IMG/VR virus record: IMGVR_UViG_3300027763_000047
Location: 6,308 to 70,307 of that record
Strand: one strand, 5' to 3'
Origin: a virus
Taxonomy: Duplodnaviria; Heunggongvirae; Uroviricota; Caudoviricetes
Length of the DNA: 64,000 bases
In this document: piece after piece, positions 1-64,000 of the stretch
Layout of the letters: every line of letters starts with the position of its first letter
Position numbering within the stretch: the stretch's first letter is position 1
Notes under the pieces: model-generated
Databases searched by the model: none
Told to the model about the DNA's origin: nothing
What the model saw: only the letters and a program-made list of their open reading frames with translations
Position numbers and translations under genes: made by a program

Positions 1-111
1 AACTGGGCGTTGATATTACCCCTTGGATAATTGACCAGCATGAAGTTTCAGATATCCCATTACAGGATATTATTACGGCCCGCCATACCATGGCCATGTT
101 AAAGCGTTAAT

Positions 112-348
112 ATGTCTGTTACTGTTGACGTTTCCGAGCAGGTAATTTATAATGTTGGGAGAGAATTACGTAGCCCAATAGATAGATTTAACAATAGGTA
201 CGTATTGGACCGTATAGAACAACGGTATAATGTGGTAATTAATCCAATTTTTATTCGCGCAAAGGACGGTAGGCATGTTGCTTTTAAATATTCAATTGAA
301 TTTAAATCCCCAAAAGCCGCCACATTCTTTTTATTAAAGTGGTCATAA
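112..348 (+). CDS. small paralog-array protein, member 1 (LRWS family)
   Basis: 78 aa; C-term ...KAATFFLLKWS; stop overlaps next start. Confidence 0.6.
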   Translation: MSVTVDVSEQVIYNVGRELRSPIDRFNNRYVLDRIEQRYNVVINPIFIRAKDGRHVAFKYSIEFKSPKAATFFLLKWS

Positions 349-569
349 TGTCATATACATGTGAAGTCTCGGGTTTTGTAATGTTTAATGCTACATTACC
401 GCTCACTCATTATATACTTGATGAAAATTATAACTTTATTCGCCATCTGGAAGAATCATATTCATTTAAAGTTATTCGGCGGGAAATAGTTGATAGCGTT
501 CGTTGGCGATATTTAATTGAATTTAATTCCGAGGCTGAAGCTACAATGTTTTTATTGAGGTTTTCGTAA
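339..569 (+). CDS. small paralog-array protein, member 2
   Basis: C-term EAEATMFLLRFS; coupled to neighbours. Confidence 0.6.
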   Translation: MVIMSYTCEVSGFVMFNATLPLTHYILDENYNFIRHLEESYSFKVIRREIVDSVRWRYLIEFNSEAEATMFLLRFS

Positions 570-763
570 TGAAAGTTGATGTATCCCATGAGACATTTAT
601 GCTGGCCATTGAATCACTGAATGACCCTGAGCATGGTAATCCTAGTAAGTCAGAATTCCTTGCTGCCTATAATATAACCAGTGTACAAAACCACGTTCAT
701 GGGTTTACTCTTGAATTTACACCTGAGACTGCTGCCACTCTATTTTTACTGAGATTTTCGTGA
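569..763 (+). CDS. small paralog-array protein, member 3
   Basis: C-term ETAATLFLLRFS; TAATG overlap. Confidence 0.6.
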   Translation: MKVDVSHETFMLAIESLNDPEHGNPSKSEFLAAYNITSVQNHVHGFTLEFTPETAATLFLLRFS

Positions 764-978
764 TGACGCCAGTTGTAATTACGTTTACCGACACGGGTAA
801 TTATGTACCTAAACTAACGGCTATGACGGAATGGTGCGAAGATAATGCTGGGATTCAGTACACCGACTGGCAATGGGATTGGTCTCCTTCTCATTCTCTT
901 GACTATACTTGCTTGGCCGCTAAATTTAAGTTTAAGCGTCACCAGGTGGCCAGTATGTTTGCCCTAAAGTTTTCGTAA
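760..978 (+). CDS. small paralog-array protein, member 4
   Basis: C-term HQVASMFALKFS. Confidence 0.55.
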   Translation: MMTPVVITFTDTGNYVPKLTAMTEWCEDNAGIQYTDWQWDWSPSHSLDYTCLAAKFKFKRHQVASMFALKFS

Positions 979-979
979 T

Positions 980-1183
980 ATGAAAGTTAAAGTAACTGAT
1001 AAAGCATATATCAGGGCCGCTACGGCATTATTAGAGCCTGGTGAAGAATTACCCATAGATTTTAACAGATTCAAATCCTCATACAATGTAATTAGTAACC
1101 AATATGCGTGGAGGGAACCGGGAGGTATGACTGAGTTTGTATCTGAGGCTGATGCTATAATGTTTTTATTGAGGTTTAGCTGA
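980..1183 (+). CDS. small paralog-array protein, member 5
   Basis: C-term EADAIMFLLRFS. Confidence 0.6.
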   Translation: MKVKVTDKAYIRAATALLEPGEELPIDFNRFKSSYNVISNQYAWREPGGMTEFVSEADAIMFLLRFS

Positions 1184-1184
1184 T

Positions 1185-1421
1185 ATGAATTATCGAGAAA
1201 AAATGCATTATTTAATGACCCAGCATCTATTTGAACCCTGGGACGAAACGACACGAAATGATATTGAAGAGAAATTTCGAGAGCATGTTCCGGGTAATTA
1301 CCGTCTATGTTGGGACAAGAATGCTGAATCAGTATATCTCACAGACGTGCAAAGAGATTATTTCCATTTGACATTTGATGATCCCGAGGAAGAAATCATC
1401 TGGAGATTACGCAATGAGTAA
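1185..1421 (+). CDS. small paralog-array protein, member 6 (divergent C-terminus)
   Basis: C-term EEEIIWRLRNE; ATGA overlap with next gene. Confidence 0.5.
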   Translation: MNYREKMHYLMTQHLFEPWDETTRNDIEEKFREHVPGNYRLCWDKNAESVYLTDVQRDYFHLTFDDPEEEIIWRLRNE

Positions 1422-1647
1422 GATAACATTTACCGATGCAAATCGTGCTACAGATTGCATATTATGGACAATAGCTAATATAGGACCAAAGATAAGTGTT
1501 CCTGGATCTAGTATTCGCGGAGAAGGCTGGCATTTTTGGACTAATATTCCGCATGATATTTCTGAAAAATCAATAACTTTTTCTATCGAATTGAACGAGC
1601 ATGTTGATGTAGACACAAAATTACTTTTTATGTTAAAATGGTCATGA
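1414..1647 (+). CDS. small paralog-array protein, member 7
   Basis: Internal ATG at 1414 overlaps previous stop (track ORF 1375-1647); C-term KLLFMLKWS. Confidence 0.55.
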   Translation: MSKITFTDANRATDCILWTIANIGPKISVPGSSIRGEGWHFWTNIPHDISEKSITFSIELNEHVDVDTKLLFMLKWS

Positions 1648-1886
1648 TAGCAGCAGAAGTTAAGACCTCACAGTTTTTTAAATTACCCAATGGCAAATGG
1701 CCAGAACCGGATTATGAACAAATGATGGATTGGTGCCGACAAATGATTGGACCCAAAGCTGAGTTCCGTGATCAAGTGTCAGAAGAATATCCCTGGACTT
1801 ACAGTCGTAGTAACGGTAATAGCTGGAGTACATGGCATTTCGCACGAGAAGAATATGCCACAATGTTTAGATTGAAATGGTTATGA
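1638..1886 (+). CDS. small paralog-array protein, member 8
   Basis: W-C-R-Q-M-I-G-P core, C-term EEYATMFRLKWL; true start may be ATG 1644 (ATGA overlap). Confidence 0.6.
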   Translation: MVMIAAEVKTSQFFKLPNGKWPEPDYEQMMDWCRQMIGPKAEFRDQVSEEYPWTYSRSNGNSWSTWHFAREEYATMFRLKWL

Positions 1887-2158
1887 TAATTGACATAACG
1901 AAACGATTGTGGCTCCCATTACGTCATAAAGACAAACAAAGTATTAAAAGCCAAATGATATCTTGGTTTGAACAAAATGTGGGCCCTGTAGTCAACTGTG
2001 ATCTAGATAACAGCATATACACCGGAGATGAGTGGAAATGGTTTAAGCATGTGATATATGATACAGGATCACAGGGACAACAAGTAACTTATACGTCATA
2101 CTTTGTTGATATCGCAGATGAAAGAGTAGCTACTATGTTTAGGTTAAAATTTTTATGA
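1877..2158 (+). CDS. small paralog-array protein, member 9
   Basis: C-term DERVATMFRLKFL. Confidence 0.6.
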   Translation: MVMIIDITKRLWLPLRHKDKQSIKSQMISWFEQNVGPVVNCDLDNSIYTGDEWKWFKHVIYDTGSQGQQVTYTSYFVDIADERVATMFRLKFL

Positions 2159-2385
2159 GAATGTCAATTTATAATGAACGTAATGAATGTCAAGTATGGT
2201 GGAGAAACTTCCGTAAAGTGGTACTACCAGGATCTCCTAACGGCCTAGGCTATCACGAATATATGGATCTTTATGCAAAAGCTCGCGCAGCTAAGTTAGC
2301 GGAATATGGGGCTACGTATCATTCACAGCATATTACCTTTATGAATCCTGCTATGGGTACTGTATTTTTATTGAGGTGGGCATAA
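2155..2385 (+). CDS. small paralog-array protein, member 10
   Basis: C-term AMGTVFLLRWA. Confidence 0.55.
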   Translation: MRMSIYNERNECQVWWRNFRKVVLPGSPNGLGYHEYMDLYAKARAAKLAEYGATYHSQHITFMNPAMGTVFLLRWA

Positions 2386-2564
2386 TGCTAAAATTCAATG
2401 ATTATCAATATAAGATAATGTGGCATGTGTTTACCCAAAAAGGTACATGTAACATACAAGGAGTTGATGCTTGCATTCGCTCGTATGGCGGAACTGTTGA
2501 AAATGGAAATATTTCATTCCGTATTCCTGAACAAGAAACATTATTTGTATTGAGGTGGTCATGA
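2376..2564 (+). CDS. small paralog-array protein, member 11
   Basis: C-term EQETLFVLRWS; gaggtggtcATGA junction. Confidence 0.6.
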   Translation: MGIMLKFNDYQYKIMWHVFTQKGTCNIQGVDACIRSYGGTVENGNISFRIPEQETLFVLRWS

Positions 2565-2761
2565 GTATTTTGAGAGATATGCCAAAAGATGTTATCATAA
2601 TTAAAATGAATGGATTTAGAGACGCTGATAAAGCCTGCGATTGGTGTCGTAAACAATTTGGTATACGTTCAGTACCAGAAGGTATGTGGGATTATTCGGG
2701 TAGAGAATTTCTGTTTAAACGAGAAGAAGATGCGGTGTTATTCGTATTGAGGTGGTCATGA
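2555..2761 (+). CDS. small paralog-array protein, member 12
   Basis: D-W-C-R-K-Q-F-G core; C-term EEDAVLFVLRWS; likely ATG 2561. Confidence 0.65.
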   Translation: MVMSILRDMPKDVIIIKMNGFRDADKACDWCRKQFGIRSVPEGMWDYSGREFLFKREEDAVLFVLRWS

Positions 2762-3006
2762 TTGGGGTAAACCAACTAAAGGCGATGATTCGTAAGCAAT
2801 GGATGGCTGAATTCCGTGGTAAACCTGTTGTGCTGCCGGGCGAGGCAAAGTTTATTACTGGAATACCGATGAAAGATGCGCACCTACATTATTTGGCGAC
2901 AGAGGCGGGAATAGAAGTAAGACTGTCAGACGATTACAAATCCATGGAAGGATTTTATATTCTTGATGAAGCGAAACTCATGTGGTTTGCCATGAGGTGG
3001 TCATGA
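2752..3006 (+). CDS. small paralog-array protein, member 13
   Basis: C-term EAKLMWFAMRWS; likely ATG 2758. Confidence 0.6.
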   Translation: MVMIGVNQLKAMIRKQWMAEFRGKPVVLPGEAKFITGIPMKDAHLHYLATEAGIEVRLSDDYKSMEGFYILDEAKLMWFAMRWS

Positions 3007-3197
3007 AAAAATACCCCTATTCCCTGGTAATAAGATATCGTGAAGCTGCTGAAAGACTTAAATGGATGGAGAAGTTACTTCCAGGTGAGGGGATAGATCG
3101 TTGGTGTTGGGCGGATAGTGCCGAGTTTGGCGAAGGATATGAAATTTTTTTTAGAGAAGAAGCTGATTATGTGTTATACTGTCTGAGGTGGACATGA
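3003..3197 (+). CDS. small paralog-array protein, member 14
   Basis: Start at ATGA overlap 3003 (track ORF from 2982); C-term EEADYVLYCLRWT. Confidence 0.6.
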   Translation: MKKYPYSLVIRYREAAERLKWMEKLLPGEGIDRWCWADSAEFGEGYEIFFREEADYVLYCLRWT

Positions 3198-3415
3198 TTT
3201 TTCCAGCAAGAATACCCAAGATGATTGCACAAGGTGAGATAGTGGCAATGGAACATGACTGGATTAAGACATTTATTCTATTGCCACATCGTACTATTGG
3301 GCATCGCTGGGTATGGTTAAAACGCATATATGTACGCAAAGTATGGATCTGCACAGGTTTTCATATCGAGCCAGAGACGCAGTATGGTGAATTATTTGAT
3401 ATCTTAAAAACATAA
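3194..3415 (+). CDS. hypothetical small protein embedded in the array (lacks the family C-terminus)
   Basis: ATGA overlap start 3194; ends ...LFDILKT. Confidence 0.5.
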   Translation: MIFPARIPKMIAQGEIVAMEHDWIKTFILLPHRTIGHRWVWLKRIYVRKVWICTGFHIEPETQYGELFDILKT

Positions 3416-3687
3416 TGATTACCGTTGATAAACAACCCAGATTAACACATGAAGTTAGGATAGGTGACAGATCTAACCTTGAGGTTGAACGGTTATGTAC
3501 ATGGTGCCACGAACAATTTGGAATAAGATTCAGTATTGTTGATCGTCCTGATAAGCAACCAACGTTTGGCCGCGATGGAGTATGGCAATGTATATACGAT
3601 GGATTTCAAAGGGATAGAGTTCCTGCGTATAAATTCTCATTTGATCATGAACAAGATGCTATACTTTTTGCCCTGAGGTGGTCATGA
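3415..3687 (+). CDS. small paralog-array protein, member 15
   Basis: W-C-H-E-Q-F-G-I-R core; C-term EQDAILFALRWS. Confidence 0.65.
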   Translation: MITVDKQPRLTHEVRIGDRSNLEVERLCTWCHEQFGIRFSIVDRPDKQPTFGRDGVWQCIYDGFQRDRVPAYKFSFDHEQDAILFALRWS

Positions 3688-3890
3688 TAATTATCAATGG
3701 AATCTCTCCGTGTATTTATAAAGCGGCAGGATGGTTAAGAAAACGGGCGTCGACACCGCCTGGCGAGCGATTGGATGATGAGTTTGCACAATATTTTAAT
3801 TGCCGTGTGGTCAGGAACGATGTTCTTAGTTTCCATATTGAATTCGATGATGACGCAGCCGCAACAATGTTTAAGTTGAGGTGGTCATGA
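3678..3890 (+). CDS. small paralog-array protein, member 16
   Basis: C-term DDAAATMFKLRWS. Confidence 0.6.
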   Translation: MVMIIINGISPCIYKAAGWLRKRASTPPGERLDDEFAQYFNCRVVRNDVLSFHIEFDDDAAATMFKLRWS

Positions 3891-4141
3891 CTGAAATTGT
3901 GCTGGAAGATTTGCTGGATTTTAATTTTACACAATTGGTTGAAATGCAGGATTGGTTAATTGAACACTTTGGAGAAAGCCGAATAGACGATATTGGAAGA
4001 TGGACTGGCGGTAGCTGGTTTTTACATCGAGTCTGGCGACCAGTTGACGGTTATCAGCGAGTACCCAGACACTACGGGCGTTGGATAGTGCAATTTGCAA
4101 ACGAACAAGATGCTACATTATTTAGATTGAGGTGGGCATGA
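3881..4141 (+). CDS. small paralog-array protein, member 17
   Basis: D-W-L-I-E-H-F-G core; C-term EQDATLFRLRWA. Confidence 0.6.
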   Translation: MVMTEIVLEDLLDFNFTQLVEMQDWLIEHFGESRIDDIGRWTGGSWFLHRVWRPVDGYQRVPRHYGRWIVQFANEQDATLFRLRWA

Positions 4142-4383
4142 TAATGATGGGGCGAGTAGTAGAAATAAGAAATAAGAGTCCAGACGAATGGTCTGAGATT
4201 ATGGCATGGTGTACAGAACAATTCGGGCTGCGAGCACTACACATAAATGAAGTTGCTGAATTTTCTCCACGAGGGGTGCTGGGTGGAAAATGGCTGGGAT
4301 CTTACTATGCATTTATTGGATGGGGTGATGTATATTTTCGACATGAGGAAGATGCTACACTTTTTATGTTAAGGTGGCTATAA
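4132..4383 (+). CDS. small paralog-array protein, member 18
   Basis: A-W-C-T-E-Q-F-G-L core; C-term EEDATLFMLRWL. Confidence 0.65.
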   Translation: MGMIMMGRVVEIRNKSPDEWSEIMAWCTEQFGLRALHINEVAEFSPRGVLGGKWLGSYYAFIGWGDVYFRHEEDATLFMLRWL

Positions 4384-4655
4384 TGACGGAATACGAATCA
4401 CAACATGCTTACTGGCAGAAAGACCATGATGCGGTTATGAAAGAAATGCAAGCGGAAAAAGCACAGATGGAAAAATACCCTCATCAAATTAAGGTGCAGA
4501 GTGTTGTAATTGATACTGGAAATAAAGAATGGTTTGTACGATGGCACTGGTGCGGTGAGAATTTTACCAAGGAAACTTATCGGTATAGCGGTGGATATTT
4601 TCAATTCCAGCATGAACAAGATGCAATATTTTTTGCGTTAAGGTGGAGCTCATGA
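4374..4655 (+). CDS. small paralog-array protein, member 19
   Basis: C-term EQDAIFFALRWSS; probable ATG 4383. Confidence 0.6.
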   Translation: MAIMTEYESQHAYWQKDHDAVMKEMQAEKAQMEKYPHQIKVQSVVIDTGNKEWFVRWHWCGENFTKETYRYSGGYFQFQHEQDAIFFALRWSS

Positions 4656-4834
4656 AAGTTACTTTACCCTATGATCCGTTATGGAAACCTTTGGAATGGG
4701 CCATGAAATATTGCCCAAGCTATATTACCAATGATGTGCATTGTGACGGATACAACACTTATGATAATACTAAGATTGATTATTTTTTTGGAAAAGAAAA
4801 AGATGCGACATTTTTTGCGTTAAGGTGGGCATAA
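4643..4834 (+). CDS. small paralog-array protein, member 20
   Basis: C-term EKDATFFALRWA; probable ATG 4652. Confidence 0.6.
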   Translation: MELMKVTLPYDPLWKPLEWAMKYCPSYITNDVHCDGYNTYDNTKIDYFFGKEKDATFFALRWA

Positions 4835-5037
4835 TGGACAATACAGAAAAACATTACATAAAAGTTTATTTGGTTAATGATGCACCCGGGTATAATTTAA
4901 AAAGAAAACAAATGGTCAATTGGATTAAGACATGCTGTAATGATTATAAATTGATAGATTCAGCTATTGATGGATTAGCGTATTCTGTATTTTTAACGGA
5001 GCAGGATTATATTATGTTTACACTGAAATGGGAATGA
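4825..5037 (+). CDS. small paralog-array protein, member 21
   Basis: C-term EQDYIMFTLKWE. Confidence 0.6.
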   Translation: MGIMDNTEKHYIKVYLVNDAPGYNLKRKQMVNWIKTCCNDYKLIDSAIDGLAYSVFLTEQDYIMFTLKWE

Positions 5038-5213
5038 CTGAAAGGGGAATGAGCCAAGAACCATGGACTTTTGTGTCTGTATCTAACATTGATGAGCCGG
5101 CCTGGATATGGTTACGCGAACAGCTAGACTTACGAACCTGGGATCATACGTATGACGGATTTTGGTTTATGCACGAACAGGATGCCATAATGTTTACATT
5201 AAAGTGGATATAA
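5028..5213 (+). CDS. small paralog-array protein, member 22
   Basis: C-term EQDAIMFTLKWI. Confidence 0.6.
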   Translation: MGMTERGMSQEPWTFVSVSNIDEPAWIWLREQLDLRTWDHTYDGFWFMHEQDAIMFTLKWI

Positions 5214-5464
5214 TGTATAATAACACTAAACCTAAGTATCAGTTTCATCGTGCTAAATGGTTCGAGTACGAAATGTGGGAGCCGTTTCCTGCAGGAAGGC
5301 CCGTCAATCAAGATAGAGTAAAGGCAATGCTTGAATGGTGTAAGGAACAATTTGGACCTGCACCCCCCATTACTGATGCATGGACACGATGGAGTGTATC
5401 CTACAGTATCATACGATTTAGGGACGAGAAGGATTATATATTTTTTATGTTGAAATGGGCATGA
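5213..5464 (+). CDS. small paralog-array protein, member 23
   Basis: TAATG overlap start 5213 (track ORF 5162); E-W-C-K-E-Q-F-G core; C-term EKDYIFFMLKWA. Confidence 0.65.
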   Translation: MYNNTKPKYQFHRAKWFEYEMWEPFPAGRPVNQDRVKAMLEWCKEQFGPAPPITDAWTRWSVSYSIIRFRDEKDYIFFMLKWA

Positions 5465-5652
5465 TTAAACACAAATATTCTGAACTAATACACGCATGGG
5501 CAGACGGTGCGACCATACAAGTGTATTGGACTGGAAGTGGCAAAACACAGTTTGAGTGGATGGATGTAGAATTTCCAGACTGGAATATAGATAACTGTAC
5601 AACCATGGATGGTCAAGTGATTACATGGCGTCTTAGAATTAAACCAAAATAA
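5461..5652 (+). CDS. small array protein (divergent; ends WRLRIKPK)
   Basis: ATGA overlap start; weak similarity to member 6 tail. Confidence 0.45.
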   Translation: MIKHKYSELIHAWADGATIQVYWTGSGKTQFEWMDVEFPDWNIDNCTTMDGQVITWRLRIKPK

Positions 5653-5662
5653 GAGAGAAGAA

Positions 5663-5893
5663 ATGTATAAAGTATATTGGTCTTCAGAAGATGGAGCCGC
5701 CCGTAGTAAAGATTATTTAGAAATGACTGATGCCCTAACCGAGGCTAACCGTATGCGTACCATTGGTATGTCATATGTTGCCATGGTAGGTGAGAACCCT
5801 AACCAAGTGGGCAAGATGGGATGTGATAGTGTGGAAGATGGTAAACTACCAAACGGTGAAGAGTATACTTGGAAAATGCGCGGGAATCTATAA
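5663..5893 (+). CDS. hypothetical small protein
   Basis: 76-aa ORF after a short gap with GAGAAG RBS. Confidence 0.5.
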   Translation: MYKVYWSSEDGAARSKDYLEMTDALTEANRMRTIGMSYVAMVGENPNQVGKMGCDSVEDGKLPNGEEYTWKMRGNL

Positions 5894-5894
5894 C

Positions 5895-6161
5895 ATGACA
5901 ACAATGTGGATTGGTGATTTAAATCAGTATCGTGCGATACGTGAAATGTTTGACATTTATTGTACCGATATTAATAGCGAAGATTGTGCCAGCCCATTCG
6001 AAGACTATTGGAATCGCAGAATTAATTCCCCTACCATGTGTTACGTTATTGGGGTTACTAAAATAAAGGTAATGTCAGATGACGGGTCATATTATATACC
6101 ACTGCAATTATCATTTAATAGCGAAGAAGAACGAACATTTTGGTTGTTACAGAACTCATGA
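5895..6161 (+). CDS. small paralog-array protein, terminal divergent member
   Basis: ATG 5895 just after previous stop; C-term EEERTFWLLQNS. Confidence 0.5.
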   Translation: MTTMWIGDLNQYRAIREMFDIYCTDINSEDCASPFEDYWNRRINSPTMCYVIGVTKIKVMSDDGSYYIPLQLSFNSEEERTFWLLQNS

Positions 6162-7222
6162 AGATTAGATTACTGGGGCAGGCGAACGACAGCGGGATCG
6201 GTACACATTACGATAGATACACCCGAGCTTTACAATCGGTCAATGGATTGAACTCCATACTGGAGTTGTTGGATTTTACCGACGCCGATGCTGTAACGCA
6301 ATCCGCAAAATTAAGCACCGCAGGTGATATTAATATATCATTTGTCTGTGCCAATCTCAACGGATATTTTCGTGGACACAATATTAACTGGGCAGTATTT
6401 GAATCCACCCGCATACCCGATACTTTATATCAGGTAATGAATCAGCATATGCTTTGGTTACCGACAGAATGGGCACGCAAGATAGCCATAGCCCAGGGAA
6501 TTAAACCGGAACAGATAGCTGTGGTACCCGAGGGTGTGGACACTGACCTGTTCCATCCTTACGGCATACCGCAACACGAAGTCTTTAGGTTCCTAACCAT
6601 AGGCAAATACGAACAGCGTAAATCAATTGATGAAACGATTGATGCCTTTGCCCAGGTATATGGCGACAACCCTGAGGTGGAACTGGTGATTAAGTCAGAC
6701 TTTTTTCGTGAGCCCGAAGTTAAATATTACCAGTTGCTGGATAAGATTGCCAGTACCGGGGTCGACAACATACACTTGGTCTGGGGTTATCAGACACACG
6801 ACCAATTGGCCAACCTATATAGATCTGCTGATGTATTCCTAATGCCCACCAAGGCCGAGGGTTGGGGCTTGCCTTTAATTGAAGCTGCTGCCATTGGCTT
6901 ACCCATAGTGACAACGTTCCATGCGGGGCAGACAGAGTTCCTACAGCATATAAGATCCAGTTGTGTGTTTGTTGACTATCAACTGACACCCATAGCCTGT
7001 CCCGAGTACCAGGGATTTTACCCTGCTGCTGACGGTGACTACGGCAAGTGGGCAGTTTCTACTGTGCCGGCTATTGCTAAAGCTATTGAACAAGCGTATA
7101 ATAACTATGCAGCATTAAAGTCACAAGCAGTCAAGAACAGTGATGTTATCCGCACTAAATTCTCCTGGGCCAACAGCGTGACTGCATCATTGAGTACGCT
7201 CAAGCAGTGGGGTATGTTGTAA
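6158..7222 (+). CDS. glycosyltransferase, GT4 / Glycos_transf_1-like
   Basis: PTKAEGWGLPLIEAAAIGLPIVTT (E-x7-E motif); ATGA-coupled start at 6158. Confidence 0.8.
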   Translation: MKIRLLGQANDSGIGTHYDRYTRALQSVNGLNSILELLDFTDADAVTQSAKLSTAGDINISFVCANLNGYFRGHNINWAVFESTRIPDTLYQVMNQHMLWLPTEWARKIAIAQGIKPEQIAVVPEGVDTDLFHPYGIPQHEVFRFLTIGKYEQRKSIDETIDAFAQVYGDNPEVELVIKSDFFREPEVKYYQLLDKIASTGVDNIHLVWGYQTHDQLANLYRSADVFLMPTKAEGWGLPLIEAAAIGLPIVTTFHAGQTEFLQHIRSSCVFVDYQLTPIACPEYQGFYPAADGDYGKWAVSTVPAIAKAIEQAYNNYAALKSQAVKNSDVIRTKFSWANSVTASLSTLKQWGML

Positions 7223-7238
7223 ATACGCAACACACTGG

Positions 7239-7267
7239 TTGACAGTTATATGGGTATCGGCTATAAT
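7239..7267 (+). promoter_or_regulatory. consensus sigma70-type promoter (TTGACA-17-TATAAT)
   Basis: ttgacagttatatgggtatcggctataat. Confidence 0.7.
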
Positions 7268-7298
7268 AGTTATACATTAACAACACGGAGTTTACAAC

Positions 7299-7466
7299 AT
7301 GAAAACATTTAACGTATTTTACACAGCGTACGAGGAAGGCAGTTCAAGCATTATCAGTGAAGGTGTTATGCCCGTCAGCACTGACTCCAGCTACCAAGCT
7401 GAAGCAGCAGTACAAGCTATGTTCCGCGGTTGCGAAGTTATTATTCGTTACACCAACGAGGCGTAA
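7299..7466 (+). CDS. small hypothetical protein (55 aa), not in ORF track
   Basis: ATG 24 nt after -10 with GGAG RBS; MKTFNVFYTAYEEG... Confidence 0.5.
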   Translation: MKTFNVFYTAYEEGSSSIISEGVMPVSTDSSYQAEAAVQAMFRGCEVIIRYTNEA

Positions 7467-7468
7467 TA

Positions 7469-7666
7469 ATGAAAAGCCGAACCCTTGCAAAGAAGTATCA
7501 TTTTTGGTTTATCCAAGTAAATGATGTCCGCACACGATTTAATCAATACCAGGATGCAAAAGCAGCCTGGGATACTACAACAAAAGGTGTGCTGTGCAGG
7601 GGTGACGGTGCAGTATACGATTGGAAACCTTTTTGTCCTGCGTTGTATGCAGGTGTTGACAATTAA
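7469..7666 (+). CDS. small hypothetical protein
   Basis: MKSRTLAKKYHFWFIQ...; the track extension from 7430 overlaps the upstream gene. Confidence 0.5.
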   Translation: MKSRTLAKKYHFWFIQVNDVRTRFNQYQDAKAAWDTTTKGVLCRGDGAVYDWKPFCPALYAGVDN

Positions 7667-7684
7667 TTAGCTGGACCTTATAAT
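7656..7684 (+). promoter_or_regulatory. consensus sigma70-type promoter of the TTGACAATTAA family
   Basis: ttgacaattaattagctggaccttataat overlapping the 3' end of the upstream ORF. Confidence 0.7.
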
Positions 7685-7713
7685 AGTATTTTACAATTAA
7701 ATAGGAGCGAAGC

Positions 7714-8715
7714 ATGTCAAATGTGCTGATTAAGAACGGTGTTTATCGCAATACCCCGGTAGTTAACGTTTCTTTCACGCTTGTAAAAGATTTGCAAACA
7801 GGTGCCAACGGCAATTATGTGACTGTAAAGTCCAATGGTTACTTTGGCCCCGACCACGACACAGTTCGTATTCGAGTAAACGGCATGGAGGATATTGAGT
7901 TTGAAGGTAACCCAGATCCTGTTGTACCAGCTGTTGCCGAAACGGACGAAGAAGTCATGGAGCGTATTGCTGAACGTTTCGAAATCCTACATCAAATGAC
8001 TCGTGCTACCATTGCTGGTGATGTACGTGCCATGATTGTTGTTGGCCCTCCTGGTGTGGGTAAGAGCTATGGTGTTGAGTATGAGCTGGAGAAATCTGGT
8101 TTGTTTGACAAGATCAGCAGCCGCAAGATCAAGTATGAAATTATCAAGGGTGCTATCAGCCCTATTGGTCTGTACTGCACATTATACAAACACTCAGATG
8201 CTAACAACGTTCTGGTGTTTGATGACTGTGACTCTGTATTCCAAGATGAGCTGGCGCTAAACATTCTTAAGGCGGCCCTGGATTCAGGCAAGAAGCGCAG
8301 GATCCACTGGAACTCGGACTCAAGTATGTTACGTCGTGAAGGTGTGCCAGACTGTTTTGATTTTAAGGGTGGTGCTATTTTTATCACTAACCTTAAGTTT
8401 GACAACTTAAAGTCCAAGCGTATGCAGGATCACCTGGAAGCATTGCAATCACGCTGTCACTTCCTGGACTTAACTCTGGATACAATGCGTGATAAGTTTT
8501 TGCGTATCAAACAGATTTTCCGTCAGGGTCAGCTGTTTAATGACTATGATCTTAGCCCCGAAGTTGGGGAAGAGATTTTAGCATTTATGGATGCTAACAA
8601 GAATCGCCTGCGGGAAATGAGCCTGCGTATGGCGTTGAAGTTAGCTGATCTTACCAAGGTAAGTGAGACTAATTGGAAGGCGTTAGCAGTATCGACTTGT
8701 ATGAAGGGTGCCTAA
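7714..8715 (+). CDS. AAA-type P-loop ATPase
   Basis: Walker A VVGPPGVGKSYG, Walker B VLVFDDCD, sensor FITN. Confidence 0.65.
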   Translation: MSNVLIKNGVYRNTPVVNVSFTLVKDLQTGANGNYVTVKSNGYFGPDHDTVRIRVNGMEDIEFEGNPDPVVPAVAETDEEVMERIAERFEILHQMTRATIAGDVRAMIVVGPPGVGKSYGVEYELEKSGLFDKISSRKIKYEIIKGAISPIGLYCTLYKHSDANNVLVFDDCDSVFQDELALNILKAALDSGKKRRIHWNSDSSMLRREGVPDCFDFKGGAIFITNLKFDNLKSKRMQDHLEALQSRCHFLDLTLDTMRDKFLRIKQIFRQGQLFNDYDLSPEVGEEILAFMDANKNRLREMSLRMALKLADLTKVSETNWKALAVSTCMKGA

Positions 8716-8856
8716 CGTGCCCTGGTTTGTGGTAATGCTGCTGGTGTTGATGAGCTATCCACACGCAGCAGTTTGGTTAGCGTTTATTATAGTATTGATG
8801 GACGTTATGAAAATTTAACTGTACGCTAATTAGCGTATAAGTAAAAGGTAGCTCCT

Positions 8857-8917
8857 GTATCGTTTTAACAGCGATACATTTTATCAGGTGTCCCTAAAAA
8901 GACACCTGCTTTTTTTT
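8857..8917. terminator. tandem hairpins plus T-run (likely bidirectional terminator between convergent operons)
   Basis: gtatcg...cgatac and caggtgtc-cctaaaaa-gacacctg followed by ctttttttttgg. Confidence 0.6.
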
Positions 8918-9027
8918 GGATTATCGTGATGCGGCAACACCCTGCTACTAAGTTAAATGATTACGCAACACTGGCAATTATGTCAGTGTGCGAGTTTTTA
9001 CCTATAGCTTTTATAGTTTATATTCTA

Positions 9028-9348
9028 TTATAGAAAATACCAGTTTCCGGGTGCATTGGCCAGGTCTCCAGGTAAGCCATAAGGAACGGTTCTACCGGCG
9101 TCAGTAAAAAACTCTACATCAATTGCTGTATACTGATGAGTGTATAAACGAACATTATCTGCGGCGGTGCCAGTGTTGCGCCACTCCCCATAACTGTCGC
9201 CAATTCCTGGGTTAGCATGCCATTCGGCTTGACTACCGGCAACAAAAAACGGTGTCCCGGGTCCAATAGTCCCTGGTAGTTCGCCTATATTAATGCCACC
9301 ACCTATTTCAATACCGTTGCCTACTTTAATTCCTAATGGGGGTGCCAT
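9028..9348 (-). CDS. putative tail-fiber tip/adhesin paralog C
   Basis: N-term MAPPLGIKVGNGIEIGGGINIG shared with two upstream genes. Confidence 0.55.
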   Translation of the reverse strand: MAPPLGIKVGNGIEIGGGINIGELPGTIGPGTPFFVAGSQAEWHANPGIGDSYGEWRNTGTAADNVRLYTHQYTAIDVEFFTDAGRTVPYGLPGDLANAPGNWYFL

Positions 9349-9357
9349 AATAATTCC

Positions 9358-10107
9358 TTAATATCCAAATCTTGTTTTGTAAGTGTTGTATTGTGCCTGT
9401 ATTGCGCTCAAACTTAACACACCGTCCCATACCTTTACCAAGCCCACATCAGCAGTGGGAACCTCTGAACTGGTGGTGGAATTAACATATCTACCAAACA
9501 ATCTTAGGCCGTTGAATCCACCGTTGGATGTGTTGGTATCATAAGTTGTTGTTGGCACAGTTGAGTTAGCAACATAGCTTTGTGAAAATGGAGATCCGGC
9601 GTCACCGTTATATGTTGCCCATATAAATTGCCAATTGCTGTCTGCAGGAATAGAATTACCTACAAAGGCATTGTTATAAAAAACATTTTGTACGTAACTA
9701 CTACCGTTAAACCATAAGCCCGCTAGCCAGTCTGGACTGGCGCTGTTGGCGTTTAACAATCTACCTGCCGCAATTGGTTGCGATCTGTACACCATCATCA
9801 CTGTGTAAGGTTGTGATGTTACGGAGTAATCTGGTCCAAATACCAAAAAGTCTGTGTCGGCGGCTGTAGTTTTGCGGAATATTCCGCCATCAGCAGGATC
9901 CCAAGACATACTGCCACTAGGATTAAGTGTTGTTATAGTGTAAGCGCCTGATCCCGCTATAGTTGTTCCATCCGCAGGCATGGTACTATAATTGGCCGCG
10001 TCAAGATCAAGAACTAAAACAGGTGGTATAGGTATTCGAACATCTGGACCAGCATTAATGCCGCCACCAAATGTAATGCCACCGCCAATTTGTAATGGTG
10101 CTACCAT
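9358..10107 (-). CDS. putative tail-fiber tip protein with concanavalin/LamG-like lectin fold
   Basis: N-term MVAPLQIGGGITFGGGINAG; W-x-F-I-W-A-T-Y-N-G ... V-K-V-W-D-G-V-L-S pattern. Confidence 0.5.
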   Translation of the reverse strand: MVAPLQIGGGITFGGGINAGPDVRIPIPPVLVLDLDAANYSTMPADGTTIAGSGAYTITTLNPSGSMSWDPADGGIFRKTTAADTDFLVFGPDYSVTSQPYTVMMVYRSQPIAAGRLLNANSASPDWLAGLWFNGSSYVQNVFYNNAFVGNSIPADSNWQFIWATYNGDAGSPFSQSYVANSTVPTTTYDTNTSNGGFNGLRLFGRYVNSTTSSEVPTADVGLVKVWDGVLSLSAIQAQYNTYKTRFGY

Positions 10108-10110
10108 AAT

Positions 10111-10434
10111 TTAATTTCCAGTAAATGTATAAAATAACCCACTGGTAAAGATTCCCCCAGTGATAGTAATTGTTTGTGCTCCTGGATCGGTACTGACCAC
10201 AGTTGCTCCTGGAATTTGATCCACTAACCAACCTGGCCCAACATTGTTTAAATTTGGTACACCAGTTAAAGAGTTCCAATTGCCAACAAAAAAGAATCCA
10301 ACGGCATCATTGCTGCCGGCTACATTTTGTACGCTGGGCGTTGTAGTCATTCCTTGGTAAATTTCGTGATTGCCAAGTTTAATACCACCGCCTATTTCAA
10401 TACCGTTGCCTATTTTAATTCCTGGAGCTACCAT
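10111..10434 (-). CDS. putative tail-fiber tip/adhesin paralog A
   Basis: N-term MVAPGIKIGNGIEIGGGIKLG. Confidence 0.55.
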   Translation of the reverse strand: MVAPGIKIGNGIEIGGGIKLGNHEIYQGMTTTPSVQNVAGSNDAVGFFFVGNWNSLTGVPNLNNVGPGWLVDQIPGATVVSTDPGAQTITITGGIFTSGLFYTFTGN

Positions 10435-10462
10435 AATAATTCCTTTTTAATATTTAGTTTAA

Positions 10463-13400
10463 TTAATAAAGTTTTGTATAACCATAATTAACTACCACAG
10501 AGTTGCCGCTGGTGTTGTTAATGCTAAAGTCAAATCTATTAGTAGTACTACTTGGAGCAACATTGCTTCTAACTATGGCGTTGGCTGTGCCTATAAATTG
10601 ATTGGGTATGCTGACAAAATCCAACGGTGTACCGCCACCGTTGTAAACCCAAGCATATTGTGTACCCACCACTGGAACATTGGTATTAGTAATGGTAGCT
10701 AGGGCATTCCACGCAATGATGCCGTTGGGTATATTGCCAGTGACCCACATATTATATGTGCCGCTACTTACAGTAAAGCTGTAAGTGTTGGTGCCAGCGG
10801 TTACTGACCAAGAGCCGGTTGTTTGTTGGGCCACATTGGTCAAGCCTGATCCATTACCAACAAAGGTATTAGCAGTAACATTGCCGGCAGCACTGATATT
10901 TGCACCAGAGATGTTGCCAGAAGAGGGTTCAACGGTAGCATAGTTATTATACTTTATATTACCATCATAGAGCATTATACTCATATAACCATTGGAGGTA
11001 ATATCTTGTGTGACTGCTGGAGCTGGTAAACTAGTTAATTGACTACCATTACCTAAAATATAATTGCCAGTAATATTACCGTAGGCACTTAGTGATCCGC
11101 CTGACATACTTGATGGTATCGTAATATCGCCACCACTTACTGTTAATCCTTGTACTCCGGTAATGTTGGCACTGACAACTGTTAGTTCTGACCCAGATGT
11201 TATGTTGCCCGAAACGCTAATATTGCCTTGTTGTATATTAAGATTACTTAGTACATTGCCACTTAAACTTAAATTACCACCATTGATATTTTGTCCATTT
11301 ACATTGGCACCTATTATATTGCCTTCCGCGCTAATGCTACCACCCATGCCGGTATTGGAAGACATTGTAAGATTTCCACCTTCCATTGTAAGGCCATTAA
11401 CACTATAAATGTTAGCGCCATATGCAAAGATGTTGCCACTCAAACTAATATTGCCTGCGGATATATTAGCAGCATTTACATTGCCGCTTATGTTGGCATT
11501 ACTAATAATATTACCTGATAAACTTAGGTTAGCGGCATTAATATCGCCTGAGAAGTTAGCACCAAAAGCATTAAGATATCCGCCGAGGCCAGTAATTTGA
11601 TTAATATTAATATTACCAGCATTGGAAGTAATGCCTGTTACTGTGTCAATTAATAATCCAGAGGCTGTAATGTTACCTGAAGTTGATATTACGTTACTAC
11701 CAAAGTCGCCTAAGAAGTTAGCCACGTTAGCGTTGCCATAATCGCTACCACCAATTGATACCGGGGTACCATTAGCGTAGTTAACTGCAAAAGTATTAGC
11801 TGGTAGAGTCAAGTTGCCTGTGTTACCAAATAACCATTGGTTAATGTTTGGGCCAGCGTTAGTAAAAATACCAACAGAGAAGTCGCTAGTAATACCAAAG
11901 ACGCCTTCGCCTCCGCTTATTGAAGAGTTGTCAGGAAACCTTAAACCACCATTTACACCAAATGTCCATTGTGCTGAGTTACCTACATTGTCATTAGTAT
12001 TAATAACAACGTTACCTGTGTTGGCTAGCTTGACGTACAAGTCATCACTGCCGAAGAACAATTCTGTAGAGTAAAGATTACCCGAAGTCAAGTGCAGATG
12101 ATTGGCATCATTAGTGGTTGGATAAATTAATAACTGTTGATCAGCATTTGTTCCACCTGTTGGCTTTAAAGCAATGGCACTGCCGCTAAGTCCGCCGTCC
12201 GGAATGTTGGTTTCATAGACAACACTATTCAATGGCAAGGTCAAGTTACCAGTAGTGTCAAAGTTCCAAGTCTTTGTGCCACTGACATTACCAGCCTGTA
12301 TGGCCACATTGCCATCCTGTAAAACAGCAACATTGGCTTGTTCATCTGTGCCCAAAATCACATTACCAACGCCACCACCAGCTGCTACATGTATATCCGC
12401 GTTCCCAGTCAAGTAAATATTTAAATACTCATTGCTGGCACCGTTTGGTTGTAGGTTTAAGTTTCCTGTGCCAATGATGTTGACATCATCAAATGTAACA
12501 TTACCTGTATTACCACCTCCGCCACTGAATGTAACAGGATCACCATTGGCATAGTTTACAGCGAATGTATTGGCTGGTAATGTTAAGTTACCAAGGCTAT
12601 CAAATATCCAAGTATTACCAGTTGAAGTGTACCCGTTCCAAGACTGTATGGAAACATTGCCGATTGGAGAAACTCCAACCATCACATTGGCACCAGCATC
12701 TTCACCTAATATAAGACTTCCATCATTGTTGGTAACATGAAGGTCTGGTCCAGAGGTTAGGAAGATGTCCAAATATGAAGCAGCATTGGTAGGATCTGGT
12801 TGTAAGTGTAAGTTACCTGTACCAATGACATTAATATCATTGAATGTTACATTGCCTGTGTTACCACCGCCACCGCCGTATGGACTACCGTTAGCATAGT
12901 TAATACTTGAGTAATTATTTGGTAATGTTATGTTACCGTCAACGCCGAATGTCCAATCAGTCGGAGCAGTATTATTATTACCGGCATTGGCAGCAGTATT
13001 ATATTTGGTTATTACAAATGTTGCCCCACCATTACCAGCAGTCATAGTCAATACATCACCTTCGGAATAACCTGTGCCCGGATCAGTTACACCAACGTTA
13101 ACAACCTGACCACTTAAACCATAACCGTAACCTACTATCATACCTGTACCTGTGCCTCCGGAAATAGCAGAAGAACTTCCGCCACCACCGTAACCACTGC
13201 CACCAGTTAGTAATGTACAGATATTATATTGACCTGTTACTCGTAGTGTCAAGTCGTTTACATTCGGTGCAATGATAGTAGCACTGTTGGGTAGTGTTAA
13301 GTTACCATTTACACCAAAGGCCCATGTATTGGCATTGGCTGTGATATTAACGCTAGTATTACTAGTTTCACTTATTTGGCTACCTTGAGGCAATGTCAAT

Positions 13401-16400
13401 GCACCACTAGCATTAAAATCCCATAGATTAGGACCAGGGCTACCATTTTGTCCTACTGCTATTCTAACAATACCTGATCCTGGAGTAGGGTTAGCATATA
13501 CTGCCGCTATGTTGCTGATGCCAACGTTCGCATAATCTTCTATCCATATGGATACTGCCGCACCATTGGCTCCAGTTGACAATATGGACAGTGGATGATC
13601 CGTAGATGCAATAGAAGCAATATTACCAGCAGGGTCATCAGGTGTGATAACTAAATTACCTGTTGGGAATGTTAAGTTACCAGTAGTGTCAAAGTTCCAC
13701 TGTGCTGAGTTTCCGGTGGCATCATCACTGCCGATCACAACATTGCCGGCGGCTTCTAATTTTACATACTTGATATCGGAGCCAAAGTATTGATCAAAAT
13801 AAGCATTGTTGCCTGTGTCAAGGTGTATGTGTGTGGCAACATCGCCACCACGCACTCGAATATATTGTAAATTGCCCACGCTTTCGGTGCCTGGAGCCAG
13901 GTACAGGCCACTGCTGCCAACTTGATCTCCAGTGCCCACAACAGCTTGATCGTCGAATGTAACGTTGCCTGTGTTGCCGCCGCCACCAGCCGTGTCATAT
14001 GTGATCTCACCAGTAGATGCATCATAATACATGGCATTTGCTGTGTTGGCTTGTCGCACTGGTTTCACTGTGAATGTGTTGACAGTGGTTTGCTCCAGGA
14101 CTGATCCTGTGGCGTTCAATATGATTGAGTTGTTGGCTTGATTGGAGTTGCCGGCTCCGTAGCCAATGGCCACTGCGTATTGGCCCTGTGTGTCTCGCCC
14201 GGCTCCATCACCAACGGCCACGGCCGAGATGCCTTGTGTGTTGTAACCAGCATTTTCGCCAATGGCCACTGCTGAGTTGCCTTGTGTGGTTTGACCAGCT
14301 TCAAAACCAATAGCCACGCCATAGATGCCTTGTGTGGTTTGACCAGCAAGTCTTCCAAATGCTATTGCCGAGGTTCCTTGTGTGGTTGCGCCAGCCCCAA
14401 AACCAATTGCTATTGCCGAGCCACCTTGTGTGGTTTGTCCAGCTCCTTGGCCCACAGCCACCGACGATTCACCTTGTGTGGTTTTACCAGCACTATCACC
14501 GATTGCTACTGATTGGTCACCTTGACTGGTATTACCAGCTTGATAACCAATGGCCACTGATATATTACCTTGATTGACATTACCAGCCGAGTTGCCAATG
14601 GCTACTGCAACCAGGCCTTGATTGGTTAGTCCAGCACCCGAACCAAATGCCACTGCGTCACCCACAGTGTCTTGAATTGTTGCACCGTTTGTGAGTGTGA
14701 TCACGCCTGTGCTGATATTGCCTGCTGTGATATTGCCCGTGGTGCTGATTGGGTTTGATCCTAATGCAGCCAAGTTAGCAACAACATTGGCGTTGCCATA
14801 ACTTGCGGAAATACCAGTCAGTTGACTACCGTTGCCCAGAATATAACTACCAGTGATGTTGCCAACAGCACTGATGTTGCCAGGCACAGTCAAGTTACCA
14901 TCTGTGCCAAAGGTCCATGCATTACCGGCAGTTCTATCCGTGATACTATAATTGTTGCTACCATTGCCAAGAATACCAAAGTCCCATTGCTGAGTTGCGG
15001 TGGCCTGATCCTGCACTGACATATAAGCACTACGCGGAGTATTGTAGTTGTCATCGTAGCCAACCACAGTAATGCCAGGGCCAGCCACAATGCCAAAGTC
15101 TGTGCTTTCTACTCTTGGAGTATTGACCGTTATGTATGGAGTATAATCAACTCGGGGCTGGTAAGCCGTGTTACCGTTAATATCCAATAGACCATCGCCA
15201 TCGAACTGCATGGTGGTGTAGGTATCACCAGGCGTACCGCCTTGATTGGAAAAATCTCCCAACCAATTTATCTGCACCGCTCCAGAGTTGCCGCTAGGAT
15301 AACCACCGTAAGGATCGCCATTGGCATAGTTGATTGATATTTCGCTGTTACCTGGCAGTGTTAAGTTACCATCAGTGTCAAAAGCCCAGTTATAGGTGTT
15401 TGTTCCAATTGATATGTTACCACCGGATTCTAACTTGACATATTTGCTATCATCACCAAAGTATTGATCAAAATAACCATTATCGCCAGTGTCAAGATGT
15501 ATGTGTGTGGCAACATCACCACCACGCACTCTCAAGTATTGTAAATTGCCCGAGCTGTTAGCGCCAGGAGCCAAATACAAGCCACTGCCGCCGATTTCAT
15601 CGCCTGTGCCTACTACAATGTTATTATCAAATGTAACATTACCCGTATTACCGCTACCAGATGGCAGACCAGTTAATTGACTTCCATTGCCTAGGATGTA
15701 ACTTCCGGTAATATTACCAGTTGTTGAAATTACTACGTTACTGTTTGCCAAATATGTAGAAACATCAGCATTTGAGTAACTGGCTGGAAGATTAGTTAAT
15801 TGACTTCCATTACCAACGAAATAATTAGCAGTAATATTGCCGGTAGCAGATACCGTACCTACTGTAAGAACTTCTGTTCCGGAATTATACTTGAATAAAT
15901 TAGAAGTAGTAATATAACCGGTAGAATTAGCAAACGCTACAGCATTAGCATAATAATTAGGAGAGTACAGATTATTTAAAGTAACATCGCCGGCGTTGAT
16001 TGATCCTGTCGTACTAATTGTGTTGGAACCAAAGTTTGCTAAGAAACCAGCAGTATTTGCATTTCCATAATTAGAAGCAATACCAGTTAGCTGACTGCCA
16101 TTGCCAAAGAAATAACTAGCGGTGATATTGCCAGTAGTTGATATATTTGATGTTAATGCTTGTAAGTAAGATGAAACATTGCCATTAGCATATACTTGGC
16201 CTTGTAATGTAGTTATATTACTTGAATTGTTTGAAACATTAGATTGAATACTAATTATAGTATTGTCAGTTGGCAAGTATACGGCTACATTACTGTTACC
16301 ATAACTAGTAGTAACTACAATATTTGATATCAGACCGCCATCACCAATAAAATAGCCACTTGTTGTAATATTACCTACAATAGATAAATTGGCGGTTGAT

Positions 16401-17437
16401 GCTAATTGATATGCCATTCCGGCTACAACAGCTGAGTTGGCATTGTCCGCTTGAACAGCATAAGTTGCTGCGTTAGCTGTTTGTGCTATAGTGGCTGTGT
16501 TAGCAAATGATGCTAAGTTGGCATTGATTGCGAATAAAGCAGTATCAGCATTGATCGCCTGAGTAGCCAATGCTGCTAGATTAGCTACATATGCTGTGTT
16601 AGCAACAAGAGCAAACGGCACATTACCTACAATAGCATTGGCTGTAATGTTAGTGATATTGCTGCCATTGCCATACAGATAATTAGCAGTAACTCTATTA
16701 CCAACAATAGCATTGGCATATACATTCCCGGTTGTTGATACATTACCAGTGATAGATAAGGCAGATATTTGTCCAAAACTAGTTAAGTTTGAATAATTTA
16801 TGCTATTGCTGAATGTATTTCCAAGTAAAGCATTGGCCTGTACATTGGCAATAACATTGGTTAAATTGGCACCATCACCGATGAAAGTAGGTGCTGTAAT
16901 AGCAATTGTGCTATTCCAGCTGTTAGCTGAGTAATTATATGTAAAGTTAGCTCCTGCTATAGGAATTAACAGTCCGCCGCCATTAGCCTGTGCTGCATTG
17001 GCAGCACCGGTTGCTAGTGTAACATTTGAATTAGCAACAGATAAATTAGAATAGTTAACAGTAATAACATTGCCTGTTACCTGCAGGTTACCAGCTACAT
17101 AGACATTACCGGAGAACGTACCGGTGGCAGCGTTTATATATTGAGCGTAAACTGTACTGAAACGATTGGTACCCAACCCAATTGACCGGACATTGGGCAC
17201 ATCTGGTACAAAGTTGGCTGCTGGCACAACAACACCAATGCCATTTGTGGCTAATTGTAAATTGCCATTGTTATTGGTAACCTGTATGGTATTGTTGGCA
17301 ATTGTGATATTGCTGCCCACCGGGCCCGCTGCAAAAAGCTGTGTAAAATTGTAATTGGTGTCGGTAAAAGCTGTACGAAGTGGCGCACCTGTGCCATCGT
17401 TAGCGATATTGCCGGTATTGATAATTATTTGTCCCAT
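10463..17437 (-). CDS. giant tail fiber protein (2324 aa)
   Basis: N-term MGQIIINTGNIANDGTGAPLRTAFTDTNYNFTQLF fiber motif; about 13 S-A-V-A-I-G-x-x-A-G-x-T-T-Q-G repeats; multiple W-x-F-x-x-x-G-N-L-T-L-P and GNGSQLTG modules. Confidence 0.85.
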   Translation of the reverse strand: MGQIIINTGNIANDGTGAPLRTAFTDTNYNFTQLFAAGPVGSNITIANNTIQVTNNNGNLQLATNGIGVVVPAANFVPDVPNVRSIGLGTNRFSTVYAQYINAATGTFSGNVYVAGNLQVTGNVITVNYSNLSVANSNVTLATGAANAAQANGGGLLIPIAGANFTYNYSANSWNSTIAITAPTFIGDGANLTNVIANVQANALLGNTFSNSINYSNLTSFGQISALSITGNVSTTGNVYANAIVGNRVTANYLYGNGSNITNITANAIVGNVPFALVANTAYVANLAALATQAINADTALFAINANLASFANTATIAQTANAATYAVQADNANSAVVAGMAYQLASTANLSIVGNITTSGYFIGDGGLISNIVVTTSYGNSNVAVYLPTDNTIISIQSNVSNNSSNITTLQGQVYANGNVSSYLQALTSNISTTGNITASYFFGNGSQLTGIASNYGNANTAGFLANFGSNTISTTGSINAGDVTLNNLYSPNYYANAVAFANSTGYITTSNLFKYNSGTEVLTVGTVSATGNITANYFVGNGSQLTNLPASYSNADVSTYLANSNVVISTTGNITGSYILGNGSQLTGLPSGSGNTGNVTFDNNIVVGTGDEIGGSGLYLAPGANSSGNLQYLRVRGGDVATHIHLDTGDNGYFDQYFGDDSKYVKLESGGNISIGTNTYNWAFDTDGNLTLPGNSEISINYANGDPYGGYPSGNSGAVQINWLGDFSNQGGTPGDTYTTMQFDGDGLLDINGNTAYQPRVDYTPYITVNTPRVESTDFGIVAGPGITVVGYDDNYNTPRSAYMSVQDQATATQQWDFGILGNGSNNYSITDRTAGNAWTFGTDGNLTVPGNISAVGNITGSYILGNGSQLTGISASYGNANVVANLAALGSNPISTTGNITAGNISTGVITLTNGATIQDTVGDAVAFGSGAGLTNQGLVAVAIGNSAGNVNQGNISVAIGYQAGNTSQGDQSVAIGDSAGKTTQGESSVAVGQGAGQTTQGGSAIAIGFGAGATTQGTSAIAFGRLAGQTTQGIYGVAIGFEAGQTTQGNSAVAIGENAGYNTQGISAVAVGDGAGRDTQGQYAVAIGYGAGNSNQANNSIILNATGSVLEQTTVNTFTVKPVRQANTANAMYYDASTGEITYDTAGGGGNTGNVTFDDQAVVGTGDQVGSSGLYLAPGTESVGNLQYIRVRGGDVATHIHLDTGNNAYFDQYFGSDIKYVKLEAAGNVVIGSDDATGNSAQWNFDTTGNLTFPTGNLVITPDDPAGNIASIASTDHPLSILSTGANGAAVSIWIEDYANVGISNIAAVYANPTPGSGIVRIAVGQNGSPGPNLWDFNASGALTLPQGSQISETSNTSVNITANANTWAFGVNGNLTLPNSATIIAPNVNDLTLRVTGQYNICTLLTGGSGYGGGGSSSAISGGTGTGMIVGYGYGLSGQVVNVGVTDPGTGYSEGDVLTMTAGNGGATFVITKYNTAANAGNNNTAPTDWTFGVDGNITLPNNYSSINYANGSPYGGGGGNTGNVTFNDINVIGTGNLHLQPDPTNAASYLDIFLTSGPDLHVTNNDGSLILGEDAGANVMVGVSPIGNVSIQSWNGYTSTGNTWIFDSLGNLTLPANTFAVNYANGDPVTFSGGGGNTGNVTFDDVNIIGTGNLNLQPNGASNEYLNIYLTGNADIHVAAGGGVGNVILGTDEQANVAVLQDGNVAIQAGNVSGTKTWNFDTTGNLTLPLNSVVYETNIPDGGLSGSAIALKPTGGTNADQQLLIYPTTNDANHLHLTSGNLYSTELFFGSDDLYVKLANTGNVVINTNDNVGNSAQWTFGVNGGLRFPDNSSISGGEGVFGITSDFSVGIFTNAGPNINQWLFGNTGNLTLPANTFAVNYANGTPVSIGGSDYGNANVANFLGDFGSNVISTSGNITASGLLIDTVTGITSNAGNININQITGLGGYLNAFGANFSGDINAANLSLSGNIISNANISGNVNAANISAGNISLSGNIFAYGANIYSVNGLTMEGGNLTMSSNTGMGGSISAEGNIIGANVNGQNINGGNLSLSGNVLSNLNIQQGNISVSGNITSGSELTVVSANITGVQGLTVSGGDITIPSSMSGGSLSAYGNITGNYILGNGSQLTSLPAPAVTQDITSNGYMSIMLYDGNIKYNNYATVEPSSGNISGANISAAGNVTANTFVGNGSGLTNVAQQTTGSWSVTAGTNTYSFTVSSGTYNMWVTGNIPNGIIAWNALATITNTNVPVVGTQYAWVYNGGGTPLDFVSIPNQFIGTANAIVRSNVAPSSTTNRFDFSINNTSGNSVVVNYGYTKLY

Positions 17438-17584
17438 TGGCCAATCCTTGATTGTTTCAAGTATTTAGTTAAAATAGGATATCATAGTTTTTGGGCGAAT
17501 CTAGCCAAAATATTTGTTTCTGTTGTCGTTTGCGCTATAATAACGCATAGGCTTAAAAACCTAACTACTTAAAAGGAAATCGTT

Positions 17585-17854
17585 ATGATTAAGAAATTAA
17601 ACAAAGGTACCAAGTCGCACCAGTTGTTCAAGCACCTACAGACCGGCGCTCAGATTACTGCCGCAGAAGCAGCTCGTATGTTCGGTATCAAGAATATTCG
17701 TGCTGAGGTTTCACGTGTACGTCACGCAGGTTTCGCAGTATACAGTAAGTCATATACTGCTGGTAACCATGTTAAAGTTACATACTACGTTATGGGAACC
17801 CCAAGTCAAGAGATCGTAGCTGCTGGCTATCGTGCGCTCGCATTAGGTCTGTAA
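17585..17854 (+). CDS. small hypothetical protein, possible HTH DNA-binding
   Basis: 89 aa; ITAAEAARMFGIKNIRAEVSRVR helix-turn-helix-like segment. Confidence 0.45.
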   Translation: MIKKLNKGTKSHQLFKHLQTGAQITAAEAARMFGIKNIRAEVSRVRHAGFAVYSKSYTAGNHVKVTYYVMGTPSQEIVAAGYRALALGL

Positions 17855-17881
17855 TACTCCGTTCGGTGTGTTATAAGTAAA

Positions 17882-17906
17882 AGCCCCAGCAATTGGGGCT
17901 TTTTTG
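17882..17906. terminator. bidirectional rho-independent terminator
   Basis: agcccca-gcaat-tggggct followed by tttttg; lies between convergent genes. Confidence 0.7.
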
Positions 17907-17912
17907 TGACAA

Positions 17913-18425
17913 TTACAGGAAGAACTTTTCATTCTCATAGAATATTCTACCGGAGATACTGAATCTTATCTTCCCAGGTTCAATACCACGTACTGCGTGA
18001 GGCTCGCTAACCTGTAGTATATGCCATCTATGTGGCTCGATATTCATTGATTGAACTTTTTCATGCGTCTTACCATCGTAAAATTCCGTAAGAACATTGT
18101 CGCCGCCTGTTTCAAAAATATAAGATATTTTTACAAGGGTAAGGTCTGTATGTGGAGCTAGGTCTCCATCTATAAATTGAAATCCCCAGGTTGTATCTGG
18201 TATTACGTTTTCATCACACCATTTGGCTATGGGACTTCCCATAATATTGGTACGTTTATAATTATCCCATTGATATAGATCTTCACCATGATATGTAGTA
18301 TAATCTCGACTGAGATTTGCTATTAGTTCTTCTGGAATTTTTGGGAGATTTATATATCTAATTGGTGAATTTTTCATGGTGCGCCTACTGTTTGAATATT
18401 TACTATAATTATTCACACTTGACAA
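17913..18425 (-). CDS. 2OG-Fe(II) oxygenase/cupin-like protein
   Basis: APHTDL (HxD) and distal EPHAV histidine. Confidence 0.45.
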   Translation of the reverse strand: MSSVNNYSKYSNSRRTMKNSPIRYINLPKIPEELIANLSRDYTTYHGEDLYQWDNYKRTNIMGSPIAKWCDENVIPDTTWGFQFIDGDLAPHTDLTLVKISYIFETGGDNVLTEFYDGKTHEKVQSMNIEPHRWHILQVSEPHAVRGIEPGKIRFSISGRIFYENEKFFL

Positions 18426-18447
18426 TTAAATAGACCCAGCATACAAT
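18419..18447 (+). promoter_or_regulatory. sigma70-type promoter of the TTGACAATTAA family
   Basis: ttgacaattaaatagacccagcatacaat. Confidence 0.6.
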
Positions 18448-18475
18448 AACTATAATTAAACAACGAGGAATTAGC

Positions 18476-18796
18476 ATGACAGATTTTTGGTTGGGATTGG
18501 TAATTGGGTTTGTGGTCGCACTGGTGCTGGCTTACCTGATAACGGATTATTTAGGCACACGACTGTTACGTAGACTGCAACAGGAGATGGCGGCAGAAGA
18601 TTCTGTACAAGAAGAAGTTGTTGTCAGAGTCGAACGTGTGGGTGATGTCATCTATTGTTACGATGAGGCCAACCAGTTTGTTTGTCAGGGTAGAGATGTA
18701 AAAGAAATCGAACAGGCATTTAGAGACCGTTATCCCAATAGATACTGCGTACTGATACTACGTGGTGAGCAAGACGTATTGGGGGAAATGAAATAA
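18476..18796 (+). CDS. small membrane protein
   Basis: N-terminal TM FWLGLVIGFVVALVLAYLI. Confidence 0.55.
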   Translation: MTDFWLGLVIGFVVALVLAYLITDYLGTRLLRRLQQEMAAEDSVQEEVVVRVERVGDVIYCYDEANQFVCQGRDVKEIEQAFRDRYPNRYCVLILRGEQDVLGEMK

Positions 18797-18815
18797 TATC
18801 ATAACTTAGATTTTG

Positions 18816-18844
18816 GTTGACAATTAATTCAGTTAATTGTAAAC
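18816..18844 (+). promoter_or_regulatory. sigma70-type promoter of the TTGACAATTAA family
   Basis: ttgacaattaattcagttaattgtaaact. Confidence 0.6.
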
Positions 18845-18862
18845 TAGTGGTATTATAAATTA

Positions 18863-19999
18863 ATGGAGAATGTAGTGGACGAGCTTAAAATACGTGAGGA
18901 CGAGGGCAAGCATTATGTGTACTTTAACGGACCTTTTGGATCATGTGCCTACCAGTCAGATGCATTTGATACCTTAGCCGAAGCAGAGGCCTTTCGTCAA
19001 GAGCAACTGGATTCAGCAGATTACTCCGAAAATAATACGGAAAAGATGTATTGCTATTTGTGGCACGAAAAGACCGACATTGACGAATGTAAGTTTGGTG
19101 AACGTTGGGTCAAAGAAGGCCAAGATCCTAAGAAAGAAGTACTCAAGCGTATTAAAGACTCTGTTGGTGTTCGCAAGGACAAGATCAACGACGGCACCAT
19201 TGAACTGGTAGCTATCTGGGACGTTACCGAATTAGCAAAAGAGGTTGGTCGTTTCAAGATACACGGCCGGGTTGACGACTATATCCGTGAACACGTAGGG
19301 TTTCGTAAAGGTACAACAGGCGAAGTTCACACCCTGTCAGCAGTAGATATGGCTTTTAAAGTCAACGAGTTCCTTAAGAAACAGAATCAGCCGTTGATTG
19401 AAGCAGGATTGAGCCAGAATCAGTATAGTGCCGCAGAGAATGTTCTTGCTGCTATTGCAGACGGCAAACGTACTATTGTTGCTGAATTGTGCGCTCGCTT
19501 TGGTAAGACTATTTGGTCAGGTGTGTTGGCAAAAGAAACTAATCGTCCGTTGACTATTGTTGCGTCCTATGTGCTGACAAGTTTTGCATCTTTTAAGAAA
19601 GACCTGAGCGCCTTTGAACAGTTCCGTGACTTTGAATTAATCGATGCCGGTGAAAACGAATGGGAACTTAAGATTGAACAGGCCATTGGCGAAGGTAAAC
19701 AGGCTGTGGTGTTCTTGTCAATGTGTGCTGGTGGCCGCCGACAAGATAAGATCGATTTTCTATTTGGGCAACCTGTGAACAAGTTAGTGATCATTGACGA
19801 AGCTGACTTTGGTGTTCACCAAATTAAACAGAGCACACCACTGATTGAAGCACGTGGTGACGATGACATTGTGGTGCTTATGACTGGTACAAACGGTGAC
19901 AAAGCCGCAAGCATTTGGCCTGTAGATCACTACCTCAGCGTAACCTACCCAGAATTGCTTATGGAGAAACACGCAGATCGCCTGGTTGACACAGTGTGA
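18863..19999 (+). CDS. SF2 helicase N-terminal (ATP-binding) core with a unique N-terminal domain
   Basis: motif I ELCARFGKT, Ia PLTIVAS, II IIDEADF. Confidence 0.65.
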   Translation: MENVVDELKIREDEGKHYVYFNGPFGSCAYQSDAFDTLAEAEAFRQEQLDSADYSENNTEKMYCYLWHEKTDIDECKFGERWVKEGQDPKKEVLKRIKDSVGVRKDKINDGTIELVAIWDVTELAKEVGRFKIHGRVDDYIREHVGFRKGTTGEVHTLSAVDMAFKVNEFLKKQNQPLIEAGLSQNQYSAAENVLAAIADGKRTIVAELCARFGKTIWSGVLAKETNRPLTIVASYVLTSFASFKKDLSAFEQFRDFELIDAGENEWELKIEQAIGEGKQAVVFLSMCAGGRRQDKIDFLFGQPVNKLVIIDEADFGVHQIKQSTPLIEARGDDDIVVLMTGTNGDKAASIWPVDHYLSVTYPELLMEKHADRLVDTV

Positions 20000-20014
20000 T
20001 TTTGGTGCTATAAT
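19986..20014 (+). promoter_or_regulatory. perfect consensus sigma70 promoter
   Basis: ttgacacagtgtgattttggtgctataat. Confidence 0.7.
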
Positions 20015-20045
20015 ATACACATACACTAAGCAAATAGGAACAATT

Positions 20046-21302
20046 ATGTTGAAACACTTTAAGGTAGATGTTAGTAGGCACCTACTTGTAGTAGATGTAG
20101 AGTTCTATCAAATGAACTTAGCATCTGTGGTTGAGATTGCTCGCACAGCAGAACCTGATGCATTCGTAGAGGATGGAGTGTTCCTGCCAGCGTGGAGTAA
20201 GTTTGCCGCTAATCCTGTAAAGGCCAAGGGATTCTTTACCAATATGCTTCAGGCATTATTTGAAGGCAAAGGCGGCGATGACAGTCTCAACGTAGACTAT
20301 CAAACTGGTCGCAAGGCCAAAGAAGGCATGAAGGTTGCTATGATGTTCCTGCCTGGTAGCACAACTAATGCTAACCTACAAGAGATCAAACCCATCGCTG
20401 AACAAGCCCTGCGTGGTTTCCGTGTTGTATTGGTTAGTGGTGCTGAAGATATCAGCAATGCCACAGCAGAGAAGTCTGTTAAGGAAGAGATTGAGAAAGC
20501 AGAGAAAACAGGACAGCACGTTCTGATTCTATCAGCAGGTATGGCACAGCGTAGCTTCAGTATCCCAGAAATCACTGAACTGTACCTTGCCTACGACACG
20601 GGTGACAATGGTGCTACTATACAAAAGATGAGCCGCACACTTACACCACACAAAGCAGGCAAGATAGGCCGTGTAGTTAGCCTGAGTTTTGATCCTAACC
20701 GTGATGACAAGTTCGATGCCATGATGATCGAAACAGCTCAAAACTACAAAAAGAATCACGGCATCAAAGACCTTAAGCAGGCCCTGCGTGATGTGTTACG
20801 CACAGTAGATATCTTTAAGTGCCAACAAGACGGCGCAGTTAAGATTGAGATTGATGAGTATCTAGAGCAGGCATTGTCACGCAAGAGTATTGATCGAGTG
20901 ATTGGTAAGATTGCTCCTGTGAATGATCTGTCTGCTGACGAAGTTCGTGCCCTTGCTGGCGGCAATGTTGATGTGTTTCGTGCCGCACGTAAGGAAGCGG
21001 CTGCACGTGGCAAGACACGCCTAAATGTTGCCAAGAAAAAGTCTGGTGCTAACAAGACTGATGCCAGCGAGAAAGAGTTGAAGTTGGCACGTGAGATGAT
21101 TGTTACAATTAGTCAGAACATTGACATCATTAGGTTCTACGGCGGTAGCACTATTGAAGAAGCCTTTGCCCTAATGGATGCTGATGGTCAGTCTATACAA
21201 GATGACGTCTCGGAACAGTTTGGAGTCCCTTATACCATGGTTAAAGAGTTAGTGCTCACTAACTTTATTAACCGTGATCTGCTTGATCTCAAGTTTGCTT
21301 GA
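20046..21302 (+). CDS. SF2 helicase C-terminal domain-like protein
   Basis: Start moved to ATG 20046 downstream of the promoter; HVLILSAG...ITELYLAYDTG...QKMSRTLTP resembles helicase motifs IV-VI. Confidence 0.55.
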   Translation: MLKHFKVDVSRHLLVVDVEFYQMNLASVVEIARTAEPDAFVEDGVFLPAWSKFAANPVKAKGFFTNMLQALFEGKGGDDSLNVDYQTGRKAKEGMKVAMMFLPGSTTNANLQEIKPIAEQALRGFRVVLVSGAEDISNATAEKSVKEEIEKAEKTGQHVLILSAGMAQRSFSIPEITELYLAYDTGDNGATIQKMSRTLTPHKAGKIGRVVSLSFDPNRDDKFDAMMIETAQNYKKNHGIKDLKQALRDVLRTVDIFKCQQDGAVKIEIDEYLEQALSRKSIDRVIGKIAPVNDLSADEVRALAGGNVDVFRAARKEAAARGKTRLNVAKKKSGANKTDASEKELKLAREMIVTISQNIDIIRFYGGSTIEEAFALMDADGQSIQDDVSEQFGVPYTMVKELVLTNFINRDLLDLKFA

Positions 21303-21331
21303 GTGTAGTTAAAATACAACAGCCTTAGTGG

Positions 21332-21360
21332 TTGACATGGTACCATTTTGGCAGTATAAT
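21332..21360 (+). promoter_or_regulatory. perfect consensus sigma70 promoter
   Basis: ttgacatggtaccattttggcagtataat; leader nearly identical to the 19986 cassette. Confidence 0.7.
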
Positions 21361-21391
21361 TAACACATACACACAAACAGTTGGAACGATT

Positions 21392-22429
21392 ATGTTAAGC
21401 AGAATGAAGTTTGAGATTGAACCACTGGTTGTAGAAATACTTGATCAGTTGCCCGACTCTGTTTGGTCTAGCAAGACCTCAACATTCTTTGATCCTGCAA
21501 TTGGTGGCGGTCAGTTTGTTCGTGCCATTGAACAACGGCTCCGTAATACCGGTCACAGTGATGCTAATATTCGCAGTCGAGTTTTTGGCTTCGAAGAAAG
21601 CGATTTACATATTCGCTTCGCAGTAAATAAGTACAAGCTCGTAGGCCAGTATATTCGTAAGCCCTACGACAAGTTCTTTGAATTGGACAATAGTATGAAA
21701 TTCGATGTAGTCATAGGCAACCCACCCTTTCAAAAATCAGGAGGTACCGCCAAACGTTGGACTCTGTGGGAACAGTTCCTGCAGAAATGTTTGACCCTAG
21801 ATGCAGGGATTGTAACCCTAGTGGTGCCACAAAGCCTGACTAGCCCAGGAGCAGCATTCGATAGTATTAAATCAAGATGCAGGGTATTAAATCTTGCAGT
21901 TAAGCGACATTTTAAGGTAGGATCAACCTTTTGTTATTTCATTGTTGACCTAACACAAGAAGTAACCGAAACATTGTTGATCACCGAAGATGGACAACGT
22001 ATGCTAGATATCAGAAATCTACCATTTGTTCCGGGCGAGGTGACAGACCAATCATTGGCGTTACTTGATAAACTATTATCTAGACAAAAACGGTCATGGT
22101 GGCGCGGTGAACTACACACAAGCAGACAGGATCTTTTCAGCGACACCGGTGAATATTCGGTAATTCACACTAATGCACAAACATTGAAAACAGATACTAT
22201 TCATTCAAATTTGAATAAGATTCGTGTGGTGGTGACTCTTAGTGGTTACCCCAAGTTTCAGGTGATCACCAATGCGTATGCATCACAGGCCACATTCTGG
22301 TGTGAGTTTGAGAGTATTGGGGCCGCGGAGGAATTTGCAGCAGAATGTAATGGAGATGAAATACAAAATATGCTAAATTTATTCAAATGGTCAGGTTGGA
22401 ATAGTCGTGAGGTAATTAGTTTATTGTAA
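21392..22429 (+). CDS. DNA N6-adenine methyltransferase (gamma-like order of motif I then IV)
   Basis: FFDPAIGGGQF (motif I) and VIGNPPFQ (motif IV). Confidence 0.8.
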   Translation: MLSRMKFEIEPLVVEILDQLPDSVWSSKTSTFFDPAIGGGQFVRAIEQRLRNTGHSDANIRSRVFGFEESDLHIRFAVNKYKLVGQYIRKPYDKFFELDNSMKFDVVIGNPPFQKSGGTAKRWTLWEQFLQKCLTLDAGIVTLVVPQSLTSPGAAFDSIKSRCRVLNLAVKRHFKVGSTFCYFIVDLTQEVTETLLITEDGQRMLDIRNLPFVPGEVTDQSLALLDKLLSRQKRSWWRGELHTSRQDLFSDTGEYSVIHTNAQTLKTDTIHSNLNKIRVVVTLSGYPKFQVITNAYASQATFWCEFESIGAAEEFAAECNGDEIQNMLNLFKWSGWNSREVISLL

Positions 22430-22442
22430 ACAAAAATATTGG

Positions 22443-22471
22443 TTGACAATTAAATCACGATAGTCTATAAT
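22443..22471 (+). promoter_or_regulatory. perfect consensus sigma70 promoter
   Basis: ttgacaattaaatcacgatagtctataat. Confidence 0.7.
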
Positions 22472-22555
22472 AGCTGTAACAATTGGAGCAAATATGTACA
22501 TGGACAGACAAAGAATTGTTTGATCACTTTGGTTTAACAGAAGAGGAGGTAAACC

Positions 22556-23020
22556 TTGTTACAGGATCTATCTAATATAATCGATCACATCCGAAATCGT
22601 ACTTACATGGGCGGAGTAGAGCGTGATAAGTTAAGAGTAAAGTCCACAGGTGAAGTATTCACTCCCACTGAACTGGTGCGTGAGATGCTGGAGCAGATTC
22701 CTATCGAACAATTTACGGATCCTACTAAAACTTTTCTAGATCCCAGTTGCGGAGATGGCCAGTTCTTAGGAGAAGTCCTAATCCGTAAGATGGAAAATGG
22801 TAGTACCTTTGAACAAGCGTTATCTACTACATACGGTGTTGATCTAATGCAAGACAACGTAGACTTATGCCGTAAGCGATTGTTATGCGGCAGAGAAGAT
22901 CTGCGACACATTGTTGAACGCAACATAGTCTGTCACGATGCACTGACCTATGACTATAGCTTTAACGGAACCAACATGAACCAGAATGATCTAACCTGGA
23001 ATCAACTATTTGAAATATGA
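22556..23020 (+). CDS. truncated methyltransferase-like protein (AdoMet-binding N-half only)
   Basis: TTG start with GAGGAGG RBS; motif X EVFTPTELV and motif I FLDPSCGDGQF; no NPPY/F motif. Confidence 0.5.
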   Translation: MLQDLSNIIDHIRNRTYMGGVERDKLRVKSTGEVFTPTELVREMLEQIPIEQFTDPTKTFLDPSCGDGQFLGEVLIRKMENGSTFEQALSTTYGVDLMQDNVDLCRKRLLCGREDLRHIVERNIVCHDALTYDYSFNGTNMNQNDLTWNQLFEI

Positions 23021-23065
23021 AATTTGGTGGTGTAATTGGCAATGCGCGGACTACATCTATATCTC

Positions 23066-23094
23066 TTGACATTCAATTGTTGGTTAGTTAAAAT
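23066..23094 (+). promoter_or_regulatory. sigma70-type promoter
   Basis: ttgacattcaattgttggttagttaaaat. Confidence 0.65.
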
Positions 23095-23119
23095 ATAAGA
23101 ATAACCTAACGGAAATAAA

Positions 23120-23896
23120 ATGAGAGTAAACGTAATTTCGGATTTGCATTTAGAGTTCAGTACGGACTTCACACTACCCGGCGGTGAGGTCTTGATCTTG
23201 GCTGGTGATTTATGCGAGGCCAAGAACTTAAAACATGCCAATTATCAAGATTGGATTTTTGAGAACCTTACCAAGTATCGTGATGTGTTGTATGTCTTGG
23301 GTAACCATGAAAGTTATGGTATGCGGATCGATAGAACAAAGGAACTGGTTGAAGAATACATGCCGGACAATGTTCGCGTGATGGAAAACCAAACACACAT
23401 CATTGATGATGTTGTGTTTGTGGGTGGGACACTCTGGACAGATATGAATAAAGGTGACCCCATGACTTCCCTACGTTGCCGTGAAGGTATGTCGGACTAT
23501 AAACATATCACCATGCACAACCGAGCAAAGGATGTGTATCATAAGCTCACGCCCGAGCATACCACTGTGCTGCATCGTGCCACAAGGGATCACATCATTG
23601 AGACCGCGCAGGCTAATAAGGACCGAAAGGTGGTAATGATCACGCATATGCTACCCAGTATGGCAGCTATCTCGGAACAATATCGAGAAGACTACCATTT
23701 GAATGGTGCATTTGCATCGGACCTGGATTACATCTTTATGGAGAATCCCAACATCAAGGTGGCCGTATTCGGGCATACACATGACTTTAAAGACTTTGTA
23801 GTGGGCGAAACTCGCTTGTTGTGTAATCCGCGTGGGTACGCTGGTTATGAACAACGAGTACAGGAGTTTGATCCAGCCTTTGGATTTGACATTTAA
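23120..23896 (+). CDS. calcineurin-like metallophosphoesterase
   Basis: ISDLHLE, LAGDL, VLGNHE motifs. Confidence 0.75.
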   Translation: MRVNVISDLHLEFSTDFTLPGGEVLILAGDLCEAKNLKHANYQDWIFENLTKYRDVLYVLGNHESYGMRIDRTKELVEEYMPDNVRVMENQTHIIDDVVFVGGTLWTDMNKGDPMTSLRCREGMSDYKHITMHNRAKDVYHKLTPEHTTVLHRATRDHIIETAQANKDRKVVMITHMLPSMAAISEQYREDYHLNGAFASDLDYIFMENPNIKVAVFGHTHDFKDFVVGETRLLCNPRGYAGYEQRVQEFDPAFGFDI

Positions 23897-23943
23897 ATCA
23901 TCTTCGCTTACAATAGTTATAACTTAACAAAACGGATTAAAAA

Positions 23944-24633
23944 ATGAACAAGTATGAAGAAGCCATTCGCCTAGTGGATGCGTGTCGTGTATGCGATCCT
24001 AAAGATCAAGAGCTGTGGGATCAAATTATTAGTTATGATGACAATCCATTTTGTTGGTACACTACAATGTCGCAACATCCAGATTTTAAAAGAGTGACTG
24101 ACGAGGCCACACAAAGATTGGATGTGTTGATGGAACACCTTCGTCAGACTTTTGGTACACCATCCACCAAGCCCTATATTAGAAAGGTAAAGTATAACTC
24201 AGCCGCCAAGAAAAAAGTCGTGTCTCCTGAAACGGTTGAAGCTTGTAGGAAAATCTTAGGAACTCGGAAATCAACCAACCCAGAGCTTGTGGCGGAAATT
24301 GTAGCGGGAATTCGTGGGAATCCACCCAGTGTATCAGATGAAATCTATCCAATTGCTGTGATTAAATTAGTAATGGGTCATTATCGTGTTCCAGAAAGGA
24401 CATATAAGCTGGCAAATTTTGATTGGTTTTATGATACATATGGCCATATTATTATGGCAGCGAGTGCCAATGACGAGGTCACTACTCCAGAAAAAGAAGC
24501 AGAGGAAAATGAACGGATAGACAAAATCCGGGCAAGATATGCTCTTGAACAAGAGTACAGGAAAAGACATGAAGCCGGCGATAAGAACGCTGCGGCAGAT
24601 TGGAGACAGTACATTTCTGAATTCAAAATTTAA
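23944..24633 (+). CDS. hypothetical protein
   Basis: 229-aa ORF. Confidence 0.5.
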   Translation: MNKYEEAIRLVDACRVCDPKDQELWDQIISYDDNPFCWYTTMSQHPDFKRVTDEATQRLDVLMEHLRQTFGTPSTKPYIRKVKYNSAAKKKVVSPETVEACRKILGTRKSTNPELVAEIVAGIRGNPPSVSDEIYPIAVIKLVMGHYRVPERTYKLANFDWFYDTYGHIIMAASANDEVTTPEKEAEENERIDKIRARYALEQEYRKRHEAGDKNAAADWRQYISEFKI

Positions 24634-24639
24634 GGTTAT

Positions 24640-24835
24640 CATGGGACAAGCTATTGTAATTTACGAAAGTCCAGAGTTGTTGGTAACTATTGACAGTGAT
24701 GCGCTTGAAACAAAGACTCAGGAAGAGATTGATGAAATTATTCGTCAAGCTAAAATAGCCGCTGACACTGGTGAAAGTGATTTCTTTGGTGAAGTCACAC
24801 ACGGTGTTAACCCTGAACCTGTGCGTAGGAGTTAA
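24640..24835 (+). CDS. small hypothetical protein
   Basis: ATG after previous stop (MGQAIVIYESPELL...). Confidence 0.45.
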
Positions 24836-24941
24836 ACATGGTGTTTAGGACAATTATGTGGTTTACCGTATACCTATTGTTGTTGGGTACCTGTTCAGTT
24901 CGTGCTGAATATTCAGATGGACTGGTAATTAAATTTAAAGG

Positions 24942-25373
24942 ATGGCTGGTAAAATGAAAATAGGCTTGAGTTATAGTCGTTGTGTTAGAGAGATCATTGA
25001 AGGCAAGGTCGATATCAATGATGTGTTGATTATTATTGCACGGACTAATTTTGATCCACATGATGATGCACAGTGGACAGGCATTTGGCGTGGATACAGT
25101 AATGATGCTTTCTTCAGTTATCCAGAATGGGGCAATTATGAAGATACAGATGAACAAAGATTTAGAGATGTAACCATTGAGTTATATGATTCTGGTCGTT
25201 TACATCAGCCACGCAAGTTTGGAGCACATCCGGTACGCCGTAATGAGGTTTGGCTTGAGGCTGTATTACCCAGTAGTGAACTTGAACGAAATACTGCGGC
25301 CAAAACAGCATGGGATCATTTCCAAACTGTGGCTGGCCTTACCAACGTAACCCTGGATAGGAATTACCGATGA
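24942..25373 (+). CDS. hypothetical protein
   Basis: 143-aa ORF; alternative ATG at 24954. Confidence 0.5.
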   Translation: MAGKMKIGLSYSRCVREIIEGKVDINDVLIIIARTNFDPHDDAQWTGIWRGYSNDAFFSYPEWGNYEDTDEQRFRDVTIELYDSGRLHQPRKFGAHPVRRNEVWLEAVLPSSELERNTAAKTAWDHFQTVAGLTNVTLDRNYR

Positions 25374-25570
25374 AATCAAAATACATTGAGCAGTATAAGG
25401 CGGACTGGGGGCCAGAGTTCGCTGAACTGGCTGGAGTTGAATATCGTCCCGAACATGACGAGATAGCAGCCATGGGTTGTTATACTCTAATGAATTATAT
25501 TGCCTATAACTTTCTCAACGGTGAGTGTAGAGCGGAAATCTTAAAAATGTGTGGAGTTGAAGAATGTTAA
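25370..25570 (+). CDS. small hypothetical protein
   Basis: ATGA coupling. Confidence 0.45.
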   Translation: MKSKYIEQYKADWGPEFAELAGVEYRPEHDEIAAMGCYTLMNYIAYNFLNGECRAEILKMCGVEEC

Positions 25571-25764
25571 AAGATAGAATTGTATTACTAGACGAAGAAA
25601 TTAAAAAACACACGGCCTACTGTGGTATGTTGTACAAGGAATTGGCCATTGTTAATTGGATTGTAGAAGGTCGCACAGAATATGATGCAGCACTAGCACG
25701 ATTGAATACAATGCTGGCAGAACGGCATGTGATTGAAGAGATGATTCGGTTGGGCCATCCATAA
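25564..25764 (+). CDS. small hypothetical protein
   Basis: coupled ORF. Confidence 0.45.
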   Translation: MLKDRIVLLDEEIKKHTAYCGMLYKELAIVNWIVEGRTEYDAALARLNTMLAERHVIEEMIRLGHP

Positions 25765-25766
25765 AA

Positions 25767-25961
25767 ATGTCAAGACTAACTAAGTGGTTGCGCAATTCAG
25801 GAATTAATGTTACACTAATGTTTAATCCTTGCCATTGGCATTGGGTACCAAAAGCATACAAGGACAACACCCAAGAGTGGCCTGATGGCTGGTTACATTC
25901 GTGGCATGCTAGCTGGTTATTTGTACGTATTAATATTTGGATCGATAACGGAGAATGGTAA
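25767..25961 (+). CDS. small hypothetical Trp-rich protein
   Basis: 64-aa ORF. Confidence 0.4.
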   Translation: MSRLTKWLRNSGINVTLMFNPCHWHWVPKAYKDNTQEWPDGWLHSWHASWLFVRINIWIDNGEW

Positions 25962-25962
25962 A

Positions 25963-26664
25963 TTGAAAGTTTATATTGGACCCTACAAAAATTGGTTTGG
26001 CCCCTACCAAATAGCCGAGAAGTTATGTTTCTGGGCTAAGAAAGAAAAGGATGAATATGGCATTATGCGGCATCCTGAGTGGGTTCACAACTTTGGTGAA
26101 TGGTTAGGTGGCAAAGATGACCATGACACTTGGCTAACCAAAGCGTGTCAGTGGATCGGATCGAAACGTAAGCAAACCATCAAGGTAAAGATCGATCGCT
26201 GGGATACCTGGAGCATGGACCATACCCTGTCACATATCGTCCTGCCCATGCTTAAACAGTTGAATGAGTCAAAGCATGGCGCACCTTTCGTTGATGACGA
26301 AGATGTACCCGAAGGTGTCGGTCTCCGCAGTACAGAAGCCGGCCCAAAAGAAAATGAGTATGATACCGATGATAATCACTTCAAACGCTGGGACTGGGTC
26401 ATGGGGGAAATGATCTTTGCCTTTGAATGTAAGGTCGATGATTCCTGGGAAGATGCATTCCGCTCGGGTGATTTCGATACTGTTTGGCTTCCCGTGGACC
26501 GAGAGGGTAATCCTGTCCCCGAGAAAGAAGCTAAACTTTTTCAAATGGCTGATGGTCCCAACCATACATACAAGTGTGACTATGAAGGTATGCGGGTAGT
26601 TGAAACTCGCATCCAGAATGGCTTCCGTTTATTCGGCAAGTACTATCAGGGACTGTGGGATTAA
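25963..26664 (+). CDS. hypothetical protein
   Basis: Proposed TTG start with GGAG 8 nt upstream, directly after previous stop; track ORF extends to 25885 and overlaps the upstream gene. Confidence 0.45.
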   Translation: MKVYIGPYKNWFGPYQIAEKLCFWAKKEKDEYGIMRHPEWVHNFGEWLGGKDDHDTWLTKACQWIGSKRKQTIKVKIDRWDTWSMDHTLSHIVLPMLKQLNESKHGAPFVDDEDVPEGVGLRSTEAGPKENEYDTDDNHFKRWDWVMGEMIFAFECKVDDSWEDAFRSGDFDTVWLPVDREGNPVPEKEAKLFQMADGPNHTYKCDYEGMRVVETRIQNGFRLFGKYYQGLWD

Positions 26665-26903
26665 TGAGCGCCTGGGCAAACATCGTGAATCAATTAAGCA
26701 ATTCAGAAAACAGAATGGGACCAAAACATATTAGTCAGGAACAATATGAAATTTGGAAAAAGGATGCGGTCTTTGACGGTCTTCGTGGATTACGATATGG
26801 CCAGAGTTTTTGTAACAGCTTTGGTATAACAGATAATATTCTGTTCTTTACCCTGAATCATGTAGATGCAGACGAGTATATTAGGCGGCTCTACATTGCA
26901 TGA
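26655..26903 (+). CDS. small hypothetical protein
   Basis: 82-aa ORF. Confidence 0.45.
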   Translation: MGLMSAWANIVNQLSNSENRMGPKHISQEQYEIWKKDAVFDGLRGLRYGQSFCNSFGITDNILFFTLNHVDADEYIRRLYIA

Positions 26904-26934
26904 TCCTGCATTTACACACACAGTTACGGTGTGC

Positions 26935-27147
26935 ATGGCACTTGATGATCAAGACATTCAACACTGGAATGAAATGTGTTCACGTGCGGTGGATCTATTC
27001 GGTTTACCGGGTGATCGTTTTATAACTAATGTTACTGTAGTAGATGACAAATATTCATTCGCTGGTGTTACTGCCATGGAATGGATCTTCCGCGAAGAAC
27101 ATGACGCTATTCTGTTTAAATTAAAATTTGGTGAGGTTTGTGTTTGA
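26935..27147 (+). CDS. dispersed member of the LRWS paralog family
   Basis: H-W-N-E-M-C-S-R-A-V-D-L-F-G core; C-term EHDAILFKLKF. Confidence 0.5.
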   Translation: MALDDQDIQHWNEMCSRAVDLFGLPGDRFITNVTVVDDKYSFAGVTAMEWIFREEHDAILFKLKFGEVCV

Positions 27148-27353
27148 TCATTGACTCAGGCTTCCAGTACGTCAAAACGATTCACAAACCCAAGGGGAGT
27201 CTGGATCGAATAATCGATTGGTGCAAACAGGAGACCCAGGGCGAGTGGCGATGGCAGTTAATTGCTGTTAGCAGCGAACATACCCCGGGCGAGTACATCT
27301 TTTATTTCGATTCCGAACGCGATTACCTTTCATTCCTAATGAAATGGTCTTGA
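27138..27353 (+). CDS. dispersed member of the LRWS paralog family
   Basis: I-D-W-C-K-Q-E core; C-term ERDYLSFLMKWS. Confidence 0.55.
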   Translation: MCLIIDSGFQYVKTIHKPKGSLDRIIDWCKQETQGEWRWQLIAVSSEHTPGEYIFYFDSERDYLSFLMKWS

Positions 27354-27378
27354 CAATTAATTCACCATAAACTATAAT
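27350..27378 (+). promoter_or_regulatory. perfect consensus sigma70 promoter
   Basis: ttgacaattaattcaccataaactataat. Confidence 0.7.
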
Positions 27379-27406
27379 AGTTGTACATTAACAAATGGAG
27401 TGCAGC

Positions 27407-27574
27407 ATGAGTTTTATGCAAGAAGCAGTTCGTGAGTGGGCGTGGATTGTGGGTCAAGATCGAGAAGATCAACAATGGATTCTTTCCGATTATGATACTT
27501 GGGAACGTAATCCACATTACCGTGGCCCGGATCTGGGTCATCCTGAAGATTGCTATTACGGAGATGAAGAATGA
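27407..27574 (+). CDS. small hypothetical protein (55 aa), not in ORF track
   Basis: GGAG RBS 7 nt upstream; stop overlaps next ATG. Confidence 0.5.
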   Translation: MSFMQEAVREWAWIVGQDREDQQWILSDYDTWERNPHYRGPDLGHPEDCYYGDEE

Positions 27575-27912
27575 AAATGAAAAGCTATCGTTATCTTGGT
27601 GATAACATTGAAATTTTAGGTCAACGATTAGATGGTGCTCGTAAAGCACTGGCTAATTCTAAAACTGACTGGGCAAAGGGTTACTGGAATAATGTTATTG
27701 AATGTCTAGTGGCACAATGGCACTTGTTGCCGGTGTTGCATGACTGTGATGCCGTTTTCACGGATAAGCCACGCTGGACTGTTAAGTATGATTTCATTGA
27801 AGGTGATCTTGACGAGCGTGGTGGTTGGATCAGTAATCTTTATCAGCGTGATGTTAACTTCAACTGGAGCTGGGACAATGTTCGTGCTCAGCGATTAGCT
27901 AAATCTCAATAA
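27571..27912 (+). CDS. hypothetical protein
   Basis: ATGA-coupled. Confidence 0.5.
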   Translation: MKMKSYRYLGDNIEILGQRLDGARKALANSKTDWAKGYWNNVIECLVAQWHLLPVLHDCDAVFTDKPRWTVKYDFIEGDLDERGGWISNLYQRDVNFNWSWDNVRAQRLAKSQ

Positions 27913-28124
27913 TGGAAATTGATATGACAGAATTTGTTCTTACCCGTAAACAAGTGTTACAATTATCGGAAATTGCTAGCAAGTTTCCACATGTACAACA
28001 TTACACCATCTCCTTTAGTAATGAATCTGGAATTGGCACTAGTGTAACAGCTAAGTTTGTATTATTTGACGATGCCAAAGACTTTGATGCAACAGTGGAT
28101 CTCACGGATTTAGGTTCATGGTGA
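27912..28124 (+). CDS. small hypothetical protein
   Basis: 70 aa. Confidence 0.45.
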   Translation: MEIDMTEFVLTRKQVLQLSEIASKFPHVQHYTISFSNESGIGTSVTAKFVLFDDAKDFDATVDLTDLGSW

Positions 28125-28181
28125 TAAGGAGATATAAATGCCAATACGAACTAGAACTATATTTAATTAATAGGACAAAAA

Positions 28182-28598
28182 ATGCTTGATTGTTTGATTG
28201 TAGGCGATTCAATCGCCGTTGGTACTAAGATGTTTATGCCCCACTGCCAGTTACAGGGCAAAGGTGGTATTAATACCTGGCAGTTTAATAAGATGTACAA
28301 GGGCAGTTTTTATGCTGATACAGTTATTATCAGTCTAGGTTCAAACGACCATAAAGGTGTAAAGACCTATGATGAACTGTTTGAAATGCGTCAGCGTGTA
28401 GGTGCTAAGAATGTATTTTGGGTATTGCCAGCAGGCAATAATCCTGCAGGTGGTGTATCAATTGAAAAAATTCAAAGTATCGTGAAAGAAATCGCCAGTA
28501 GTTATGGTGATACAGTATTGCCTATTACACGATTACAACCTGATGGAATTCATCCATCATGGGCAGGTTACAAAAATATTGCAGAGAAAGCAAAATGA
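28182..28598 (+). CDS. SGNH/GDSL-type hydrolase
   Basis: LIVGDSIAVG, SLGSNDH, C-terminal DGIHP. Confidence 0.6.
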   Translation: MLDCLIVGDSIAVGTKMFMPHCQLQGKGGINTWQFNKMYKGSFYADTVIISLGSNDHKGVKTYDELFEMRQRVGAKNVFWVLPAGNNPAGGVSIEKIQSIVKEIASSYGDTVLPITRLQPDGIHPSWAGYKNIAEKAK

Positions 28599-28825
28599 AC
28601 GAACAGAAGATTAAAGAATTGGTGCTAGCCGCAGGTGCTGAGTATCATTTTGGAGGGGATATTTTGGTAAACAATGTGCATATATTTGCTGAAAAGTTGA
28701 TTGAGTTGACTGTTAAGGAATGTATTTCTGTCTTAGAAGAAGAAGTTGTGGGGTCGATTGACCGGCATGGCGATAACGTCTACCTGGACCTTATATTAAA
28801 CAAACATTTTGGAGTTGACAAATGA
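28595..28825 (+). CDS. small protein of the HFGVEE paralog family
   Basis: FAEKLIELTVKECI ... LNKHFGVDK; ATGA coupled. Confidence 0.5.
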   Translation: MNEQKIKELVLAAGAEYHFGGDILVNNVHIFAEKLIELTVKECISVLEEEVVGSIDRHGDNVYLDLILNKHFGVDK

Positions 28826-29013
28826 ATTTTTTAATTACCTTATACAATAATACTTTGGATTGGCTGGAACGTCATGAAAAAATAGTATTGGGATTTATCT
28901 TGGGAGTAATCTCATTCACTGTGCTGATGTTATTACTAAACGCACATTGGGTCGCAGCAGGTATTTTTGCTGTGCTTACATTTCTTAATTTTTACCTCAA
29001 CAGAAACAAATAA
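28822..29013 (+). CDS. small membrane protein
   Basis: two hydrophobic segments. Confidence 0.45.
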   Translation: MNFLITLYNNTLDWLERHEKIVLGFILGVISFTVLMLLLNAHWVAAGIFAVLTFLNFYLNRNK

Positions 29014-29018
29014 GTAAT

Positions 29019-29171
29019 ATGAAAACTTTAATTCACTCCGGATGGGTTATAACTTGGCTATTTGGAATAGTATTAGCTAAAGGTTTTTGGAGTACATTAG
29101 TTGCAGTAATCTTCCCACTATGGGGATACTACTTGGTAGCTGAATACGTAGTACTGAAGTACTTACAATAG
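29019..29171 (+). CDS. small membrane protein (50 aa), not in track
   Basis: MKTLIHSGWVITWLFGIVLAKGFW... Confidence 0.35.
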   Translation: MKTLIHSGWVITWLFGIVLAKGFWSTLVAVIFPLWGYYLVAEYVVLKYLQ

Positions 29172-29179
29172 GAGTTATT

Positions 29180-29371
29180 ATGAATGCAGATCGCAGAATG
29201 GTAGCAGAAGCTGTAGTACAAGGTCTAGTTAGTGAAGAACATTTGACCTTATCAGAGTTAAATGAGATGATTGAAATATTAAGCGATGTATCAATTCATC
29301 AAGGACTTGAAGACGCTCGTCTTCGTGGATGTATTGTATTTTATGGATTTGACATAGAAACAATACATTAA
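29180..29371 (+). CDS. small hypothetical protein
   Basis: 63 aa. Confidence 0.4.
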   Translation: MNADRRMVAEAVVQGLVSEEHLTLSELNEMIEILSDVSIHQGLEDARLRGCIVFYGFDIETIH

Positions 29372-29503
29372 GTACCGCTATAACTACCATTATATGCGTA
29401 GTTATAGCAGTTAAGTACAAGGTTATTCAAAAGATTTGTTAGTTAAATAATCTTGCTATATAATATGTTACTCAATGTAGTTCAATTTAAAAAAGGAAAA
29501 GTA

Positions 29504-30673
29504 ATGAAATTTACTCAAAAAATGCTGGCAGCAGCTTTACTGGCACTAGGTCTTGGATCTAGCGCAGCTCACGCCGCAGACTCGTCTGTGACACTATACG
29601 GTATCTTAGATGCCGGTCTCCAAGGCTCTTCACAAAGTTTGTCCAACGGTTACTCATCAAGTAATGTTGGATTGGCCTCTGGTGTGCAGTCAGGCAATCG
29701 CTTTGGTATCAAAGGTTCGGAAGATTTAGGTTCAGGTCTTCGTGCTACTTTTGCTCTTGAAGCAGGCTTCAACTTAGGTAGTGGTGTTAGTCAGCAAAAT
29801 GGCACCTTGTTTGGTCGTCAATCATGGGTTGGTGTTGAAAGCAGCTCGTTAGGTTACGCTCGTGTAGGTAAGCAATATAACTTTGCAACAGACTATGTTG
29901 GCGCAATTGATCCATTCCTCTTGGGATTTGGTCAGGCTAATATGGGTACCACATTCGGTGCTGCTAATACTACCCGTTATAACAACATGGTTAAGTATCA
30001 GACACCAACATGGAATGGCTTAACAGCTGGTGTTGGTTATTCGTTTGCTAACGGCTTGGCTAGTTTGTATGCTGATCCAGCTAACTACGGTGGATATGTT
30101 GCTGCTAACACATACAACTATGCCACAGCTAACAACGCTCGTACATTAACAGCTGGTATTAAGTATGCGTCTGGTCCCGTGACTGTTGTTGGTTCATATG
30201 ATGTTATGTATGGTCCTGAAAACATTGTTGGTTCAAATGCTGCTAATCCATCACAGTGGATTGTGGGCGGTGCGTATGACTTCTCAGTTGCTAAAATTGC
30301 TGCTGCGTACAGTCAGTCACGTAACGGTTGGATCAATGGACAAGCTAGTGTAGACCCAACATTCACAGCCAACACTTATAACAGTGGTGCCGGTGCCGTG
30401 TTGTATAGTCCTTCGTTTGGTGCTAACAGCTATCTAGTAGGTGCTACTGTTCCTGTAACAGGCGCACAGAAAGTATTTGCCAGCTATCAATATGCTACTC
30501 CGGTCGCATCAATGGCTGCTGCTGCTAATCTGAGCATTTATTCAGTTGGTTATCAATATGACTTGTCAAAGCGTACCAATGCGTATGCCTATGCTAGTCA
30601 GGCTCAAAACTATGCGTTCTTAGACGGTGCCAAGAGCACAGTTTATGGACTTGGTTTACGGCATCAGTTCTAG
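29504..30673 (+). CDS. Gram-negative outer-membrane porin (betaproteobacterial porin_4-like)
   Basis: signal peptide ending AHA-AD; VTLYGILDAG; C-terminal ...GLRHQF; start at ATG 29504 after AAGGAAAAG. Confidence 0.75.
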   Translation: MKFTQKMLAAALLALGLGSSAAHAADSSVTLYGILDAGLQGSSQSLSNGYSSSNVGLASGVQSGNRFGIKGSEDLGSGLRATFALEAGFNLGSGVSQQNGTLFGRQSWVGVESSSLGYARVGKQYNFATDYVGAIDPFLLGFGQANMGTTFGAANTTRYNNMVKYQTPTWNGLTAGVGYSFANGLASLYADPANYGGYVAANTYNYATANNARTLTAGIKYASGPVTVVGSYDVMYGPENIVGSNAANPSQWIVGGAYDFSVAKIAAAYSQSRNGWINGQASVDPTFTANTYNSGAGAVLYSPSFGANSYLVGATVPVTGAQKVFASYQYATPVASMAAAANLSIYSVGYQYDLSKRTNAYAYASQAQNYAFLDGAKSTVYGLGLRHQF

Positions 30674-30688
30674 AAGTAAAAGGATAAC

Positions 30689-31228
30689 ATGAACAAGTTT
30701 TTATCAATCGTTATCCTAGCACTGGCTTCCGCTTCAGCGGTTGCTGGTGGCTATGTAACAGCAACCGACGGCAGCATCGTTAAGACTGGTAGTGATTTGT
30801 GTTTACACACAGGTTATTACACAGCTACTGATGCAGTTAAAGGTTGTGACGCAGTTCCAGTTACCCCAGCTAAGCCAGCATCAATCACGCTTGACTCAGA
30901 TGTATTGTTTAAGTTTGATTCGGCAACGCTAACCGCAGACGGTGTGAAAGCACTGGACGTGGTTGCAGCCAAAGCCGGTGGCGTTGTAATCATCGTAGGA
31001 CACACTGATCGTATTGGATCTAGTCGATACAATCAATCTTTAAGTGTTGCTCGTGCTGACACCGTTGCAAAATATGTAGGTGCAAAGGCAAAAGCAGATT
31101 ACTCAGTAACTGGAGTTGGATCCACACAACCAAGTGGCAAAACAAAACAATGTATTGGCCCTATGAGCCCGCAACTTATTGCTTGTTTAGCACCTGATCG
31201 TCGTGTAGTTATTACTATCGTTAAGTAA
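30689..31228 (+). CDS. OmpA-family C-terminal domain protein (signal peptide)
   Basis: VIIVGHTDRIGSSRYNQSLSVARADTV OmpA-like motif. Confidence 0.75.
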   Translation: MNKFLSIVILALASASAVAGGYVTATDGSIVKTGSDLCLHTGYYTATDAVKGCDAVPVTPAKPASITLDSDVLFKFDSATLTADGVKALDVVAAKAGGVVIIVGHTDRIGSSRYNQSLSVARADTVAKYVGAKAKADYSVTGVGSTQPSGKTKQCIGPMSPQLIACLAPDRRVVITIVK

Positions 31229-31331
31229 CATGGCTTGGGCCTCTGCGGTTTAACCGTACGCCTGAGTTTTCTAAATATAGCAACAAAACCCTACCCTGCC
31301 TCTCGCAGAAGCACACTTTGGAGGGTTACTC

Positions 31332-31362
31332 GGGACACAGTAATGTGTCCCATTTCTTTCTC
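31332..31362 (+). terminator. rho-independent terminator
   Basis: gggacaca-gtaa-tgtgtccc followed by atttctttctc. Confidence 0.65.
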
Positions 31363-31391
31363 TTGACATTTAATTCATCAACAACTATACT
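31363..31391 (+). promoter_or_regulatory. sigma70-type promoter
   Basis: ttgacatttaattcatcaacaactatact. Confidence 0.6.
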
Positions 31392-31451
31392 GTTATTATA
31401 GCAGTAAGAAGAATTTTATGCAGGTAACTCTCAAGATTAGGAACTATTATA

Positions 31452-31628
31452 ATGATTAGACTTTGGTTAATATTTGTTGTACTTTCAATATTAATTCATT
31501 TGGGTATCTCCACCTGGAGAAATATGAAAGGTAAGGATCGATGGGCATTGACTAAGTCCATTGGTTATAGTATAATTGTTGCATTACTAGTTGTTCTATT
31601 CTTAACTTCAATCGTTATTTTATTCTAA
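31452..31628 (+). CDS. small two-TM membrane protein (58 aa), not in track
   Basis: MIRLWLIFVVLSILIHLG... Confidence 0.4.
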   Translation: MIRLWLIFVVLSILIHLGISTWRNMKGKDRWALTKSIGYSIIVALLVVLFLTSIVILF

Positions 31629-31636
31629 GGAATTAT

Positions 31637-32434
31637 ATGAAACAAATTTTTAAATTGGCAGTTGTAGCAGGTCTTATCGCAACCACAGTTGGTTGTCAGC
31701 GTATTGAAACCGGCGAAGTAGGTGTACGAGTTGGCTTTGATAAACAAGTAAAACCAGGCGAGTTGCAACCAGGTTCTTTTAATCAAACACTAATTGGTGA
31801 TGTACTTACATTCCCTGTTCGTGATGTATCAGTTAAGATTGATGACATGACTCCGCTTGCCAAAGACAACAGCACTATGAAAGACATGGATGTTACTGTT
31901 ATCTATAACATCAATCCAACGCAAGTTAGCGAATTGTATGTTAGCAAGAACCGTAGCTTTCACGTTAAGCACAATGGTGACACTTACTTGATGTACAACT
32001 ACATTTTCAATGCCGCACGAAATGCTGCTTACAAAGCTGCTCGTAAGTATGACGCATTGACTATGAACGACAGTCGTGCGTTAATGGAACAGGATATGAA
32101 AGACATCATTGCCAAGACCTTGGCAGATGAAAATCTTGCTGGTTCAATTACAGTAAGCCAAGTTCTTATTCGTGCGCTAACTCCAGCAGACTCAGTGGTT
32201 GCGTCAGCCAATGAATTGGTACGTTCTAAGAACGAGCTGTTGCAAAAGGAGGTTGAAGTCAAAACAGCCGAAGCAGAATCTCGTCGTATGGCAGCACTTA
32301 CCAATCAAAGCTCGGCCAGTATTGCTTACATGAATGCTCAGGCTGCGTTAAACATCTCCGAAGGTGTCAAGAACGGTAAGGTGCAGACCATTATTGTTCC
32401 CAGCAACATGACCGGCTTGATGATTGGCAAGTAA
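31637..32434 (+). CDS. SPFH/band-7 domain lipoprotein
   Basis: lipobox LIATTVGC; ETGEVGVRVGF...DVTVIYNINP SPFH-like core. Confidence 0.55.
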   Translation: MKQIFKLAVVAGLIATTVGCQRIETGEVGVRVGFDKQVKPGELQPGSFNQTLIGDVLTFPVRDVSVKIDDMTPLAKDNSTMKDMDVTVIYNINPTQVSELYVSKNRSFHVKHNGDTYLMYNYIFNAARNAAYKAARKYDALTMNDSRALMEQDMKDIIAKTLADENLAGSITVSQVLIRALTPADSVVASANELVRSKNELLQKEVEVKTAEAESRRMAALTNQSSASIAYMNAQAALNISEGVKNGKVQTIIVPSNMTGLMIGK

Positions 32435-32684
32435 TATGAACGAACGATTTCAGCAACTATTGAAACAGAGTACCAATCCTCCCTGGGATGGTGAGCAGGG
32501 CCCAATGAACGAATTTAATTTGGAACGGTTCGCTGAGTCGATTGTAAGAGAATGTGCCAAGTATATCAATGAACGCACTCAAGACTGGGATGCCGATTTG
32601 CGGTGGATCTTCAATGACGGTTCTGGTGATATGGCAGTCAATGTTGACGAATTATTAAATAGACATTTCGGAGTTGAAGAATGA
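32424..32684 (+). CDS. small protein of the HFGVEE family
   Basis: FAESIVRECAKYI ... LNRHFGVEE. Confidence 0.55.
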   Translation: MASNMNERFQQLLKQSTNPPWDGEQGPMNEFNLERFAESIVRECAKYINERTQDWDADLRWIFNDGSGDMAVNVDELLNRHFGVEE

Positions 32685-32878
32685 ACGAACGAATTAGAGA
32701 GCTTGCTGATGATGCTGGATTTATGGATTCTTGGTTTTCCGAATCCGGTGATGATTGTGAACGAGAACTTAAAAAGTTCGCCGAGTTGATTGTCGAAGAA
32801 TGTATTAATATTTGTATTTCCAATAGAAACGATGACTCTGCCCAGTACATCGAAAAACATTTCGGAGTTGAAGAATGA
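32681..32878 (+). CDS. small protein of the HFGVEE family
   Basis: FAELIVEECINICI ... IEKHFGVEE. Confidence 0.55.
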   Translation: MNERIRELADDAGFMDSWFSESGDDCERELKKFAELIVEECINICISNRNDDSAQYIEKHFGVEE

Positions 32879-33138
32879 ACTTAGAACTGGTAGCCAAGCT
32901 ATACGAGCAATCATATAAGACAGTACCACATAACCCCACCAGCGGCTTTGATGCTAAATTGGAGGATCGTGTGTTTGTACCAGAGTTGTTCGCCGAGTTA
33001 CTGGTCATGGAATGCTATGAAAGTTGCAGAAGTCAGGTACTTGATAAAGAAACTGCTGACACAAACGAACTAACATATAATGATGCTGTTGGTGATTGTG
33101 CAATTGGGTTATTACAACATTTTGGGATGATGGAATGA
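32875..33138 (+). CDS. small protein of the HFGVEE family
   Basis: FAELLVMECYESC ... LLQHFGMME. Confidence 0.5.
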   Translation: MNLELVAKLYEQSYKTVPHNPTSGFDAKLEDRVFVPELFAELLVMECYESCRSQVLDKETADTNELTYNDAVGDCAIGLLQHFGMME

Positions 33139-33281
33139 AGAAAACATTGGCTGTGCTACTTACAATTACTTTCCCAATTTGGTGTATCCCTGCTGTGCTG
33201 GGGTCACTAGCTTACTTGGCAGTGGCTACACTATATAAAGAAATGTTGGCATTTTTAGAATGGCTTGGAGTTAAAGAATGA
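33135..33281 (+). CDS. small membrane peptide
   Basis: ATGA-coupled; ends LEWLGVKE using the same junction cassette. Confidence 0.4.
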   Translation: MKKTLAVLLTITFPIWCIPAVLGSLAYLAVATLYKEMLAFLEWLGVKE

Positions 33282-33733
33282 CAAATCGTAGAGGATTTTT
33301 ACAATCAGTATCGGCAGCATTGGGGTCAACCCTGTTGTCTGGTAGTACAGTTGCATCAGTATTGACAGCCGCACCTGTAGCATCAGGAGTAGCCACAGTG
33401 GCCGCAGTTGCGGCAGTGGCCAGACAGTTTAAGTCGAGTGGTGTTGTTCTTGATGCTGCCACGCTTGAACCAATATCTCGGGTGGTGATATTTAATGGAG
33501 ACGAGTCAGTAATTAAAGAAGACGTGAAGTATTCTGAGATATTTGACGATCCGGCAAGACTAGCAGAAATTGAAGAATTGGATAAATTATATCCTAATTC
33601 CAATGTGCATAGTAAATGGACCTTGGCGGCGACACGTTTGGTACTGGAAAAGAAAGGCATGCCACCACTTACTGCCGAGGAAGAAATTATGATTATTGAA
33701 GGTCGAAAGCCCGTGGTTGGAGTCGAGGGATGA
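33278..33733 (+). CDS. Tat-signal (twin-arginine) secreted protein
   Basis: MTNRRGFLQSVSAALGSTLLSG... Confidence 0.5.
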   Translation: MTNRRGFLQSVSAALGSTLLSGSTVASVLTAAPVASGVATVAAVAAVARQFKSSGVVLDAATLEPISRVVIFNGDESVIKEDVKYSEIFDDPARLAEIEELDKLYPNSNVHSKWTLAATRLVLEKKGMPPLTAEEEIMIIEGRKPVVGVEG

Positions 33734-34302
33734 CGTGGCCATTGGCTTCTCCATTGAAAGAAAATACCAACTGGATCGTTAGGGATAACGTCTTTAGTAA
33801 TATTGAGCTTGATCAAATAATTAAATTAGGCAACAGTATTACCTCCAGTACCGGTACGATAGGTTCTGAAATAACTAACGAATATCGTAAATCCAGTATA
33901 GCCTGGCTGGATACTGAAGATCCAGAATTCGATTGGATATATGCCACGCTTGCACCAGTGATTACTGAAATCAATGATGCATATTATCGATTTGATCTGA
34001 AGTCCCTCCAGACTTTACAGTTTACCCGGTATACCACCGCTGGCGTATATAAACCGCATACCGATCTGGGTAGGCAAAAGCCCACTAGAAAGTTGAGTTT
34101 TACTGTACAATTATCTGATACGACAAATTACGAAGGTGGAGATTTGCGTTTTTTAAATTTAAAGACAACCCCCGAGTCAGCCCCCAGGGCTCGAGGAAAA
34201 ATTATTTTCTTCCCCAGCTGGATGACTCACGAGATAACTCCCGTGACCCAGGGTACACGATATAGTCTAGTTGGGTGGGTAGAAGGACCGTTATTCAGAT
34301 GA
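33730..34302 (+). CDS. 2OG-Fe(II) oxygenase (prolyl-4-hydroxylase-like)
   Basis: YKPHTDL (HxD), WMTHEI (His), RYSLVGW (Arg). Confidence 0.7.
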   Translation: MTWPLASPLKENTNWIVRDNVFSNIELDQIIKLGNSITSSTGTIGSEITNEYRKSSIAWLDTEDPEFDWIYATLAPVITEINDAYYRFDLKSLQTLQFTRYTTAGVYKPHTDLGRQKPTRKLSFTVQLSDTTNYEGGDLRFLNLKTTPESAPRARGKIIFFPSWMTHEITPVTQGTRYSLVGWVEGPLFR

Positions 34303-34417
34303 CGTCGGTAACGGCATCTGTATCGTTTTTGGCTAACCAGGTCAAGATGAATACTAAATTCAGATGAAATCTGCATGATGTGGATCAGTACGCTGTATCG
34401 GTATAAATACTATTATC

Positions 34418-36358
34418 ATGAAAATACACGAAATTACCTTGTTATTCGAGGGTTATCCCCAAGCTCAAGATGCTTTTATTCAGCAATCGGGCGGTGATAC
34501 TGCATCAGTACAAAAAACTATCGCCGACTTTCGTCAGTTGGTGAATAGAAATCAGATCAAAGACACAAACCAAAAGAATATCGATTGGTGGGCCAAACAG
34601 GGCTGGGATAAGTTCAATGCTTTTGTCAATCAGGCATCAGCAATACCCAGCAAGACGCAAATGACCAGAAAGAAAATACCTGGGCAAAGCATCAACTTGG
34701 TGGATGATGCTCAGTGGCTCATCGTTGTGCCACTGGACAAGGAAGCCAGCTGTTTTCATGGAAGAAACAGCAGTTGGTGTACTACTAAAGTTCATCAGGA
34801 ACATTTTGAAAATTACTTCTACAACAATGAAGTAACCTTGATATATTGCTTTAATAAAGCCACTGGTGGTATGTGGGCTATAGCGGCACATAAAAGAACA
34901 GATCGCATGGAAATGTTTACACAACAAGATGCATCAATATCGGCAGAACAATTTACACAACTGACTGGTCTAGATCCTCAACAGTTACGATCCATGGCTC
35001 TGGGTGACGTTCATCAACCTGCAGTACAGGCATCCAGAGATCAATGGAAGGAATCTGTAGCATTGACAAAACAATTGATGGCTACAATGCCACGCGGCAC
35101 CAGATCGGCAGAAATAGAAAAGCAATTGGAGTATAATAAAGTAGGGGGATTATGCTTTGATTATATCTACCGATTTCAGTCAATTGAATCCAAAGACTTT
35201 CCGTTGTCGATACAGATATCGGCAATTAACAAAAATGGTGCCGTATTGGACCGAATCAATAATCCTGTTCAAGCTGTGCAACTGGCAGCAGTCAAGAAGG
35301 AAAATCTTGGGTTGAAAACCATCATTGCTCATGGAGCCAAGCCCAATGAAGCCGTACAACTGGCAGCAGTCACACAACACGGTCCTGCTATAGGTTTCCT
35401 GAAAGCCGCCGGCATCACTCCCAGCGAGGCTGTTCAAATGGCAGCAGTAAATCAGAGCGGTACTGCTATACATTCCATCATATCGAATGGTATCGTGCCC
35501 AGTGATGAGGTGCAAATAGCAGCAGTAACTCAGAATCCAGAAGCAATAAAATTCATAATCACAGATTTGGGCACTGAGCCAAGTCATGCTGTGCAAATGG
35601 CAGCAGTCAAACGTTACGGCGGAACGTTTCGAATGTTGATGAATCATGGAATTGTTCCCAGCAAAGACGTTCAAGAAGAAGCAATAGCCAGGGACGGCCT
35701 TAGTATACAATATTTGAAAAATCCCAATGAGAGATTACAATTGGCCGCAGTTAGCAATGTTGGCAGGGCTATATTGTTTATTCTCCGGGCCGGCATCAGA
35801 CCAAGTCACGCGGTGCAATTGGCAGCAGTGACGCAGGATGGGCTGGCACTCGATTATATCTTACAGGATAAAATTAAACCAGAGTATGATGTGCTATTAG
35901 CAGCAGTGACCCAGGATGGCCGTGCCATTGAATATATCCAAAATCCCGACGAGCGATTACAGATAGCCGCAGCCAAGAGAAATAGTGGTGCATTAAAACT
36001 TTTAATGAAAGCTGGAATAACCCCCAGTTATGCCGTACAGATGGCGTCAGTTACTCATGATCCCTGGTCTATAAAATATTTGAAAAATCCCGATGAGAGA
36101 TTACAATTGGCCGCAGTCAACAATCATGGTGGTGCATTACATGAAATAATCAAATCTGGAATTCTTCCCAGCGAGGCGGTACAATTGGCCGCGGTCAAAT
36201 CAAGCCCCATAGTATTACGTATGATCCAAAATCCCAGCATGGCGGTTCGCGACGCTGCACACATAGCAGCACAAGAGAAAAAAGCTCAAGAGGATGCTGC
36301 TATAAACGCTGCCAGAGCTGCCAGAGCTGCTCAAGGTGCCCAAGCAGCACCGGCCTAA
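34418..36358 (+). CDS. repeat protein with about 14 tandem ~37-aa repeats (DUF4116-like)
   Basis: repeats P-S-x-A-V-Q-[LM]-A-A-V-x-Q-x-G-x-A-[IL]-x-[YF]-[IL]; TATAAATA 10 nt upstream. Confidence 0.55.
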   Translation: MKIHEITLLFEGYPQAQDAFIQQSGGDTASVQKTIADFRQLVNRNQIKDTNQKNIDWWAKQGWDKFNAFVNQASAIPSKTQMTRKKIPGQSINLVDDAQWLIVVPLDKEASCFHGRNSSWCTTKVHQEHFENYFYNNEVTLIYCFNKATGGMWAIAAHKRTDRMEMFTQQDASISAEQFTQLTGLDPQQLRSMALGDVHQPAVQASRDQWKESVALTKQLMATMPRGTRSAEIEKQLEYNKVGGLCFDYIYRFQSIESKDFPLSIQISAINKNGAVLDRINNPVQAVQLAAVKKENLGLKTIIAHGAKPNEAVQLAAVTQHGPAIGFLKAAGITPSEAVQMAAVNQSGTAIHSIISNGIVPSDEVQIAAVTQNPEAIKFIITDLGTEPSHAVQMAAVKRYGGTFRMLMNHGIVPSKDVQEEAIARDGLSIQYLKNPNERLQLAAVSNVGRAILFILRAGIRPSHAVQLAAVTQDGLALDYILQDKIKPEYDVLLAAVTQDGRAIEYIQNPDERLQIAAAKRNSGALKLLMKAGITPSYAVQMASVTHDPWSIKYLKNPDERLQLAAVNNHGGALHEIIKSGILPSEAVQLAAVKSSPIVLRMIQNPSMAVRDAAHIAAQEKKAQEDAAINAARAARAAQGAQAAPA

Positions 36359-36441
36359 AAGGCAGCATAATTTAAATGAGGACCTTGGCGCTCTATGTAT
36401 CAGTTTTGGCTAACTAGGTCAAGAAAAATAATAAATTATGG

Positions 36442-36470
36442 TTGACATTTAATCAAAGGTCAGCTATAAT
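36442..36470 (+). promoter_or_regulatory. perfect consensus sigma70 promoter
   Basis: ttgacatttaatcaaaggtcagctataat. Confidence 0.7.
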
Positions 36471-36542
36471 GTAGTTGTAGTATGTAGTTAAGTTTAACTT
36501 TTATTTTAATCAACTTTGAAAGGCATCTTAGAAAGGCATCTT

Positions 36543-36866
36543 ATGAAACAAGAAAATTTATTTAAAGTAGCAGGTACCTCCAACCATAATGGAGAAATTA
36601 AAGTACGTTTTGCCAATGACTTGGTATCGCGTATTAAGGCCCTGCATCGCGCAGGTCACACTGATGTTAACCTCGTTGAGCTACCCAAGCCAATGACCAA
36701 ACTGGAAGCAGTTCAGTATCTGCAGTCAGTTGGATACAATCAAGGTGACGTTGGTTATATCGTATCAGCTAAATTGGCTGAGAAAACCAAAATCGCCAAG
36801 AAAGGCGAAGTTAAGGTTAAGTCTGCAAAGGTTAGTAAACCAGCTAAAGTCGCTGAAACAGTTTAA
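36543..36866 (+). CDS. small protein with lysine-rich C-terminal tail (possible DNA-binding)
   Basis: KTKIAKKGEVKVKSAKVSKPAKV tail; alternative ATG 36516. Confidence 0.45.
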   Translation: MKQENLFKVAGTSNHNGEIKVRFANDLVSRIKALHRAGHTDVNLVELPKPMTKLEAVQYLQSVGYNQGDVGYIVSAKLAEKTKIAKKGEVKVKSAKVSKPAKVAETV

Positions 36867-36878
36867 TTTTTCAGCAAA

Positions 36879-36904
36879 AAGGCGGCTAACAAGCCGCTTT
36901 TCCA
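36879..36904 (+). terminator. rho-independent terminator
   Basis: ggcggct-aaca-agccgc followed by ttttcc. Confidence 0.55.
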
Positions 36905-36925
36905 CGAACTCGAATAATTAAATAT

Positions 36926-37168
36926 ATGAGTGAACAGGAAGTAGTGGAACCATTTCGGTTAGCCATCATGGAGATCATGATGATTTTACATAAACATGGT
37001 ATTAGGGAAGTACACATAGGTGCTATGATGCGCCTAGTCGGCGTGGAAGAAGAAGATGCAAAAATCTGTGATGATGAGCGTATTATGTTAACCGAAGACT
37101 TTACCGAATATGTAAATCAAGTGTTGGCGTTATCATCTGTCAGCAGTGAAAATCAAACTTTACATTAA
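36926..37168 (+). CDS. small hypothetical protein
   Basis: 80 aa. Confidence 0.45.
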   Translation: MSEQEVVEPFRLAIMEIMMILHKHGIREVHIGAMMRLVGVEEEDAKICDDERIMLTEDFTEYVNQVLALSSVSSENQTLH

Positions 37169-37410
37169 TGTCCGTCCCAGTATTTAAGAATATCGAATCA
37201 GTATATATTGTTATCTTACGGACGCAGGACGCAAAAAGTCTACTTCAAAAATGGCTATCATCAAATCGTTACGCATCGGCTCGTGTTGATGACAATCGAC
37301 TGTATATAAACGATCATAATACTTACAATTTGTTCCTGGTCACATGGTCACATGGTTGGGATAACATCTTAGTATGGGATTGTTATATGAAGCGACACAT
37401 TTACATTTAA
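37168..37410 (+). CDS. small hypothetical protein
   Basis: 80 aa. Confidence 0.45.
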   Translation: MSVPVFKNIESVYIVILRTQDAKSLLQKWLSSNRYASARVDDNRLYINDHNTYNLFLVTWSHGWDNILVWDCYMKRHIYI

Positions 37411-37471
37411 CCAAAAAATTTGTAGTATATGTCGTATAGTGTATAATTAACAATACTATAAAGGAAATACT

Positions 37472-37660
37472 ATGTCAACACATGAACAAATCGTAGCAGC
37501 TTACGAAAACTACTTGGCTGAAAATGCTAAGTTCAGCGACAAAGGTGTTAAAGCCGCCGCCGCCCGTGCCAGAAAATCTCTACAGGAAATCGCCAAGGCT
37601 GTCAAAGTACGCCGTGCTGAGATCACCACAGAAAAAGAAGCACTGACTCCAGCGAAGTAA
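37472..37660 (+). CDS. small basic protein
   Basis: KAAAARARKSLQEIAKAVKVRRAEI. Confidence 0.4.
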   Translation: MSTHEQIVAAYENYLAENAKFSDKGVKAAAARARKSLQEIAKAVKVRRAEITTEKEALTPAK

Positions 37661-37851
37661 TGACTACGCACACACGTATCGTTATGGAAAACCCAGAAAA
37701 TCCAGAGGAATTAATTCTGGACCTGGGTGAAGAAATTTGTGGTCCCCTCGGTTGGAAAGAGGGTGACACAATAGTATGGACAGATATGGGAAATGGATCA
37801 TGGCAGCTAACAAAGCAACAAACGACCCTAACAACACCACAGCAACAGTAG
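37660..37851 (+). CDS. small hypothetical protein
   Basis: 63 aa. Confidence 0.4.
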   Translation: MTTHTRIVMENPENPEELILDLGEEICGPLGWKEGDTIVWTDMGNGSWQLTKQQTTLTTPQQQ

Positions 37852-38264
37852 CCCCCTCACTGACCTCTGTAATTAACGGCGGGTATGTTACCACCAGTAC
37901 CACTGGTCCGGTGTACTACACTGGTGGTGGCATTGTCGGCGGCGGCGGCTATGCCGGTGGTGCTGGATTTGGCGGTGGTAATACTGCTATAGGCATTGGG
38001 TCATGGTCCAGTCAGCCAGCACCAGCCACAATCACTGCCGGCACACTAGAGCTATCGGGCGATAAAGCTGATATTAAAATCAATGGTGTCAGTCTAAATG
38101 ACACTTTAACAGCTATACAAAAAAAATTAGATGTATTAACCGTCAATCCTAAATTAGAAAATGAATGGGACAAGCTCAAGGAATTGGGTGAACAATATCG
38201 CAAGCTGGAAGCCGAACTTGCAGAAAAATCTCGTATGTGGGCAGCTTTAAAAAAGACTGAGTGA
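37776..38264 (+). CDS. glycine-rich protein with C-terminal coiled coil
   Basis: GGGIVGGGGYAGGAGFGGG; start uncertain (overlaps previous ORF). Confidence 0.4.
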   Translation: MDRYGKWIMAANKATNDPNNTTATVAPSLTSVINGGYVTTSTTGPVYYTGGGIVGGGGYAGGAGFGGGNTAIGIGSWSSQPAPATITAGTLELSGDKADIKINGVSLNDTLTAIQKKLDVLTVNPKLENEWDKLKELGEQYRKLEAELAEKSRMWAALKKTE

Positions 38265-38830
38265 TGAAAATTAAATATTTTTCATTACTGGTCTTGTTGG
38301 GATTGGGCGGGTGTTTAACTACACCCGTTCTAGACTCTACACTAACATCGGTTGACTATGAATTAATGGATGCATTGATCTATGAAAGAACACCAACTCC
38401 ATTGGTTAAAACTCCACTATTTTCTCCCAAGGACATTGAATGTCTGGCCCGGAATATATATTACGAATCAGGAGCAGAGCCACTTGAAGGCAAAGTTGCT
38501 GTGGCTGTGGTAACCATCAATCGCTCGAAAGATGAGAGATTTGGTTCAAAAACGCTATGCGGCATTATATACACAAGAACAAATATAGGCAAGGGTGTGA
38601 TAGTTTGCCAGTTTAGCTGGACCTGTGGTACTAAAATTCCAATTAAAAAAGATAGTGAGCATTGGCGGTTATCCAAGGAAGTTGCTGAGAACATAGCTCG
38701 TGGCGATTACAGTGAGTACTCGTACAAATATCGAAAAGCCCTATTCTTTCACGCTGTATCAGTCAAGCCATCATGGGCTTATGTCAAGCGTGTAGTAGCC
38801 CGTATCGGCGGCCATGTATTTTATGAATAG
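38261..38830 (+). CDS. SleB-like cell-wall hydrolase (Hydrolase_2), lipoprotein
   Basis: lipobox LLGLGGC; ECLARNIYYESGAEPLEGKVAVAVVTINR...QFSW. Confidence 0.65.
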   Translation: MMKIKYFSLLVLLGLGGCLTTPVLDSTLTSVDYELMDALIYERTPTPLVKTPLFSPKDIECLARNIYYESGAEPLEGKVAVAVVTINRSKDERFGSKTLCGIIYTRTNIGKGVIVCQFSWTCGTKIPIKKDSEHWRLSKEVAENIARGDYSEYSYKYRKALFFHAVSVKPSWAYVKRVVARIGGHVFYE

Positions 38831-38831
38831 C

Positions 38832-38860
38832 TTGACAATTAAATCCGCTGTTACTATAAT
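38832..38860 (+). promoter_or_regulatory. perfect consensus sigma70 promoter
   Basis: ttgacaattaaatccgctgttactataat; ATG 38867 only about 6 nt after the -10. Confidence 0.65.
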
Positions 38861-38866
38861 AGCTTT

Positions 38867-39259
38867 ATGACAATGCATCTACTCCCCCCGCTGTATTCGA
38901 CCACAGGCAAAAAGAAAGGTCGCTATAAATTCGCATCTGCTGAGCAAAAACAGCAAGCTGAAGCTAATAAGGAAGAGTGGCAGCGTAAACTAAATGAATT
39001 TAATCGACTATCACCCTCTGTAAGGACGTCAAAGAGCCCTATGCCCACACTAAGCAAATCGCTACCCCGTATTCCCACCAGCCGTCAAACAGCTCACATT
39101 GAGTCCCTAGTAACCACCTGGGGTCCTTGCCTTAAGGTAGAAGATATGCAGTACACTGGCAACAAAATTAAGGGCATTGGCACAATGCATAAATCAAATG
39201 CGGTGCCGGTATTCAGTGACGAAGAAGCTGTTGAAATTTCACAAATGCGGAGAGGCTAA
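38867..39259 (+). CDS. hypothetical basic protein
   Basis: 130 aa. Confidence 0.45.
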   Translation: MTMHLLPPLYSTTGKKKGRYKFASAEQKQQAEANKEEWQRKLNEFNRLSPSVRTSKSPMPTLSKSLPRIPTSRQTAHIESLVTTWGPCLKVEDMQYTGNKIKGIGTMHKSNAVPVFSDEEAVEISQMRRG

Positions 39260-39260
39260 G

Positions 39261-39710
39261 ATGAGCGTAACAGATAATACAACCGATTTATTTACAACTT
39301 TATTTGATTTTGATTCGACCAGTGAGCTTTTGAAGACTAAACCAACTGCACCTCGCCCAACATGTGTAAATCATGGATGTAGTAAGCCAGTTGCATCGGA
39401 TGGTAAGCGTTGGCGTATTCATTGCGGACATTGCCAAGGTGCAAGTTACGGAAGAAACCCTCACGCAGCCGGAGTTACCCCATTAAAAACAGGTATTTGT
39501 TCAAATATTGATGGACATTTAGGATTTCCCTGTGTGATAGACTGGAAAAAAGTTCCAGAATTTGCTAAAGGCATGACTGAAATTGACCATATTGACGGCA
39601 ATCATTTGAATAATTCTATTAGCAACCTTAAAGAACTATGTCCCATTTGTCATAAACTTAAAGGACAACGAGCCGGCGATTTTAAACGCGGTAGATACAC
39701 ACATAAATAA
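39261..39710 (+). CDS. HNH endonuclease
   Basis: Cys-rich; IDHIDGNHLNN...LCPICH motif. Confidence 0.7.
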   Translation: MSVTDNTTDLFTTLFDFDSTSELLKTKPTAPRPTCVNHGCSKPVASDGKRWRIHCGHCQGASYGRNPHAAGVTPLKTGICSNIDGHLGFPCVIDWKKVPEFAKGMTEIDHIDGNHLNNSISNLKELCPICHKLKGQRAGDFKRGRYTHK

Positions 39711-39739
39711 CTGCTCATAACAGGAGATAATAAAACAAA

Positions 39740-39961
39740 TTGAGTAAATCAGATGATGTAATTAAAATGGAGGGTGTAATCACCGAAGTATTACGAAACA
39801 CGAATTATCGTGTTAAAATTGAAAACATTGAAAATCACATTCTCGCTACACTAAGCGGGAGAATACGCCAAAATAATATCAAAGTACTTACAGGCGACAG
39901 AGTACAGTTAGATATATCACCCTACGACCTATCTCGTGGTAGAATTACACGTAGGCTATGA
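39740..39961 (+). CDS. infA: translation initiation factor IF-1 homolog
   Basis: EGVITEVLRNTNYRVKIEN...LSGRIRQNNIKVLTGDRVQLDISPYDLSRGRI aligns with bacterial IF-1; TTG start. Confidence 0.85.
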   Translation: MSKSDDVIKMEGVITEVLRNTNYRVKIENIENHILATLSGRIRQNNIKVLTGDRVQLDISPYDLSRGRITRRL

Positions 39962-40521
39962 TTTTAATAAATACCTACATGAGAGATTTATTAAACTTAG
40001 TGGAAGCAGCAACCGTTTCAGCTAAACTGGAAACTACCCCACTACCCTACGCACATAAAGATCTGGCTCCCATAATGAGCGCAGACACAATAGAATACCA
40101 CTACGAGCACCTGGCTAAAGGCTACGCTAAAAAGTACAATGCCGGCGAAGGTGATGCCGATTTCAACCGTGCTGGCAGCTTCTTACACAACAAATTCTTT
40201 CCCCAATTGCAAGCACCAAAAGGTGCCAACCGTCCCAAGGGTGCGGTGCTAGAACTCATTGAAGCTAACTTCAAAACTTACGAAGATTTCAAGGTAGCGT
40301 TCAAAGAAGCTGCCATGAAGATTCAGGGATCGGGTTGGGTTTATCTCAGCACAGGTGGAACTATTAAAACCATACGAAATCATCAGGTTCGTACCGATAT
40401 TTGTGTACTGGTTGACTGGTGGGAACATTCATGGTCGACGGATTACAAGTGGGATAAAGAAAAGTATCTAGATAATATCTGGAAAATTATCAACTGGAAC
40501 GTATGTTCGGAGAGAATATGA
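39958..40521 (+). CDS. divergent Fe/Mn superoxide dismutase-like protein
   Basis: [37 protein letters not shown] resemble SOD N- and C-domain signatures. Confidence 0.65.
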
Positions 40522-40844
40522 TCACACTAACTGAAAACGCCGCGATTAAAATTAAAGATTTATTAGCAGAAGAAAACAATCCCAAGCTAAAACTTCGTGT
40601 ATTCGTTCAGGGCGGCGGATGCAGTGGAATGCAGACAGGCTTTACCATGGATGAAGAACAAGCTGACGATGACTGGGAGGTCGAAGTCAATGGCGTTCAT
40701 TTGTTAGTAGATAGTATGAGTAGTAATTATTTAAAAGGTTCAACCGTGGATTATCGCGATGATATCAATGGATCTGCCTTTGTTATCACTGGCATGGAAG
40801 CCACAACGACATGTGGCTGTGGTAGTAGTTTTTCACCATATTAA
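40518..40844 (+). CDS. Fe-S cluster insertion protein, ErpA/IscA/HesB family
   Basis: [14 protein letters not shown]...CGCGSSF conserved cysteines. Confidence 0.8.
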
Positions 40845-40901
40845 GCCCCGAATGACATAGACATTACTTTAGCTAAATAATAAGAGCTAAAGAGGACGGA
40901 T

Positions 40902-42323
40902 ATGTCGCAACAAATTATTAATGTAGGTACGGCGCCCAACGATGGTTTGGGAACTCCAATACGTACTGCTTTTCAGTACACAAATAATAACTTCACGCAA
41001 CTGTTTTCGTTGCCGAATCCTACACCCCCAACTACCCTAGTGGGCAAAGCGGGCGATGTCCCGGGTATGTATGCATACAGCGCGGCATATTTTTACTACT
41101 GTTTTGGAACTTATGATGGTTCCACTGTTATTTGGGCACAGATTGCCCAGGGTAATACCTCAATCTCAAATATCGTTAATGGCACTAGTAATGTAAGAAT
41201 CGGTAGTGCCAATGCCAATGTAACCGTGGGAGTAAACGGTACAGCAAATATTGCAGTTTTCAGTAATACTGGAGTATCAGTAACTGGTAATATTAGAACC
41301 TCTGGACAAATAACAGCCACTGGTAATGTATATGGTAATGCCATTGTCGGCACTTACTTGTACGGAGATGGCAGCAATATTAGTAACATATCAGGTGGCG
41401 GGAATTACAGTAATACCAATGCAGCAGCATATCTACAGGTACTAACTTCAAATGTATCAACAACTGGCAACATAACCGGAAGTTATATTTTAGGCAATGG
41501 TAGAAATTTAACTGGATTACCGTTAACCTATGGCAATGCTAACGTTGCTAACTTTTTACCAGTATTTACTGGTAACATATTATCAAGTAATATGACCGCT
41601 ACTGGAAACGTGCATGCCGGAAATATTAAAACGGTGGGAATAGTTTCAGCAACAGGAAACATCACTACTGACGGATATTTTATTGGCAATTTCGTTGGGA
41701 ACATATCAGGTAACTTAGTAGTGCCTGGATCGAATACTCAAGTACTTTATAATGATAATGGAAATGCTGGAGCAAGCGCCGGGTTAATATTTAACTCTGC
41801 ATCAAACATTTTATCAGTAACGGGAAATGTGTATGGCAATTATTTTCTTGGTAACGGTAGTCAATTAACAGGGTTACCAGTTACGTATGGCAATGCCAAT
41901 GTGGCTGCTTATCTACCAACTTATACCGGCAACATAACAGCAGGTAATATCAGTACCACTGGAAATATAACAGCTAGCTATATTTTAGGTAATGGTAGTC
42001 AATTAACTGGCATCGCCGCCACCGGCATAAATGCAAACGCACTAACTGGATCTACCTTATCAAGCAATGTTACTACCAGCAGCTTGACTTCTGTTGGTAC
42101 TTTGGCAAATTTAAGTGTAACCGGCAATGTAGTGGCATCTGGGGTAGTGACTTCTACCGGCACATTTAGATTGCCTAGTTATACTACCGCACAAATTGCC
42201 AACATATCAGCGGTAGAAGGAGATATGGTTTATAATTCAACTGTACAACAAATACAAGCATATCAAGCAAATGCCACAGGTAACGTAACATGGGTAAGTT
42301 TAAGTGTGTCTACTTACCAGTAA
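40902..42323 (+). CDS. tail fiber protein
   Basis: N-term MSQQIINVGTAPNDGLGTPIRTAFQYTNNNFTQLF; ILGNGSQLTG modules shared with the giant fiber. Confidence 0.8.
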   Translation: MSQQIINVGTAPNDGLGTPIRTAFQYTNNNFTQLFSLPNPTPPTTLVGKAGDVPGMYAYSAAYFYYCFGTYDGSTVIWAQIAQGNTSISNIVNGTSNVRIGSANANVTVGVNGTANIAVFSNTGVSVTGNIRTSGQITATGNVYGNAIVGTYLYGDGSNISNISGGGNYSNTNAAAYLQVLTSNVSTTGNITGSYILGNGRNLTGLPLTYGNANVANFLPVFTGNILSSNMTATGNVHAGNIKTVGIVSATGNITTDGYFIGNFVGNISGNLVVPGSNTQVLYNDNGNAGASAGLIFNSASNILSVTGNVYGNYFLGNGSQLTGLPVTYGNANVAAYLPTYTGNITAGNISTTGNITASYILGNGSQLTGIAATGINANALTGSTLSSNVTTSSLTSVGTLANLSVTGNVVASGVVTSTGTFRLPSYTTAQIANISAVEGDMVYNSTVQQIQAYQANATGNVTWVSLSVSTYQ

Positions 42324-42334
42324 TGGAGTAACTT

Positions 42335-45076
42335 ATGACAGCACAGCCTATTTGGATTACTCCCCCTGGTAGTTTAGGTACTGTACCAGAAGGTGCTTAC
42401 TACGAAGTACCACTGCGTGTTACCGATACGTTTACCACTGACCTCATAGGTATCGTGGGTAGTGGATCTTCAGTCACAGCTACATTTTATACTCAGACAG
42501 TATCCATGTTCCAACCTGGTGATACTGTTGTGGTCACTGGAGTTAACCCGTCATCTTATAACGGTAGCTTTATAGTAACCAAATGTACCACTACACAAAT
42601 TACATATACGAGTTCGGCTACCGGTACTTGGATCGGTGGCGGTACTATCACTTCCGTGCCATCGACTGTATATTTTGAATCTATTGCTGGCGCATTACCC
42701 GATGGTATTGAATGCACGACATCTGGCGTACTACAGGGTACTCCTACCAATGTGGTTACAGTGGCAGATGAAGCATTGGTAGTGGGAGTCAATGTTACCA
42801 GTAAATTTGCTATTAGGGCCTATACAACCAAAACAGTTGGTGGCATTACTGTCATTAATAGATTAGCCGATAGAACATTTACTATAACGGTCGCTGGGCA
42901 AAATCTACCCAGTTGGATCACACCTGCGGGCGAACTTAGTCAGCTATGGGTAGGTGAATTGTTGTCCCCAGGTATACAATTAGATTATACTACTGATAAT
43001 ACAACTGGAATTCCGCCGGCTATCAGCTTGTATTCGGGGAGTTTGCCCCCGGGAATTACAGTTAGTGATACTGGCTTAATTTCTGGATTTGTTGGCTTAA
43101 ATCCAACAACATCTGCTCAACCTGGATTCAGTGTTAACGGTCAAGGATTTAGTACATACCCATTTGATTTTGATATAGAAGCACAAAATTCCACATATAC
43201 ATTTACACTACAGGTTACTGATGGTCGAATATCTGCATTACGAGAATTTAGCCTATTCGTATGGAGTACTGAGGCATTTACTGCTGACACTACCTTGATC
43301 ACAGCTGATAACACCTATCTAACAGCCAGCATATCCAGTGTTAATACCCCAGTGATAACAAACCCTCAGGGATCTATTGGCACCACATACAGCAATACAT
43401 ATTTTGCTTACCAATTTGTGGGGAAGAATATTACCGGAGACACTATAGGGTATACTGGTGCTTCGTTACCCACAGGGTTAACACTTAATTCAACAACTGG
43501 ATGGTTAACCGGATACTTACCTACAATTGGGCTATTCGAATCTACTTTTGATTTTACAGTAACCGCATACCTAACCAACTCGCCATCAGTGACTAGTGAT
43601 CCATATGATTTTAGCCTGACAGTTGAAGGACCTATATTCTCCAATGTGACCTGGCTCACACCCTCCAACTTGGGCACCATTGCCAATGGGTCCACCAGTA
43701 TATTTTATGTTGAGGCGACCAATACTACTAACACAAATTTACAGTATCAATTAGTATCAGGATCAGATTCAAAATTACCGCAGGGATTAACTCTATTGCC
43801 ATCAGGTAATATTGCTGGGCGTGTAAGTTTTAATGCATACCCCACCCCCGCTCAGTATGGTAGCACAGTATACACCTTTACAGTAAACGCTTACAGTACT
43901 AATGGATTTATCAGTGTTAATAAAACGTTCTCCATCACGGTGGAGCGTGTCTACGAGACACCTTATCAAAACTTGTATATCCAATGTATGCCGCCGGTTG
44001 ATGATCGAGAATTGATTGCTAGTTTACTGCAAAATTCTACTATCTTTACTCCGTCACTACTATATCGTCCCGATGATACTAACTTTGGATTGAGTCGCAA
44101 TGTCGTGTATCATCATGCATATGGATTAAATGCTGCCAGCGTGGATACCTATGTATCCTCACTTCAACTTAACCACTACTGGAAGAATTTACTCTTGGGA
44201 GAAATTAAAACAGCACAAGCTGTCGACCCTTTAACAGGTAATGTAGTGTACGAAGTAGTATATTCGGAAATCATAGATAGCTTAGTCAACAATGACAATC
44301 TAAGTGTTGGCAAAGAAGTGGTGCTGGCCTATCCAATAGAAGAGCAAACAATTGATGTAGTGTACCCTAATTCGCTTGATAACATGAGAGATCAGGTAAT
44401 TGACGTAGTGGGACAGGAGAGTGACCTGTTACCGTTATGGATGCAGAGTTCCCAAGCAGATGGTAAAGTTTTAGGGTTTATCCCAGCATGGGTAATTGCA
44501 TATACAATACCAGGGGCGTCGGGGCAGATACAATACAATATACAGACACAGTTTGGAATCCAATTAAATCTAGTGGATTTTGTAGCCGATCGGTATGAGC
44601 TTGATAACGCTCTTACAGTTAACTGGGATGGCAACACACAAAGTTGGGTACCAAGCCCACCGGAGACGACATCATTTGACATCAATTACCACTATAATGT
44701 CACTATAGGCACAGCAGGCAATGTATACCTAGCGGGTGATCAAATTAAGATCTTAGGCTCGTCACTGGGCGGGGTAACTCCTGCTAATGATTTACTCATA
44801 ACGGTCAATACTGTAAATACCAATGGTGCCATCCTTGATGCATTCTATTATGGTACTGCCAATAGCGCAGCGGCTGGTAATTCCTATGATAACTTAGCCG
44901 GGGTAAATGTAGTTGGTCCAGGCACTGGGGCCACTTGGGATATTACTGTAGTACCAGGAGTCGAAACTGTATTTGACGGGGGAAGCGTTACCTTTATTGC
45001 TCCAGCAGATACAGATACCAGCTCCACTGCTAACGACAAATACTTGTTGTATCCCAAATACAATATATTAGTTTAA
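42335..45076 (+). CDS. tail fiber/structural protein (913 aa)
   Basis: Ser/Thr/Gly/Asn-rich beta-rich composition; directly downstream of fiber gene. Confidence 0.55.
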   Translation: MTAQPIWITPPGSLGTVPEGAYYEVPLRVTDTFTTDLIGIVGSGSSVTATFYTQTVSMFQPGDTVVVTGVNPSSYNGSFIVTKCTTTQITYTSSATGTWIGGGTITSVPSTVYFESIAGALPDGIECTTSGVLQGTPTNVVTVADEALVVGVNVTSKFAIRAYTTKTVGGITVINRLADRTFTITVAGQNLPSWITPAGELSQLWVGELLSPGIQLDYTTDNTTGIPPAISLYSGSLPPGITVSDTGLISGFVGLNPTTSAQPGFSVNGQGFSTYPFDFDIEAQNSTYTFTLQVTDGRISALREFSLFVWSTEAFTADTTLITADNTYLTASISSVNTPVITNPQGSIGTTYSNTYFAYQFVGKNITGDTIGYTGASLPTGLTLNSTTGWLTGYLPTIGLFESTFDFTVTAYLTNSPSVTSDPYDFSLTVEGPIFSNVTWLTPSNLGTIANGSTSIFYVEATNTTNTNLQYQLVSGSDSKLPQGLTLLPSGNIAGRVSFNAYPTPAQYGSTVYTFTVNAYSTNGFISVNKTFSITVERVYETPYQNLYIQCMPPVDDRELIASLLQNSTIFTPSLLYRPDDTNFGLSRNVVYHHAYGLNAASVDTYVSSLQLNHYWKNLLLGEIKTAQAVDPLTGNVVYEVVYSEIIDSLVNNDNLSVGKEVVLAYPIEEQTIDVVYPNSLDNMRDQVIDVVGQESDLLPLWMQSSQADGKVLGFIPAWVIAYTIPGASGQIQYNIQTQFGIQLNLVDFVADRYELDNALTVNWDGNTQSWVPSPPETTSFDINYHYNVTIGTAGNVYLAGDQIKILGSSLGGVTPANDLLITVNTVNTNGAILDAFYYGTANSAAAGNSYDNLAGVNVVGPGTGATWDITVVPGVETVFDGGSVTFIAPADTDTSSTANDKYLLYPKYNILV

Positions 45077-45121
45077 CAATCAAATACGCTAAATAATAGA
45101 AACAATTAAGGAATACAGAAC

Positions 45122-46024
45122 ATGACCAGTGCAATAAATCCAAACAACATCAATGGCGCTTACCCAGTAGCGGGCCAAGATAATAATTCACAGGGGTTTC
45201 GTACTAATTTTACAAATACTTCGACCAACTTCCAGTATGCAGCACAAGAAATCACAGACTTACAGGGCAAAGTCGTGGTAAATGCACAGTTATCTGGCGG
45301 CGCGAACTTGTCAGTTCAAAACAACATGTTAAACTCTCCACTAACCAATGCGTTGGTAGCTGATTTTGCCTACACCACCGTTGGCCTTGGTAGTGTAAGC
45401 GGATCGTTTACTGTAAATTATGCAGTGGGTCATTATCAAACAGCCACACTAGCTGGCAGTGCAAGTGTAGCATTTACCAACTGGCCTATCTCCGGACAGA
45501 CAGGTGTGGTAACTTTGCAGGTTACCGTACCAAATACAGCATATACCCTGACACTACCCACGGCAGTCAGTCAAAATATTAACGGGATACAGGGTCTTGT
45601 GTATCCAGCAGGTGCTAGCCCAGTGATTCAATTTGCCGCGACCGGAGTTTATACTTTTGTATTCTCTACTAGCACAAATGGATCTACTATTATCATTAAT
45701 CAAAACAATGAAATACTGACCCCACTAAACAGCTCTAAAGAATCTGTAACAAGTGCCGCTGCTGCTAGCCTAGCAACAACTACCTCATTCTTTACCACAG
45801 CAGGAACCGCCACGCTGGCCAACGGAGTCGAGGGTCAGATCAAAGTGTTCACGCAAACTGCATCAGCCTCCATGGTTATTACGGTGGCCAGTGCCGGTTG
45901 GAACTCAGCAACATCGGGAACTTCTGGTACTATTACGCTGGCAGCTAGAGGTGCTGGATGCACCCTACAGTATACCAATTCGGTTTGGTACTGTATTGGT
46001 AATAACGGCGCTACGTTTGGTTAA
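45122..46024 (+). CDS. structural (fiber-like) protein
   Basis: Ser/Thr/Ala-rich 300 aa; CTAAATAATA late-promoter-like motif upstream. Confidence 0.5.
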   Translation: MTSAINPNNINGAYPVAGQDNNSQGFRTNFTNTSTNFQYAAQEITDLQGKVVVNAQLSGGANLSVQNNMLNSPLTNALVADFAYTTVGLGSVSGSFTVNYAVGHYQTATLAGSASVAFTNWPISGQTGVVTLQVTVPNTAYTLTLPTAVSQNINGIQGLVYPAGASPVIQFAATGVYTFVFSTSTNGSTIIINQNNEILTPLNSSKESVTSAAAASLATTTSFFTTAGTATLANGVEGQIKVFTQTASASMVITVASAGWNSATSGTSGTITLAARGAGCTLQYTNSVWYCIGNNGATFG

Positions 46025-46069
46025 TCAAAACTGTTGATTTACTACCGTCATTCCTGTACAATTTAATGT

Positions 46070-46294
46070 ATGGAACATCCACTTATCCCCAGCATCGATA
46101 ACCTTACCACTGAAGAACTATTGGATAAGGTTAACGAACTAAACAAAAAACTTGGCATAGCGCATCGTTTGGGTAATTACCATTTATGCACCCAAATTCG
46201 CATGGCCATAGAAACTTACCAAAACAAATATACAGACAAACTACGTGCTAGTCAGTCTGGTAAAGACACCGATGGAATCATTGATATATCATGA
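46070..46294 (+). CDS. small hypothetical protein
   Basis: 74 aa. Confidence 0.45.
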   Translation: MEHPLIPSIDNLTTEELLDKVNELNKKLGIAHRLGNYHLCTQIRMAIETYQNKYTDKLRASQSGKDTDGIIDIS

Positions 46295-46896
46295 ACGTTA
46301 GAATAGTTTGCCCCTTGAGTTTTATCGCCGGTATACACTATAACGGTGAATTACAAATGAATAGTTATACTGTTAAGTTATTCATTTTAACCAATAGTTT
46401 AGATGGAACTATCAATAACATTGCACTTGATAGAATAAAATACTTTGTCTATCGAGAAATGGATAGTACTATTTTTATCAACAGCAAAGAAGAAGATCAG
46501 TGTCGATTATATCTTGACGCTAACATCAAAATTACCACCATACCCGAAGAACCTATTGATCAACTGGTGGGTATAATGCTGTTTAATAAACTGACTGCCA
46601 TTGTTGAAGATAGACTTATTATTGATGAAATAGAAATAAGTTCTGGTCTTGGCGACGGTATAATTTACATGCATAGTCAAGAAGAAAATGTAGATGATTT
46701 ACCCATACCCGATTGGTGGGCAACTTCTGACCTAGCACATTGTGATGCTAAATTCCTTGACGCTGATGAATATATTACTCTAGCCAATGTAACTATATGG
46801 CGAGATTTAGAGTTGCAATGGCCCGACGAAGCTGAACCCGAAGTTGGAAATACTGTTGTATTTGCGGATTTTAAATTACTAGATGAAAAAGAATAA
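46291..46896 (+). CDS. hypothetical protein
   Basis: 201 aa. Confidence 0.5.
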   Translation: MNVRIVCPLSFIAGIHYNGELQMNSYTVKLFILTNSLDGTINNIALDRIKYFVYREMDSTIFINSKEEDQCRLYLDANIKITTIPEEPIDQLVGIMLFNKLTAIVEDRLIIDEIEISSGLGDGIIYMHSQEENVDDLPIPDWWATSDLAHCDAKFLDADEYITLANVTIWRDLELQWPDEAEPEVGNTVVFADFKLLDEKE

Positions 46897-47407
46897 TTAC
46901 GGGGAAATGATTTTTAATGAGAATGATGTCCTTGATCAATTGATGAAGGGGCGTGCCGTTGATTCATTGAAAGGTATGCTGGTGGATGAAACTGTTGATA
47001 TCGAACAGATAGTATATTTTGTGGATCACTTTCCAACTACGTTTATGCCATACAAATTTACTCCTGATCAAGTTGTCTCGGTGCCCGCATGGGATGCCGC
47101 TCAACAGAAGACCTGGCATATGCCCCAGCAGTATCAGGATATGGACATAGCAGAATACGTGTTAAGTTTATGTGTTGATGATGCCGAACTACAAAGGTGT
47201 GGGGAAGAGCTATTGCTGTACCAACAGCACAACCTATTTAATCTACTGAAATATTTAAAATATTTGGTGGATGTAATGAAAGAGAACCACGTAATTTGGG
47301 GTGTCGGGCGAGGCAGTAGTGTGGCCAGCTTTGTACTGTATAAATTAGGCGTACACCGTATAAACAGTATGTACTATAATTTATCCATCACCGAATTTTT
47401 ACGTTAA
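46883..47407 (+). CDS. hypothetical protein
   Basis: 174 aa. Confidence 0.5.
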   Translation: MKKNNYGEMIFNENDVLDQLMKGRAVDSLKGMLVDETVDIEQIVYFVDHFPTTFMPYKFTPDQVVSVPAWDAAQQKTWHMPQQYQDMDIAEYVLSLCVDDAELQRCGEELLLYQQHNLFNLLKYLKYLVDVMKENHVIWGVGRGSSVASFVLYKLGVHRINSMYYNLSITEFLR

Positions 47408-47431
47408 ATATAATGAATTCAGGAGAATATC

Positions 47432-47899
47432 ATGACAACAAAAGTCTATAAAACCGCAAAAGGTAAACCAGTAGACCTTGGAGCATTACGTTTACAAAAC
47501 GAAAATGTTCGAGCAGTTGGTAATATGAATGTAAATGCCCGTGGGGATAGGATCGACGCTGATGGCAACGTAATTGACCCTCGTAATCAACAGATTCAAC
47601 GACGAATACAACGACAAACTAATGTGGCCAGCGGACCGGTACACTCAAGCTCACGTGCTCAACAAGCGGAACAGGTAGCAGCAGAAAATCCAGTGATGCC
47701 CACACGACCAGTAGCACCGGCTGCGGATCCACTCCCTATTCCAGCGGCTCCTCCGGTTGCAACTAGGGAAACAATCGTTACCCAAGATAATGCATTTGCC
47801 GCGGCAATGGGACGTACCAAGACAGTTACACAGACGTTAGAATTAACCGAACGTCAGAAATTAGAAAATCAAATAGCGCAAGCAAAAAAGGGAAAATGA
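47432..47899 (+). CDS. hypothetical protein
   Basis: 155 aa; Pro/Ala-rich middle. Confidence 0.5.
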   Translation: MTTKVYKTAKGKPVDLGALRLQNENVRAVGNMNVNARGDRIDADGNVIDPRNQQIQRRIQRQTNVASGPVHSSSRAQQAEQVAAENPVMPTRPVAPAADPLPIPAAPPVATRETIVTQDNAFAAAMGRTKTVTQTLELTERQKLENQIAQAKKGK

Positions 47900-48291
47900 A
47901 AGCACAGTACGCACCACATAAAGTAGAAAAGCAGAAACTTAAAGTATTACAAAACAATGTTCTGGTATCGGATATGGTGTTTGATGAACGTATCAGTACA
48001 GGCGGTATCTTACTGTTAAATGACAATGGCAAAGGCAATGGTATTCGCCCACGCTGGGGTCGTGTATACGCAGTAGGTCCAGAACAAAAAGATGTTAACG
48101 TAGGTGATTGGGTATTGGTAGCACATGGTCGTTGGACTAGGGGTTTAGATCTCGAAGACGAAAATGGCAAATTAACCGTTCGTAAGATTGATCCTAAAGA
48201 TATCCTACTAGTATCAGATGACGAAGAGTGCCCCACAGTCGAAGGCATTAGTTCTGCCGTGCATGTAGATCGTAAGGAAATGCCTAATTAA
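47896..48291 (+). CDS. co-chaperonin GroES-like (Cpn10)
   Basis: TGGILL, RVYAVGPE...VNVGDWVLV, KDILLV match GroES core. Confidence 0.6.
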   Translation: MKAQYAPHKVEKQKLKVLQNNVLVSDMVFDERISTGGILLLNDNGKGNGIRPRWGRVYAVGPEQKDVNVGDWVLVAHGRWTRGLDLEDENGKLTVRKIDPKDILLVSDDEECPTVEGISSAVHVDRKEMPN

Positions 48292-48364
48292 ACCAAAGTG
48301 TTTGCTTTTATCATCTGCTCCATGTATAATTGTATTATGAATTTTAAAAAGCATGGAGCATTAA

Positions 48365-49291
48365 ATGAATGATTTATGGACAGAAAAGTACAGACCCAAT
48401 ACAGTCGATGGATATGTTTTTACAGACGATGCACAACGACAGCAAGTACAACATTGGATTAAGCAAGGCAGTATCCCACACTTATTACTAAGTGGTAGTC
48501 CCGGCACTGGTAAAACTACCCTGGCTAAATTACTGATCAATGAGCTTGGGGTAGATGAATTTGATGTGCTATACTCAAATGGATCTAAAGATGCCCGTAA
48601 ACTAGATTGGGTGGACAAACTGATTGGCTTTTGTAGTACTATGCCTTTTGGTAAATTTAAAGTGGTATTGGTTGATGAAGCGGATTTTATGAATCCAAAT
48701 TCTGTACAACCAGCACTTAGAAACCTAATGGAAGACTACAGTGAAAGCGTCAGATTTATCCTGACCTGTAACTATCCCAATAAGATACTGCCAGCATTGC
48801 ACAGTCGGTGTCAAGGGTTTCACATGCAAAAGACAGATCTTGTGGAATTTACAGCTCGTCTAGCAACTGTATTGATCAGCGAAGAAATAGATTTTGACTT
48901 GCCCACACTTGATTTATTTGTAACAGCCACATATCCAGATCTACGTAAATCGTTAAATTTGCTACAGGCTAATTCAACAACAGGAAAACTTGTTGAGCCC
49001 AGTTCAACTGAACAGTCAGTTGATAATTGGAGACTGCAAGCAGTATCGTTATTCAAAGCTGGTAATATCAATGAAGCACGTAAGGTTATCTGCAATCAAG
49101 CAAACATTGAAGATATGGATAGCATGTATCGATGGATGTATGATAACCTTTCGCTATGGAGTGACACACAGGAAGGACAAGACCGAGCGATTATTATTAT
49201 TAGAAACTCGCTGGCTAACGTTCATTTGATGTCAGATCAAGAAATCAACTTATCAGCAACGCTTTGCGAATTAACTCAAATAGGAAATTAA
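48365..49291 (+). CDS. clamp-loader ATPase (RFC/gp44-like)
   Basis: WTEKYRP, Walker A SGSPGTGKTT, VLVDEADF. Confidence 0.75.
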   Translation: MNDLWTEKYRPNTVDGYVFTDDAQRQQVQHWIKQGSIPHLLLSGSPGTGKTTLAKLLINELGVDEFDVLYSNGSKDARKLDWVDKLIGFCSTMPFGKFKVVLVDEADFMNPNSVQPALRNLMEDYSESVRFILTCNYPNKILPALHSRCQGFHMQKTDLVEFTARLATVLISEEIDFDLPTLDLFVTATYPDLRKSLNLLQANSTTGKLVEPSSTEQSVDNWRLQAVSLFKAGNINEARKVICNQANIEDMDSMYRWMYDNLSLWSDTQEGQDRAIIIIRNSLANVHLMSDQEINLSATLCELTQIGN

Positions 49292-49594
49292 ATGCGATAC
49301 TTAGTTATCATGTATATTAAAAAGCCCGATGGGCAAGTAGATGAAGCAACAACTGTTACAAAATCACTTAAATCAAAAGACTTGTCTATGGGTAGTGTAA
49401 TCCTTGACTTTAAAGAAAAGAAAATTGTTAAAGCCAGCTTTAGTGGCACACTGGCTGAGAAACGCTGGGATAAGATTCGAGATTTTTATTACGAGTTTTA
49501 CCCAAAGTACATTGACCTGCTGGAAGCAGCCTATCAAACTATAGAAGAGATTCAAAATGAAGTATCTACCGAAACAGAAAATAATCCTAACTGA
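49292..49594 (+). CDS. small hypothetical protein (possible clamp-loader partner)
   Basis: 100 aa directly downstream. Confidence 0.4.
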   Translation: MRYLVIMYIKKPDGQVDEATTVTKSLKSKDLSMGSVILDFKEKKIVKASFSGTLAEKRWDKIRDFYYEFYPKYIDLLEAAYQTIEEIQNEVSTETENNPN

Positions 49595-50162
49595 TTGTGA
49601 CGGAGTATGTTTAGATTGGGAATGGGCATTTAATATCTGGATGTATCAACACGGATTTGAAGAAATTCCTGGTGCCAAACTAAACTATGACATGTCTGTA
49701 CGTTATGGCATTCCGCGTGAACAAGTAGTTAAACTGATCCGCATTTTTAATGAAAGTGCGTCTATCGGATTCTTGCCGCCCATGCGTGATGCCATGTATT
49801 ATATCAAAAGATTGCATGAAGAATTTGGTTATAAGTTTCATGCCATTACTTCATTGAGTTTAGATCCTAATGCTCAGAAGCTAAGGGAAATGAATCTTCA
49901 TAAGTTATTTGGTCCTACCGCATTTGAGCGTATTGTATGTTTAGATACTGGTGCTGATAAAGATGAGGCGTTGGCAGAATATAAAGACTCCGGATATTAT
50001 TGGATTGAAGATAAGTGGGCCAATGCTGAAGCCGGCTATAAAGCCGGCCTCAGGTGTATCGTGTTAGAACATGGTCATAATATGTACGAGTATCATCCAG
50101 AAATTACTATCTTAAAAAACTGGAAAACAATATTTGACCATATTACCGATCAGTCGGAATAA
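49557..50162 (+). CDS. HAD-superfamily phosphatase (5'-deoxynucleotidase-like)
   Basis: IILTDCDGVCLDW (DxDG motif). Confidence 0.5.
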   Translation: MKYLPKQKIILTDCDGVCLDWEWAFNIWMYQHGFEEIPGAKLNYDMSVRYGIPREQVVKLIRIFNESASIGFLPPMRDAMYYIKRLHEEFGYKFHAITSLSLDPNAQKLREMNLHKLFGPTAFERIVCLDTGADKDEALAEYKDSGYYWIEDKWANAEAGYKAGLRCIVLEHGHNMYEYHPEITILKNWKTIFDHITDQSE

Positions 50163-50935
50163 AGGCGAAGCACGGAATCAATGATTCTGTGCCGCTGTAT
50201 GTCGCGACTATCTAGCTCGCACACAGCTATTCCATTTACACCTCCTTTCAACAATCTTTGGCATAAATCTGCGAGGCCGTTGTTACCTTTAGTGCGGTCA
50301 GCTTGTTCAATATCTCCCGTAATGACGATTTTACTGCCTTCGCCGATACGTGTCATTAGCATCTTACATTGTGCCGGAGTAGCATTCTGCATCTCATCAG
50401 CTATAATGTATGCGTTTTTAAAGGTTCTACCCCTCATAAACGCAAGTGGTGCTATCTCTATTTTTTGATCCTCTAACATACCAGCAATATCCTGCTGACG
50501 ATAATATTCACGAAGAATATCAGTTAAGGGCCTTACCCATGGATCCATCTTTTGGTTTAAATCTCCTGGTAAAAATCCATGTTTTTCATCTTCTACGCCA
50601 ACTGCTGGTCGTGTTAGGATTATACGATCAACTTCTCCTTCGCGGAATGCCTTAACAGCGGCTAGCATAGCAAGGTAAGTTTTACCTGTACCAGCTGGAC
50701 CTGCTGTGATTACAATATGTTGACTTTCATCTTGCAATGCCAATACCAATCGCTCTTGATTTCGTGTACGGGGCACGATATCAATGGGACGTTGTTTTAA
50801 GGGTTTTGCTTGATTGAAGTTTATTGTATTTTCTTGAAATACCGTATCACGGCGTTGTGATTTTACTGCTTTGTGTCTACTCATTAAAGCCTCATGTAGA
50901 AGTAAGTTACTGCTATCAGCACCTTGCTGACCCAA
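50150..50935 (-). CDS. phoH: PhoH-like ATPase
   Basis: ITAGPAGTGKTYLAM and YIIADEMQN. Confidence 0.85.
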   Translation of the reverse strand: MGQQGADSSNLLLHEALMSRHKAVKSQRRDTVFQENTINFNQAKPLKQRPIDIVPRTRNQERLVLALQDESQHIVITAGPAGTGKTYLAMLAAVKAFREGEVDRIILTRPAVGVEDEKHGFLPGDLNQKMDPWVRPLTDILREYYRQQDIAGMLEDQKIEIAPLAFMRGRTFKNAYIIADEMQNATPAQCKMLMTRIGEGSKIVITGDIEQADRTKGNNGLADLCQRLLKGGVNGIAVCELDSRDIQRHRIIDSVLRLYSD

Positions 50936-51063
50936 GTATTTACATCAGTGTATTTTTATATTCTATGAGTAGTAAAAAGGTGTTATAAGTTGATAAGTAT
51001 TAGGCTATACTGTAAATTCTTACATTCCCAATATTATGCCATATTCGCAACTACACTAAATAC

Positions 51064-51684
51064 TTGACTATGGCAAACAAAGCATTCGATTCAGAAATAT
51101 TCAAAGATCACCAAGATTATTGGCAAGTGGCCCAAAACATCAAGGACATATACCTATCCGAGGGTACGCTATTGACCCTGTTAGACTTCGAGCGTGTATT
51201 AGATTCCATGGATCTATACGCATTTAAAAACTGGGATATCGGTGAGCTGGTACAAGGCCCAACAGTGGGAAAATATCACGTTAGTTGTATATTTCTCTGG
51301 CCCGAAAACTTAATGCCCGATCCACGTGGTGGACGTAGATTATTACCGTTTGATTGTACTGTAAAGTACAAGAAAACTGACATGAAGATTCCCATTAAAA
51401 TTGATGATCCTAGCGATTATCGCCCGGGAACAAAAATAGCAAGAATCATTGAGAAAAAGGTATGGTTGGTGGAAATCACCATGCCCAAAACTTTGATGAG
51501 CGATATACGTACAGGCAGTATTGATCTTGAAGAACAGGAACTTGATCTACAAGAATTAGATAACGCTTATTCGGTTGATGAACGTGGTACTGCACCTAGC
51601 GCACCGCCTGGAGCAGCACCGGCCCCAGCGGCACCTGCTGCTGCCGCAGCAGCCGCACCGGCCGCACCCCCCACTGGCGCATAA
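51064..51684 (+). CDS. hypothetical protein with Pro/Ala-rich C-terminus
   Basis: 206 aa; CTAAATACTTGA motif just upstream. Confidence 0.5.
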   Translation: MTMANKAFDSEIFKDHQDYWQVAQNIKDIYLSEGTLLTLLDFERVLDSMDLYAFKNWDIGELVQGPTVGKYHVSCIFLWPENLMPDPRGGRRLLPFDCTVKYKKTDMKIPIKIDDPSDYRPGTKIARIIEKKVWLVEITMPKTLMSDIRTGSIDLEEQELDLQELDNAYSVDERGTAPSAPPGAAPAPAAPAAAAAAAPAAPPTGA

Positions 51685-51686
51685 AA

Positions 51687-52244
51687 ATGACTAATAAACC
51701 ATCAAATTTTAACTTTGTTTTCGAAGGATTAGGATATAAGGATATGGATGGCTTGATCAAGCCTATTGTCCATGTTGATGAATTTACCAGTAAAATGGGT
51801 GACGATGATGATGTCATTGTATTATCTTTTTTCCTACGTGATCCTACCGCAGCCAAGGACCTAATGAATTGGTTTGAACGTGGCTATGATTTTATTATTG
51901 ATGCTGATCGTAGCCCAGGTGAAATCAAAACAAATAGATACCTAGTATTTGTTGAAATACGTCGACGCAGTACAGCCGGCGCACATGTCAACCGATTATT
52001 AGAAGACCTGAGTACACTAACAGAACATGATGTAGAAGATTGGAAAATGGTGTACGATGGTAAGGAATTTCCCTTTAGCCAGGAAGAGTTTGAAAAAATA
52101 GTTCCACTATCGCCAAAAGCATATCGCGAGGCACACGATGGTGAATTAAATGAAATGCGTACCGCAGCTGGATTACCAGTAAAAACATATTATGAGCAGG
52201 ATAACGATATTAAATCAATACAATCTGCTGCGGGGATACTGTAA
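51687..52244 (+). CDS. hypothetical protein
   Basis: 185 aa. Confidence 0.5.
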   Translation: MTNKPSNFNFVFEGLGYKDMDGLIKPIVHVDEFTSKMGDDDDVIVLSFFLRDPTAAKDLMNWFERGYDFIIDADRSPGEIKTNRYLVFVEIRRRSTAGAHVNRLLEDLSTLTEHDVEDWKMVYDGKEFPFSQEEFEKIVPLSPKAYREAHDGELNEMRTAAGLPVKTYYEQDNDIKSIQSAAGIL

Positions 52245-52474
52245 TGAAAATGTCAGAAATATTAAGAATAATAGCGGACACCATTGAGCCACTAGAAGAG
52301 TACGATCCTGCAGAAGTTACTCCTGACAATCCTGTAGAAGACCCTGCTCCTGGGATCGCATTGATCGTTCACCATGAACCGGAAATGGAACCTGAAATGC
52401 AGCAGGCCCCCGAACAAGAACTTCCTGCTGGACTAAGTGATATACTTAGGCTCGCCGGTGGCCCTGGTTGCTAG
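52244..52474 (+). CDS. small acidic protein
   Basis: 76 aa. Confidence 0.4.
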   Translation: MKMSEILRIIADTIEPLEEYDPAEVTPDNPVEDPAPGIALIVHHEPEMEPEMQQAPEQELPAGLSDILRLAGGPGC

Positions 52475-52492
52475 AATCTGGTGTCTATAAAT

Positions 52493-52753
52493 TTATTTTA
52501 CTGAATCAAATATCTTTTTTTGTTCTATATACCAGTTATTCCACGCATCAACTTTGTAACTACATTCATGATATTTTCCATAGTTTGTAGTTACATTAGA
52601 TATTAAAACACTTAGTTTATTAGTTATAGGAGCAGCAGTAAGCTGTTCACATGCTGTGGTCAATGATGGCGGAACAGATGGAAAATTTCTTTCAACCGGC
52701 GTTGCGACACAGCCTGTTAAAAATAATAAAGATAAAATTATAACTGATTTCAT
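52493..52753 (-). CDS. o-spanin-like outer-membrane lipoprotein
   Basis: lipobox LFLTGC; ATGA overlap with upstream gene. Confidence 0.5.
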   Translation of the reverse strand: MKSVIILSLLFLTGCVATPVERNFPSVPPSLTTACEQLTAAPITNKLSVLISNVTTNYGKYHECSYKVDAWNNWYIEQKKIFDSVK

Positions 52754-53196
52754 TTCTTAACTCCTACTAATGCTGATTGATTTAGTATGTCAATAGCCAA
52801 TGGATCAACTTTACAAGTTAAGTCAAGTTTAGCAGCATTTTTGGCAATGCGATTTTTAACTACATACTGAACTTCTTTCACAATTTTAACACGATCAACA
52901 TACACCGTTTCAATTTTGCCATTAGCTTCAGCGGCCTCCTTCTCTGCCTTAGCAACCTTTATTTCAAGTTCGGCAACTCTTGCTGCCCATTTGGCTTCAT
53001 TTGCAATTCCGCCTTCTATCCACACACAAAATACAATAAGCACGGCACTAGCAATACGAATTACAAATGCATTGGTTGTGATAAAAGGAATCATTTTAAG
53101 AATGTAGCTGGCCCCAAATGCTAGTATAGCAAATATTAACAATAGATGATATACAAAATCAGGTAATAAAGATAACAGCCACATTATTTGCCACAT
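52750..53196 (-). CDS. i-spanin-like membrane protein with coiled coil
   Basis: N-terminal TM(s) then AARVAELEIKVAKAEKEAAEANGKIE coiled coil; directly downstream of endolysin. Confidence 0.45.
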   Translation of the reverse strand: MWQIMWLLSLLPDFVYHLLLIFAILAFGASYILKMIPFITTNAFVIRIASAVLIVFCVWIEGGIANEAKWAARVAELEIKVAKAEKEAAEANGKIETVYVDRVKIVKEVQYVVKNRIAKNAAKLDLTCKVDPLAIDILNQSALVGVKK

Positions 53197-53197
53197 A

Positions 53198-53827
53198 TCA
53201 TGCCCCTAGTACGTGACAAGCATGTTGATAGTGTTTTTCTCTGTCAGCAAGGCCAATGGTGCCACCATTGATTCGTTTAGTTAATGTTAAAATATCACCT
53301 GCGTCAGCAAATTGATTTAGTCCATTAGTTTCCCAGAACCAACATGCGCTCTGAACAGCGCCTTCAAATGTACCTAGGTACTCTGGCAATTGTTCAACAG
53401 GAGTTTCTATACTTTCCGCAAAGCGTGTATAATTATCTTTGCCTGTTAACTGGATAAGACCCTTGCCTGCGTAACGCCATCCATCACCACTTTCTTCTGG
53501 ACCATTGCCCATGCGGTCACAATAAGCACGATTGGCTATCATTTCTTGATTGTGTGCGTATTGCTCTGCAATAGCAGGCGGAAAACGACTAGGCCAGACA
53601 CGGCTTAATGATGCTGCTGTGTAGTTTAAGTTTTCTTTTAATGCTGTAAAATTAGCACTCTCGTGGGCACATTGAGCTAAAAAAGCAGCTACCCTAGGTA
53701 CTGTGTTAATTTCGTAATCAGGTAATATACGTGATATAGCATCATACCACTCTGCCACATACGGATTGTTAGGTATAATTTGTGCCAGTTGTTCTGGTGT
53801 AAAGTTGAATGCGAATCCTTGACTCAT
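53198..53827 (-). CDS. GH19 (chitinase-like) endolysin
   Basis: AAFLAQCAHESANF and YAGKGLIQLTGKDNY signatures. Confidence 0.8.
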   Translation of the reverse strand: MSQGFAFNFTPEQLAQIIPNNPYVAEWYDAISRILPDYEINTVPRVAAFLAQCAHESANFTALKENLNYTAASLSRVWPSRFPPAIAEQYAHNQEMIANRAYCDRMGNGPEESGDGWRYAGKGLIQLTGKDNYTRFAESIETPVEQLPEYLGTFEGAVQSACWFWETNGLNQFADAGDILTLTKRINGGTIGLADREKHYQHACHVLGA

Positions 53828-53838
53828 TTAATTTTCCT

Positions 53839-54195
53839 TTATTTTTTAGGTACTAGGTGACCAAACTGAGCTTCAGCACGGCGTGTGCCTGGACCAGTAA
53901 TTCCATCTGCTGTGATCTTAGCTCCGGCAGCAATTAGTTCTTTTTGACGTTTCTGAACAGCAGCATCAAAACCAGGTGGTTTAGCAGCTGGCTTGGCAGG
54001 TGCCTTAGCTGGTACTGCTGTGCCTTCGTATTTCTTGTGTACCTTAATAGTACGGCAAGTTTGCTTAGTTGTCCCATCTTTATTTAATACAACATGACCA
54101 GCTTTGTCTTTAACTGGATTACATACTTGTTTAGTTTCGGCGGCATTAGCAGAAGATGCTATGCCTAATATGATTATTGCAAATAGAGTTTTCAT
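53839..54195 (-). CDS. secreted protein with PG_binding_1-like domain
   Basis: signal peptide; DGITGPGTRRAEAQFG. Confidence 0.5.
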   Translation of the reverse strand: MKTLFAIIILGIASSANAAETKQVCNPVKDKAGHVVLNKDGTTKQTCRTIKVHKKYEGTAVPAKAPAKPAAKPPGFDAAVQKRQKELIAAGAKITADGITGPGTRRAEAQFGHLVPKK

Positions 54196-54204
54196 TATTA
54201 TTCC

Positions 54205-54729
54205 TTATAAGGGTTGATCTACTTGTGCTGCTGGACCTGGTTTGCCAGCATACATAGTTTTTGTTGGTGCGCTGTTAAACCCGGGAGATGGACTGTTAAA
54301 TCCATTTGAGGGACTATTGAATCCAGGTGATGGGCTACCAAATCCAGATGATGGACTGTTAAGCCCGGTTGACGGACTGTTAAATCCTGACGATGGGCTA
54401 CCATATCCATTTGATGGATTATTACCATACCCTGTATTCATGCCATTGTTGACCCCGGCTAATTTTTCTTGGGTACGCCCAAATGCCGCTACTCCTATTA
54501 TGGCACCCATTGCCATATGAAATAGTCCTGCTCCTTGAAGAGTGATTGGTTGCCATTGTGTTTCAACACGGCCACCATGTGCTGCTTGTATTAAACTCCA
54601 TAGTATAGGAAATACCACAAAATCACACATACAGACAAACATATACATCCACCCCATCATAGGGCGCCATTTGCTGTTCATCCAATCTTCTTTTTTCTTT
54701 TCGCTTTCAGATTGTACTGTTTCTGACAT
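54205..54729 (-). CDS. holin-like membrane protein with C-terminal SPSxGFN heptad repeats
   Basis: two TM segments; 7 tandem S-P-S-x-G-F-N repeats; first gene of lysis cluster. Confidence 0.4.
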   Translation of the reverse strand: MSETVQSESEKKKEDWMNSKWRPMMGWMYMFVCMCDFVVFPILWSLIQAAHGGRVETQWQPITLQGAGLFHMAMGAIIGVAAFGRTQEKLAGVNNGMNTGYGNNPSNGYGSPSSGFNSPSTGLNSPSSGFGSPSPGFNSPSNGFNSPSPGFNSAPTKTMYAGKPGPAAQVDQPL

Positions 54730-54779
54730 ACTAAATCCTCGAATTGTACAGATATTTATCTAGATTCACCAAAGCTAGA

Positions 54780-54808
54780 TTGACATAAATATCGTTTTAC
54801 TATACAAT
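54780..54808 (+). promoter_or_regulatory. sigma70-type promoter
   Basis: ttgacataaatatcgttttactatacaat. Confidence 0.6.
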
Positions 54809-54840
54809 ACACCCATGACTATCTTATACCCTGTTACCAT

Positions 54841-55638
54841 ATGAGTAATCCTTACGATACACTGGGCGTGCCTAAAAACGCCACTACTGACGAAATTAAA
54901 AAGGCTTACCGCAAGTTGGCTAGTCAACATCATCCTGACAAAGGTGGCGATACCAAAAAATTCCAAGACATACAAACAGCTTACGAGACACTGGGTGACG
55001 AACAAAAACGTGCTCAGTATGATAGACCACAGCCGCAAGGTGTGCATTTTGAATTTGGTGGACCGGGAGGATTCGATCTCGGTAGTATATTCAATATGTT
55101 CGGGGCGAAGGGATTTCAAAATCATCCTCCTGGTCAGCCACCAAGACAACAGCACACACGCATGAGCTTGTGGATTACCTTATCAGACATTGCATCGGGC
55201 GGAAAACGTACAGTAGCCATTGGCGGTAGCCACGGTAGTATGAACATTGAAATCGAAATCCCCATGGGTATCAATGATGGAGACAATGTTCAGTATGGAG
55301 GAATTGGTCCGGGAAATACGGATCTAATTATTAACTTCCGTATTCATCCTCACCCCAAATGGCAACGTAATGGATTGACACTAATTGCCGAACAAACGGT
55401 ATCCATCTGGGACTGTTTAGTAGGCGGTGAAACAATTGTAAAAGATTTACTGAATAATCAATATACTATTAGTGTTCCCCCATTAACTCAACCAGGGAGT
55501 TTATTAAGATTAAAAGACAAAGGGTTGCGTAACAGGCAAGGTCAGTCCGGAGATCTACTGATTAGGATTCAGGCTAAAATGCCAGAATCTATCAGCCAAG
55601 AGCTATCGGAACTGATTAAAGAGCAGCAGGAAAAATAG
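54841..55638 (+). CDS. J-domain protein (DnaJ/CbpA-like, no zinc finger)
   Basis: YDTLGV...AYRKLASQHHPDKGG (HPD motif) plus DnaJ C-terminal-like domain. Confidence 0.8.
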   Translation: MSNPYDTLGVPKNATTDEIKKAYRKLASQHHPDKGGDTKKFQDIQTAYETLGDEQKRAQYDRPQPQGVHFEFGGPGGFDLGSIFNMFGAKGFQNHPPGQPPRQQHTRMSLWITLSDIASGGKRTVAIGGSHGSMNIEIEIPMGINDGDNVQYGGIGPGNTDLIINFRIHPHPKWQRNGLTLIAEQTVSIWDCLVGGETIVKDLLNNQYTISVPPLTQPGSLLRLKDKGLRNRQGQSGDLLIRIQAKMPESISQELSELIKEQQEK

Positions 55639-55701
55639 TCTTATCACTTGTATTTAAAATATTTTTACTATATACTATAACGGTACTGGATAAAGGATAC
55701 C

Positions 55702-57981
55702 ATGCAAAACAACAAAGAAATTGAAGCAATTGTAGGGCAGGCGGTTTCGATTGCTCGGATTAAACATCACGAGTATGTGCTAACCGAACATATATTATTG
55801 GCCTTAATACGCCACATTCCTTTCCGCAAAGTACTGGAAGGATTCGGTACAAGTATTGCACTCATGGACGAGGAATTAGATGTCTATTTGGACAGTTTAA
55901 CCAGTATAGTTACATCTAAGTCAGAATTTCAACCACGTAAAACTAACGCCCTTGAACGTTGTTTTAATCGGGCTATGACACAGGTGTTATTTACTGGCCG
56001 CCGTTCAGTAACCACATTTGATTTGTATCTTGCTATGATGAGTGAGACAAACAGTCACGCACATTACTTCCTGATGAAGTATGGAGTTAAGAAAGCCGAG
56101 TTTATGGAATACTGGCAGCAAAATTATAAAGCTGAAGATGCCGAGGTTAGTGCTTCTGAAGCTGATGCCATCTTAACTGAATTTTGTACAAACCTAACCA
56201 AAATGGCTACTGAAGATAAGTTAGAGCCAATGATTGGCCGCTCAGCTGAACTAGACGAAATCATTACTGTACTGGCTCGAAAGTTTAAAGCTAACGTACT
56301 AATGGTGGGCGATCCGGGTGTAGGCAAAACTGCCATCGCAGAAGGGCTTGCCCAGGAAATTGTAAACAACCGTGTACCCGCATTCCTTAACGGACATGAA
56401 GTATGGAGTTTGGAAATCGGCTCATTGTTAGCCGGCAGTAAGTATCGTGGCGAATTTGAGGAAAAGTTTAAACAGGTCATTGGTGCATTAGAAGCCAAGA
56501 AAAATTGTATCTTATTTGTTGATGAAGCACATACAATGAAAGGCGCTGGCGCAAGTTCACAATCATCACTAGACTTTGCTAATATGCTAAAGCCAGCTAT
56601 TACCAAGGGTTATCTTAAGGTAATTGCGTCAACTACCTGGGAAGAATTCTATGAGTCATTTGAAAAGGATCGTGCGCTAATGCGTCGATTCCATCGTGTG
56701 TCCATTGACGAACCCACGCCAGAAGTAACGGAGCAAATCTTAATCGGCTTATCACCTCGCTTGGAAAAATTCCACGATGTGTTGATTGATACTGATGCTA
56801 TTAAAGCAGCAGTAGACTTGTCGGGTCGTTACATACATGATCGCAAGAATCCAGATAAGTCAATTGACTTGCTAGACGGTGCATGTGCCAAGGAACGTGT
56901 TAAAGATATAGGCACTACTACTGTGACTAAAGACATGATCATGGCACAGTTGAGTCGTATTACTGAGGTTCCCATGGATCGTTTACAAAACGAACGTTCG
57001 GCTAATATTGTGGAACTGGAAGGTAATATTAAACAGAAGTTGTATGGCCAAGACGAAGCTGTTAATTCGGTACTTGAGCGGGTATACATTAACTTCTCGG
57101 GTATTGGTAACGAAAACAAACCAATTGCCAGCTTCTTATTCTTGGGACCAACTGGCACAGGTAAGACAGAATTGGCCAAGTTATTGGCTGAGCATTTAGA
57201 TATGCAGTTGTTGAAATATGACATGAGTGAGTTCCAGGAGAAGCATACTGTTAGCTCATTGATTGGTGCTCCCCCAGGATACGTTGGGTTTGAAGATGGT
57301 AATGTGGGTGGTGGAAAACTTATTAGTGATGTCAGTAAGAACCCTTATTCAATCTTGTTGTTTGATGAAATTGAAAAGGCACATCCGGATGTAGTTAACC
57401 TTATGTTGCAAATGTTGGATGAAGCTCGCATCACCAGTGCCAATGGTAAAACTGTTAACCTGAAGAACTGCATCATTATTATGACCAGTAACTTAGGTGC
57501 TCGCGACAATGAGAATAACAACATTGGCTTTGGGCAGACACTGGAAAAGACAGGATCAGAACACAAGGCAATGAAGGATTTCTTTAAACCTGAATTACGT
57601 AATCGTATTGATCAAATCTGTCGCTTTAAGAAACTAGATACACTGGCTGTTAAGAAAATTGTTGTTAAATTTGTTGATCAACTACAAACCAGTTTAAGCA
57701 CAAAGAATATTCGTCTTAACTTATCCGAGCCAGTAATCGACATGCTGGTTGAAAAAGGCTATGATAACAAGATGGGTGCTCGACCATTAAATCGTAAGAT
57801 TGATGAACTTATTCGCGTACCATTGAGTAAGAAAATTCTCTTTGAACGATTAAGTGACTGTGTAATTACAGCGGACATGGTTAATGATCAAATTGACTTT
57901 ATCATCATACCTAATCCCGCATTAGCTATTGTCGACAACTCAGGAATTATTTTACTTGATGGCGAATCTTCCACCGTTTAA
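55702..57981 (+). CDS. ClpA-like AAA+ unfoldase (two AAA domains)
   Basis: Clp-N LTEHILLALI; D1 GDPGVGKTAIAEGLA; D2 GPTGTGKTELAKLLAE, LLFDEIEKAHPDV; 759 aa. Confidence 0.85.
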   Translation: MQNNKEIEAIVGQAVSIARIKHHEYVLTEHILLALIRHIPFRKVLEGFGTSIALMDEELDVYLDSLTSIVTSKSEFQPRKTNALERCFNRAMTQVLFTGRRSVTTFDLYLAMMSETNSHAHYFLMKYGVKKAEFMEYWQQNYKAEDAEVSASEADAILTEFCTNLTKMATEDKLEPMIGRSAELDEIITVLARKFKANVLMVGDPGVGKTAIAEGLAQEIVNNRVPAFLNGHEVWSLEIGSLLAGSKYRGEFEEKFKQVIGALEAKKNCILFVDEAHTMKGAGASSQSSLDFANMLKPAITKGYLKVIASTTWEEFYESFEKDRALMRRFHRVSIDEPTPEVTEQILIGLSPRLEKFHDVLIDTDAIKAAVDLSGRYIHDRKNPDKSIDLLDGACAKERVKDIGTTTVTKDMIMAQLSRITEVPMDRLQNERSANIVELEGNIKQKLYGQDEAVNSVLERVYINFSGIGNENKPIASFLFLGPTGTGKTELAKLLAEHLDMQLLKYDMSEFQEKHTVSSLIGAPPGYVGFEDGNVGGGKLISDVSKNPYSILLFDEIEKAHPDVVNLMLQMLDEARITSANGKTVNLKNCIIIMTSNLGARDNENNNIGFGQTLEKTGSEHKAMKDFFKPELRNRIDQICRFKKLDTLAVKKIVVKFVDQLQTSLSTKNIRLNLSEPVIDMLVEKGYDNKMGARPLNRKIDELIRVPLSKKILFERLSDCVITADMVNDQIDFIIIPNPALAIVDNSGIILLDGESSTV

Positions 57982-58003
57982 TCACTTTGAACACAGGAGT
58001 ACT

Positions 58004-58654
58004 GTGCTCAAAGATCGATTATTTTATGATAAATTCAAATACTGTATCTCCTTCGTAATGGATGAGATTACAATATTAATTAAACCCGTTACTCATTATG
58101 ATATTGATCGCTTGATTGATATTCGTAATGAGTATCGAAGACAGTATTCAAGGAATAGCCGACCATACAAAGTTCCGGATATTGCCTTGGATATACGACA
58201 ACAGATTCACGAAATAGCCGATATATTGATCAAGACAACGGAAGATTACAAATTCAATACATCATATAGAACAATGTGGTTGTATACCAACAGCGAAGAT
58301 CTTATTAACAAGTTGGATAAATTAGAATTTATTAGTAACATAAAAGTAAGCGAAGCTATTGTAAACCGACCCAGAGGTACTGTTAAACTAAAGAATCCCG
58401 AACACACGCATCGCAGCTATTTTCGTTTTCTTAGGCCCACTGTTGATGATCGCAGGAGAATTGTTAATTTCCTAGACACTCACTCCTCCCATATTAAGCC
58501 CAGTCCGGCATTGTCACGATATCTGCTCAACGACGGCTTTCCTTTTATTCTGGAATATTTTTTTATAGATTATACAGGTGAGAGTTGGGTAACTGTTTTG
58601 ACCTTGTTGTATCCGGGATTAATTAGGAAGACCCTACCAATTATCCCAGCATAA
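58004..58654 (+). CDS. hypothetical protein
   Basis: GTG start with GGAG RBS; track extension from 57929 overlaps clpA-like 3' end. Confidence 0.45.
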   Translation: MLKDRLFYDKFKYCISFVMDEITILIKPVTHYDIDRLIDIRNEYRRQYSRNSRPYKVPDIALDIRQQIHEIADILIKTTEDYKFNTSYRTMWLYTNSEDLINKLDKLEFISNIKVSEAIVNRPRGTVKLKNPEHTHRSYFRFLRPTVDDRRRIVNFLDTHSSHIKPSPALSRYLLNDGFPFILEYFFIDYTGESWVTVLTLLYPGLIRKTLPIIPA

Positions 58655-58664
58655 ATAATAGACT

Positions 58665-59033
58665 ATGACAACCTTCACAAATCAACAATTACTGCCGCCC
58701 ACTACATTTGGTACACCATCGGGAAATTACGATGGTTCAAGTTCCAGTTTCACGGGTAACGCTATTCCGGCAGCAAACTATTACGGTGGGCAAGGGTCTG
58801 CGCAAACAAACATTATACAAACAACCGGATTTCAGGGTGTCATTACTATTGAAGCATCACTAAATGACCTAACTCAACAGGCACTTTGGTTTGAAGTTGC
58901 CGCTTATGGCAATGCCAGCACACCCACTACCGACACGCAGGCACTCAATGTCATCGGTAACTTTGTTTGGATACGAGCCCATGTTACAGATTTTACTGCT
59001 GGCACGGTAAATTCAGCTAACGTGGTTTATTAA
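58665..59033 (+). CDS. hypothetical protein
   Basis: 122 aa; ATAAATAATA motif upstream. Confidence 0.45.
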   Translation: MTTFTNQQLLPPTTFGTPSGNYDGSSSSFTGNAIPAANYYGGQGSAQTNIIQTTGFQGVITIEASLNDLTQQALWFEVAAYGNASTPTTDTQALNVIGNFVWIRAHVTDFTAGTVNSANVVY

Positions 59034-59034
59034 T

Positions 59035-59871
59035 ATGAACGTCATCGTAGTATATCCAGGGCGTTTTGAACCACCACATCGTGGACATAAATCCAGCTAT
59101 AATGAGCTGCAAAAAGCATTTCCCGGGGCTAAGATACTAATTGCATCCAGTGGCATCACTGCGCCTATAACTCATCCTTTTAAGTTTGAAGACAAGGTAG
59201 CACTATTTACCAAACTGGGTGTTCCTGCTACCAACATAATTTTGTCCAAGAGCCCGTACCAAATGCCTGAATTACGTGCAGATGTAAGTGAAGAAGAACA
59301 GGCTAATATTGTATTGATATTTGCTGTTAGCAAGAAAGACCAACAAAACAATCCCGAAGCAGGCAAGAAGCCGCGTTTTGCATACGGTCTTAAAAAGAAT
59401 GGGGAAAAGAGTTATATGCAACCCTACCCAGGCAGTATCAAACAATGTCTGCCTATGACAAAACATGCGTATGTTTACGAAACAGAAACCAAGACATTTA
59501 AAGTACTGGGCAAAGACGCTGAAGGCGCTACCGCTATACGCGATGCATATACCAACGGCAATGAAAATGAACGCGAGCATATCATACATGATTTGTATGG
59601 TAAAGACGACCACGCAATTAAAGACCTATTCGATCAGAGATTGGGCGTTGCCAAAAAGCTCAAGGATATCGTAATACAAGAACCTAACATAGACGGAGAT
59701 GTTATTGAACAACCCATGCCCGTAGTACGCACAGAAAGCAAAGCTAAACTGGCTAAACTATTGGAATCAGCATTATCAGCCGAACGTGCAGCAAACCGCA
59801 GTTATACCACCATCAAAGAAGACTTAGCCCCCAACTATGTAGACGAAAAAACAGGCAGAAAATTTTACTAG
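59035..59871 (+). CDS. HxGH-motif nucleotidyltransferase (cytidylyltransferase-like; possible NMN or pantetheine adenylyltransferase)
   Basis: VVYPGRFEPPHRGH resembles (T/H)xGH nucleotidyltransferase signature. Confidence 0.55.
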   Translation: MNVIVVYPGRFEPPHRGHKSSYNELQKAFPGAKILIASSGITAPITHPFKFEDKVALFTKLGVPATNIILSKSPYQMPELRADVSEEEQANIVLIFAVSKKDQQNNPEAGKKPRFAYGLKKNGEKSYMQPYPGSIKQCLPMTKHAYVYETETKTFKVLGKDAEGATAIRDAYTNGNENEREHIIHDLYGKDDHAIKDLFDQRLGVAKKLKDIVIQEPNIDGDVIEQPMPVVRTESKAKLAKLLESALSAERAANRSYTTIKEDLAPNYVDEKTGRKFY

Positions 59872-59916
59872 CCCTGACAAGTAGTGTAAATAGTTTACAC
59901 TTTATAAGAGGAAACC

Positions 59917-60843
59917 ATGGCATCAACCCAAGCAGCATCACCCGAAGTTCAAGCTACACCAACCGCACCAGCAGCACCCGTAGACCAAGCACCACAACAA
60001 GGACAAGTACAGGTCAACGTTGATTTTCTTAAGACCACCCGTGTTCACATCTGCATGCCCTGCTACGGTGGTATGCTTACTGAATCTACTTTCATGAGTT
60101 ATATTAAATGGGCCAATACAGCTCGTCAATTAGGCATTGACTGGACTATGGAAACAATGACAAACGAATCATTGATTTCTCGTGCTCGTAACACACTTAC
60201 AGCTAAGTTCCTTTCAAATCCAGACTCAACGCACTTAATGTTTATCGATGCTGATATTGGCTGGGAGCCATGGCATTTGTTAGTCCTGTTGAATCGTGAC
60301 GTGGACGTTATCGGAGGATTATATCCTATGAAATCACTGCCGGTCAAATGGTGTGTCAACGGATTTGACGGTGCAGAAGAAGGCCCAGATGGCTTACAAG
60401 AAGTTACCAAAACTGGCACTGGCTTCTTGCTAATGAAGCGTGGTGTATTTGAGAAATTAAATGCTCACCCTGCGGTTAAGCCATTCAATAGTGATATCGG
60501 CCTTCCCCCAGAGTTAAACGTTTACATGAAAACCTACTTTGATACAGCAGTTCGTGAGAACCGTTACTACTCAGAAGATTGGACATTCTGCGAAAATTGG
60601 CGTGATTTAGGTGGTAAAGTATGGGTTGACAAACGTATATTATTACGTCACACTGGTACATACGTGTTTGACTTTGCTACACAAGATCAGTTATACAAAG
60701 ATCTACATGCGTTAGCCATGCAGAATCAATCTCAATCGGTGGTACAAGCCGCTCCTGTTGTAGCAGATACATCAGCCCCCCAGGCTCCTGTTGACCCAAT
60801 AGCAAAAGTAGTGGCAACCAGTAAAGGTAAAAAGAAAAAGTAA
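59917..60843 (+). CDS. hypothetical protein with low-complexity termini, possible DxD glycosyltransferase
   Basis: LMFIDADIGW DxD-like motif; weak. Confidence 0.35.
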   Translation: MASTQAASPEVQATPTAPAAPVDQAPQQGQVQVNVDFLKTTRVHICMPCYGGMLTESTFMSYIKWANTARQLGIDWTMETMTNESLISRARNTLTAKFLSNPDSTHLMFIDADIGWEPWHLLVLLNRDVDVIGGLYPMKSLPVKWCVNGFDGAEEGPDGLQEVTKTGTGFLLMKRGVFEKLNAHPAVKPFNSDIGLPPELNVYMKTYFDTAVRENRYYSEDWTFCENWRDLGGKVWVDKRILLRHTGTYVFDFATQDQLYKDLHALAMQNQSQSVVQAAPVVADTSAPQAPVDPIAKVVATSKGKKKK

Positions 60844-60867
60844 AACTACTCGCATAGTTTTATAAAG

Positions 60868-60908
60868 AAACCGCTATAGTTGATTCTGTAGCGGTTTCTG
60901 CTTTTTGG
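60868..60908 (+). terminator. rho-independent terminator
   Basis: gaaaccgcta...tagcggtttc followed by tgctttttgg. Confidence 0.7.
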
Positions 60909-60919
60909 TAAATATTACT

Positions 60920-63379
60920 ATGAATATTGAACAACTTGAATCTTATAACTTAGCAGATGCTGTTAAGTTTCATGACCGTCTGAACCCATTACTATGGGAT
61001 AGTCGTGAGAATCTGCACCCTGAAATACACAGTAAGTTGTTGAAAATTGCTGATGATTTTCGTGATTCGCTGGGCGTAAATGATTTAGAGCTTAAAGATA
61101 TCACTATATCAGGTAGTAATGCTGCTTATTCCTATACTCCACATTCAGACATAGATTTACATTTAATTGTTGATTTATCCGGGGTAGATCACCCAGAAAT
61201 CTACAGAGAATTATTTGATGCTAAAAAAGCCATTTACAACAATGAGCATACAATTACAATCAAGGGAATTCCAGTGGAATTGTATGTGCAGGATGCTGCT
61301 CAAGATCATCATAGTCAGGGCATTTATAGTATAATAAACAATGACTGGATACAGATCCCACGTAGAGTACAAGCTGATATCGACGATATGAGTGTGCGTA
61401 GCAAATACGAAGATTTAAGTAACCGTATTGACAAAGTTGTCAAAACTGAAAATCTTACTAAGATGGATGAACTTGCAGCAAAAATTAAAAAAATGCGACA
61501 AGAGGGATTAGCGGAACACGGTGAGTTTGGTCCCGAGAATTTAGTATTTAAAATGTTACGCAATCAGGGTCACATTGAAGAATTACGAACAGCACGCCAT
61601 GAAGCAAAAAGTAAAGAACTAAGTCTAAAAGAACGTGTCGGCAAACCTAAAACAATATATGGATACGGTCGAGACTTTGTGGATGAGGTTGCACTAACAC
61701 CCGGTGGTGTGTCAGATCATACTAAAATGTTTGTGGAAAAAGAAGAAGCTCCGGTTAACTCACAACAGGAAATTATTGAAGATTTCATTGATTTTTGTTC
61801 GGCACAGTTATCATTAGCAAAAGAAATCAACTTACGAATTCGACGTGACCCCGAGTGGTCTGTACGCAACAAGACATTTGGTAGATATGACCAACAGACC
61901 AATGAGTTAAATGTTGGGGTCAGTGGTCGTCATACCATGGACATACTGCGTACCGTAGCACATGAGCTGGTGCATCAACGACAAAATGAAACTCAGGAAA
62001 TGCCGCCGGATGCTGGAGCGGATGGTAGCGAATATGAAAATGAAGCCAATGCGCGGGCCGCTGTATTGATGCGTAAGTATGGTAAGCTACATCCTGAATT
62101 ATTCGTACCATCTGAATTGAATGAAGAATTAGAAAAGCCAGTTACTGCTCATGGTTATATGTACAATCGACAAGATCAGCGTATAGCATGGACCAAAGAA
62201 TTTGCTAGTGAGGCGGCGGCCAAGGAATGGGCACGCCGTCGTAATGCTACTTTATTAAGTATTGTTTCCAAACAATTGGAAGCAGTGGGTAATTTCACTG
62301 CCGACCCCCAACAGCAGGCTAGGATGTATCTGCAATACCATACTGGTACGTTTGATCCAGCAACAATGCCCAAATTTTTGGCAATTAAACCTGGCGTTTC
62401 TTTATCCGTACAGCCTCCACCTCCTGGATCTTCTGGCTCGCATGAAGAAACATTGGCATATTTGTCAGCAGCTAATAAAAAGTTGCCCAAAGAGCTACAA
62501 GTTGGGTGGGATGAATTAAAGAATATCGGCGGCGTTAGTAACACAATTAAATTGACCGGTGAACCACATCCTGACAAATACAATCCAGCCACTGATCCTA
62601 CCGTTGCCAATCCAGTTGCTACACCGTTCAAGGTACAGGAAAATGGGTTAGGTGGCTTGGCGGAAGGCTTAAATGAAGCATCCGGCTACATTCCAACCGA
62701 AGCAGAAAGCGCAAAACAAATAAACTGGATTAAGCCCAACTTTGATTTTGAATGGCACGAAGTTGAAGAACAATCTAAGATGAAGCAAGTACCGCCCGAA
62801 GTAAGAAAATATTATCAAAAACATTTTCCCAACAAAGCCGCATGGCTTGCCGCAGTTCAAAATGGTAGAGCAGTTGTTGTGCCGCCTGATCATTCGTATG
62901 AGATTAGAAATGCCCCCCATGATAAGAAATCACTACTGCAAGTCTTGGCTCCTACTTCTCATGAAGGCGCTATTGGACCTGCCAAACAGAAAAGGGTCAA
63001 CGCACTATTTTCTAAAGGTGGTCCGATAGAAATGCCTATCATACTAAAAACAAGTAAAGGTTTGTGGTTAATTGGCGGTAAGACCAGACTAGGAACCGCA
63101 AATTACATCAAAGGAATTCCTGCTAAAGTATGGATGATTGACGGTGACCAAGATGTGACGAAAGGTTTAAAAGAATCATCCGGTTATATTCCAACCGCAG
63201 CAGAAGCCAATGATCCACGTTTTGAGATGGCATTGACAGTTGATGTCAGACCAGGCGCATTAGGCAAGGCTGCTAACAGTTTCCTATTGAATACAGATAG
63301 GCAGGGTCATCCTCAAGAACTACGTCCTGATGGATTGGTCAATCGTATGATGGTGGAATATTTAGAGTTTAAACAATGA
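60920..63379 (+). CDS. large multidomain protein: N-terminal nucleotidyltransferase-fold motif and HExxH motif
   Basis: GSNAAYSYTPHSDIDLHLIVD (GS-x10-DxD); VAHELVHQRQ; duplicated SGYIPT(E/A)AE repeats. Confidence 0.5.
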   Translation: MNIEQLESYNLADAVKFHDRLNPLLWDSRENLHPEIHSKLLKIADDFRDSLGVNDLELKDITISGSNAAYSYTPHSDIDLHLIVDLSGVDHPEIYRELFDAKKAIYNNEHTITIKGIPVELYVQDAAQDHHSQGIYSIINNDWIQIPRRVQADIDDMSVRSKYEDLSNRIDKVVKTENLTKMDELAAKIKKMRQEGLAEHGEFGPENLVFKMLRNQGHIEELRTARHEAKSKELSLKERVGKPKTIYGYGRDFVDEVALTPGGVSDHTKMFVEKEEAPVNSQQEIIEDFIDFCSAQLSLAKEINLRIRRDPEWSVRNKTFGRYDQQTNELNVGVSGRHTMDILRTVAHELVHQRQNETQEMPPDAGADGSEYENEANARAAVLMRKYGKLHPELFVPSELNEELEKPVTAHGYMYNRQDQRIAWTKEFASEAAAKEWARRRNATLLSIVSKQLEAVGNFTADPQQQARMYLQYHTGTFDPATMPKFLAIKPGVSLSVQPPPPGSSGSHEETLAYLSAANKKLPKELQVGWDELKNIGGVSNTIKLTGEPHPDKYNPATDPTVANPVATPFKVQENGLGGLAEGLNEASGYIPTEAESAKQINWIKPNFDFEWHEVEEQSKMKQVPPEVRKYYQKHFPNKAAWLAAVQNGRAVVVPPDHSYEIRNAPHDKKSLLQVLAPTSHEGAIGPAKQKRVNALFSKGGPIEMPIILKTSKGLWLIGGKTRLGTANYIKGIPAKVWMIDGDQDVTKGLKESSGYIPTAAEANDPRFEMALTVDVRPGALGKAANSFLLNTDRQGHPQELRPDGLVNRMMVEYLEFKQ

Positions 63380-64000
63380 TACTCAGTGACTTTACCCCCG
63401 CCCGAAGAGCACGATTTAGCCGTGAACAACTAGACGGATTACTAGCCGACCTTTGCGGAATGATTATTGATGGTCAAAAAGATAATTCGGATTTCTATGG
63501 CATGGTAGCAGCAGCAGTAATAGATCCCATGGGTCGAGTAGCAACAGGCGTAAACTATCTATATGGCAATGAACGCATACATGCCGAACGAGCTGCCGTA
63601 GACAACTATGAAAGAGAATACGGTGAGCTACCAGCGGGGTCTGTAGTGGTCACTACACTAAGCCCCTGTAATCAAGATACAGGTGACGTTAAAGAAACAA
63701 CCTGTACCAGCGAATTAAATGAAAAACATGTTAAGATGGCCTATTGCGGATATCGTGATCCCACGCAGCATGATGAACACAACGACTTCGCTATTGTCAT
63801 CACAGAAAATAACAAGCTACGGCATTTATGCAAAAAGTTTGCTGATACATTTTTGAAAAAAGATGTAGATGAAGCAGGTATCGGTATCAACGTATACGAA
63901 AACTTTGCTGATGGTAAAGGTCCAGGCCGCCCCGGTGACAGCGTTAGACACGGTATACCCAAACATGCTACAAAAGCAGAATTAACTAAAGCAAGCCACG
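63376..64000 (+). CDS. partial ORF (runs off window), CDA-fold deaminase-like
   Basis: ATGA-coupled start, no stop before window end; HAERAAV ... SPC. Confidence 0.4.
   Translation, partial: MILSDFTPARRARFSREQLDGLLADLCGMIIDGQKDNSDFYGMVAAAVIDPMGRVATGVNYLYGNERIHAERAAVDNYEREYGELPAGSVVVTTLSPCNQDTGDVKETTCTSELNEKHVKMAYCGYRDPTQHDEHNDFAIVITENNKLRHLCKKFADTFLKKDVDEAGIGINVYENFADGKGPGRPGDSVRHGIPKHATKAELTKASH

Follow-up and report, generated by a model that had tools for sequence, protein, structure and literature searches.

Genes for Hsp10, DnaJ and ClpA have been listed for the Rak2-like and PA5oct-like jumbo phages (PMC6102473, PMC7824862), and ClpA was reported to be highly conserved, occurring in most Rak2-like phages (Attai et al. 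2018, PMC6102473). Rki of the T4-like phage RB43 is a J-domain protein that acts via the host DnaK, according to the account of Perrody et al. (2012, PMC3486835) cited in PMC12619734. Here we compare these systems with the GroES-like, DnaJ-like and ClpA-like genes in a 64-kb stretch of DNA from a large freshwater phage, hereafter the window. A preliminary description of this DNA implied that the trio was novel, but it is an already described hallmark of one entire group of jumbo phages. What appears to be new is the near-invariance of a DnaJ-ClpA operon with a conserved promoter-like site, the identification of the relatives' own genuine ClpP as the ancestral partner, and the seeming lack of this ClpP in the present phage, with a 66-codon ORF at its site.

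Comparison with related jumbo phages

The Pseudomonas jumbo phage PA5oct (MK797984) encodes a chaperonin (EST35_0290) and a DnaJ-ClpA pair (EST35_0297, EST35_0298), and shares with the window the succession of chaperonin, clamp-loader-like gene, PhoH (on the opposite strand), structural genes, DnaJ and ClpA. A lysis cassette on the minus strand separates the structural genes from the DnaJ-like gene in the window, unlike in PA5oct. DnaJ directly precedes ClpA in Agrobacterium phage Atu_ph07 (gp292/gp293) and in Phosso, as it does in the window. The ClpA-like protein is 37-40% identical to those of PA5oct and Atu_ph07 over ~95% of its length, with the IGF motif common to both. PA5oct and Atu_ph07 have a genuine ClpP, and Atu_ph07 also has ClpS, ClpX and ClpB, whereas no intact ClpP or ClpS was found in the window.

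The three ORFs begin at 47896 (GroES-like), 54841 (DnaJ-like) and 55702 (ClpA-like, 759 aa), exactly as first described. Profile searches returned the families originally named rather than unrelated ones, clearly for ClpA and DnaJ and marginally for Cpn10, where the predicted fold agrees. The three do not make up a single unit. Only the DnaJ-like and ClpA-like genes form an operon-like pair; the GroES-like gene lies ~7 kb away, in a separate block adjoining the clamp loader.

ClpA-like unfoldase

The ClpA-like double AAA+ unfoldase is encoded at 55702-57981 on the plus strand (759 aa; coordinates verified). Pfam searches found Clp_N, two AAA modules, AAA_lid_9 and ClpB_D2-small, and the ClpA profile of NCBIfam (TIGR02639) scored 792 bits, matching residues 5-719 with profile positions 3-726 of 734. 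Residues 4-719 aligned with residues 3-727 of E. coli ClpA (PDB 1KSF) in a single contiguous alignment (E=2.6e-174), which bears out the earlier reading of a full-length protein. ClpB and ClpC, in contrast, aligned in two separated stretches; a middle domain is absent from the ClpA-like protein. As in E. coli ClpA (PDB 1KSF, 6W1Z), an N domain (residues ~1-145) is followed by D1 (Walker A at nt 56308-56331) and D2 (Walker A at nt 57145-57168), with all catalytic and pore-loop motifs. Unlike its E. coli counterpart, the protein is phage-encoded, has no adjoining clpS, is preceded by a dnaJ-type gene and carries an extra 37-residue C-terminal tail (residues 723 to 759), which is of low conservation among homologues.

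Walker A and B of both modules, the KYR (D1) and GYVG (D2) pore loops and sensor-2 are near-invariant among 77 unique homologues, and the gene is under strong purifying selection (dN/dS 0.03-0.06; 0.03-0.10 across all three genes). The hexamer is predicted to be a fully competent ATP-driven unfoldase. The preliminary description had proposed a search for a ClpP-binding IGF/L loop in D2, and a putative ClpP-docking IGF was found at residues 608-610 (nt 57523-57531), aligned to the IGL at 617-619 of E. coli ClpA and kept in 76/77 unique phage homologues.

The scores were below the NCBIfam equivalog cut-offs, both for TIGR02639 (792 vs 993 bits) and for PRK11034 (651 vs 1350), and we therefore regard the protein, on its profile scores, as a divergent member of the ClpA family and not as an equivalog of bacterial ClpA. 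Its N-domain is strongly divergent, with 17% identity to that of PA5oct. Equivalents of E28 and T81, ClpS-contacting residues of the E. coli ClpA N-domain, are conserved, but both are also part of the general Clp_N repeat. Searches of the window with phmmer, tblastn, a custom HMM and Pfam detected no ClpS, and none of the flanks contained one.

DnaJ-like co-chaperone and putative operon

Directly upstream lies the gene for a DnaJ/Hsp40-like co-chaperone (54841-55638, plus strand; 265 aa; dN/dS 0.05-0.07). It comprises a J domain (residues 3-61) with the HPD motif (residues 31-33, nt 54931-54939), which is present in 78/78 homologues, a Gly/Phe-rich linker (residues ~66-95) and C-terminal substrate-binding domains (residues 107-248). 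Pfam recovered DnaJ (E=4.5e-24) and DnaJ_C (E=2.7e-26, over profile positions 2-152 of 152), and residues 5-261 aligned end to end with residues 8-271 of Thermus DnaJ2 (PDB 6PSI/4J80; E=2.5e-33). The CbpA model of NCBIfam (PRK10266) aligned with residues 5-260, and the score was under every curated equivalog cut-off of that collection. The CxxCxGxG zinc-finger repeats, of which canonical DnaJ has four, were found in none of 79 homologues, which contain 0-3 cysteines each. Assignment to class A (canonical DnaJ) was rejected, given the lack of these repeats and a TIGR02349 score of 171 vs a cut-off of 377, and the protein is best described as class B-like, that is, zinc-finger-less. In its J domain with HPD, G/F linker, C-terminal domains and lack of a zinc finger it resembles Thermus thermophilus DnaJ2 (4J80, 6PSI) and E. 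coli CbpA; unlike these, it is phage-encoded and paired with clpA, not with dnaK, grpE or cbpM. Rki consists essentially of a J domain plus a short extension, whereas the DnaJ-like protein is a complete Hsp40 whose C-terminal domains bind clients.

The pairing with ClpA is near-invariant. A DnaJ-like gene lies directly upstream on the same strand in 85/87 loci having a complete ClpA-like ORF; of the remaining two, one is truncated 301 nt ahead of ClpA and the other is a Vibrio phage. The gap between the two genes is -47 to +74 nt in 83 loci and larger in Phosso (520 nt) and in locus L034 (438 nt). No terminator-like site was seen between the two genes. The operon is neighboured in the window by structural and lysis genes.

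A sigma-70-type promoter-like site (54780-54808, plus strand; TTGACA-17 nt-TACAAT) is located 33 nt before the DnaJ-like start codon and matches the consensus at 11/12 positions, sites being scored as matches to TTGACA-N17-TATAAT only. It is the best-scoring site in the 47-59 kb region and the sole plus-strand site of at least 11/12 within 40-64 kb of the window; the whole window contains 18 sites of at least 11/12 vs 2.4 expected. An equivalent site precedes the DnaJ-like gene in related loci, reaching at least 10/12 in 63/86 and at least 11/12 in 45/86. The position of the pair behind a conserved near-consensus site suggests an early operon, since the host RNA polymerase would probably read such a promoter at an early stage of infection, while still unmodified.

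GroES-like co-chaperonin

The third gene (47896-48291, plus strand; dN/dS ~0.1) encodes a GroES/T4-gp31-like co-chaperonin of 131 aa. The Pfam Cpn10 profile matched with E=2e-4 and 21.8 bits, just over the cut-off of 21.1, and the best PHROG was 931 'head morphogenesis' (3e-13), with PHROG 3188 'co-chaperonin GroES' at 1.3e-5. Searched against the PDB, the family profile aligned positions 14-90 with GroES 2-82 and placed GGIVL on GGIVL, with an E-value of only ~0.2. The AF2 model had a pLDDT of 70.7, with low values in the loop. Used in Foldseek, this model retrieved GroES, Hsp10 or T4 gp31 as its top 12 matches (probability 0.99-1.0, E 6e-3 to 2e-2, TM ~0.5), gp31 (1G31) ranking 5. The mobile-loop motif GGILL (residues 36-40, nt 48001-48015) aligns with GroES GGIVL; its G37 never varies among homologues, and G36 and I38 hardly do. 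In total, 3918 homologues of the protein were found. The protein thus has the features of GroES and T4 gp31, namely a predicted Cpn10 beta-barrel and a long flexible loop with a GGI(L/V)L motif. Its similarity in sequence is marginal, and it is longer (131 aa vs 97 for GroES and 107 in the gp31 structure, 1G31), with a conserved C-terminal tail of 25 aa that has no counterpart in GroES. We conclude that it probably adopts the Cpn10/gp31 fold. Of the three family calls this is the weakest on sequence alone, the scores being marginal, and confidence in the model is moderate.

ClpP in the relatives and in the window

PA5oct, Atu_ph07 and Phosso, all carrying the same type of ClpA, each encode a genuine ClpP of their own, with 46% identity to E. 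coli ClpP in PA5oct and 64% in Atu_ph07 and Phosso. ClpA and ClpP also share the IMG/VR contigs 3300021197_001489 and 3300020463_001991, where they are 30-34 kb apart. The presence of a genuine ClpP in the relatives points to a phage ClpP, rather than that of the host, as the ancestral partner of the ClpA-like protein.

An intact ClpP was not found in the 64-kb window by phmmer, tblastn, a custom HMM or Pfam. The genes flanking the relatives' ClpP nearly all map to 17-40 kb, a region wholly inside the window. Comparison of ClpP-bearing loci with the window genes by blastx identified an anchor gene of no known family (24942-25373, plus strand; 143 aa) that marks the syntenic site. In many related phages a homologue of this gene immediately precedes ClpP, in the order 23120-like, 24942-like, ClpP, and this is the commonest ClpP site; only 2-3 nt separate the two genes in loci L452 and L319. 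The location of ClpP nevertheless varies, and the order of genes in the region shifts from one relative to another.

At this site the window has a 66-codon ORF (25564-25764, plus strand) with weak similarity to the ClpP N-terminus. In a tblastn search of the whole window, one relative's ClpP (L292) matched 25546-25713 with E=1e-4 and 24/64 identities, and the bin containing the ORF was matched by 34/79 ClpP queries. The profile score of the region was reached anywhere in 2/100 shuffled windows, and hhalign of the ORF against ClpP gave a probability of 61% (P=8e-5). The same arrangement is found in at least 5 independent assemblies. The ORF itself is conserved too, at a length of 66 aa in 39 clusters; 84-aa variants have an N-terminal extension that is not ClpP-like. 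With moderate support, the ORF may originate from the N-terminal part of ClpP that comprises helix A, strand 1 and helix B. Its end corresponds approximately to ClpP residue 85, and the Ser/His/Asp triad, INSPGG and GxxSMG are all absent from it. Its classification as an intact ClpP (serine peptidase S14) was rejected because of these missing catalytic motifs.

The partnership with host ClpP raised in the preliminary description is therefore not the default of the family, as relatives have their own ClpP. For this phage, the host ClpP is predicted to be the likeliest partner, the one reason for favouring it being that an intact ClpP is missing from the window at the place where the relatives carry theirs.

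Proposed function and alternatives

We consider it rather likely, with a probability of about 0.6, that the region belongs to a conserved PA5oct/Rak2-like module with two separate proteostasis devices, a gp31/GroES-type co-chaperonin and a dnaJ-clpA operon whose ClpA-like product most likely uses host ClpP. By analogy with T4 gp31, the GGILL loop of the GroES-like protein would cap the host GroEL ring and thereby allow phage proteins, classically the major capsid protein, to fold. The dnaJ-like and clpA-like genes would be transcribed together from the sigma-70 promoter early in infection, and the J-protein would bring in host DnaK and activate it on clients of its own choice. Because the IGF loops are invariant, the ClpA-like protein is expected to dock with them on a ClpP ring and to feed in unfolded proteins. 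Since the ClpP site holds only the 66-codon ORF, this ring would most likely be that of the host, yielding a hybrid protease with substrates set by the fast-evolving phage N-domain. The phage may re-programme host proteostasis, as suggested in the preliminary description.

The host ClpP would be unneeded if an intact phage ClpP lay outside the 64-kb window, the whole genome being probably >300 kb, giving a fully phage-encoded ClpAP as in PA5oct, Atu_ph07 and Phosso. We regard this as possible but unlikely. Every examined isolate with the DnaJ-ClpA pair has a genuine ClpP, the position of which varies among relatives, the two IMG/VR contigs carry ClpP together with ClpA, and such ClpP genes are abundant in freshwater samples holding the window's ClpA (e.g. 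3300027969, 3300010885). Yet the region to which almost all flanks of the relatives' ClpP map contained no ClpP by any of the four methods, and instead the short ClpP-N-terminal-like ORF follows the 24942-like gene, a recurrent arrangement.

It is improbable that the ClpA-like protein needs no ClpP and acts by itself as an unfoldase, a remodelling chaperone or a translocase, with DnaJ/DnaK as up- or downstream partner. In that case it might help to assemble virions or take host complexes apart, and would resemble E. coli ClpA, which can remodel P1 RepA on its own. The location of the operon amid structural and lysis genes, its tight DnaJ linkage, which suggests a chaperone network over a protease, and the lack of an intact ClpP in the window are all consistent with such a role. 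The near-complete conservation of IGF is, however, hard to account for without ClpP docking; an IGF-type motif is not known from ClpB or Hsp104, neither of which binds ClpP. The protein also has no M-domain, which couples ClpB to DnaK, and a promoter of sigma-70 type would suit expression early in infection better than at the late, assembly stage. We consider it very improbable that the protein is mainly a decoy that occupies host ClpP and blocks host ClpXP/ClpAP, which would, for example, spare phage proteins from degradation or stop protease-dependent defence triggers. A conserved IGF, a divergent, fast-evolving N-domain and the lack of a phage ClpP in the window would suit a competitor of this kind, but it would have no need of two intact ATPase modules, both pore loops and sensor-2, all kept by strong purifying selection, and the relatives' own ClpP points to productive proteolysis.

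The statement that ClpA homologues are uncommon in phages holds overall, with matches of at least 80% coverage in 45 of 50,697 sequenced-phage records, but not within the lineage, for which IMG/VR alone contains 184 relatives.

Identity of the three chaperone and unfoldase genes

The plus-strand genes that the preliminary description had assigned to a chaperone and unfoldase set lie exactly at the positions claimed (47896–48291, 54841–55638 and 55702–57981), and their identities as GroES-like, J-domain and full-length ClpA-like proteins were upheld by Pfam, NCBIfam and PDB alignments and by the predicted fold of the GroES-like protein. For the GroES-like protein (131 aa) the sequence evidence is marginal, as its match to Pfam Cpn10 barely passed the cut-off (E=2e-4); it also matched the PHROG 'head morphogenesis' (3e-13). 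Structure prediction was needed because single-sequence and profile searches of the PDB gave nothing significant, the family profile reaching only E~0.2. In that profile alignment (E~0.2), the conserved GGI(L/V)L of the family aligns to the GGIVL mobile-loop motif of GroES. The AlphaFold model (pLDDT 70.7) is a beta-barrel with a disordered loop at the GGI(L/V)L position, and its best 12 PDB matches are all GroES, Hsp10 or T4 gp31. The family comprises 3918 homologues. Residues 106–131 form a conserved C-terminal tail, predicted to be disordered and with invariant S107, S119, A121 and H123, which has no equivalent in GroES or T4 gp31.

The J-protein (265 aa) contains a J domain (residues 3–61) and a full DnaJ_C region (107–248) according to Pfam, and can be aligned along its whole length with Thermus DnaJ2 (PDB 6PSI/4J80, E=2.5e-33). 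Its HPD motif (residues 31–33), which is followed by a Gly/Phe-rich linker, is present in 78/78 homologues, and a zinc-finger motif was found in none of them. From these features we conclude that the J-protein is, as judged from sequence, a complete zinc-finger-less (class B-like) Hsp40 and more than a bare J domain.

The ClpA-like protein (759 aa) has the Pfam domains Clp_N, AAA, AAA_lid_9, AAA_2 and ClpB_D2-small. The NCBIfam ClpA model spans residues 5–719 (model positions 3–726 of 734) with 792 bits, which is below the equivalog cut-off of 993 bits, and E. coli ClpA (PDB 1KSF) aligns in a single contiguous stretch (residues 4–719 with 3–727, E=2.6e-174). The alignments with ClpB and with ClpC are each broken into two separate stretches; the middle domain is therefore absent, which rules out a ClpB or ClpC identity. 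The IGL/IGF tripeptide is the element that docks ClpA on ClpP. The preliminary description had called for a search for this loop, and IGF was found at residues 608–610 (nt 57523–57531), aligned to the IGL of ClpA. The homologues compared came from the window, four isolate phages and 80 IMG/VR loci; of 77 unique sequences, 76 carry IGF and that of a Vibrio phage carries IGV. Essentially no variation is seen in either pair of Walker A/B motifs, in the KYR and GYVG pore loops or in sensor-2. The dN/dS against close relatives is 0.03–0.06. The N-domain, only 17% identical to that of PA5oct compared with 46–47% for D1 and D2, is the fastest-evolving structured portion. Given this motif invariance, the low dN/dS and the divergent N-domain, the protein looks like an active translocase made for docking on ClpP, whose substrate or adaptor domain is specific to its lineage.

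Relatives and genomic context

Relatives were recognizable only at the protein level, since a megablast search of 50,697 phage records with the region gave no DNA-level match. The best isolates are the jumbo phages of the PA5oct group (about 40%), Phosso and Atu_ph07. In Pseudomonas phage PA5oct the order is the same as in the window, namely chaperonin, clamp-loader-like gene, PhoH (minus strand), structural genes, DnaJ and ClpA. In Atu_ph07, from Agrobacterium, and in Phosso, DnaJ likewise immediately precedes ClpA; Phosso carries an inserted deformylase.

The gene set is already on record (Attai et al., PMC6102473), and Hsp10, DnaJ and ClpA/ClpX of jumbo phages were catalogued by Iyer et al. 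2021 (PMC7824862). A 2025 survey of freshwater 'moraphages' (PMC12619734) lists ClpA among the widely shared genes; its text mentions neither the comparison phages nor the samples that we looked up. The genes in the window are thus a divergent further example and not a first, and their presence is an expected trait of the jumbo-phage group. No functional or experimental study of phage-encoded Hsp10, DnaJ and ClpA was found in the literature searched. What appears to be new here is the near-invariant DnaJ-ClpA operon, a phage ClpP as ancestral partner and its apparent loss; the interest lies in this operon and in the contrast between lineages with and without ClpP, not in mere gene presence.

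The three genes are accompanied by a clamp-loader gene (48365–49291), PhoH (50150–50935, minus strand) and two virion structural genes. A minus-strand lysis cassette (52493–54729) separates the structural genes from the DnaJ-ClpA operon and contains a GTA_holin_3TM holin (54205–54729), a GH19 endolysin (53198–53827), a 118-aa secreted protein, a membrane protein and a small lipoprotein; PA5oct, in contrast, has no lysis cassette at the corresponding place. Pfam also detected an Rz1-like LysC in the window, which is probably located in this cassette. The window is phage DNA, with a G+C content of 38–46%. Bacterial contamination or host DNA is ruled out by the position of the genes amid phage genes for structure, lysis and replication, and by the synteny with PA5oct. 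Members of the Hsp70, GrpE, Cpn60, ClpP and ClpS families are not encoded within the 64-kb window, so any partner DnaK or GroEL would be host-derived.

A conserved DnaJ-ClpA pair and probable operon

Complete ClpA-like ORFs were available from 87 loci, and in 85 of them a DnaJ-like gene is located directly upstream on the same strand. One of the other two, L005, has a sequence that ends 301 nt upstream of ClpA, which leaves Vibrio phage 2.275.O as the sole locus truly without a DnaJ-like gene. The gap between the two genes is −47 to +74 nt in 83/85 loci; it is 520 nt in Phosso and 438 nt in the IMG/VR locus L034. The top sigma-70-like site between 47 and 59 kb, TTGACA-17-TACAAT, lies 33 nt before the DnaJ start, and there is no terminator-like site between the DnaJ and ClpA genes. 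An equivalent site (score ≥10/12) occurs in 63/86 loci.

Near-consensus sites (TTGACA-N17-TATAAT, ≥11/12) number 18 in the whole window, against 2.4 expected from shuffles, and 16 are on the plus strand. Most are intergenic, 26–60 nt upstream of gene starts, in the accessory region at 7–39 kb; plus-strand examples among the 18 are at 7239, 7656, 18419, 22443, 23066, 23886, 27350, 36442, 38832 and 54780. They probably represent an early promoter class. The DnaJ site is the only plus-strand site of ≥11/12 between 40 and 64 kb. We infer that DnaJ and ClpA form a bicistronic unit, transcribed by host RNA polymerase amid late-type genes and probably expressed early in infection. The GroES-like gene is outside this unit, in a separate block, and is not preceded by such a site.

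The partner peptidase

Phage ClpP was searched for with E. coli ClpP, a query sequence confirmed by a 100% match in the collection. Full-length, genuine ClpP is encoded by PA5oct (46% identity to E. coli ClpP, 13 kb upstream of ClpA) and by Atu_ph07 and Phosso (64% identity). ClpP of this type was present in more than 570 IMG/VR stretches, and two IMG/VR contigs carry both ClpP and a ClpA-like gene (62–65% identical to that of the window), 30–34 kb apart. Because these isolates and contigs encode both proteins, comparative sequence evidence indicates that the ancestral partner of the ClpA-like protein is a phage ClpP and not host ClpP.

In relatives, ClpP is flanked by homologues of window genes between 17 and 40 kb, mainly 23120–23896, 24942–25373, 25885–26664, 28182–28598 and the genes for IF-1 and SOD; the most frequent order is 23120-like, 24942-like, ClpP. 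Although these two anchor genes are present in the window, no ClpP was found there by phmmer, tblastn, a custom HMM (six-frame translations) or Pfam. This points to an apparent loss of phage ClpP in the phage of the window; gene order at this site is fluid among relatives, and the closest relatives found through the two anchors are just 70–80% identical. In two related loci, L466 (IMGVR_UViG_3300027710_001079) and L468 (3300009419_000011), the 23120-like and 24942-like genes lie inside the chaperone block, with the GroES-like gene on one side and the clamp loader on the other, which indicates that the region is freely rearranged. Lineages with and without phage ClpP both appear to occur naturally.

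At the ClpP site of relatives, the window has a plus-strand 66-codon ORF (25564–25764) between 24942–25373 and 25885–26664. Its product resembles ClpP residues ~17–82 (tblastn E=1e-4 for the whole window; hhalign probability 61%). The bin of this ORF is matched by 34/79 ClpP queries, and its profile score was reached anywhere in only 2/100 shuffled windows. The same arrangement occurs in at least five independent metagenome assemblies, and its orthologues fall into 39 clusters, almost all of them with a length of exactly 66 aa; an ORF intact and conserved in length to this degree is not a plain pseudogene fragment. Variants of 84 aa were rejected as a source of the missing ClpP N-terminus, as their extensions do not continue into ClpP. 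ClpP ancestry is plausible on this resemblance; the ORF may encode a micro-protein derived from ClpP, or the similarity may be due to chance.

Proposed mechanism and alternatives

The best supported model, to which we assign a probability of roughly 0.6, is that a gp31-like co-chaperonin partners host GroEL, and that the DnaJ-ClpA operon provides both an Hsp40 driving host DnaK and an unfoldase feeding a ClpP ring, which in this phage would most likely be host ClpP. Its interactions, timing and substrates are all inferred. The host-ClpP partnership of the preliminary description is thereby retained as the likeliest arrangement here, where the window lacks an intact ClpP, but not as the original one, given the phage ClpP of relatives. 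An intact phage ClpP outside the window, as the 30–34 kb spacing on the two IMG/VR contigs and the fluid gene order would allow, is a less probable competitor, set against the presence of the anchors without ClpP. That the ClpA-like protein acts as a ClpP-independent unfoldase or chaperone would fit the lack of an intact ClpP in the window, and is unlikely in view of the nearly invariant IGF; that it is a ClpP decoy would fit the conserved IGF, and is very improbable for a protein whose Walker and pore-loop motifs are conserved throughout.

A more speculative extension, which we consider doubtful, is that the J-protein and the ClpA-like protein form an obligate phage-specific Hsp40-ClpA pair without bacterial counterpart, with the 66-residue ORF modulating docking on host ClpP. 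The J-protein, alone or via host DnaK, would pick clients and pass them to the ClpA-like hexamer, to be unfolded or destroyed through ClpP; it would replace ClpS, the adaptor in bacteria, and in the lineage of the window the 66-residue ORF would be a ClpP-derived micro-protein retained at the former ClpP site. Such a pair would account for the near-invariant association, order and early-type promoter across very divergent jumbo phages.

The vague idea of proteostasis manipulation is replaced by specific, testable hypotheses, namely docking on ClpP, an ancestral phage ClpP and co-transcription with a full Hsp40 from an early-type promoter. Lineages with and without phage ClpP offer a natural comparison of whether a viral unfoldase can hijack a host peptidase. 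If it can, a degradation machine of bacteria would clearly have been turned to new targets by a virus, with bearing on host takeover and possibly anti-defence.

Additional features of the window

Envelope-type genes at ~29453–32434 (plus strand) encode a Gram-negative porin (Porin_4, 2.3e-41), an OmpA-family protein and a Band-7/SPFH protein, tentatively placed on 29453–30673, 30689–31228 and 31637–32434 from their sizes and from N-termini that look like signal peptides. Such genes suggest a Gram-negative (proteobacterial-type) host, and the proteobacterial-type porin speaks against the Bacteroidota host put forward for the majority of 'moraphages' (PMC12619734). Three adjoining host-like genes at 39740–40844 (plus strand) encode IF-1 (PF01176, 1.3e-18), an Fe/Mn superoxide dismutase (Sod_Fe_C, 3.8e-20) and an IscA-type Fe-S assembly protein (1.7e-17); homologues of the first two are frequently near ClpP in relatives. 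For a 174-aa ORF (46883–47407, plus strand) the sole match is to 70 residues of the NTPase domain of bacterial DNA polymerase III alpha (PF07733, 2.6e-7), and PA5oct has a short gene annotated 'DNA polymerase III' near its ClpP.

About 25 small ORFs (60–100 aa) are arranged head-to-tail on the plus strand at 112–5464 and 27138–27353, many with overlapping stop and start codons; 15 form one paralogous family by blastp, and none of the array has a Pfam match. On the minus strand, 9028–17437 encodes a 2324-aa protein followed by three small Gly-rich paralogue-like ORFs (MVAP..GGGI..), all probably genes for tail fibres or adhesins. The 473-aa protein encoded at 40902–42323 shares a related motif at its N-terminus, GTAPNDG..G.P.RTAF..N.NFTQLF.

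Follow-up and report, generated by a model that had tools for sequence, protein, structure and literature searches.

Class II holins, exemplified by S68 of the lambdoid phage 21, have two transmembrane domains with both termini in the cytoplasm (N-in/C-in), and the cytoplasmic C-terminus of characterised holins is short and highly charged. The PF11351 family includes an experimentally supported holin, TeaA of phage ICP1, which is encoded adjacent to its antiholin ArrA (PMC7182436). The T4 antiholin RI is secreted, and its signal peptide is cleavable (PMC8385771). The jumbo phage phiKZ has a five-gene lysis cassette encoding a holin, an endolysin, an i-spanin, an o-spanin, and a lysis regulator that is reported to bind the holin cytoplasmic domain, modulating holin timing (PMC12894885).

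The window analyzed here, a stretch of 64,000 nucleotides, belongs to the genome of an uncultured freshwater jumbo phage. Its positions 52,493–54,729 are filled by five co-directional and tightly coupled minus-strand ORFs (ORF-A to ORF-E; Table 1), with gaps of 9, 11, and 1 nt at the ORF-A/B, B/C, and C/D junctions and Shine-Dalgarno-like GAGGA/AAGGA sequences 5′ of ORF-A, ORF-B, and ORF-C. An earlier sequence-only reading had proposed a minus-strand lysis cassette at this position; the ORFs were found exactly in the order it gave, and the Pfam and PHROG matches agree. The region is a real five-gene lysis module with mostly ordinary parts, and the functions of its genes are predicted from their sequences. 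When the cassette was compared by megablast with 50,697 phage records, no match was returned, implying a phage without a close cultured relative. An identical ORF-A protein of 174 residues is called on 11 independent metagenome contigs, which rules out an assembly artefact.

Table 1. Features of the lysis cassette and its upstream region, in window coordinates
Feature	Position	Strand	Basis
ATAAATA, candidate T4-late-type promoter element, 23 nt upstream of the ORF-A ATG	54753–54759	−	
ORF-A, 174 aa, short two-TM PF11351 holin-like protein with low-complexity tail	54205–54729	−	Pfam, PHROG
ORF-A hydrophobic helix 1, aa 24–50	54580–54660	−	Kyte-Doolittle mean 2.2
ORF-A hydrophobic helix 2, aa 66–84, Gly/Ala-rich GAGLFHMAMGAIIGVAAFG	54478–54534	−	Kyte-Doolittle mean 1.8
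ORF-A seven heptads, aa 104–152, NPSNGYG then six SPSxG[F/L][N/G]	54274–54420	−	Translation
ORF-A conserved C-terminal peptide AGKPGPAAQVDQPL, aa 161–174	54208–54249	−	Pattern recurrence in homologues
ORF-B, 118 aa, secreted basic protein	53839–54195	−	Hydropathy, profile searches, AlphaFold2
ORF-B conserved N-terminal mature module, aa 19–62, with C25, C47, and motif KVHKKYEGTAVP	54010–54141	−	Homologue identity
ORF-B half PG_binding_1-like C-terminal segment, aa 76–118	53842–53970	−	Sub-threshold Pfam, 5nm7 profile match
ORF-C, 209 aa, soluble GH19 endolysin	53198–53827	−	Pfam, PHROG, PDB matches
ORF-D, 148 aa, i-spanin-like	52750–53196	−	PHROG, hydropathy, conserved position
ORF-E, 86 aa, o-spanin lipoprotein	52493–52753	−	PF23793, PHROG, lipobox

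The order PF11351 protein, small secreted protein, endolysin, i-spanin, o-spanin recurs on independent phage contigs of up to ~354 kb, and an ORF-A-type gene stands at the head of the lysis cassette at all related metagenomic loci that were examined. Where the layout is rearranged, the endolysin and spanin genes lie upstream, and the small secreted-protein gene still sits directly 3′ of the holin gene; these two genes are adjacent in every related locus examined. That they stay neighbours even when the endolysin gene lies elsewhere suggests that they encode a holin and its regulator, in the manner of T4 T/RI or ICP1 TeaA/ArrA.

ORF-A matches PF11351 (GTA_holin_3TM) above the gathering score (31.0 bits, cut-off 24.8, E = 3.9 × 10−7) and phrog_3427 “holin” (E = 3 × 10−9), but covers only positions 58–122 of the 123 in the PF11351 profile and is thus not a full-length three-helix member. 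Transmembrane prediction, a check named in the sequence-only reading, bore out its description of a holin-like two-TM protein, with hydropathy giving two hydrophobic segments; the AlphaFold2 model has helices at residues 8–50 and 63–91. Homologues number >8000 sequence clusters, mostly from lake metagenomes and phage contigs of 90–350 kb, and all of the best ones carry a precomputed PF11351 match. Among 69 homologues, the invariant residues are Trp21, Arg22, Pro23, Asp36, Pro41, Trp44, and Ser45 in the region of the first helix, and Gly66, Ala67, Gly68, Leu69, His71, Gly75, Ala76, Gly79, and Gly84 in the second. The mean number of Lys and Arg residues over 223 family members is 4.9 in the N-terminal flank, 0.38 in the loop, and 2.4 after helix 2; by the positive-inside rule, on which this topology is based, these counts predict an N-in/C-in protein with its tail in the cytoplasm. 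Three-helix PF11351 relatives have an N-terminal extension of 70–156 residues, absent from ORF-A, that contains the first transmembrane helix, and they stop five residues past the last helix, consistent with an N-out/C-in class I topology. The nearest cultured homologues (~30–35% identical) are from phages PA5oct, Atu_ph07, and Phosso. None of the three adjoins lysis genes, and two lie beside tail-fibre or adhesin genes: the Atu_ph07 homologue is near a tail-fibre gene, and that of PA5oct, which carries the annotation “structural protein” and the note ESI-MS/MS, has structural and adhesin genes around it. A literature search on the PA5oct holin annotation found nothing relevant.

The C-terminal 82 residues of ORF-A form a tail with only two Lys/Arg and one Asp/Glu, which is disordered as judged from its AlphaFold2 model (pLDDT about 40). 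It contains the seven heptad copies counted in the sequence-only reading, six canonical and one degenerate (NPSNGYG-SPSSGFN-SPSTGLN-SPSSGFG-SPSPGFN-SPSNGFN-SPSPGFN), and Tandem Repeats Finder reports periods of 21, 42, and 63 nt at 54,272–54,418 (scores 106–173). Units 5 and 7 encode the same peptide with six of seven codons synonymously different; identical heptads on synonymously diverged codons imply long-standing repeats whose peptide sequence is kept by purifying selection. Repeat-number variation among relatives, which the same reading had proposed checking, proved large in silico: homologues with at least 85% identical cores have from zero to seven heptads, and in genomes whose holins are 94–96% identical the indels are confined to the tail. 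The subfamily as a whole combines a conserved two-TM core, a hypervariable, near-chargeless Gly/Ser/Pro/Ala/Asn/Phe low-complexity tail, and a conserved C-terminal peptide. Tails occur in 56 of the 150 best-scoring representatives at 50% identity and range from 20 to 132 residues across the subfamily (32–125 among the 119 closest clusters). The tail cores of the family consist of Gly (20%), Ser (18%), Pro (13%), Ala (11%), Asn (9%), Thr (8%), and Phe (7%), with <1% charged residues and about one Phe/Tyr per ten positions. The repeat units differ by lineage (SPSxGFN, ASPFPAAAP, or GGFGQQS; the Phosso tail is Gln/Tyr/Pro-rich). Set against characterised holins, the repeat tail is unusual, as had been suggested; within a large subfamily, however, low-complexity tails are normal, and this phage is no exception in having one. 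Its heptad tail is one lineage-specific form of a widespread architecture. A literature search on disordered or low-complexity holin tails found nothing relevant.

The tail ends in a peptide whose pattern, GK..P....P.[L/I]-COOH, recurs across diverged tails; Gly162 and Pro172 are at least 90% conserved among the 69 homologues, and the peptide is modelled with a pLDDT of 58–64, against about 40 in the tail. A search of the other proteins of the window for the same motif, in view of a shared docking partner, returned only ORF-A and one spurious 63-codon frame. DnaJ/ClpA-like neighbours, considered as a functional clue that the tip is a possible degron, were set aside: the synteny is present in two relatives (L005 and L014) but not in three others (L006, L009, and L015), and may be coincidental.

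ORF-B comprises a signal peptide, which is its sole hydrophobic part, a β-hairpin module with two cysteines, an AKP linker, and half of a PG_binding_1-like helix-loop-helix; the mature protein has a pI of 10.1. The N-terminal module is 50–62% identical to stand-alone secreted proteins of 66–82 residues encoded in the same slot on phage contigs of 264–354 kb, and a profile search returned >5575 related sequence clusters, none with a Pfam domain. Capture of host proteins as the source of these 66–82-residue relatives was rejected, every context inspected being the lysis-cassette slot of a 28–354 kb phage contig. The proposal of a secreted PG_binding_1 protein held for the signal peptide but not for the domain, which scores below threshold and is half complete (PF01471, 12.8 bits, cut-off 23, E = 0.14, profile positions 3–33 of 57); an alignment profile of ORF-B matches the same half only of the PG-binding domain of PDB 5nm7 (E = 1.3 × 10−3). 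Among the matches listed, the segment occurs only in forms of 103–130 residues, and it is absent in sister phages; the conserved element is the small, basic secreted protein, to which this lineage has appended the segment. An origin as a remnant of the N-terminal PG-binding domain of a displaced downstream endolysin found no support, the PG_binding_1 domain of sister phages being at the GH19 C-terminus. Tblastn of ORF-B against the 50,697 phage records gave no match even at E = 1, none of its PHROG, Pfam, and NCBIfam matches is a named antiholin family, and an NCBIfam scan of all five proteins and one short partner protein gave nothing meaningful. The ORF-B model is of moderate quality (pLDDT 67, pTM 0.29), and the best Foldseek hit in the PDB has E = 1.3, an uninformative result for two tiny modules at this pTM.

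The remaining genes conform to known types. ORF-C is a GH19 endolysin, as had been proposed: it matches PF00182 above threshold (31.1 bits, cut-off 25.5), phrog_181 (E = 2.6 × 10−78), and PDB entries 9eoi (E = 2 × 10−47) and 4ok7 (E = 1.5 × 10−29), and is 44–49% identical to many annotated GH19 endolysins. By eye, it has the paired glutamates of AHES..LKEN and the GKGLIQLTGKDNY motif. Hydropathy gives no hydrophobic segment; a soluble endolysin of this kind needs a holin. ORF-E is an o-spanin lipoprotein, again in line with the sequence-only reading, with a lipobox (LLFLTG|C15), a match to PF23793 LysC above cut-off (30 bits, cut-off 27, E = 5 × 10−7), a match to the Rz-like spanin family phrog_456 (E = 2 × 10−7), and a 4-nt ATGA overlap with ORF-D. 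The i-spanin-like designation of ORF-D stands on position, its gene preceding the o-spanin gene at every related locus, and on architecture, a hydrophobic N-terminal stretch of 63 residues followed by an Ala/Glu/Lys-rich helical region. The sequence matches are weak (phrog_312 Rz-like spanin, E = 0.004; phrog_4952, E = 5 × 10−6), and there are two hydrophobic segments (about residues 14–33 and 43–60) instead of the usual single transmembrane domain.

The ATAAATA motif reported upstream of the cassette on the minus strand is present, one base from the coordinates first given (54753–54759, not 54754–54760). The T4 late promoter consensus is TATAAATA, positioned at −10 and used by a gp55-like sigma factor; GATAAATA upstream of ORF-A, with seven of eight matches to it, is a candidate element. 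The window has seven ATAAATA copies, against 24.3 ± 3.8 expected (~3.5-fold depletion; all 100 shuffles had at least seven), and by inspection four of the seven (34403, 54753, 54785, and 58651) lie 7–50 nt upstream of a listed ORF start.

The best overall explanation, to which we assign a probability of roughly 65%, is that the region is a late lysis operon in which a canonical holin-endolysin-spanin system is joined by a fifth component located in the periplasm. ORF-A would be a shortened, two-helix PF11351 derivative that inserts as a helical hairpin into the inner membrane, its N- and C-termini both facing the cytoplasm. On building up and triggering, it would form holes letting the signal-less ORF-C reach the wall, after which ORF-D in the inner membrane and the ORF-E lipoprotein in the outer membrane would disrupt the outer membrane. 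The ~80 near-uncharged, aromatic-punctuated, disordered residues added at its cytoplasmic C-terminus may be a flexible tether or spacer presenting the terminal peptide GKPGPAAQVDQPL to a cytoplasmic or membrane-proximal partner, and may also influence how holins associate laterally; lysis timing would be tuned in either case, with the repeat unit and number free to drift while composition and end-peptide are kept. ORF-B, the obligate neighbour of the tailed holin type, would be exported through its cleavable signal peptide and act as an antiholin-like periplasmic lysis regulator or as an envelope-binding accessory, having gained half of a peptidoglycan-binding fold in its own lineage only. Holin activity, topology, and the roles of the tail and of ORF-B are all predictions from sequence.

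The role of ORF-B may be simpler than regulation. As a plain peptidoglycan-binding accessory, it would dock on the wall and aid the endolysin or spanins with no regulatory link to the holin, a possible though unlikely reading. The weak PG_binding_1/PG_binding_3 match (E = 0.14) and the 5nm7 profile match are in its favour, as are a helix, hairpin, helix arrangement at residues 78–111 of the AlphaFold2 model, the full PG_binding_1 domain borne by sister-phage endolysins, and the JGI naming of three homologues as [quoted passage not shown]. However, the ORF-B match is sub-threshold and spans 31 of 57 profile positions, roughly half the domain, most members of its family have 66–82 residues and no such segment, and in rearranged cassettes the ORF-B-type gene follows the holin gene, not the endolysin gene. 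Since most relatives keep the gene slot without the segment, the conserved function is expected in the N-terminal module and its HKK[Y/F/L]EGT.VP motif. The constant adjacency of the two genes could alternatively reflect direct contact in the periplasm, with the ORF-A tail exported (N-out/C-out or an atypical topology) and ORF-B binding the tail or its acidic, proline-rich tip as a lysis-inhibition sensor resembling T4 T/RI. ORF-B is strongly basic and the holin tip carries Asp/Glu, an uncharged tail should be easily translocated, and T4 RI, a secreted antiholin believed to sense periplasmic DNA, is a precedent (PMC8385771). This arrangement is nevertheless very improbable: the positive-inside counts strongly favour cytoplasmic termini, the N-terminal segment EKKKEDWMNSKWRP with its five Lys/Arg residues would be hard to translocate, and the short C-terminus of the three-helix members fits an N-out/C-in class I topology.

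Two further readings concern ORF-A itself. Its tail may have no specific function and be low-complexity sequence, expanding and contracting by replication slippage, that is tolerated behind a functional two-TM core. The extreme variability of length and unit among close relatives, the different repeat units used by different lineages, and the tail-less three-helix relatives would all fit this view, but we consider it distinctly unlikely, given the in-frame peptide kept at the far end across deeply diverged members, the tightly constrained composition, the synonymously diverged codons for identical heptads, and the presence of tails in more than a third of the best-scoring representatives (56 of 150). 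It is highly doubtful that ORF-A is not a holin at all but, for example, a virion-associated or injection/exclusion factor, with the holin elsewhere or in the unusually long hydrophobic N-terminus of ORF-D. The ESI-MS/MS annotation in PA5oct and the location of all three cultured homologues away from lysis genes point in that direction; the PF11351 and PHROG holin matches, the leading place that its gene takes in the cassette at all related metagenomic loci examined, and the requirement of a soluble endolysin for a holin point the other way, and ORF-A is the sole membrane protein of the operon besides the spanins and the exported ORF-B.

A bolder reading, which we regard as quite improbable, is that freshwater jumbo phages possess a new and very abundant holin/regulator system made up of tailed two-helix PF11351 proteins and their small secreted basic partners. 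The uncharged, FG-like cytoplasmic tail would then be a cohesive or entropic “sticker-and-spacer” domain that fixes the critical concentration at which holins cluster and, through it, the lysis clock, while the conserved C-terminal tip docks on a defined partner. The exported lysine-rich partner might be a periplasmic antiholin sensing superinfection, e.g. ectopic DNA, in a lysis-inhibition circuit without sequence kinship to T4 RI or ICP1 ArrA.

The timing of lysis weighs heavily on phage fitness, and what is known of its determinants derives from a few holins of coliphages and Vibrio phages. Judged from its sequences, the cassette appears to be a multigene lysis system of canonical type in which the holin variant and its partner are new and undescribed. 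The pairing of a tailed holin with a small secreted basic protein abounds in lake metagenomes but has not been described. Both protein families are very large and lack annotation, and their genes stay together in the core of the lysis modules of abundant lake jumbo phages. Should the tail and tip govern triggering, a holin clock set by an intrinsically disordered domain of rapidly variable length would be seen here for the first time, and the natural repeat-number alleles would be a ready series for mapping tail length to latent period. If the ORF-B-type partner is an antiholin, lysis inhibition would reach a major environmental phage group. Should neither reading hold, the work is still a useful annotation of a standard lysis cassette.

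With respect to described systems, the Rhodobacter capsulatus GTA holin and ICP1 TeaA belong to the same PF11351 family as ORF-A, which likewise is encoded with lysis genes and adjoins a small envelope-targeted gene. Unlike those holins, ORF-A keeps the last two helices only and adds a disordered tail of ~80 residues with a conserved tip, and ORF-B, in contrast to ArrA, has a cleavable signal peptide, with no similarity to ArrA detected. ORF-A resembles class II holins in its two hydrophobic helices, predicted N-in/C-in topology, Gly/Ala-rich helix, and position upstream of the endolysin gene; however, its C-terminal domain is long and uncharged where theirs is short and charged, and ORF-C is soluble, not a SAR endolysin. 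ORF-C is itself unremarkable, resembling the GH19 pyocin-associated lytic enzyme type and the endolysin of Salmonella phage SPN1S (PDB 4ok7). The adjacent, overlapping spanin genes, with ORF-E above the LysC threshold, recall P2 LysB/LysC, although ORF-D has about two hydrophobic segments where a LysB-type i-spanin has one. The cohesive FG-repeat domains of nucleoporins and the disordered linker of SSB with its C-terminal tip are leads only: ORF-A-type tails place an aromatic residue every ~7–10 positions in an uncharged Gly/Ser/Pro/Ala/Asn/Thr matrix (GFG, GFN, SFG, PAFG) and, as in SSB, the disordered linker ends in a short, conserved docking-type peptide, but ORF-A is a bacterial inner-membrane protein with no homology to either. 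T4 T/RI likewise pairs a holin with a small protein that is secreted by way of a cleavable signal peptide, and the basic ORF-B could in principle bind periplasmic polyanions such as DNA; there is no sequence similarity, the T and RI genes are not known to be adjacent in the T4 genome, and T has one transmembrane domain and a large periplasmic globular domain, whereas ORF-A under its predicted topology exposes a periplasmic loop of ~14 residues. phiKZ is likewise a jumbo phage with a five-gene lysis cluster, but its regulator is cytoplasmic and its holin class III, whereas ORF-B is predicted to be exported and the cytoplasmic domain of ORF-A to be a disordered repeat tail.

Five consecutive minus-strand open reading frames over positions 52493–54729 of the window encode a holin-like protein (ORF-A), a small secreted protein (ORF-B), an endolysin (ORF-C), an i-spanin-like protein (ORF-D) and an o-spanin (ORF-E), at the coordinates and in the order given by an earlier sequence-only reading. 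The ORFs are separated by 9, 11 and 1 nt, ORF-D and ORF-E overlap by ATGA, and Shine-Dalgarno-like GAGGA or AAGGA sequences precede ORF-A, ORF-B and ORF-C. The cassette looks like a self-contained transcription unit because a convergent plus-strand gene, whose end is at 52474, flanks it on one side and a divergent DnaJ-like gene on the other. DNA-level similarity to the cassette was not found in 50,697 phage records; freshwater-metagenome contigs hold exact and near-exact copies, and phage contigs of 264, 333 and ~350 kb have related cassettes. As these computations show, large lake phages of several lineages keep the set of five proteins, in which ORF-D is a membrane-anchored protein of coiled-coil type. 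A clamp loader, a DnaJ-like protein and a Clp-type protein are also encoded in the window, and we concluded that it derives from an uncultured freshwater jumbo phage.

Positions of the cassette ORFs, the divergent chaperone-type genes and the ATAAATA copies in the window
Feature	Position	Strand	Length	Remark
ORF-A	54205-54729	-	174 aa	
ORF-B	53839-54195	-	118 aa	
ORF-C	53198-53827	-	209 aa	
ORF-D	52750-53196	-	148 aa	
ORF-E	52493-52753	-	86 aa	
DnaJ-like protein	54841-55638	+	265 aa	divergent from cassette
Clp-type double-AAA+ unfoldase	55702-57981	+	759 aa	Clp_N, two AAA domains, ClpB_D2-small; ClpA-sized; divergent from cassette
ATAAATA, 7 copies	3713, 34403, 39703, 39967, 54753, 54785, 58651			

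ORF-A matches PF11351 (GTA_holin_3TM; E = 3.9e-7, 31.0 bits against a cut-off of 24.8) over profile positions 58–122 of 123 only, and phrog_3427 ‘holin’ in PHROGs (E = 3e-9). Hydropathy analysis places hydrophobic segments at residues 24–50 and 66–84, the second being Gly/Ala-rich, which with these matches supports the proposed holin-like protein with two predicted transmembrane segments. An AlphaFold2 model built with a 69-sequence alignment contains helices at residues 8–50 (pLDDT 80–88) and 63–91, followed by a tail with pLDDT ~40, the last 14 residues (the tip) being modestly higher at 58–64. In tblastn searches only the N-terminal half gives distant homologues (26–36% identity), all in jumbo phages (Phosso, Atu_ph07, the PA5oct group and NCTB), and more than 8000 homologues are present in a large protein collection. 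When 1.84 billion cluster representatives were searched exhaustively with HMMER, 1108 clusters scored E ≤ 1e-3, and two architectures were prominent among the best 150. Type 1 (26 representatives) has an N-terminal extension of 70–156 residues, which we take to carry the third transmembrane segment of the Pfam model, and ends 5–7 residues past the last helix. In type 2 (56 representatives), to which ORF-A belongs, 12–25 residues precede a WRP motif and the tail has 30 residues or more, with [K/R]..P…P.[L/I/V] forming the C-terminal end in 23 of the 56. In 223 family members the mean number of Lys plus Arg is 4.9 over the 20 residues preceding helix 1, drops to 0.38 in the loop between the helices, and is 2.4 over the 12 residues that follow helix 2. 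Read with the positive-inside rule, these counts predict that ORF-A has both termini, and hence its tail, in the cytoplasm and that only a loop of ~14 residues (…HGGRVETQWQP…) faces the periplasm. This prediction fits an N-out/C-in (class I-like) topology for type 1 and an N-in/C-in (class II-like) topology for type 2.

The tail of ORF-A contains, at residues 104–152, the seven units NPSNGYG, SPSSGFN, SPSTGLN, SPSSGFG, SPSPGFN, SPSNGFN and SPSPGFN, and Tandem Repeats Finder detects a repeat at 54272–54418 with periods of 21, 42 and 63 nt, in agreement with the seven-copy heptad tail read from the sequence. The identical protein occurs on 11 independent lake-metagenome contigs, which rules out an assembly artefact as the source of the repeats; single alleles are stable enough to be met again in different samples. 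Units 5 and 7 are the same peptide, with synonymous differences in six of the seven codons; the repeats are therefore not a product of recent slippage, and the peptide pattern is being maintained.

Such a tail had been thought unusual for a holin, but it proves to be a family trait and not a one-off. All of the 120 best homologues, out of more than 8000, share a nearly invariant core (…EKKKEDWMNSKWRPMMGWMYM…TQWQPITLQGAGLFHMAMGAIIGVAAFGRTQEKLAG.NNGG), a low-complexity hypervariable tail and a conserved C-terminal peptide (e.g. …AGKPGPAAQVDPPL, …TGKPMPMQPDQPEL and …GFGGKPAPMQPEQPQI). Among the homologues measured the tail is 32–125 residues long (median 79), its core being composed of G (20%), S (18%), P (13%), A (11%), N (9%), T (8%) and F (7%), with charged residues at ≤0.4% each. 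Variation in repeat number, which the earlier reading proposed to check, was examined in silico and is extensive between lineages: 29 homologues with cores at least 85% identical to that in the window have tails of ~40–87 residues with 0–7 heptads. On three phage contigs sharing a neighbouring gene, the holins (157, 159 and 160 residues) are 94–96% identical, with the indels and most substitutions in the tail, where the unit is ASPFPAAAP. Elsewhere the unit is GGFGQQS, PSFS or GGYGS, depending on the lineage, and the homologue in Sinorhizobium phage Phosso has a Q/Y/P-rich tail. No type 2 PF11351 holin that combines a hypervariable disordered tail with a conserved tip is described in the literature searched. 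The window's phage has a second variable disordered C-terminus, in a 206-residue ORF (51064–51684, plus strand) whose end is a low-complexity tail rich in Ala and Pro (…APSAPPGAAPAPAAPAAAAAAAPAAPPTGA); the homologue on a related contig, L005, ends differently (Pro/Glu/Ala-rich).

ORF-B has a signal peptide (…SSANA/AE) as its only hydropathy feature. Its comparison with PG_binding_1 and PG_binding_3 gave E = 0.14 and 12.8 bits against a cut-off of 23, over profile positions 3–33 of 57; of the earlier description as a secreted PG_binding_1 protein, secretion thus stands, whereas the domain assignment is reduced to a weak, partial and lineage-specific resemblance. Close homologues are 103–130 residues long. 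The N-terminal part (signal peptide, ETKQVC…NKDGTTKQTC and RTIKVHKKYEGTAVP) is 50–62% identical to stand-alone secreted proteins of 66–82 residues, a far more numerous set. A host origin of these short proteins was considered and rejected, since each context inspected is a phage contig (28–354 kb) with the gene at that position of the lysis cassette. A profile search of this small secreted family returned over 5575 members, and no Pfam domain is present in any of them. The window's ORF-B has two additions, an AKP-rich linker and a stretch of 43 residues that looks like the first helix-loop-helix of PG_binding_1; the ORF-B alignment profile matches the PG-binding domain of PDB 5nm7 with E = 1.3e-3. 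AlphaFold2 gives a β-hairpin (residues 20–52), a helix (78–89), a short hairpin and a second helix (104–111) at a mean pLDDT of 67; searching with the model in Foldseek gave nothing informative. The mature protein is strongly basic (pI 10.1, 20 K/R per 100 residues).

A second layout is found on contigs L005 and L014, where the GH19 and spanin genes lie upstream with other genes between, and a secreted K/A/P-rich protein of 67–80 residues is encoded directly after the holin gene. These partner versions are without the Cys hairpin and keep a …KKHKKFEG[T/E]KVPE… motif. Since the partner follows the holin gene even here, the invariant unit is therefore the type 2 holin plus a small secreted basic protein. 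The constant pairing of this holin type with a very abundant, unannotated family of small secreted basic proteins is not described in the literature searched.

The cassette itself is ordinary, its GH19 endolysin and LysC-type o-spanin being of already known kinds. Identification of ORF-C as a GH19 endolysin is upheld by Pfam (31.1 bits, cut-off 25.5), phrog_181 ‘endolysin’ (E = 2.6e-78), many annotated phage and pyocin GH19 lysins at 44–49% identity, and the solved structures 9eoi (E = 2e-47) and 4ok7 (E = 1.5e-29), the latter of which we take to be the endolysin of phage SPN1S. ORF-C has no hydrophobic segment and so is a soluble endolysin that needs a holin. ORF-E, as proposed, is an o-spanin-like lipoprotein (PF23793 LysC/Rz1-like, 30 bits, cut-off 27; phrog_456 ‘Rz-like spanin’, E = 2e-7; lipobox LLFLTG/C). 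The i-spanin call for ORF-D is weaker: in PHROGs it reaches phrog_312 ‘Rz-like spanin’ at only E = 0.004, and by hydropathy its N-terminal 63 residues are hydrophobic and look like two membrane segments, which is atypical, classical Rz/LysB proteins having a single TMD. The ORF-D homologue on L005 (2950–3417) has, by eye, an equally long hydrophobic N-terminus. Related lysis modules gather further small envelope-targeted proteins: a 43-residue lipoprotein (lipobox LSVSAC) between the holin and secreted-partner genes of contig L006 (4857–4988), and a 133-residue small lipoprotein with LLPGC after the o-spanin gene of L005 (3674–4075).

The ATAAATA noted upstream of ORF-A is present on the minus strand, one position from where it had been placed (54753–54759), 23 nt from the ATG with GAGGA between. 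The window holds seven copies against 24.3 ± 3.8 expected (~3.5-fold depletion), and four of them (34403, 54753, 54785 and 58651) lie 7–50 nt upstream of a listed ORF start, two facing outward in the divergent intergenic region 54730–54840. Such strong under-representation, together with the placement of several copies shortly before gene starts, points to a possible promoter-type signal selected genome-wide. The T4-late promoter element is TATAAATA, and ATAAATA is compatible with a candidate T4-late-like element. A good sigma-70-like site, TTGACA-17-TACAAT (11/12 matches; 54780–54808, plus strand), faces the DnaJ and Clp genes.

DnaJ-like and Clp-type genes also flank the holin gene on L005 and L014, with a peptide deformylase gene on L005, and a ClpP-family protease gene lies near the cassette on contigs L015 and L016. 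Elsewhere in the window, at least 15 small plus-strand ORFs (61–93 residues; 1877–5213, probably ~100 to 5464) follow one another closely, head to tail, and resemble an extensive family of tandem paralogues of a sort typical of the early regions of large phages; most C-termini carry the motif …[E/Q][E/Q]DA.LF.LRW[S/A]*, and most junctions overlap by ~10 nt, with the GTG/ATG start (‘MVM’, ‘MGM’) within the preceding LRWS codons. A single 2324-residue minus-strand ORF (10463–17437) may code for a very large structural protein or one of tail-fibre type. On the related jumbo-phage contigs L007 and L009 the lysis cassette adjoins outer-membrane genes of host-like kind (Porin_4 porin, OmpA-family), and L009 also has a CHASE2-guanylate/adenylate cyclase gene (regions 2441–4161 of L007, and 1859–3604 and 8617–10231 of L009); these are possibly auxiliary genes remodelling the host envelope or its signalling.

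Some PF11351 family members could have a role other than as holins: the distant ORF-A homologues of cultured jumbo phages are not beside lysis genes, those of PA5oct and Atu_ph07 lying among structural, adhesin or tail-fibre genes, and that of Pseudomonas phage PA5oct is annotated ‘structural protein (ESI-MS/MS)’. Either some family members are not lysis proteins, or the PA5oct proteome contains a carried-over membrane protein. The PA5oct homologue (EST35_0306; L011, 3959–4285) has 108 residues, two hydrophobic helices and no tail. The ORF-A tail could instead be periplasmic and bind ORF-B directly, but the charge statistics argue against this. It could also be selectively neutral, but the tip is conserved, the composition is constrained and identical heptads have diverged synonymously, all of which speaks against this. 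Similarly, ORF-B could be only a wall-binding helper, but most members of its family lack the PG-like segment.

We favor a model in which ORF-A would act as the holin, ORF-C would pass through the holin lesions, and ORF-D and ORF-E would form a two-component spanin. The cytoplasmic tail may be a flexible tether or spacer, with selection keeping its composition (uncharged, one aromatic per ~10 positions) and its terminal peptide, and would most plausibly tune the triggering time of the holin, via lateral association or docking of the tip on a partner. ORF-B may be a periplasmic accessory co-evolving with the type 2 holin, most economically a lysis regulator. That a disordered-domain lysis clock and a new periplasmic antiholin family together bring about lysis inhibition in freshwater jumbo phages is an unlikely extension, to which we give roughly one chance in seven.

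A holin role for ORF-A is inferred from family members with experimental support, such as TeaA of Vibrio phage ICP1, which responds to DNP as a trigger, causes the proton motive force to collapse and is encoded adjacent to its antiholin ArrA (PMC7182436). Regulators in lysis systems have precedents. The T4 antiholin RI is secreted, carries a cleavable signal peptide and is believed to sense DNA in the periplasm (PMC8385771), and the five-gene cassette of phiKZ includes a regulator reported to bind the cytoplasmic domain of the holin (PMC12894885).
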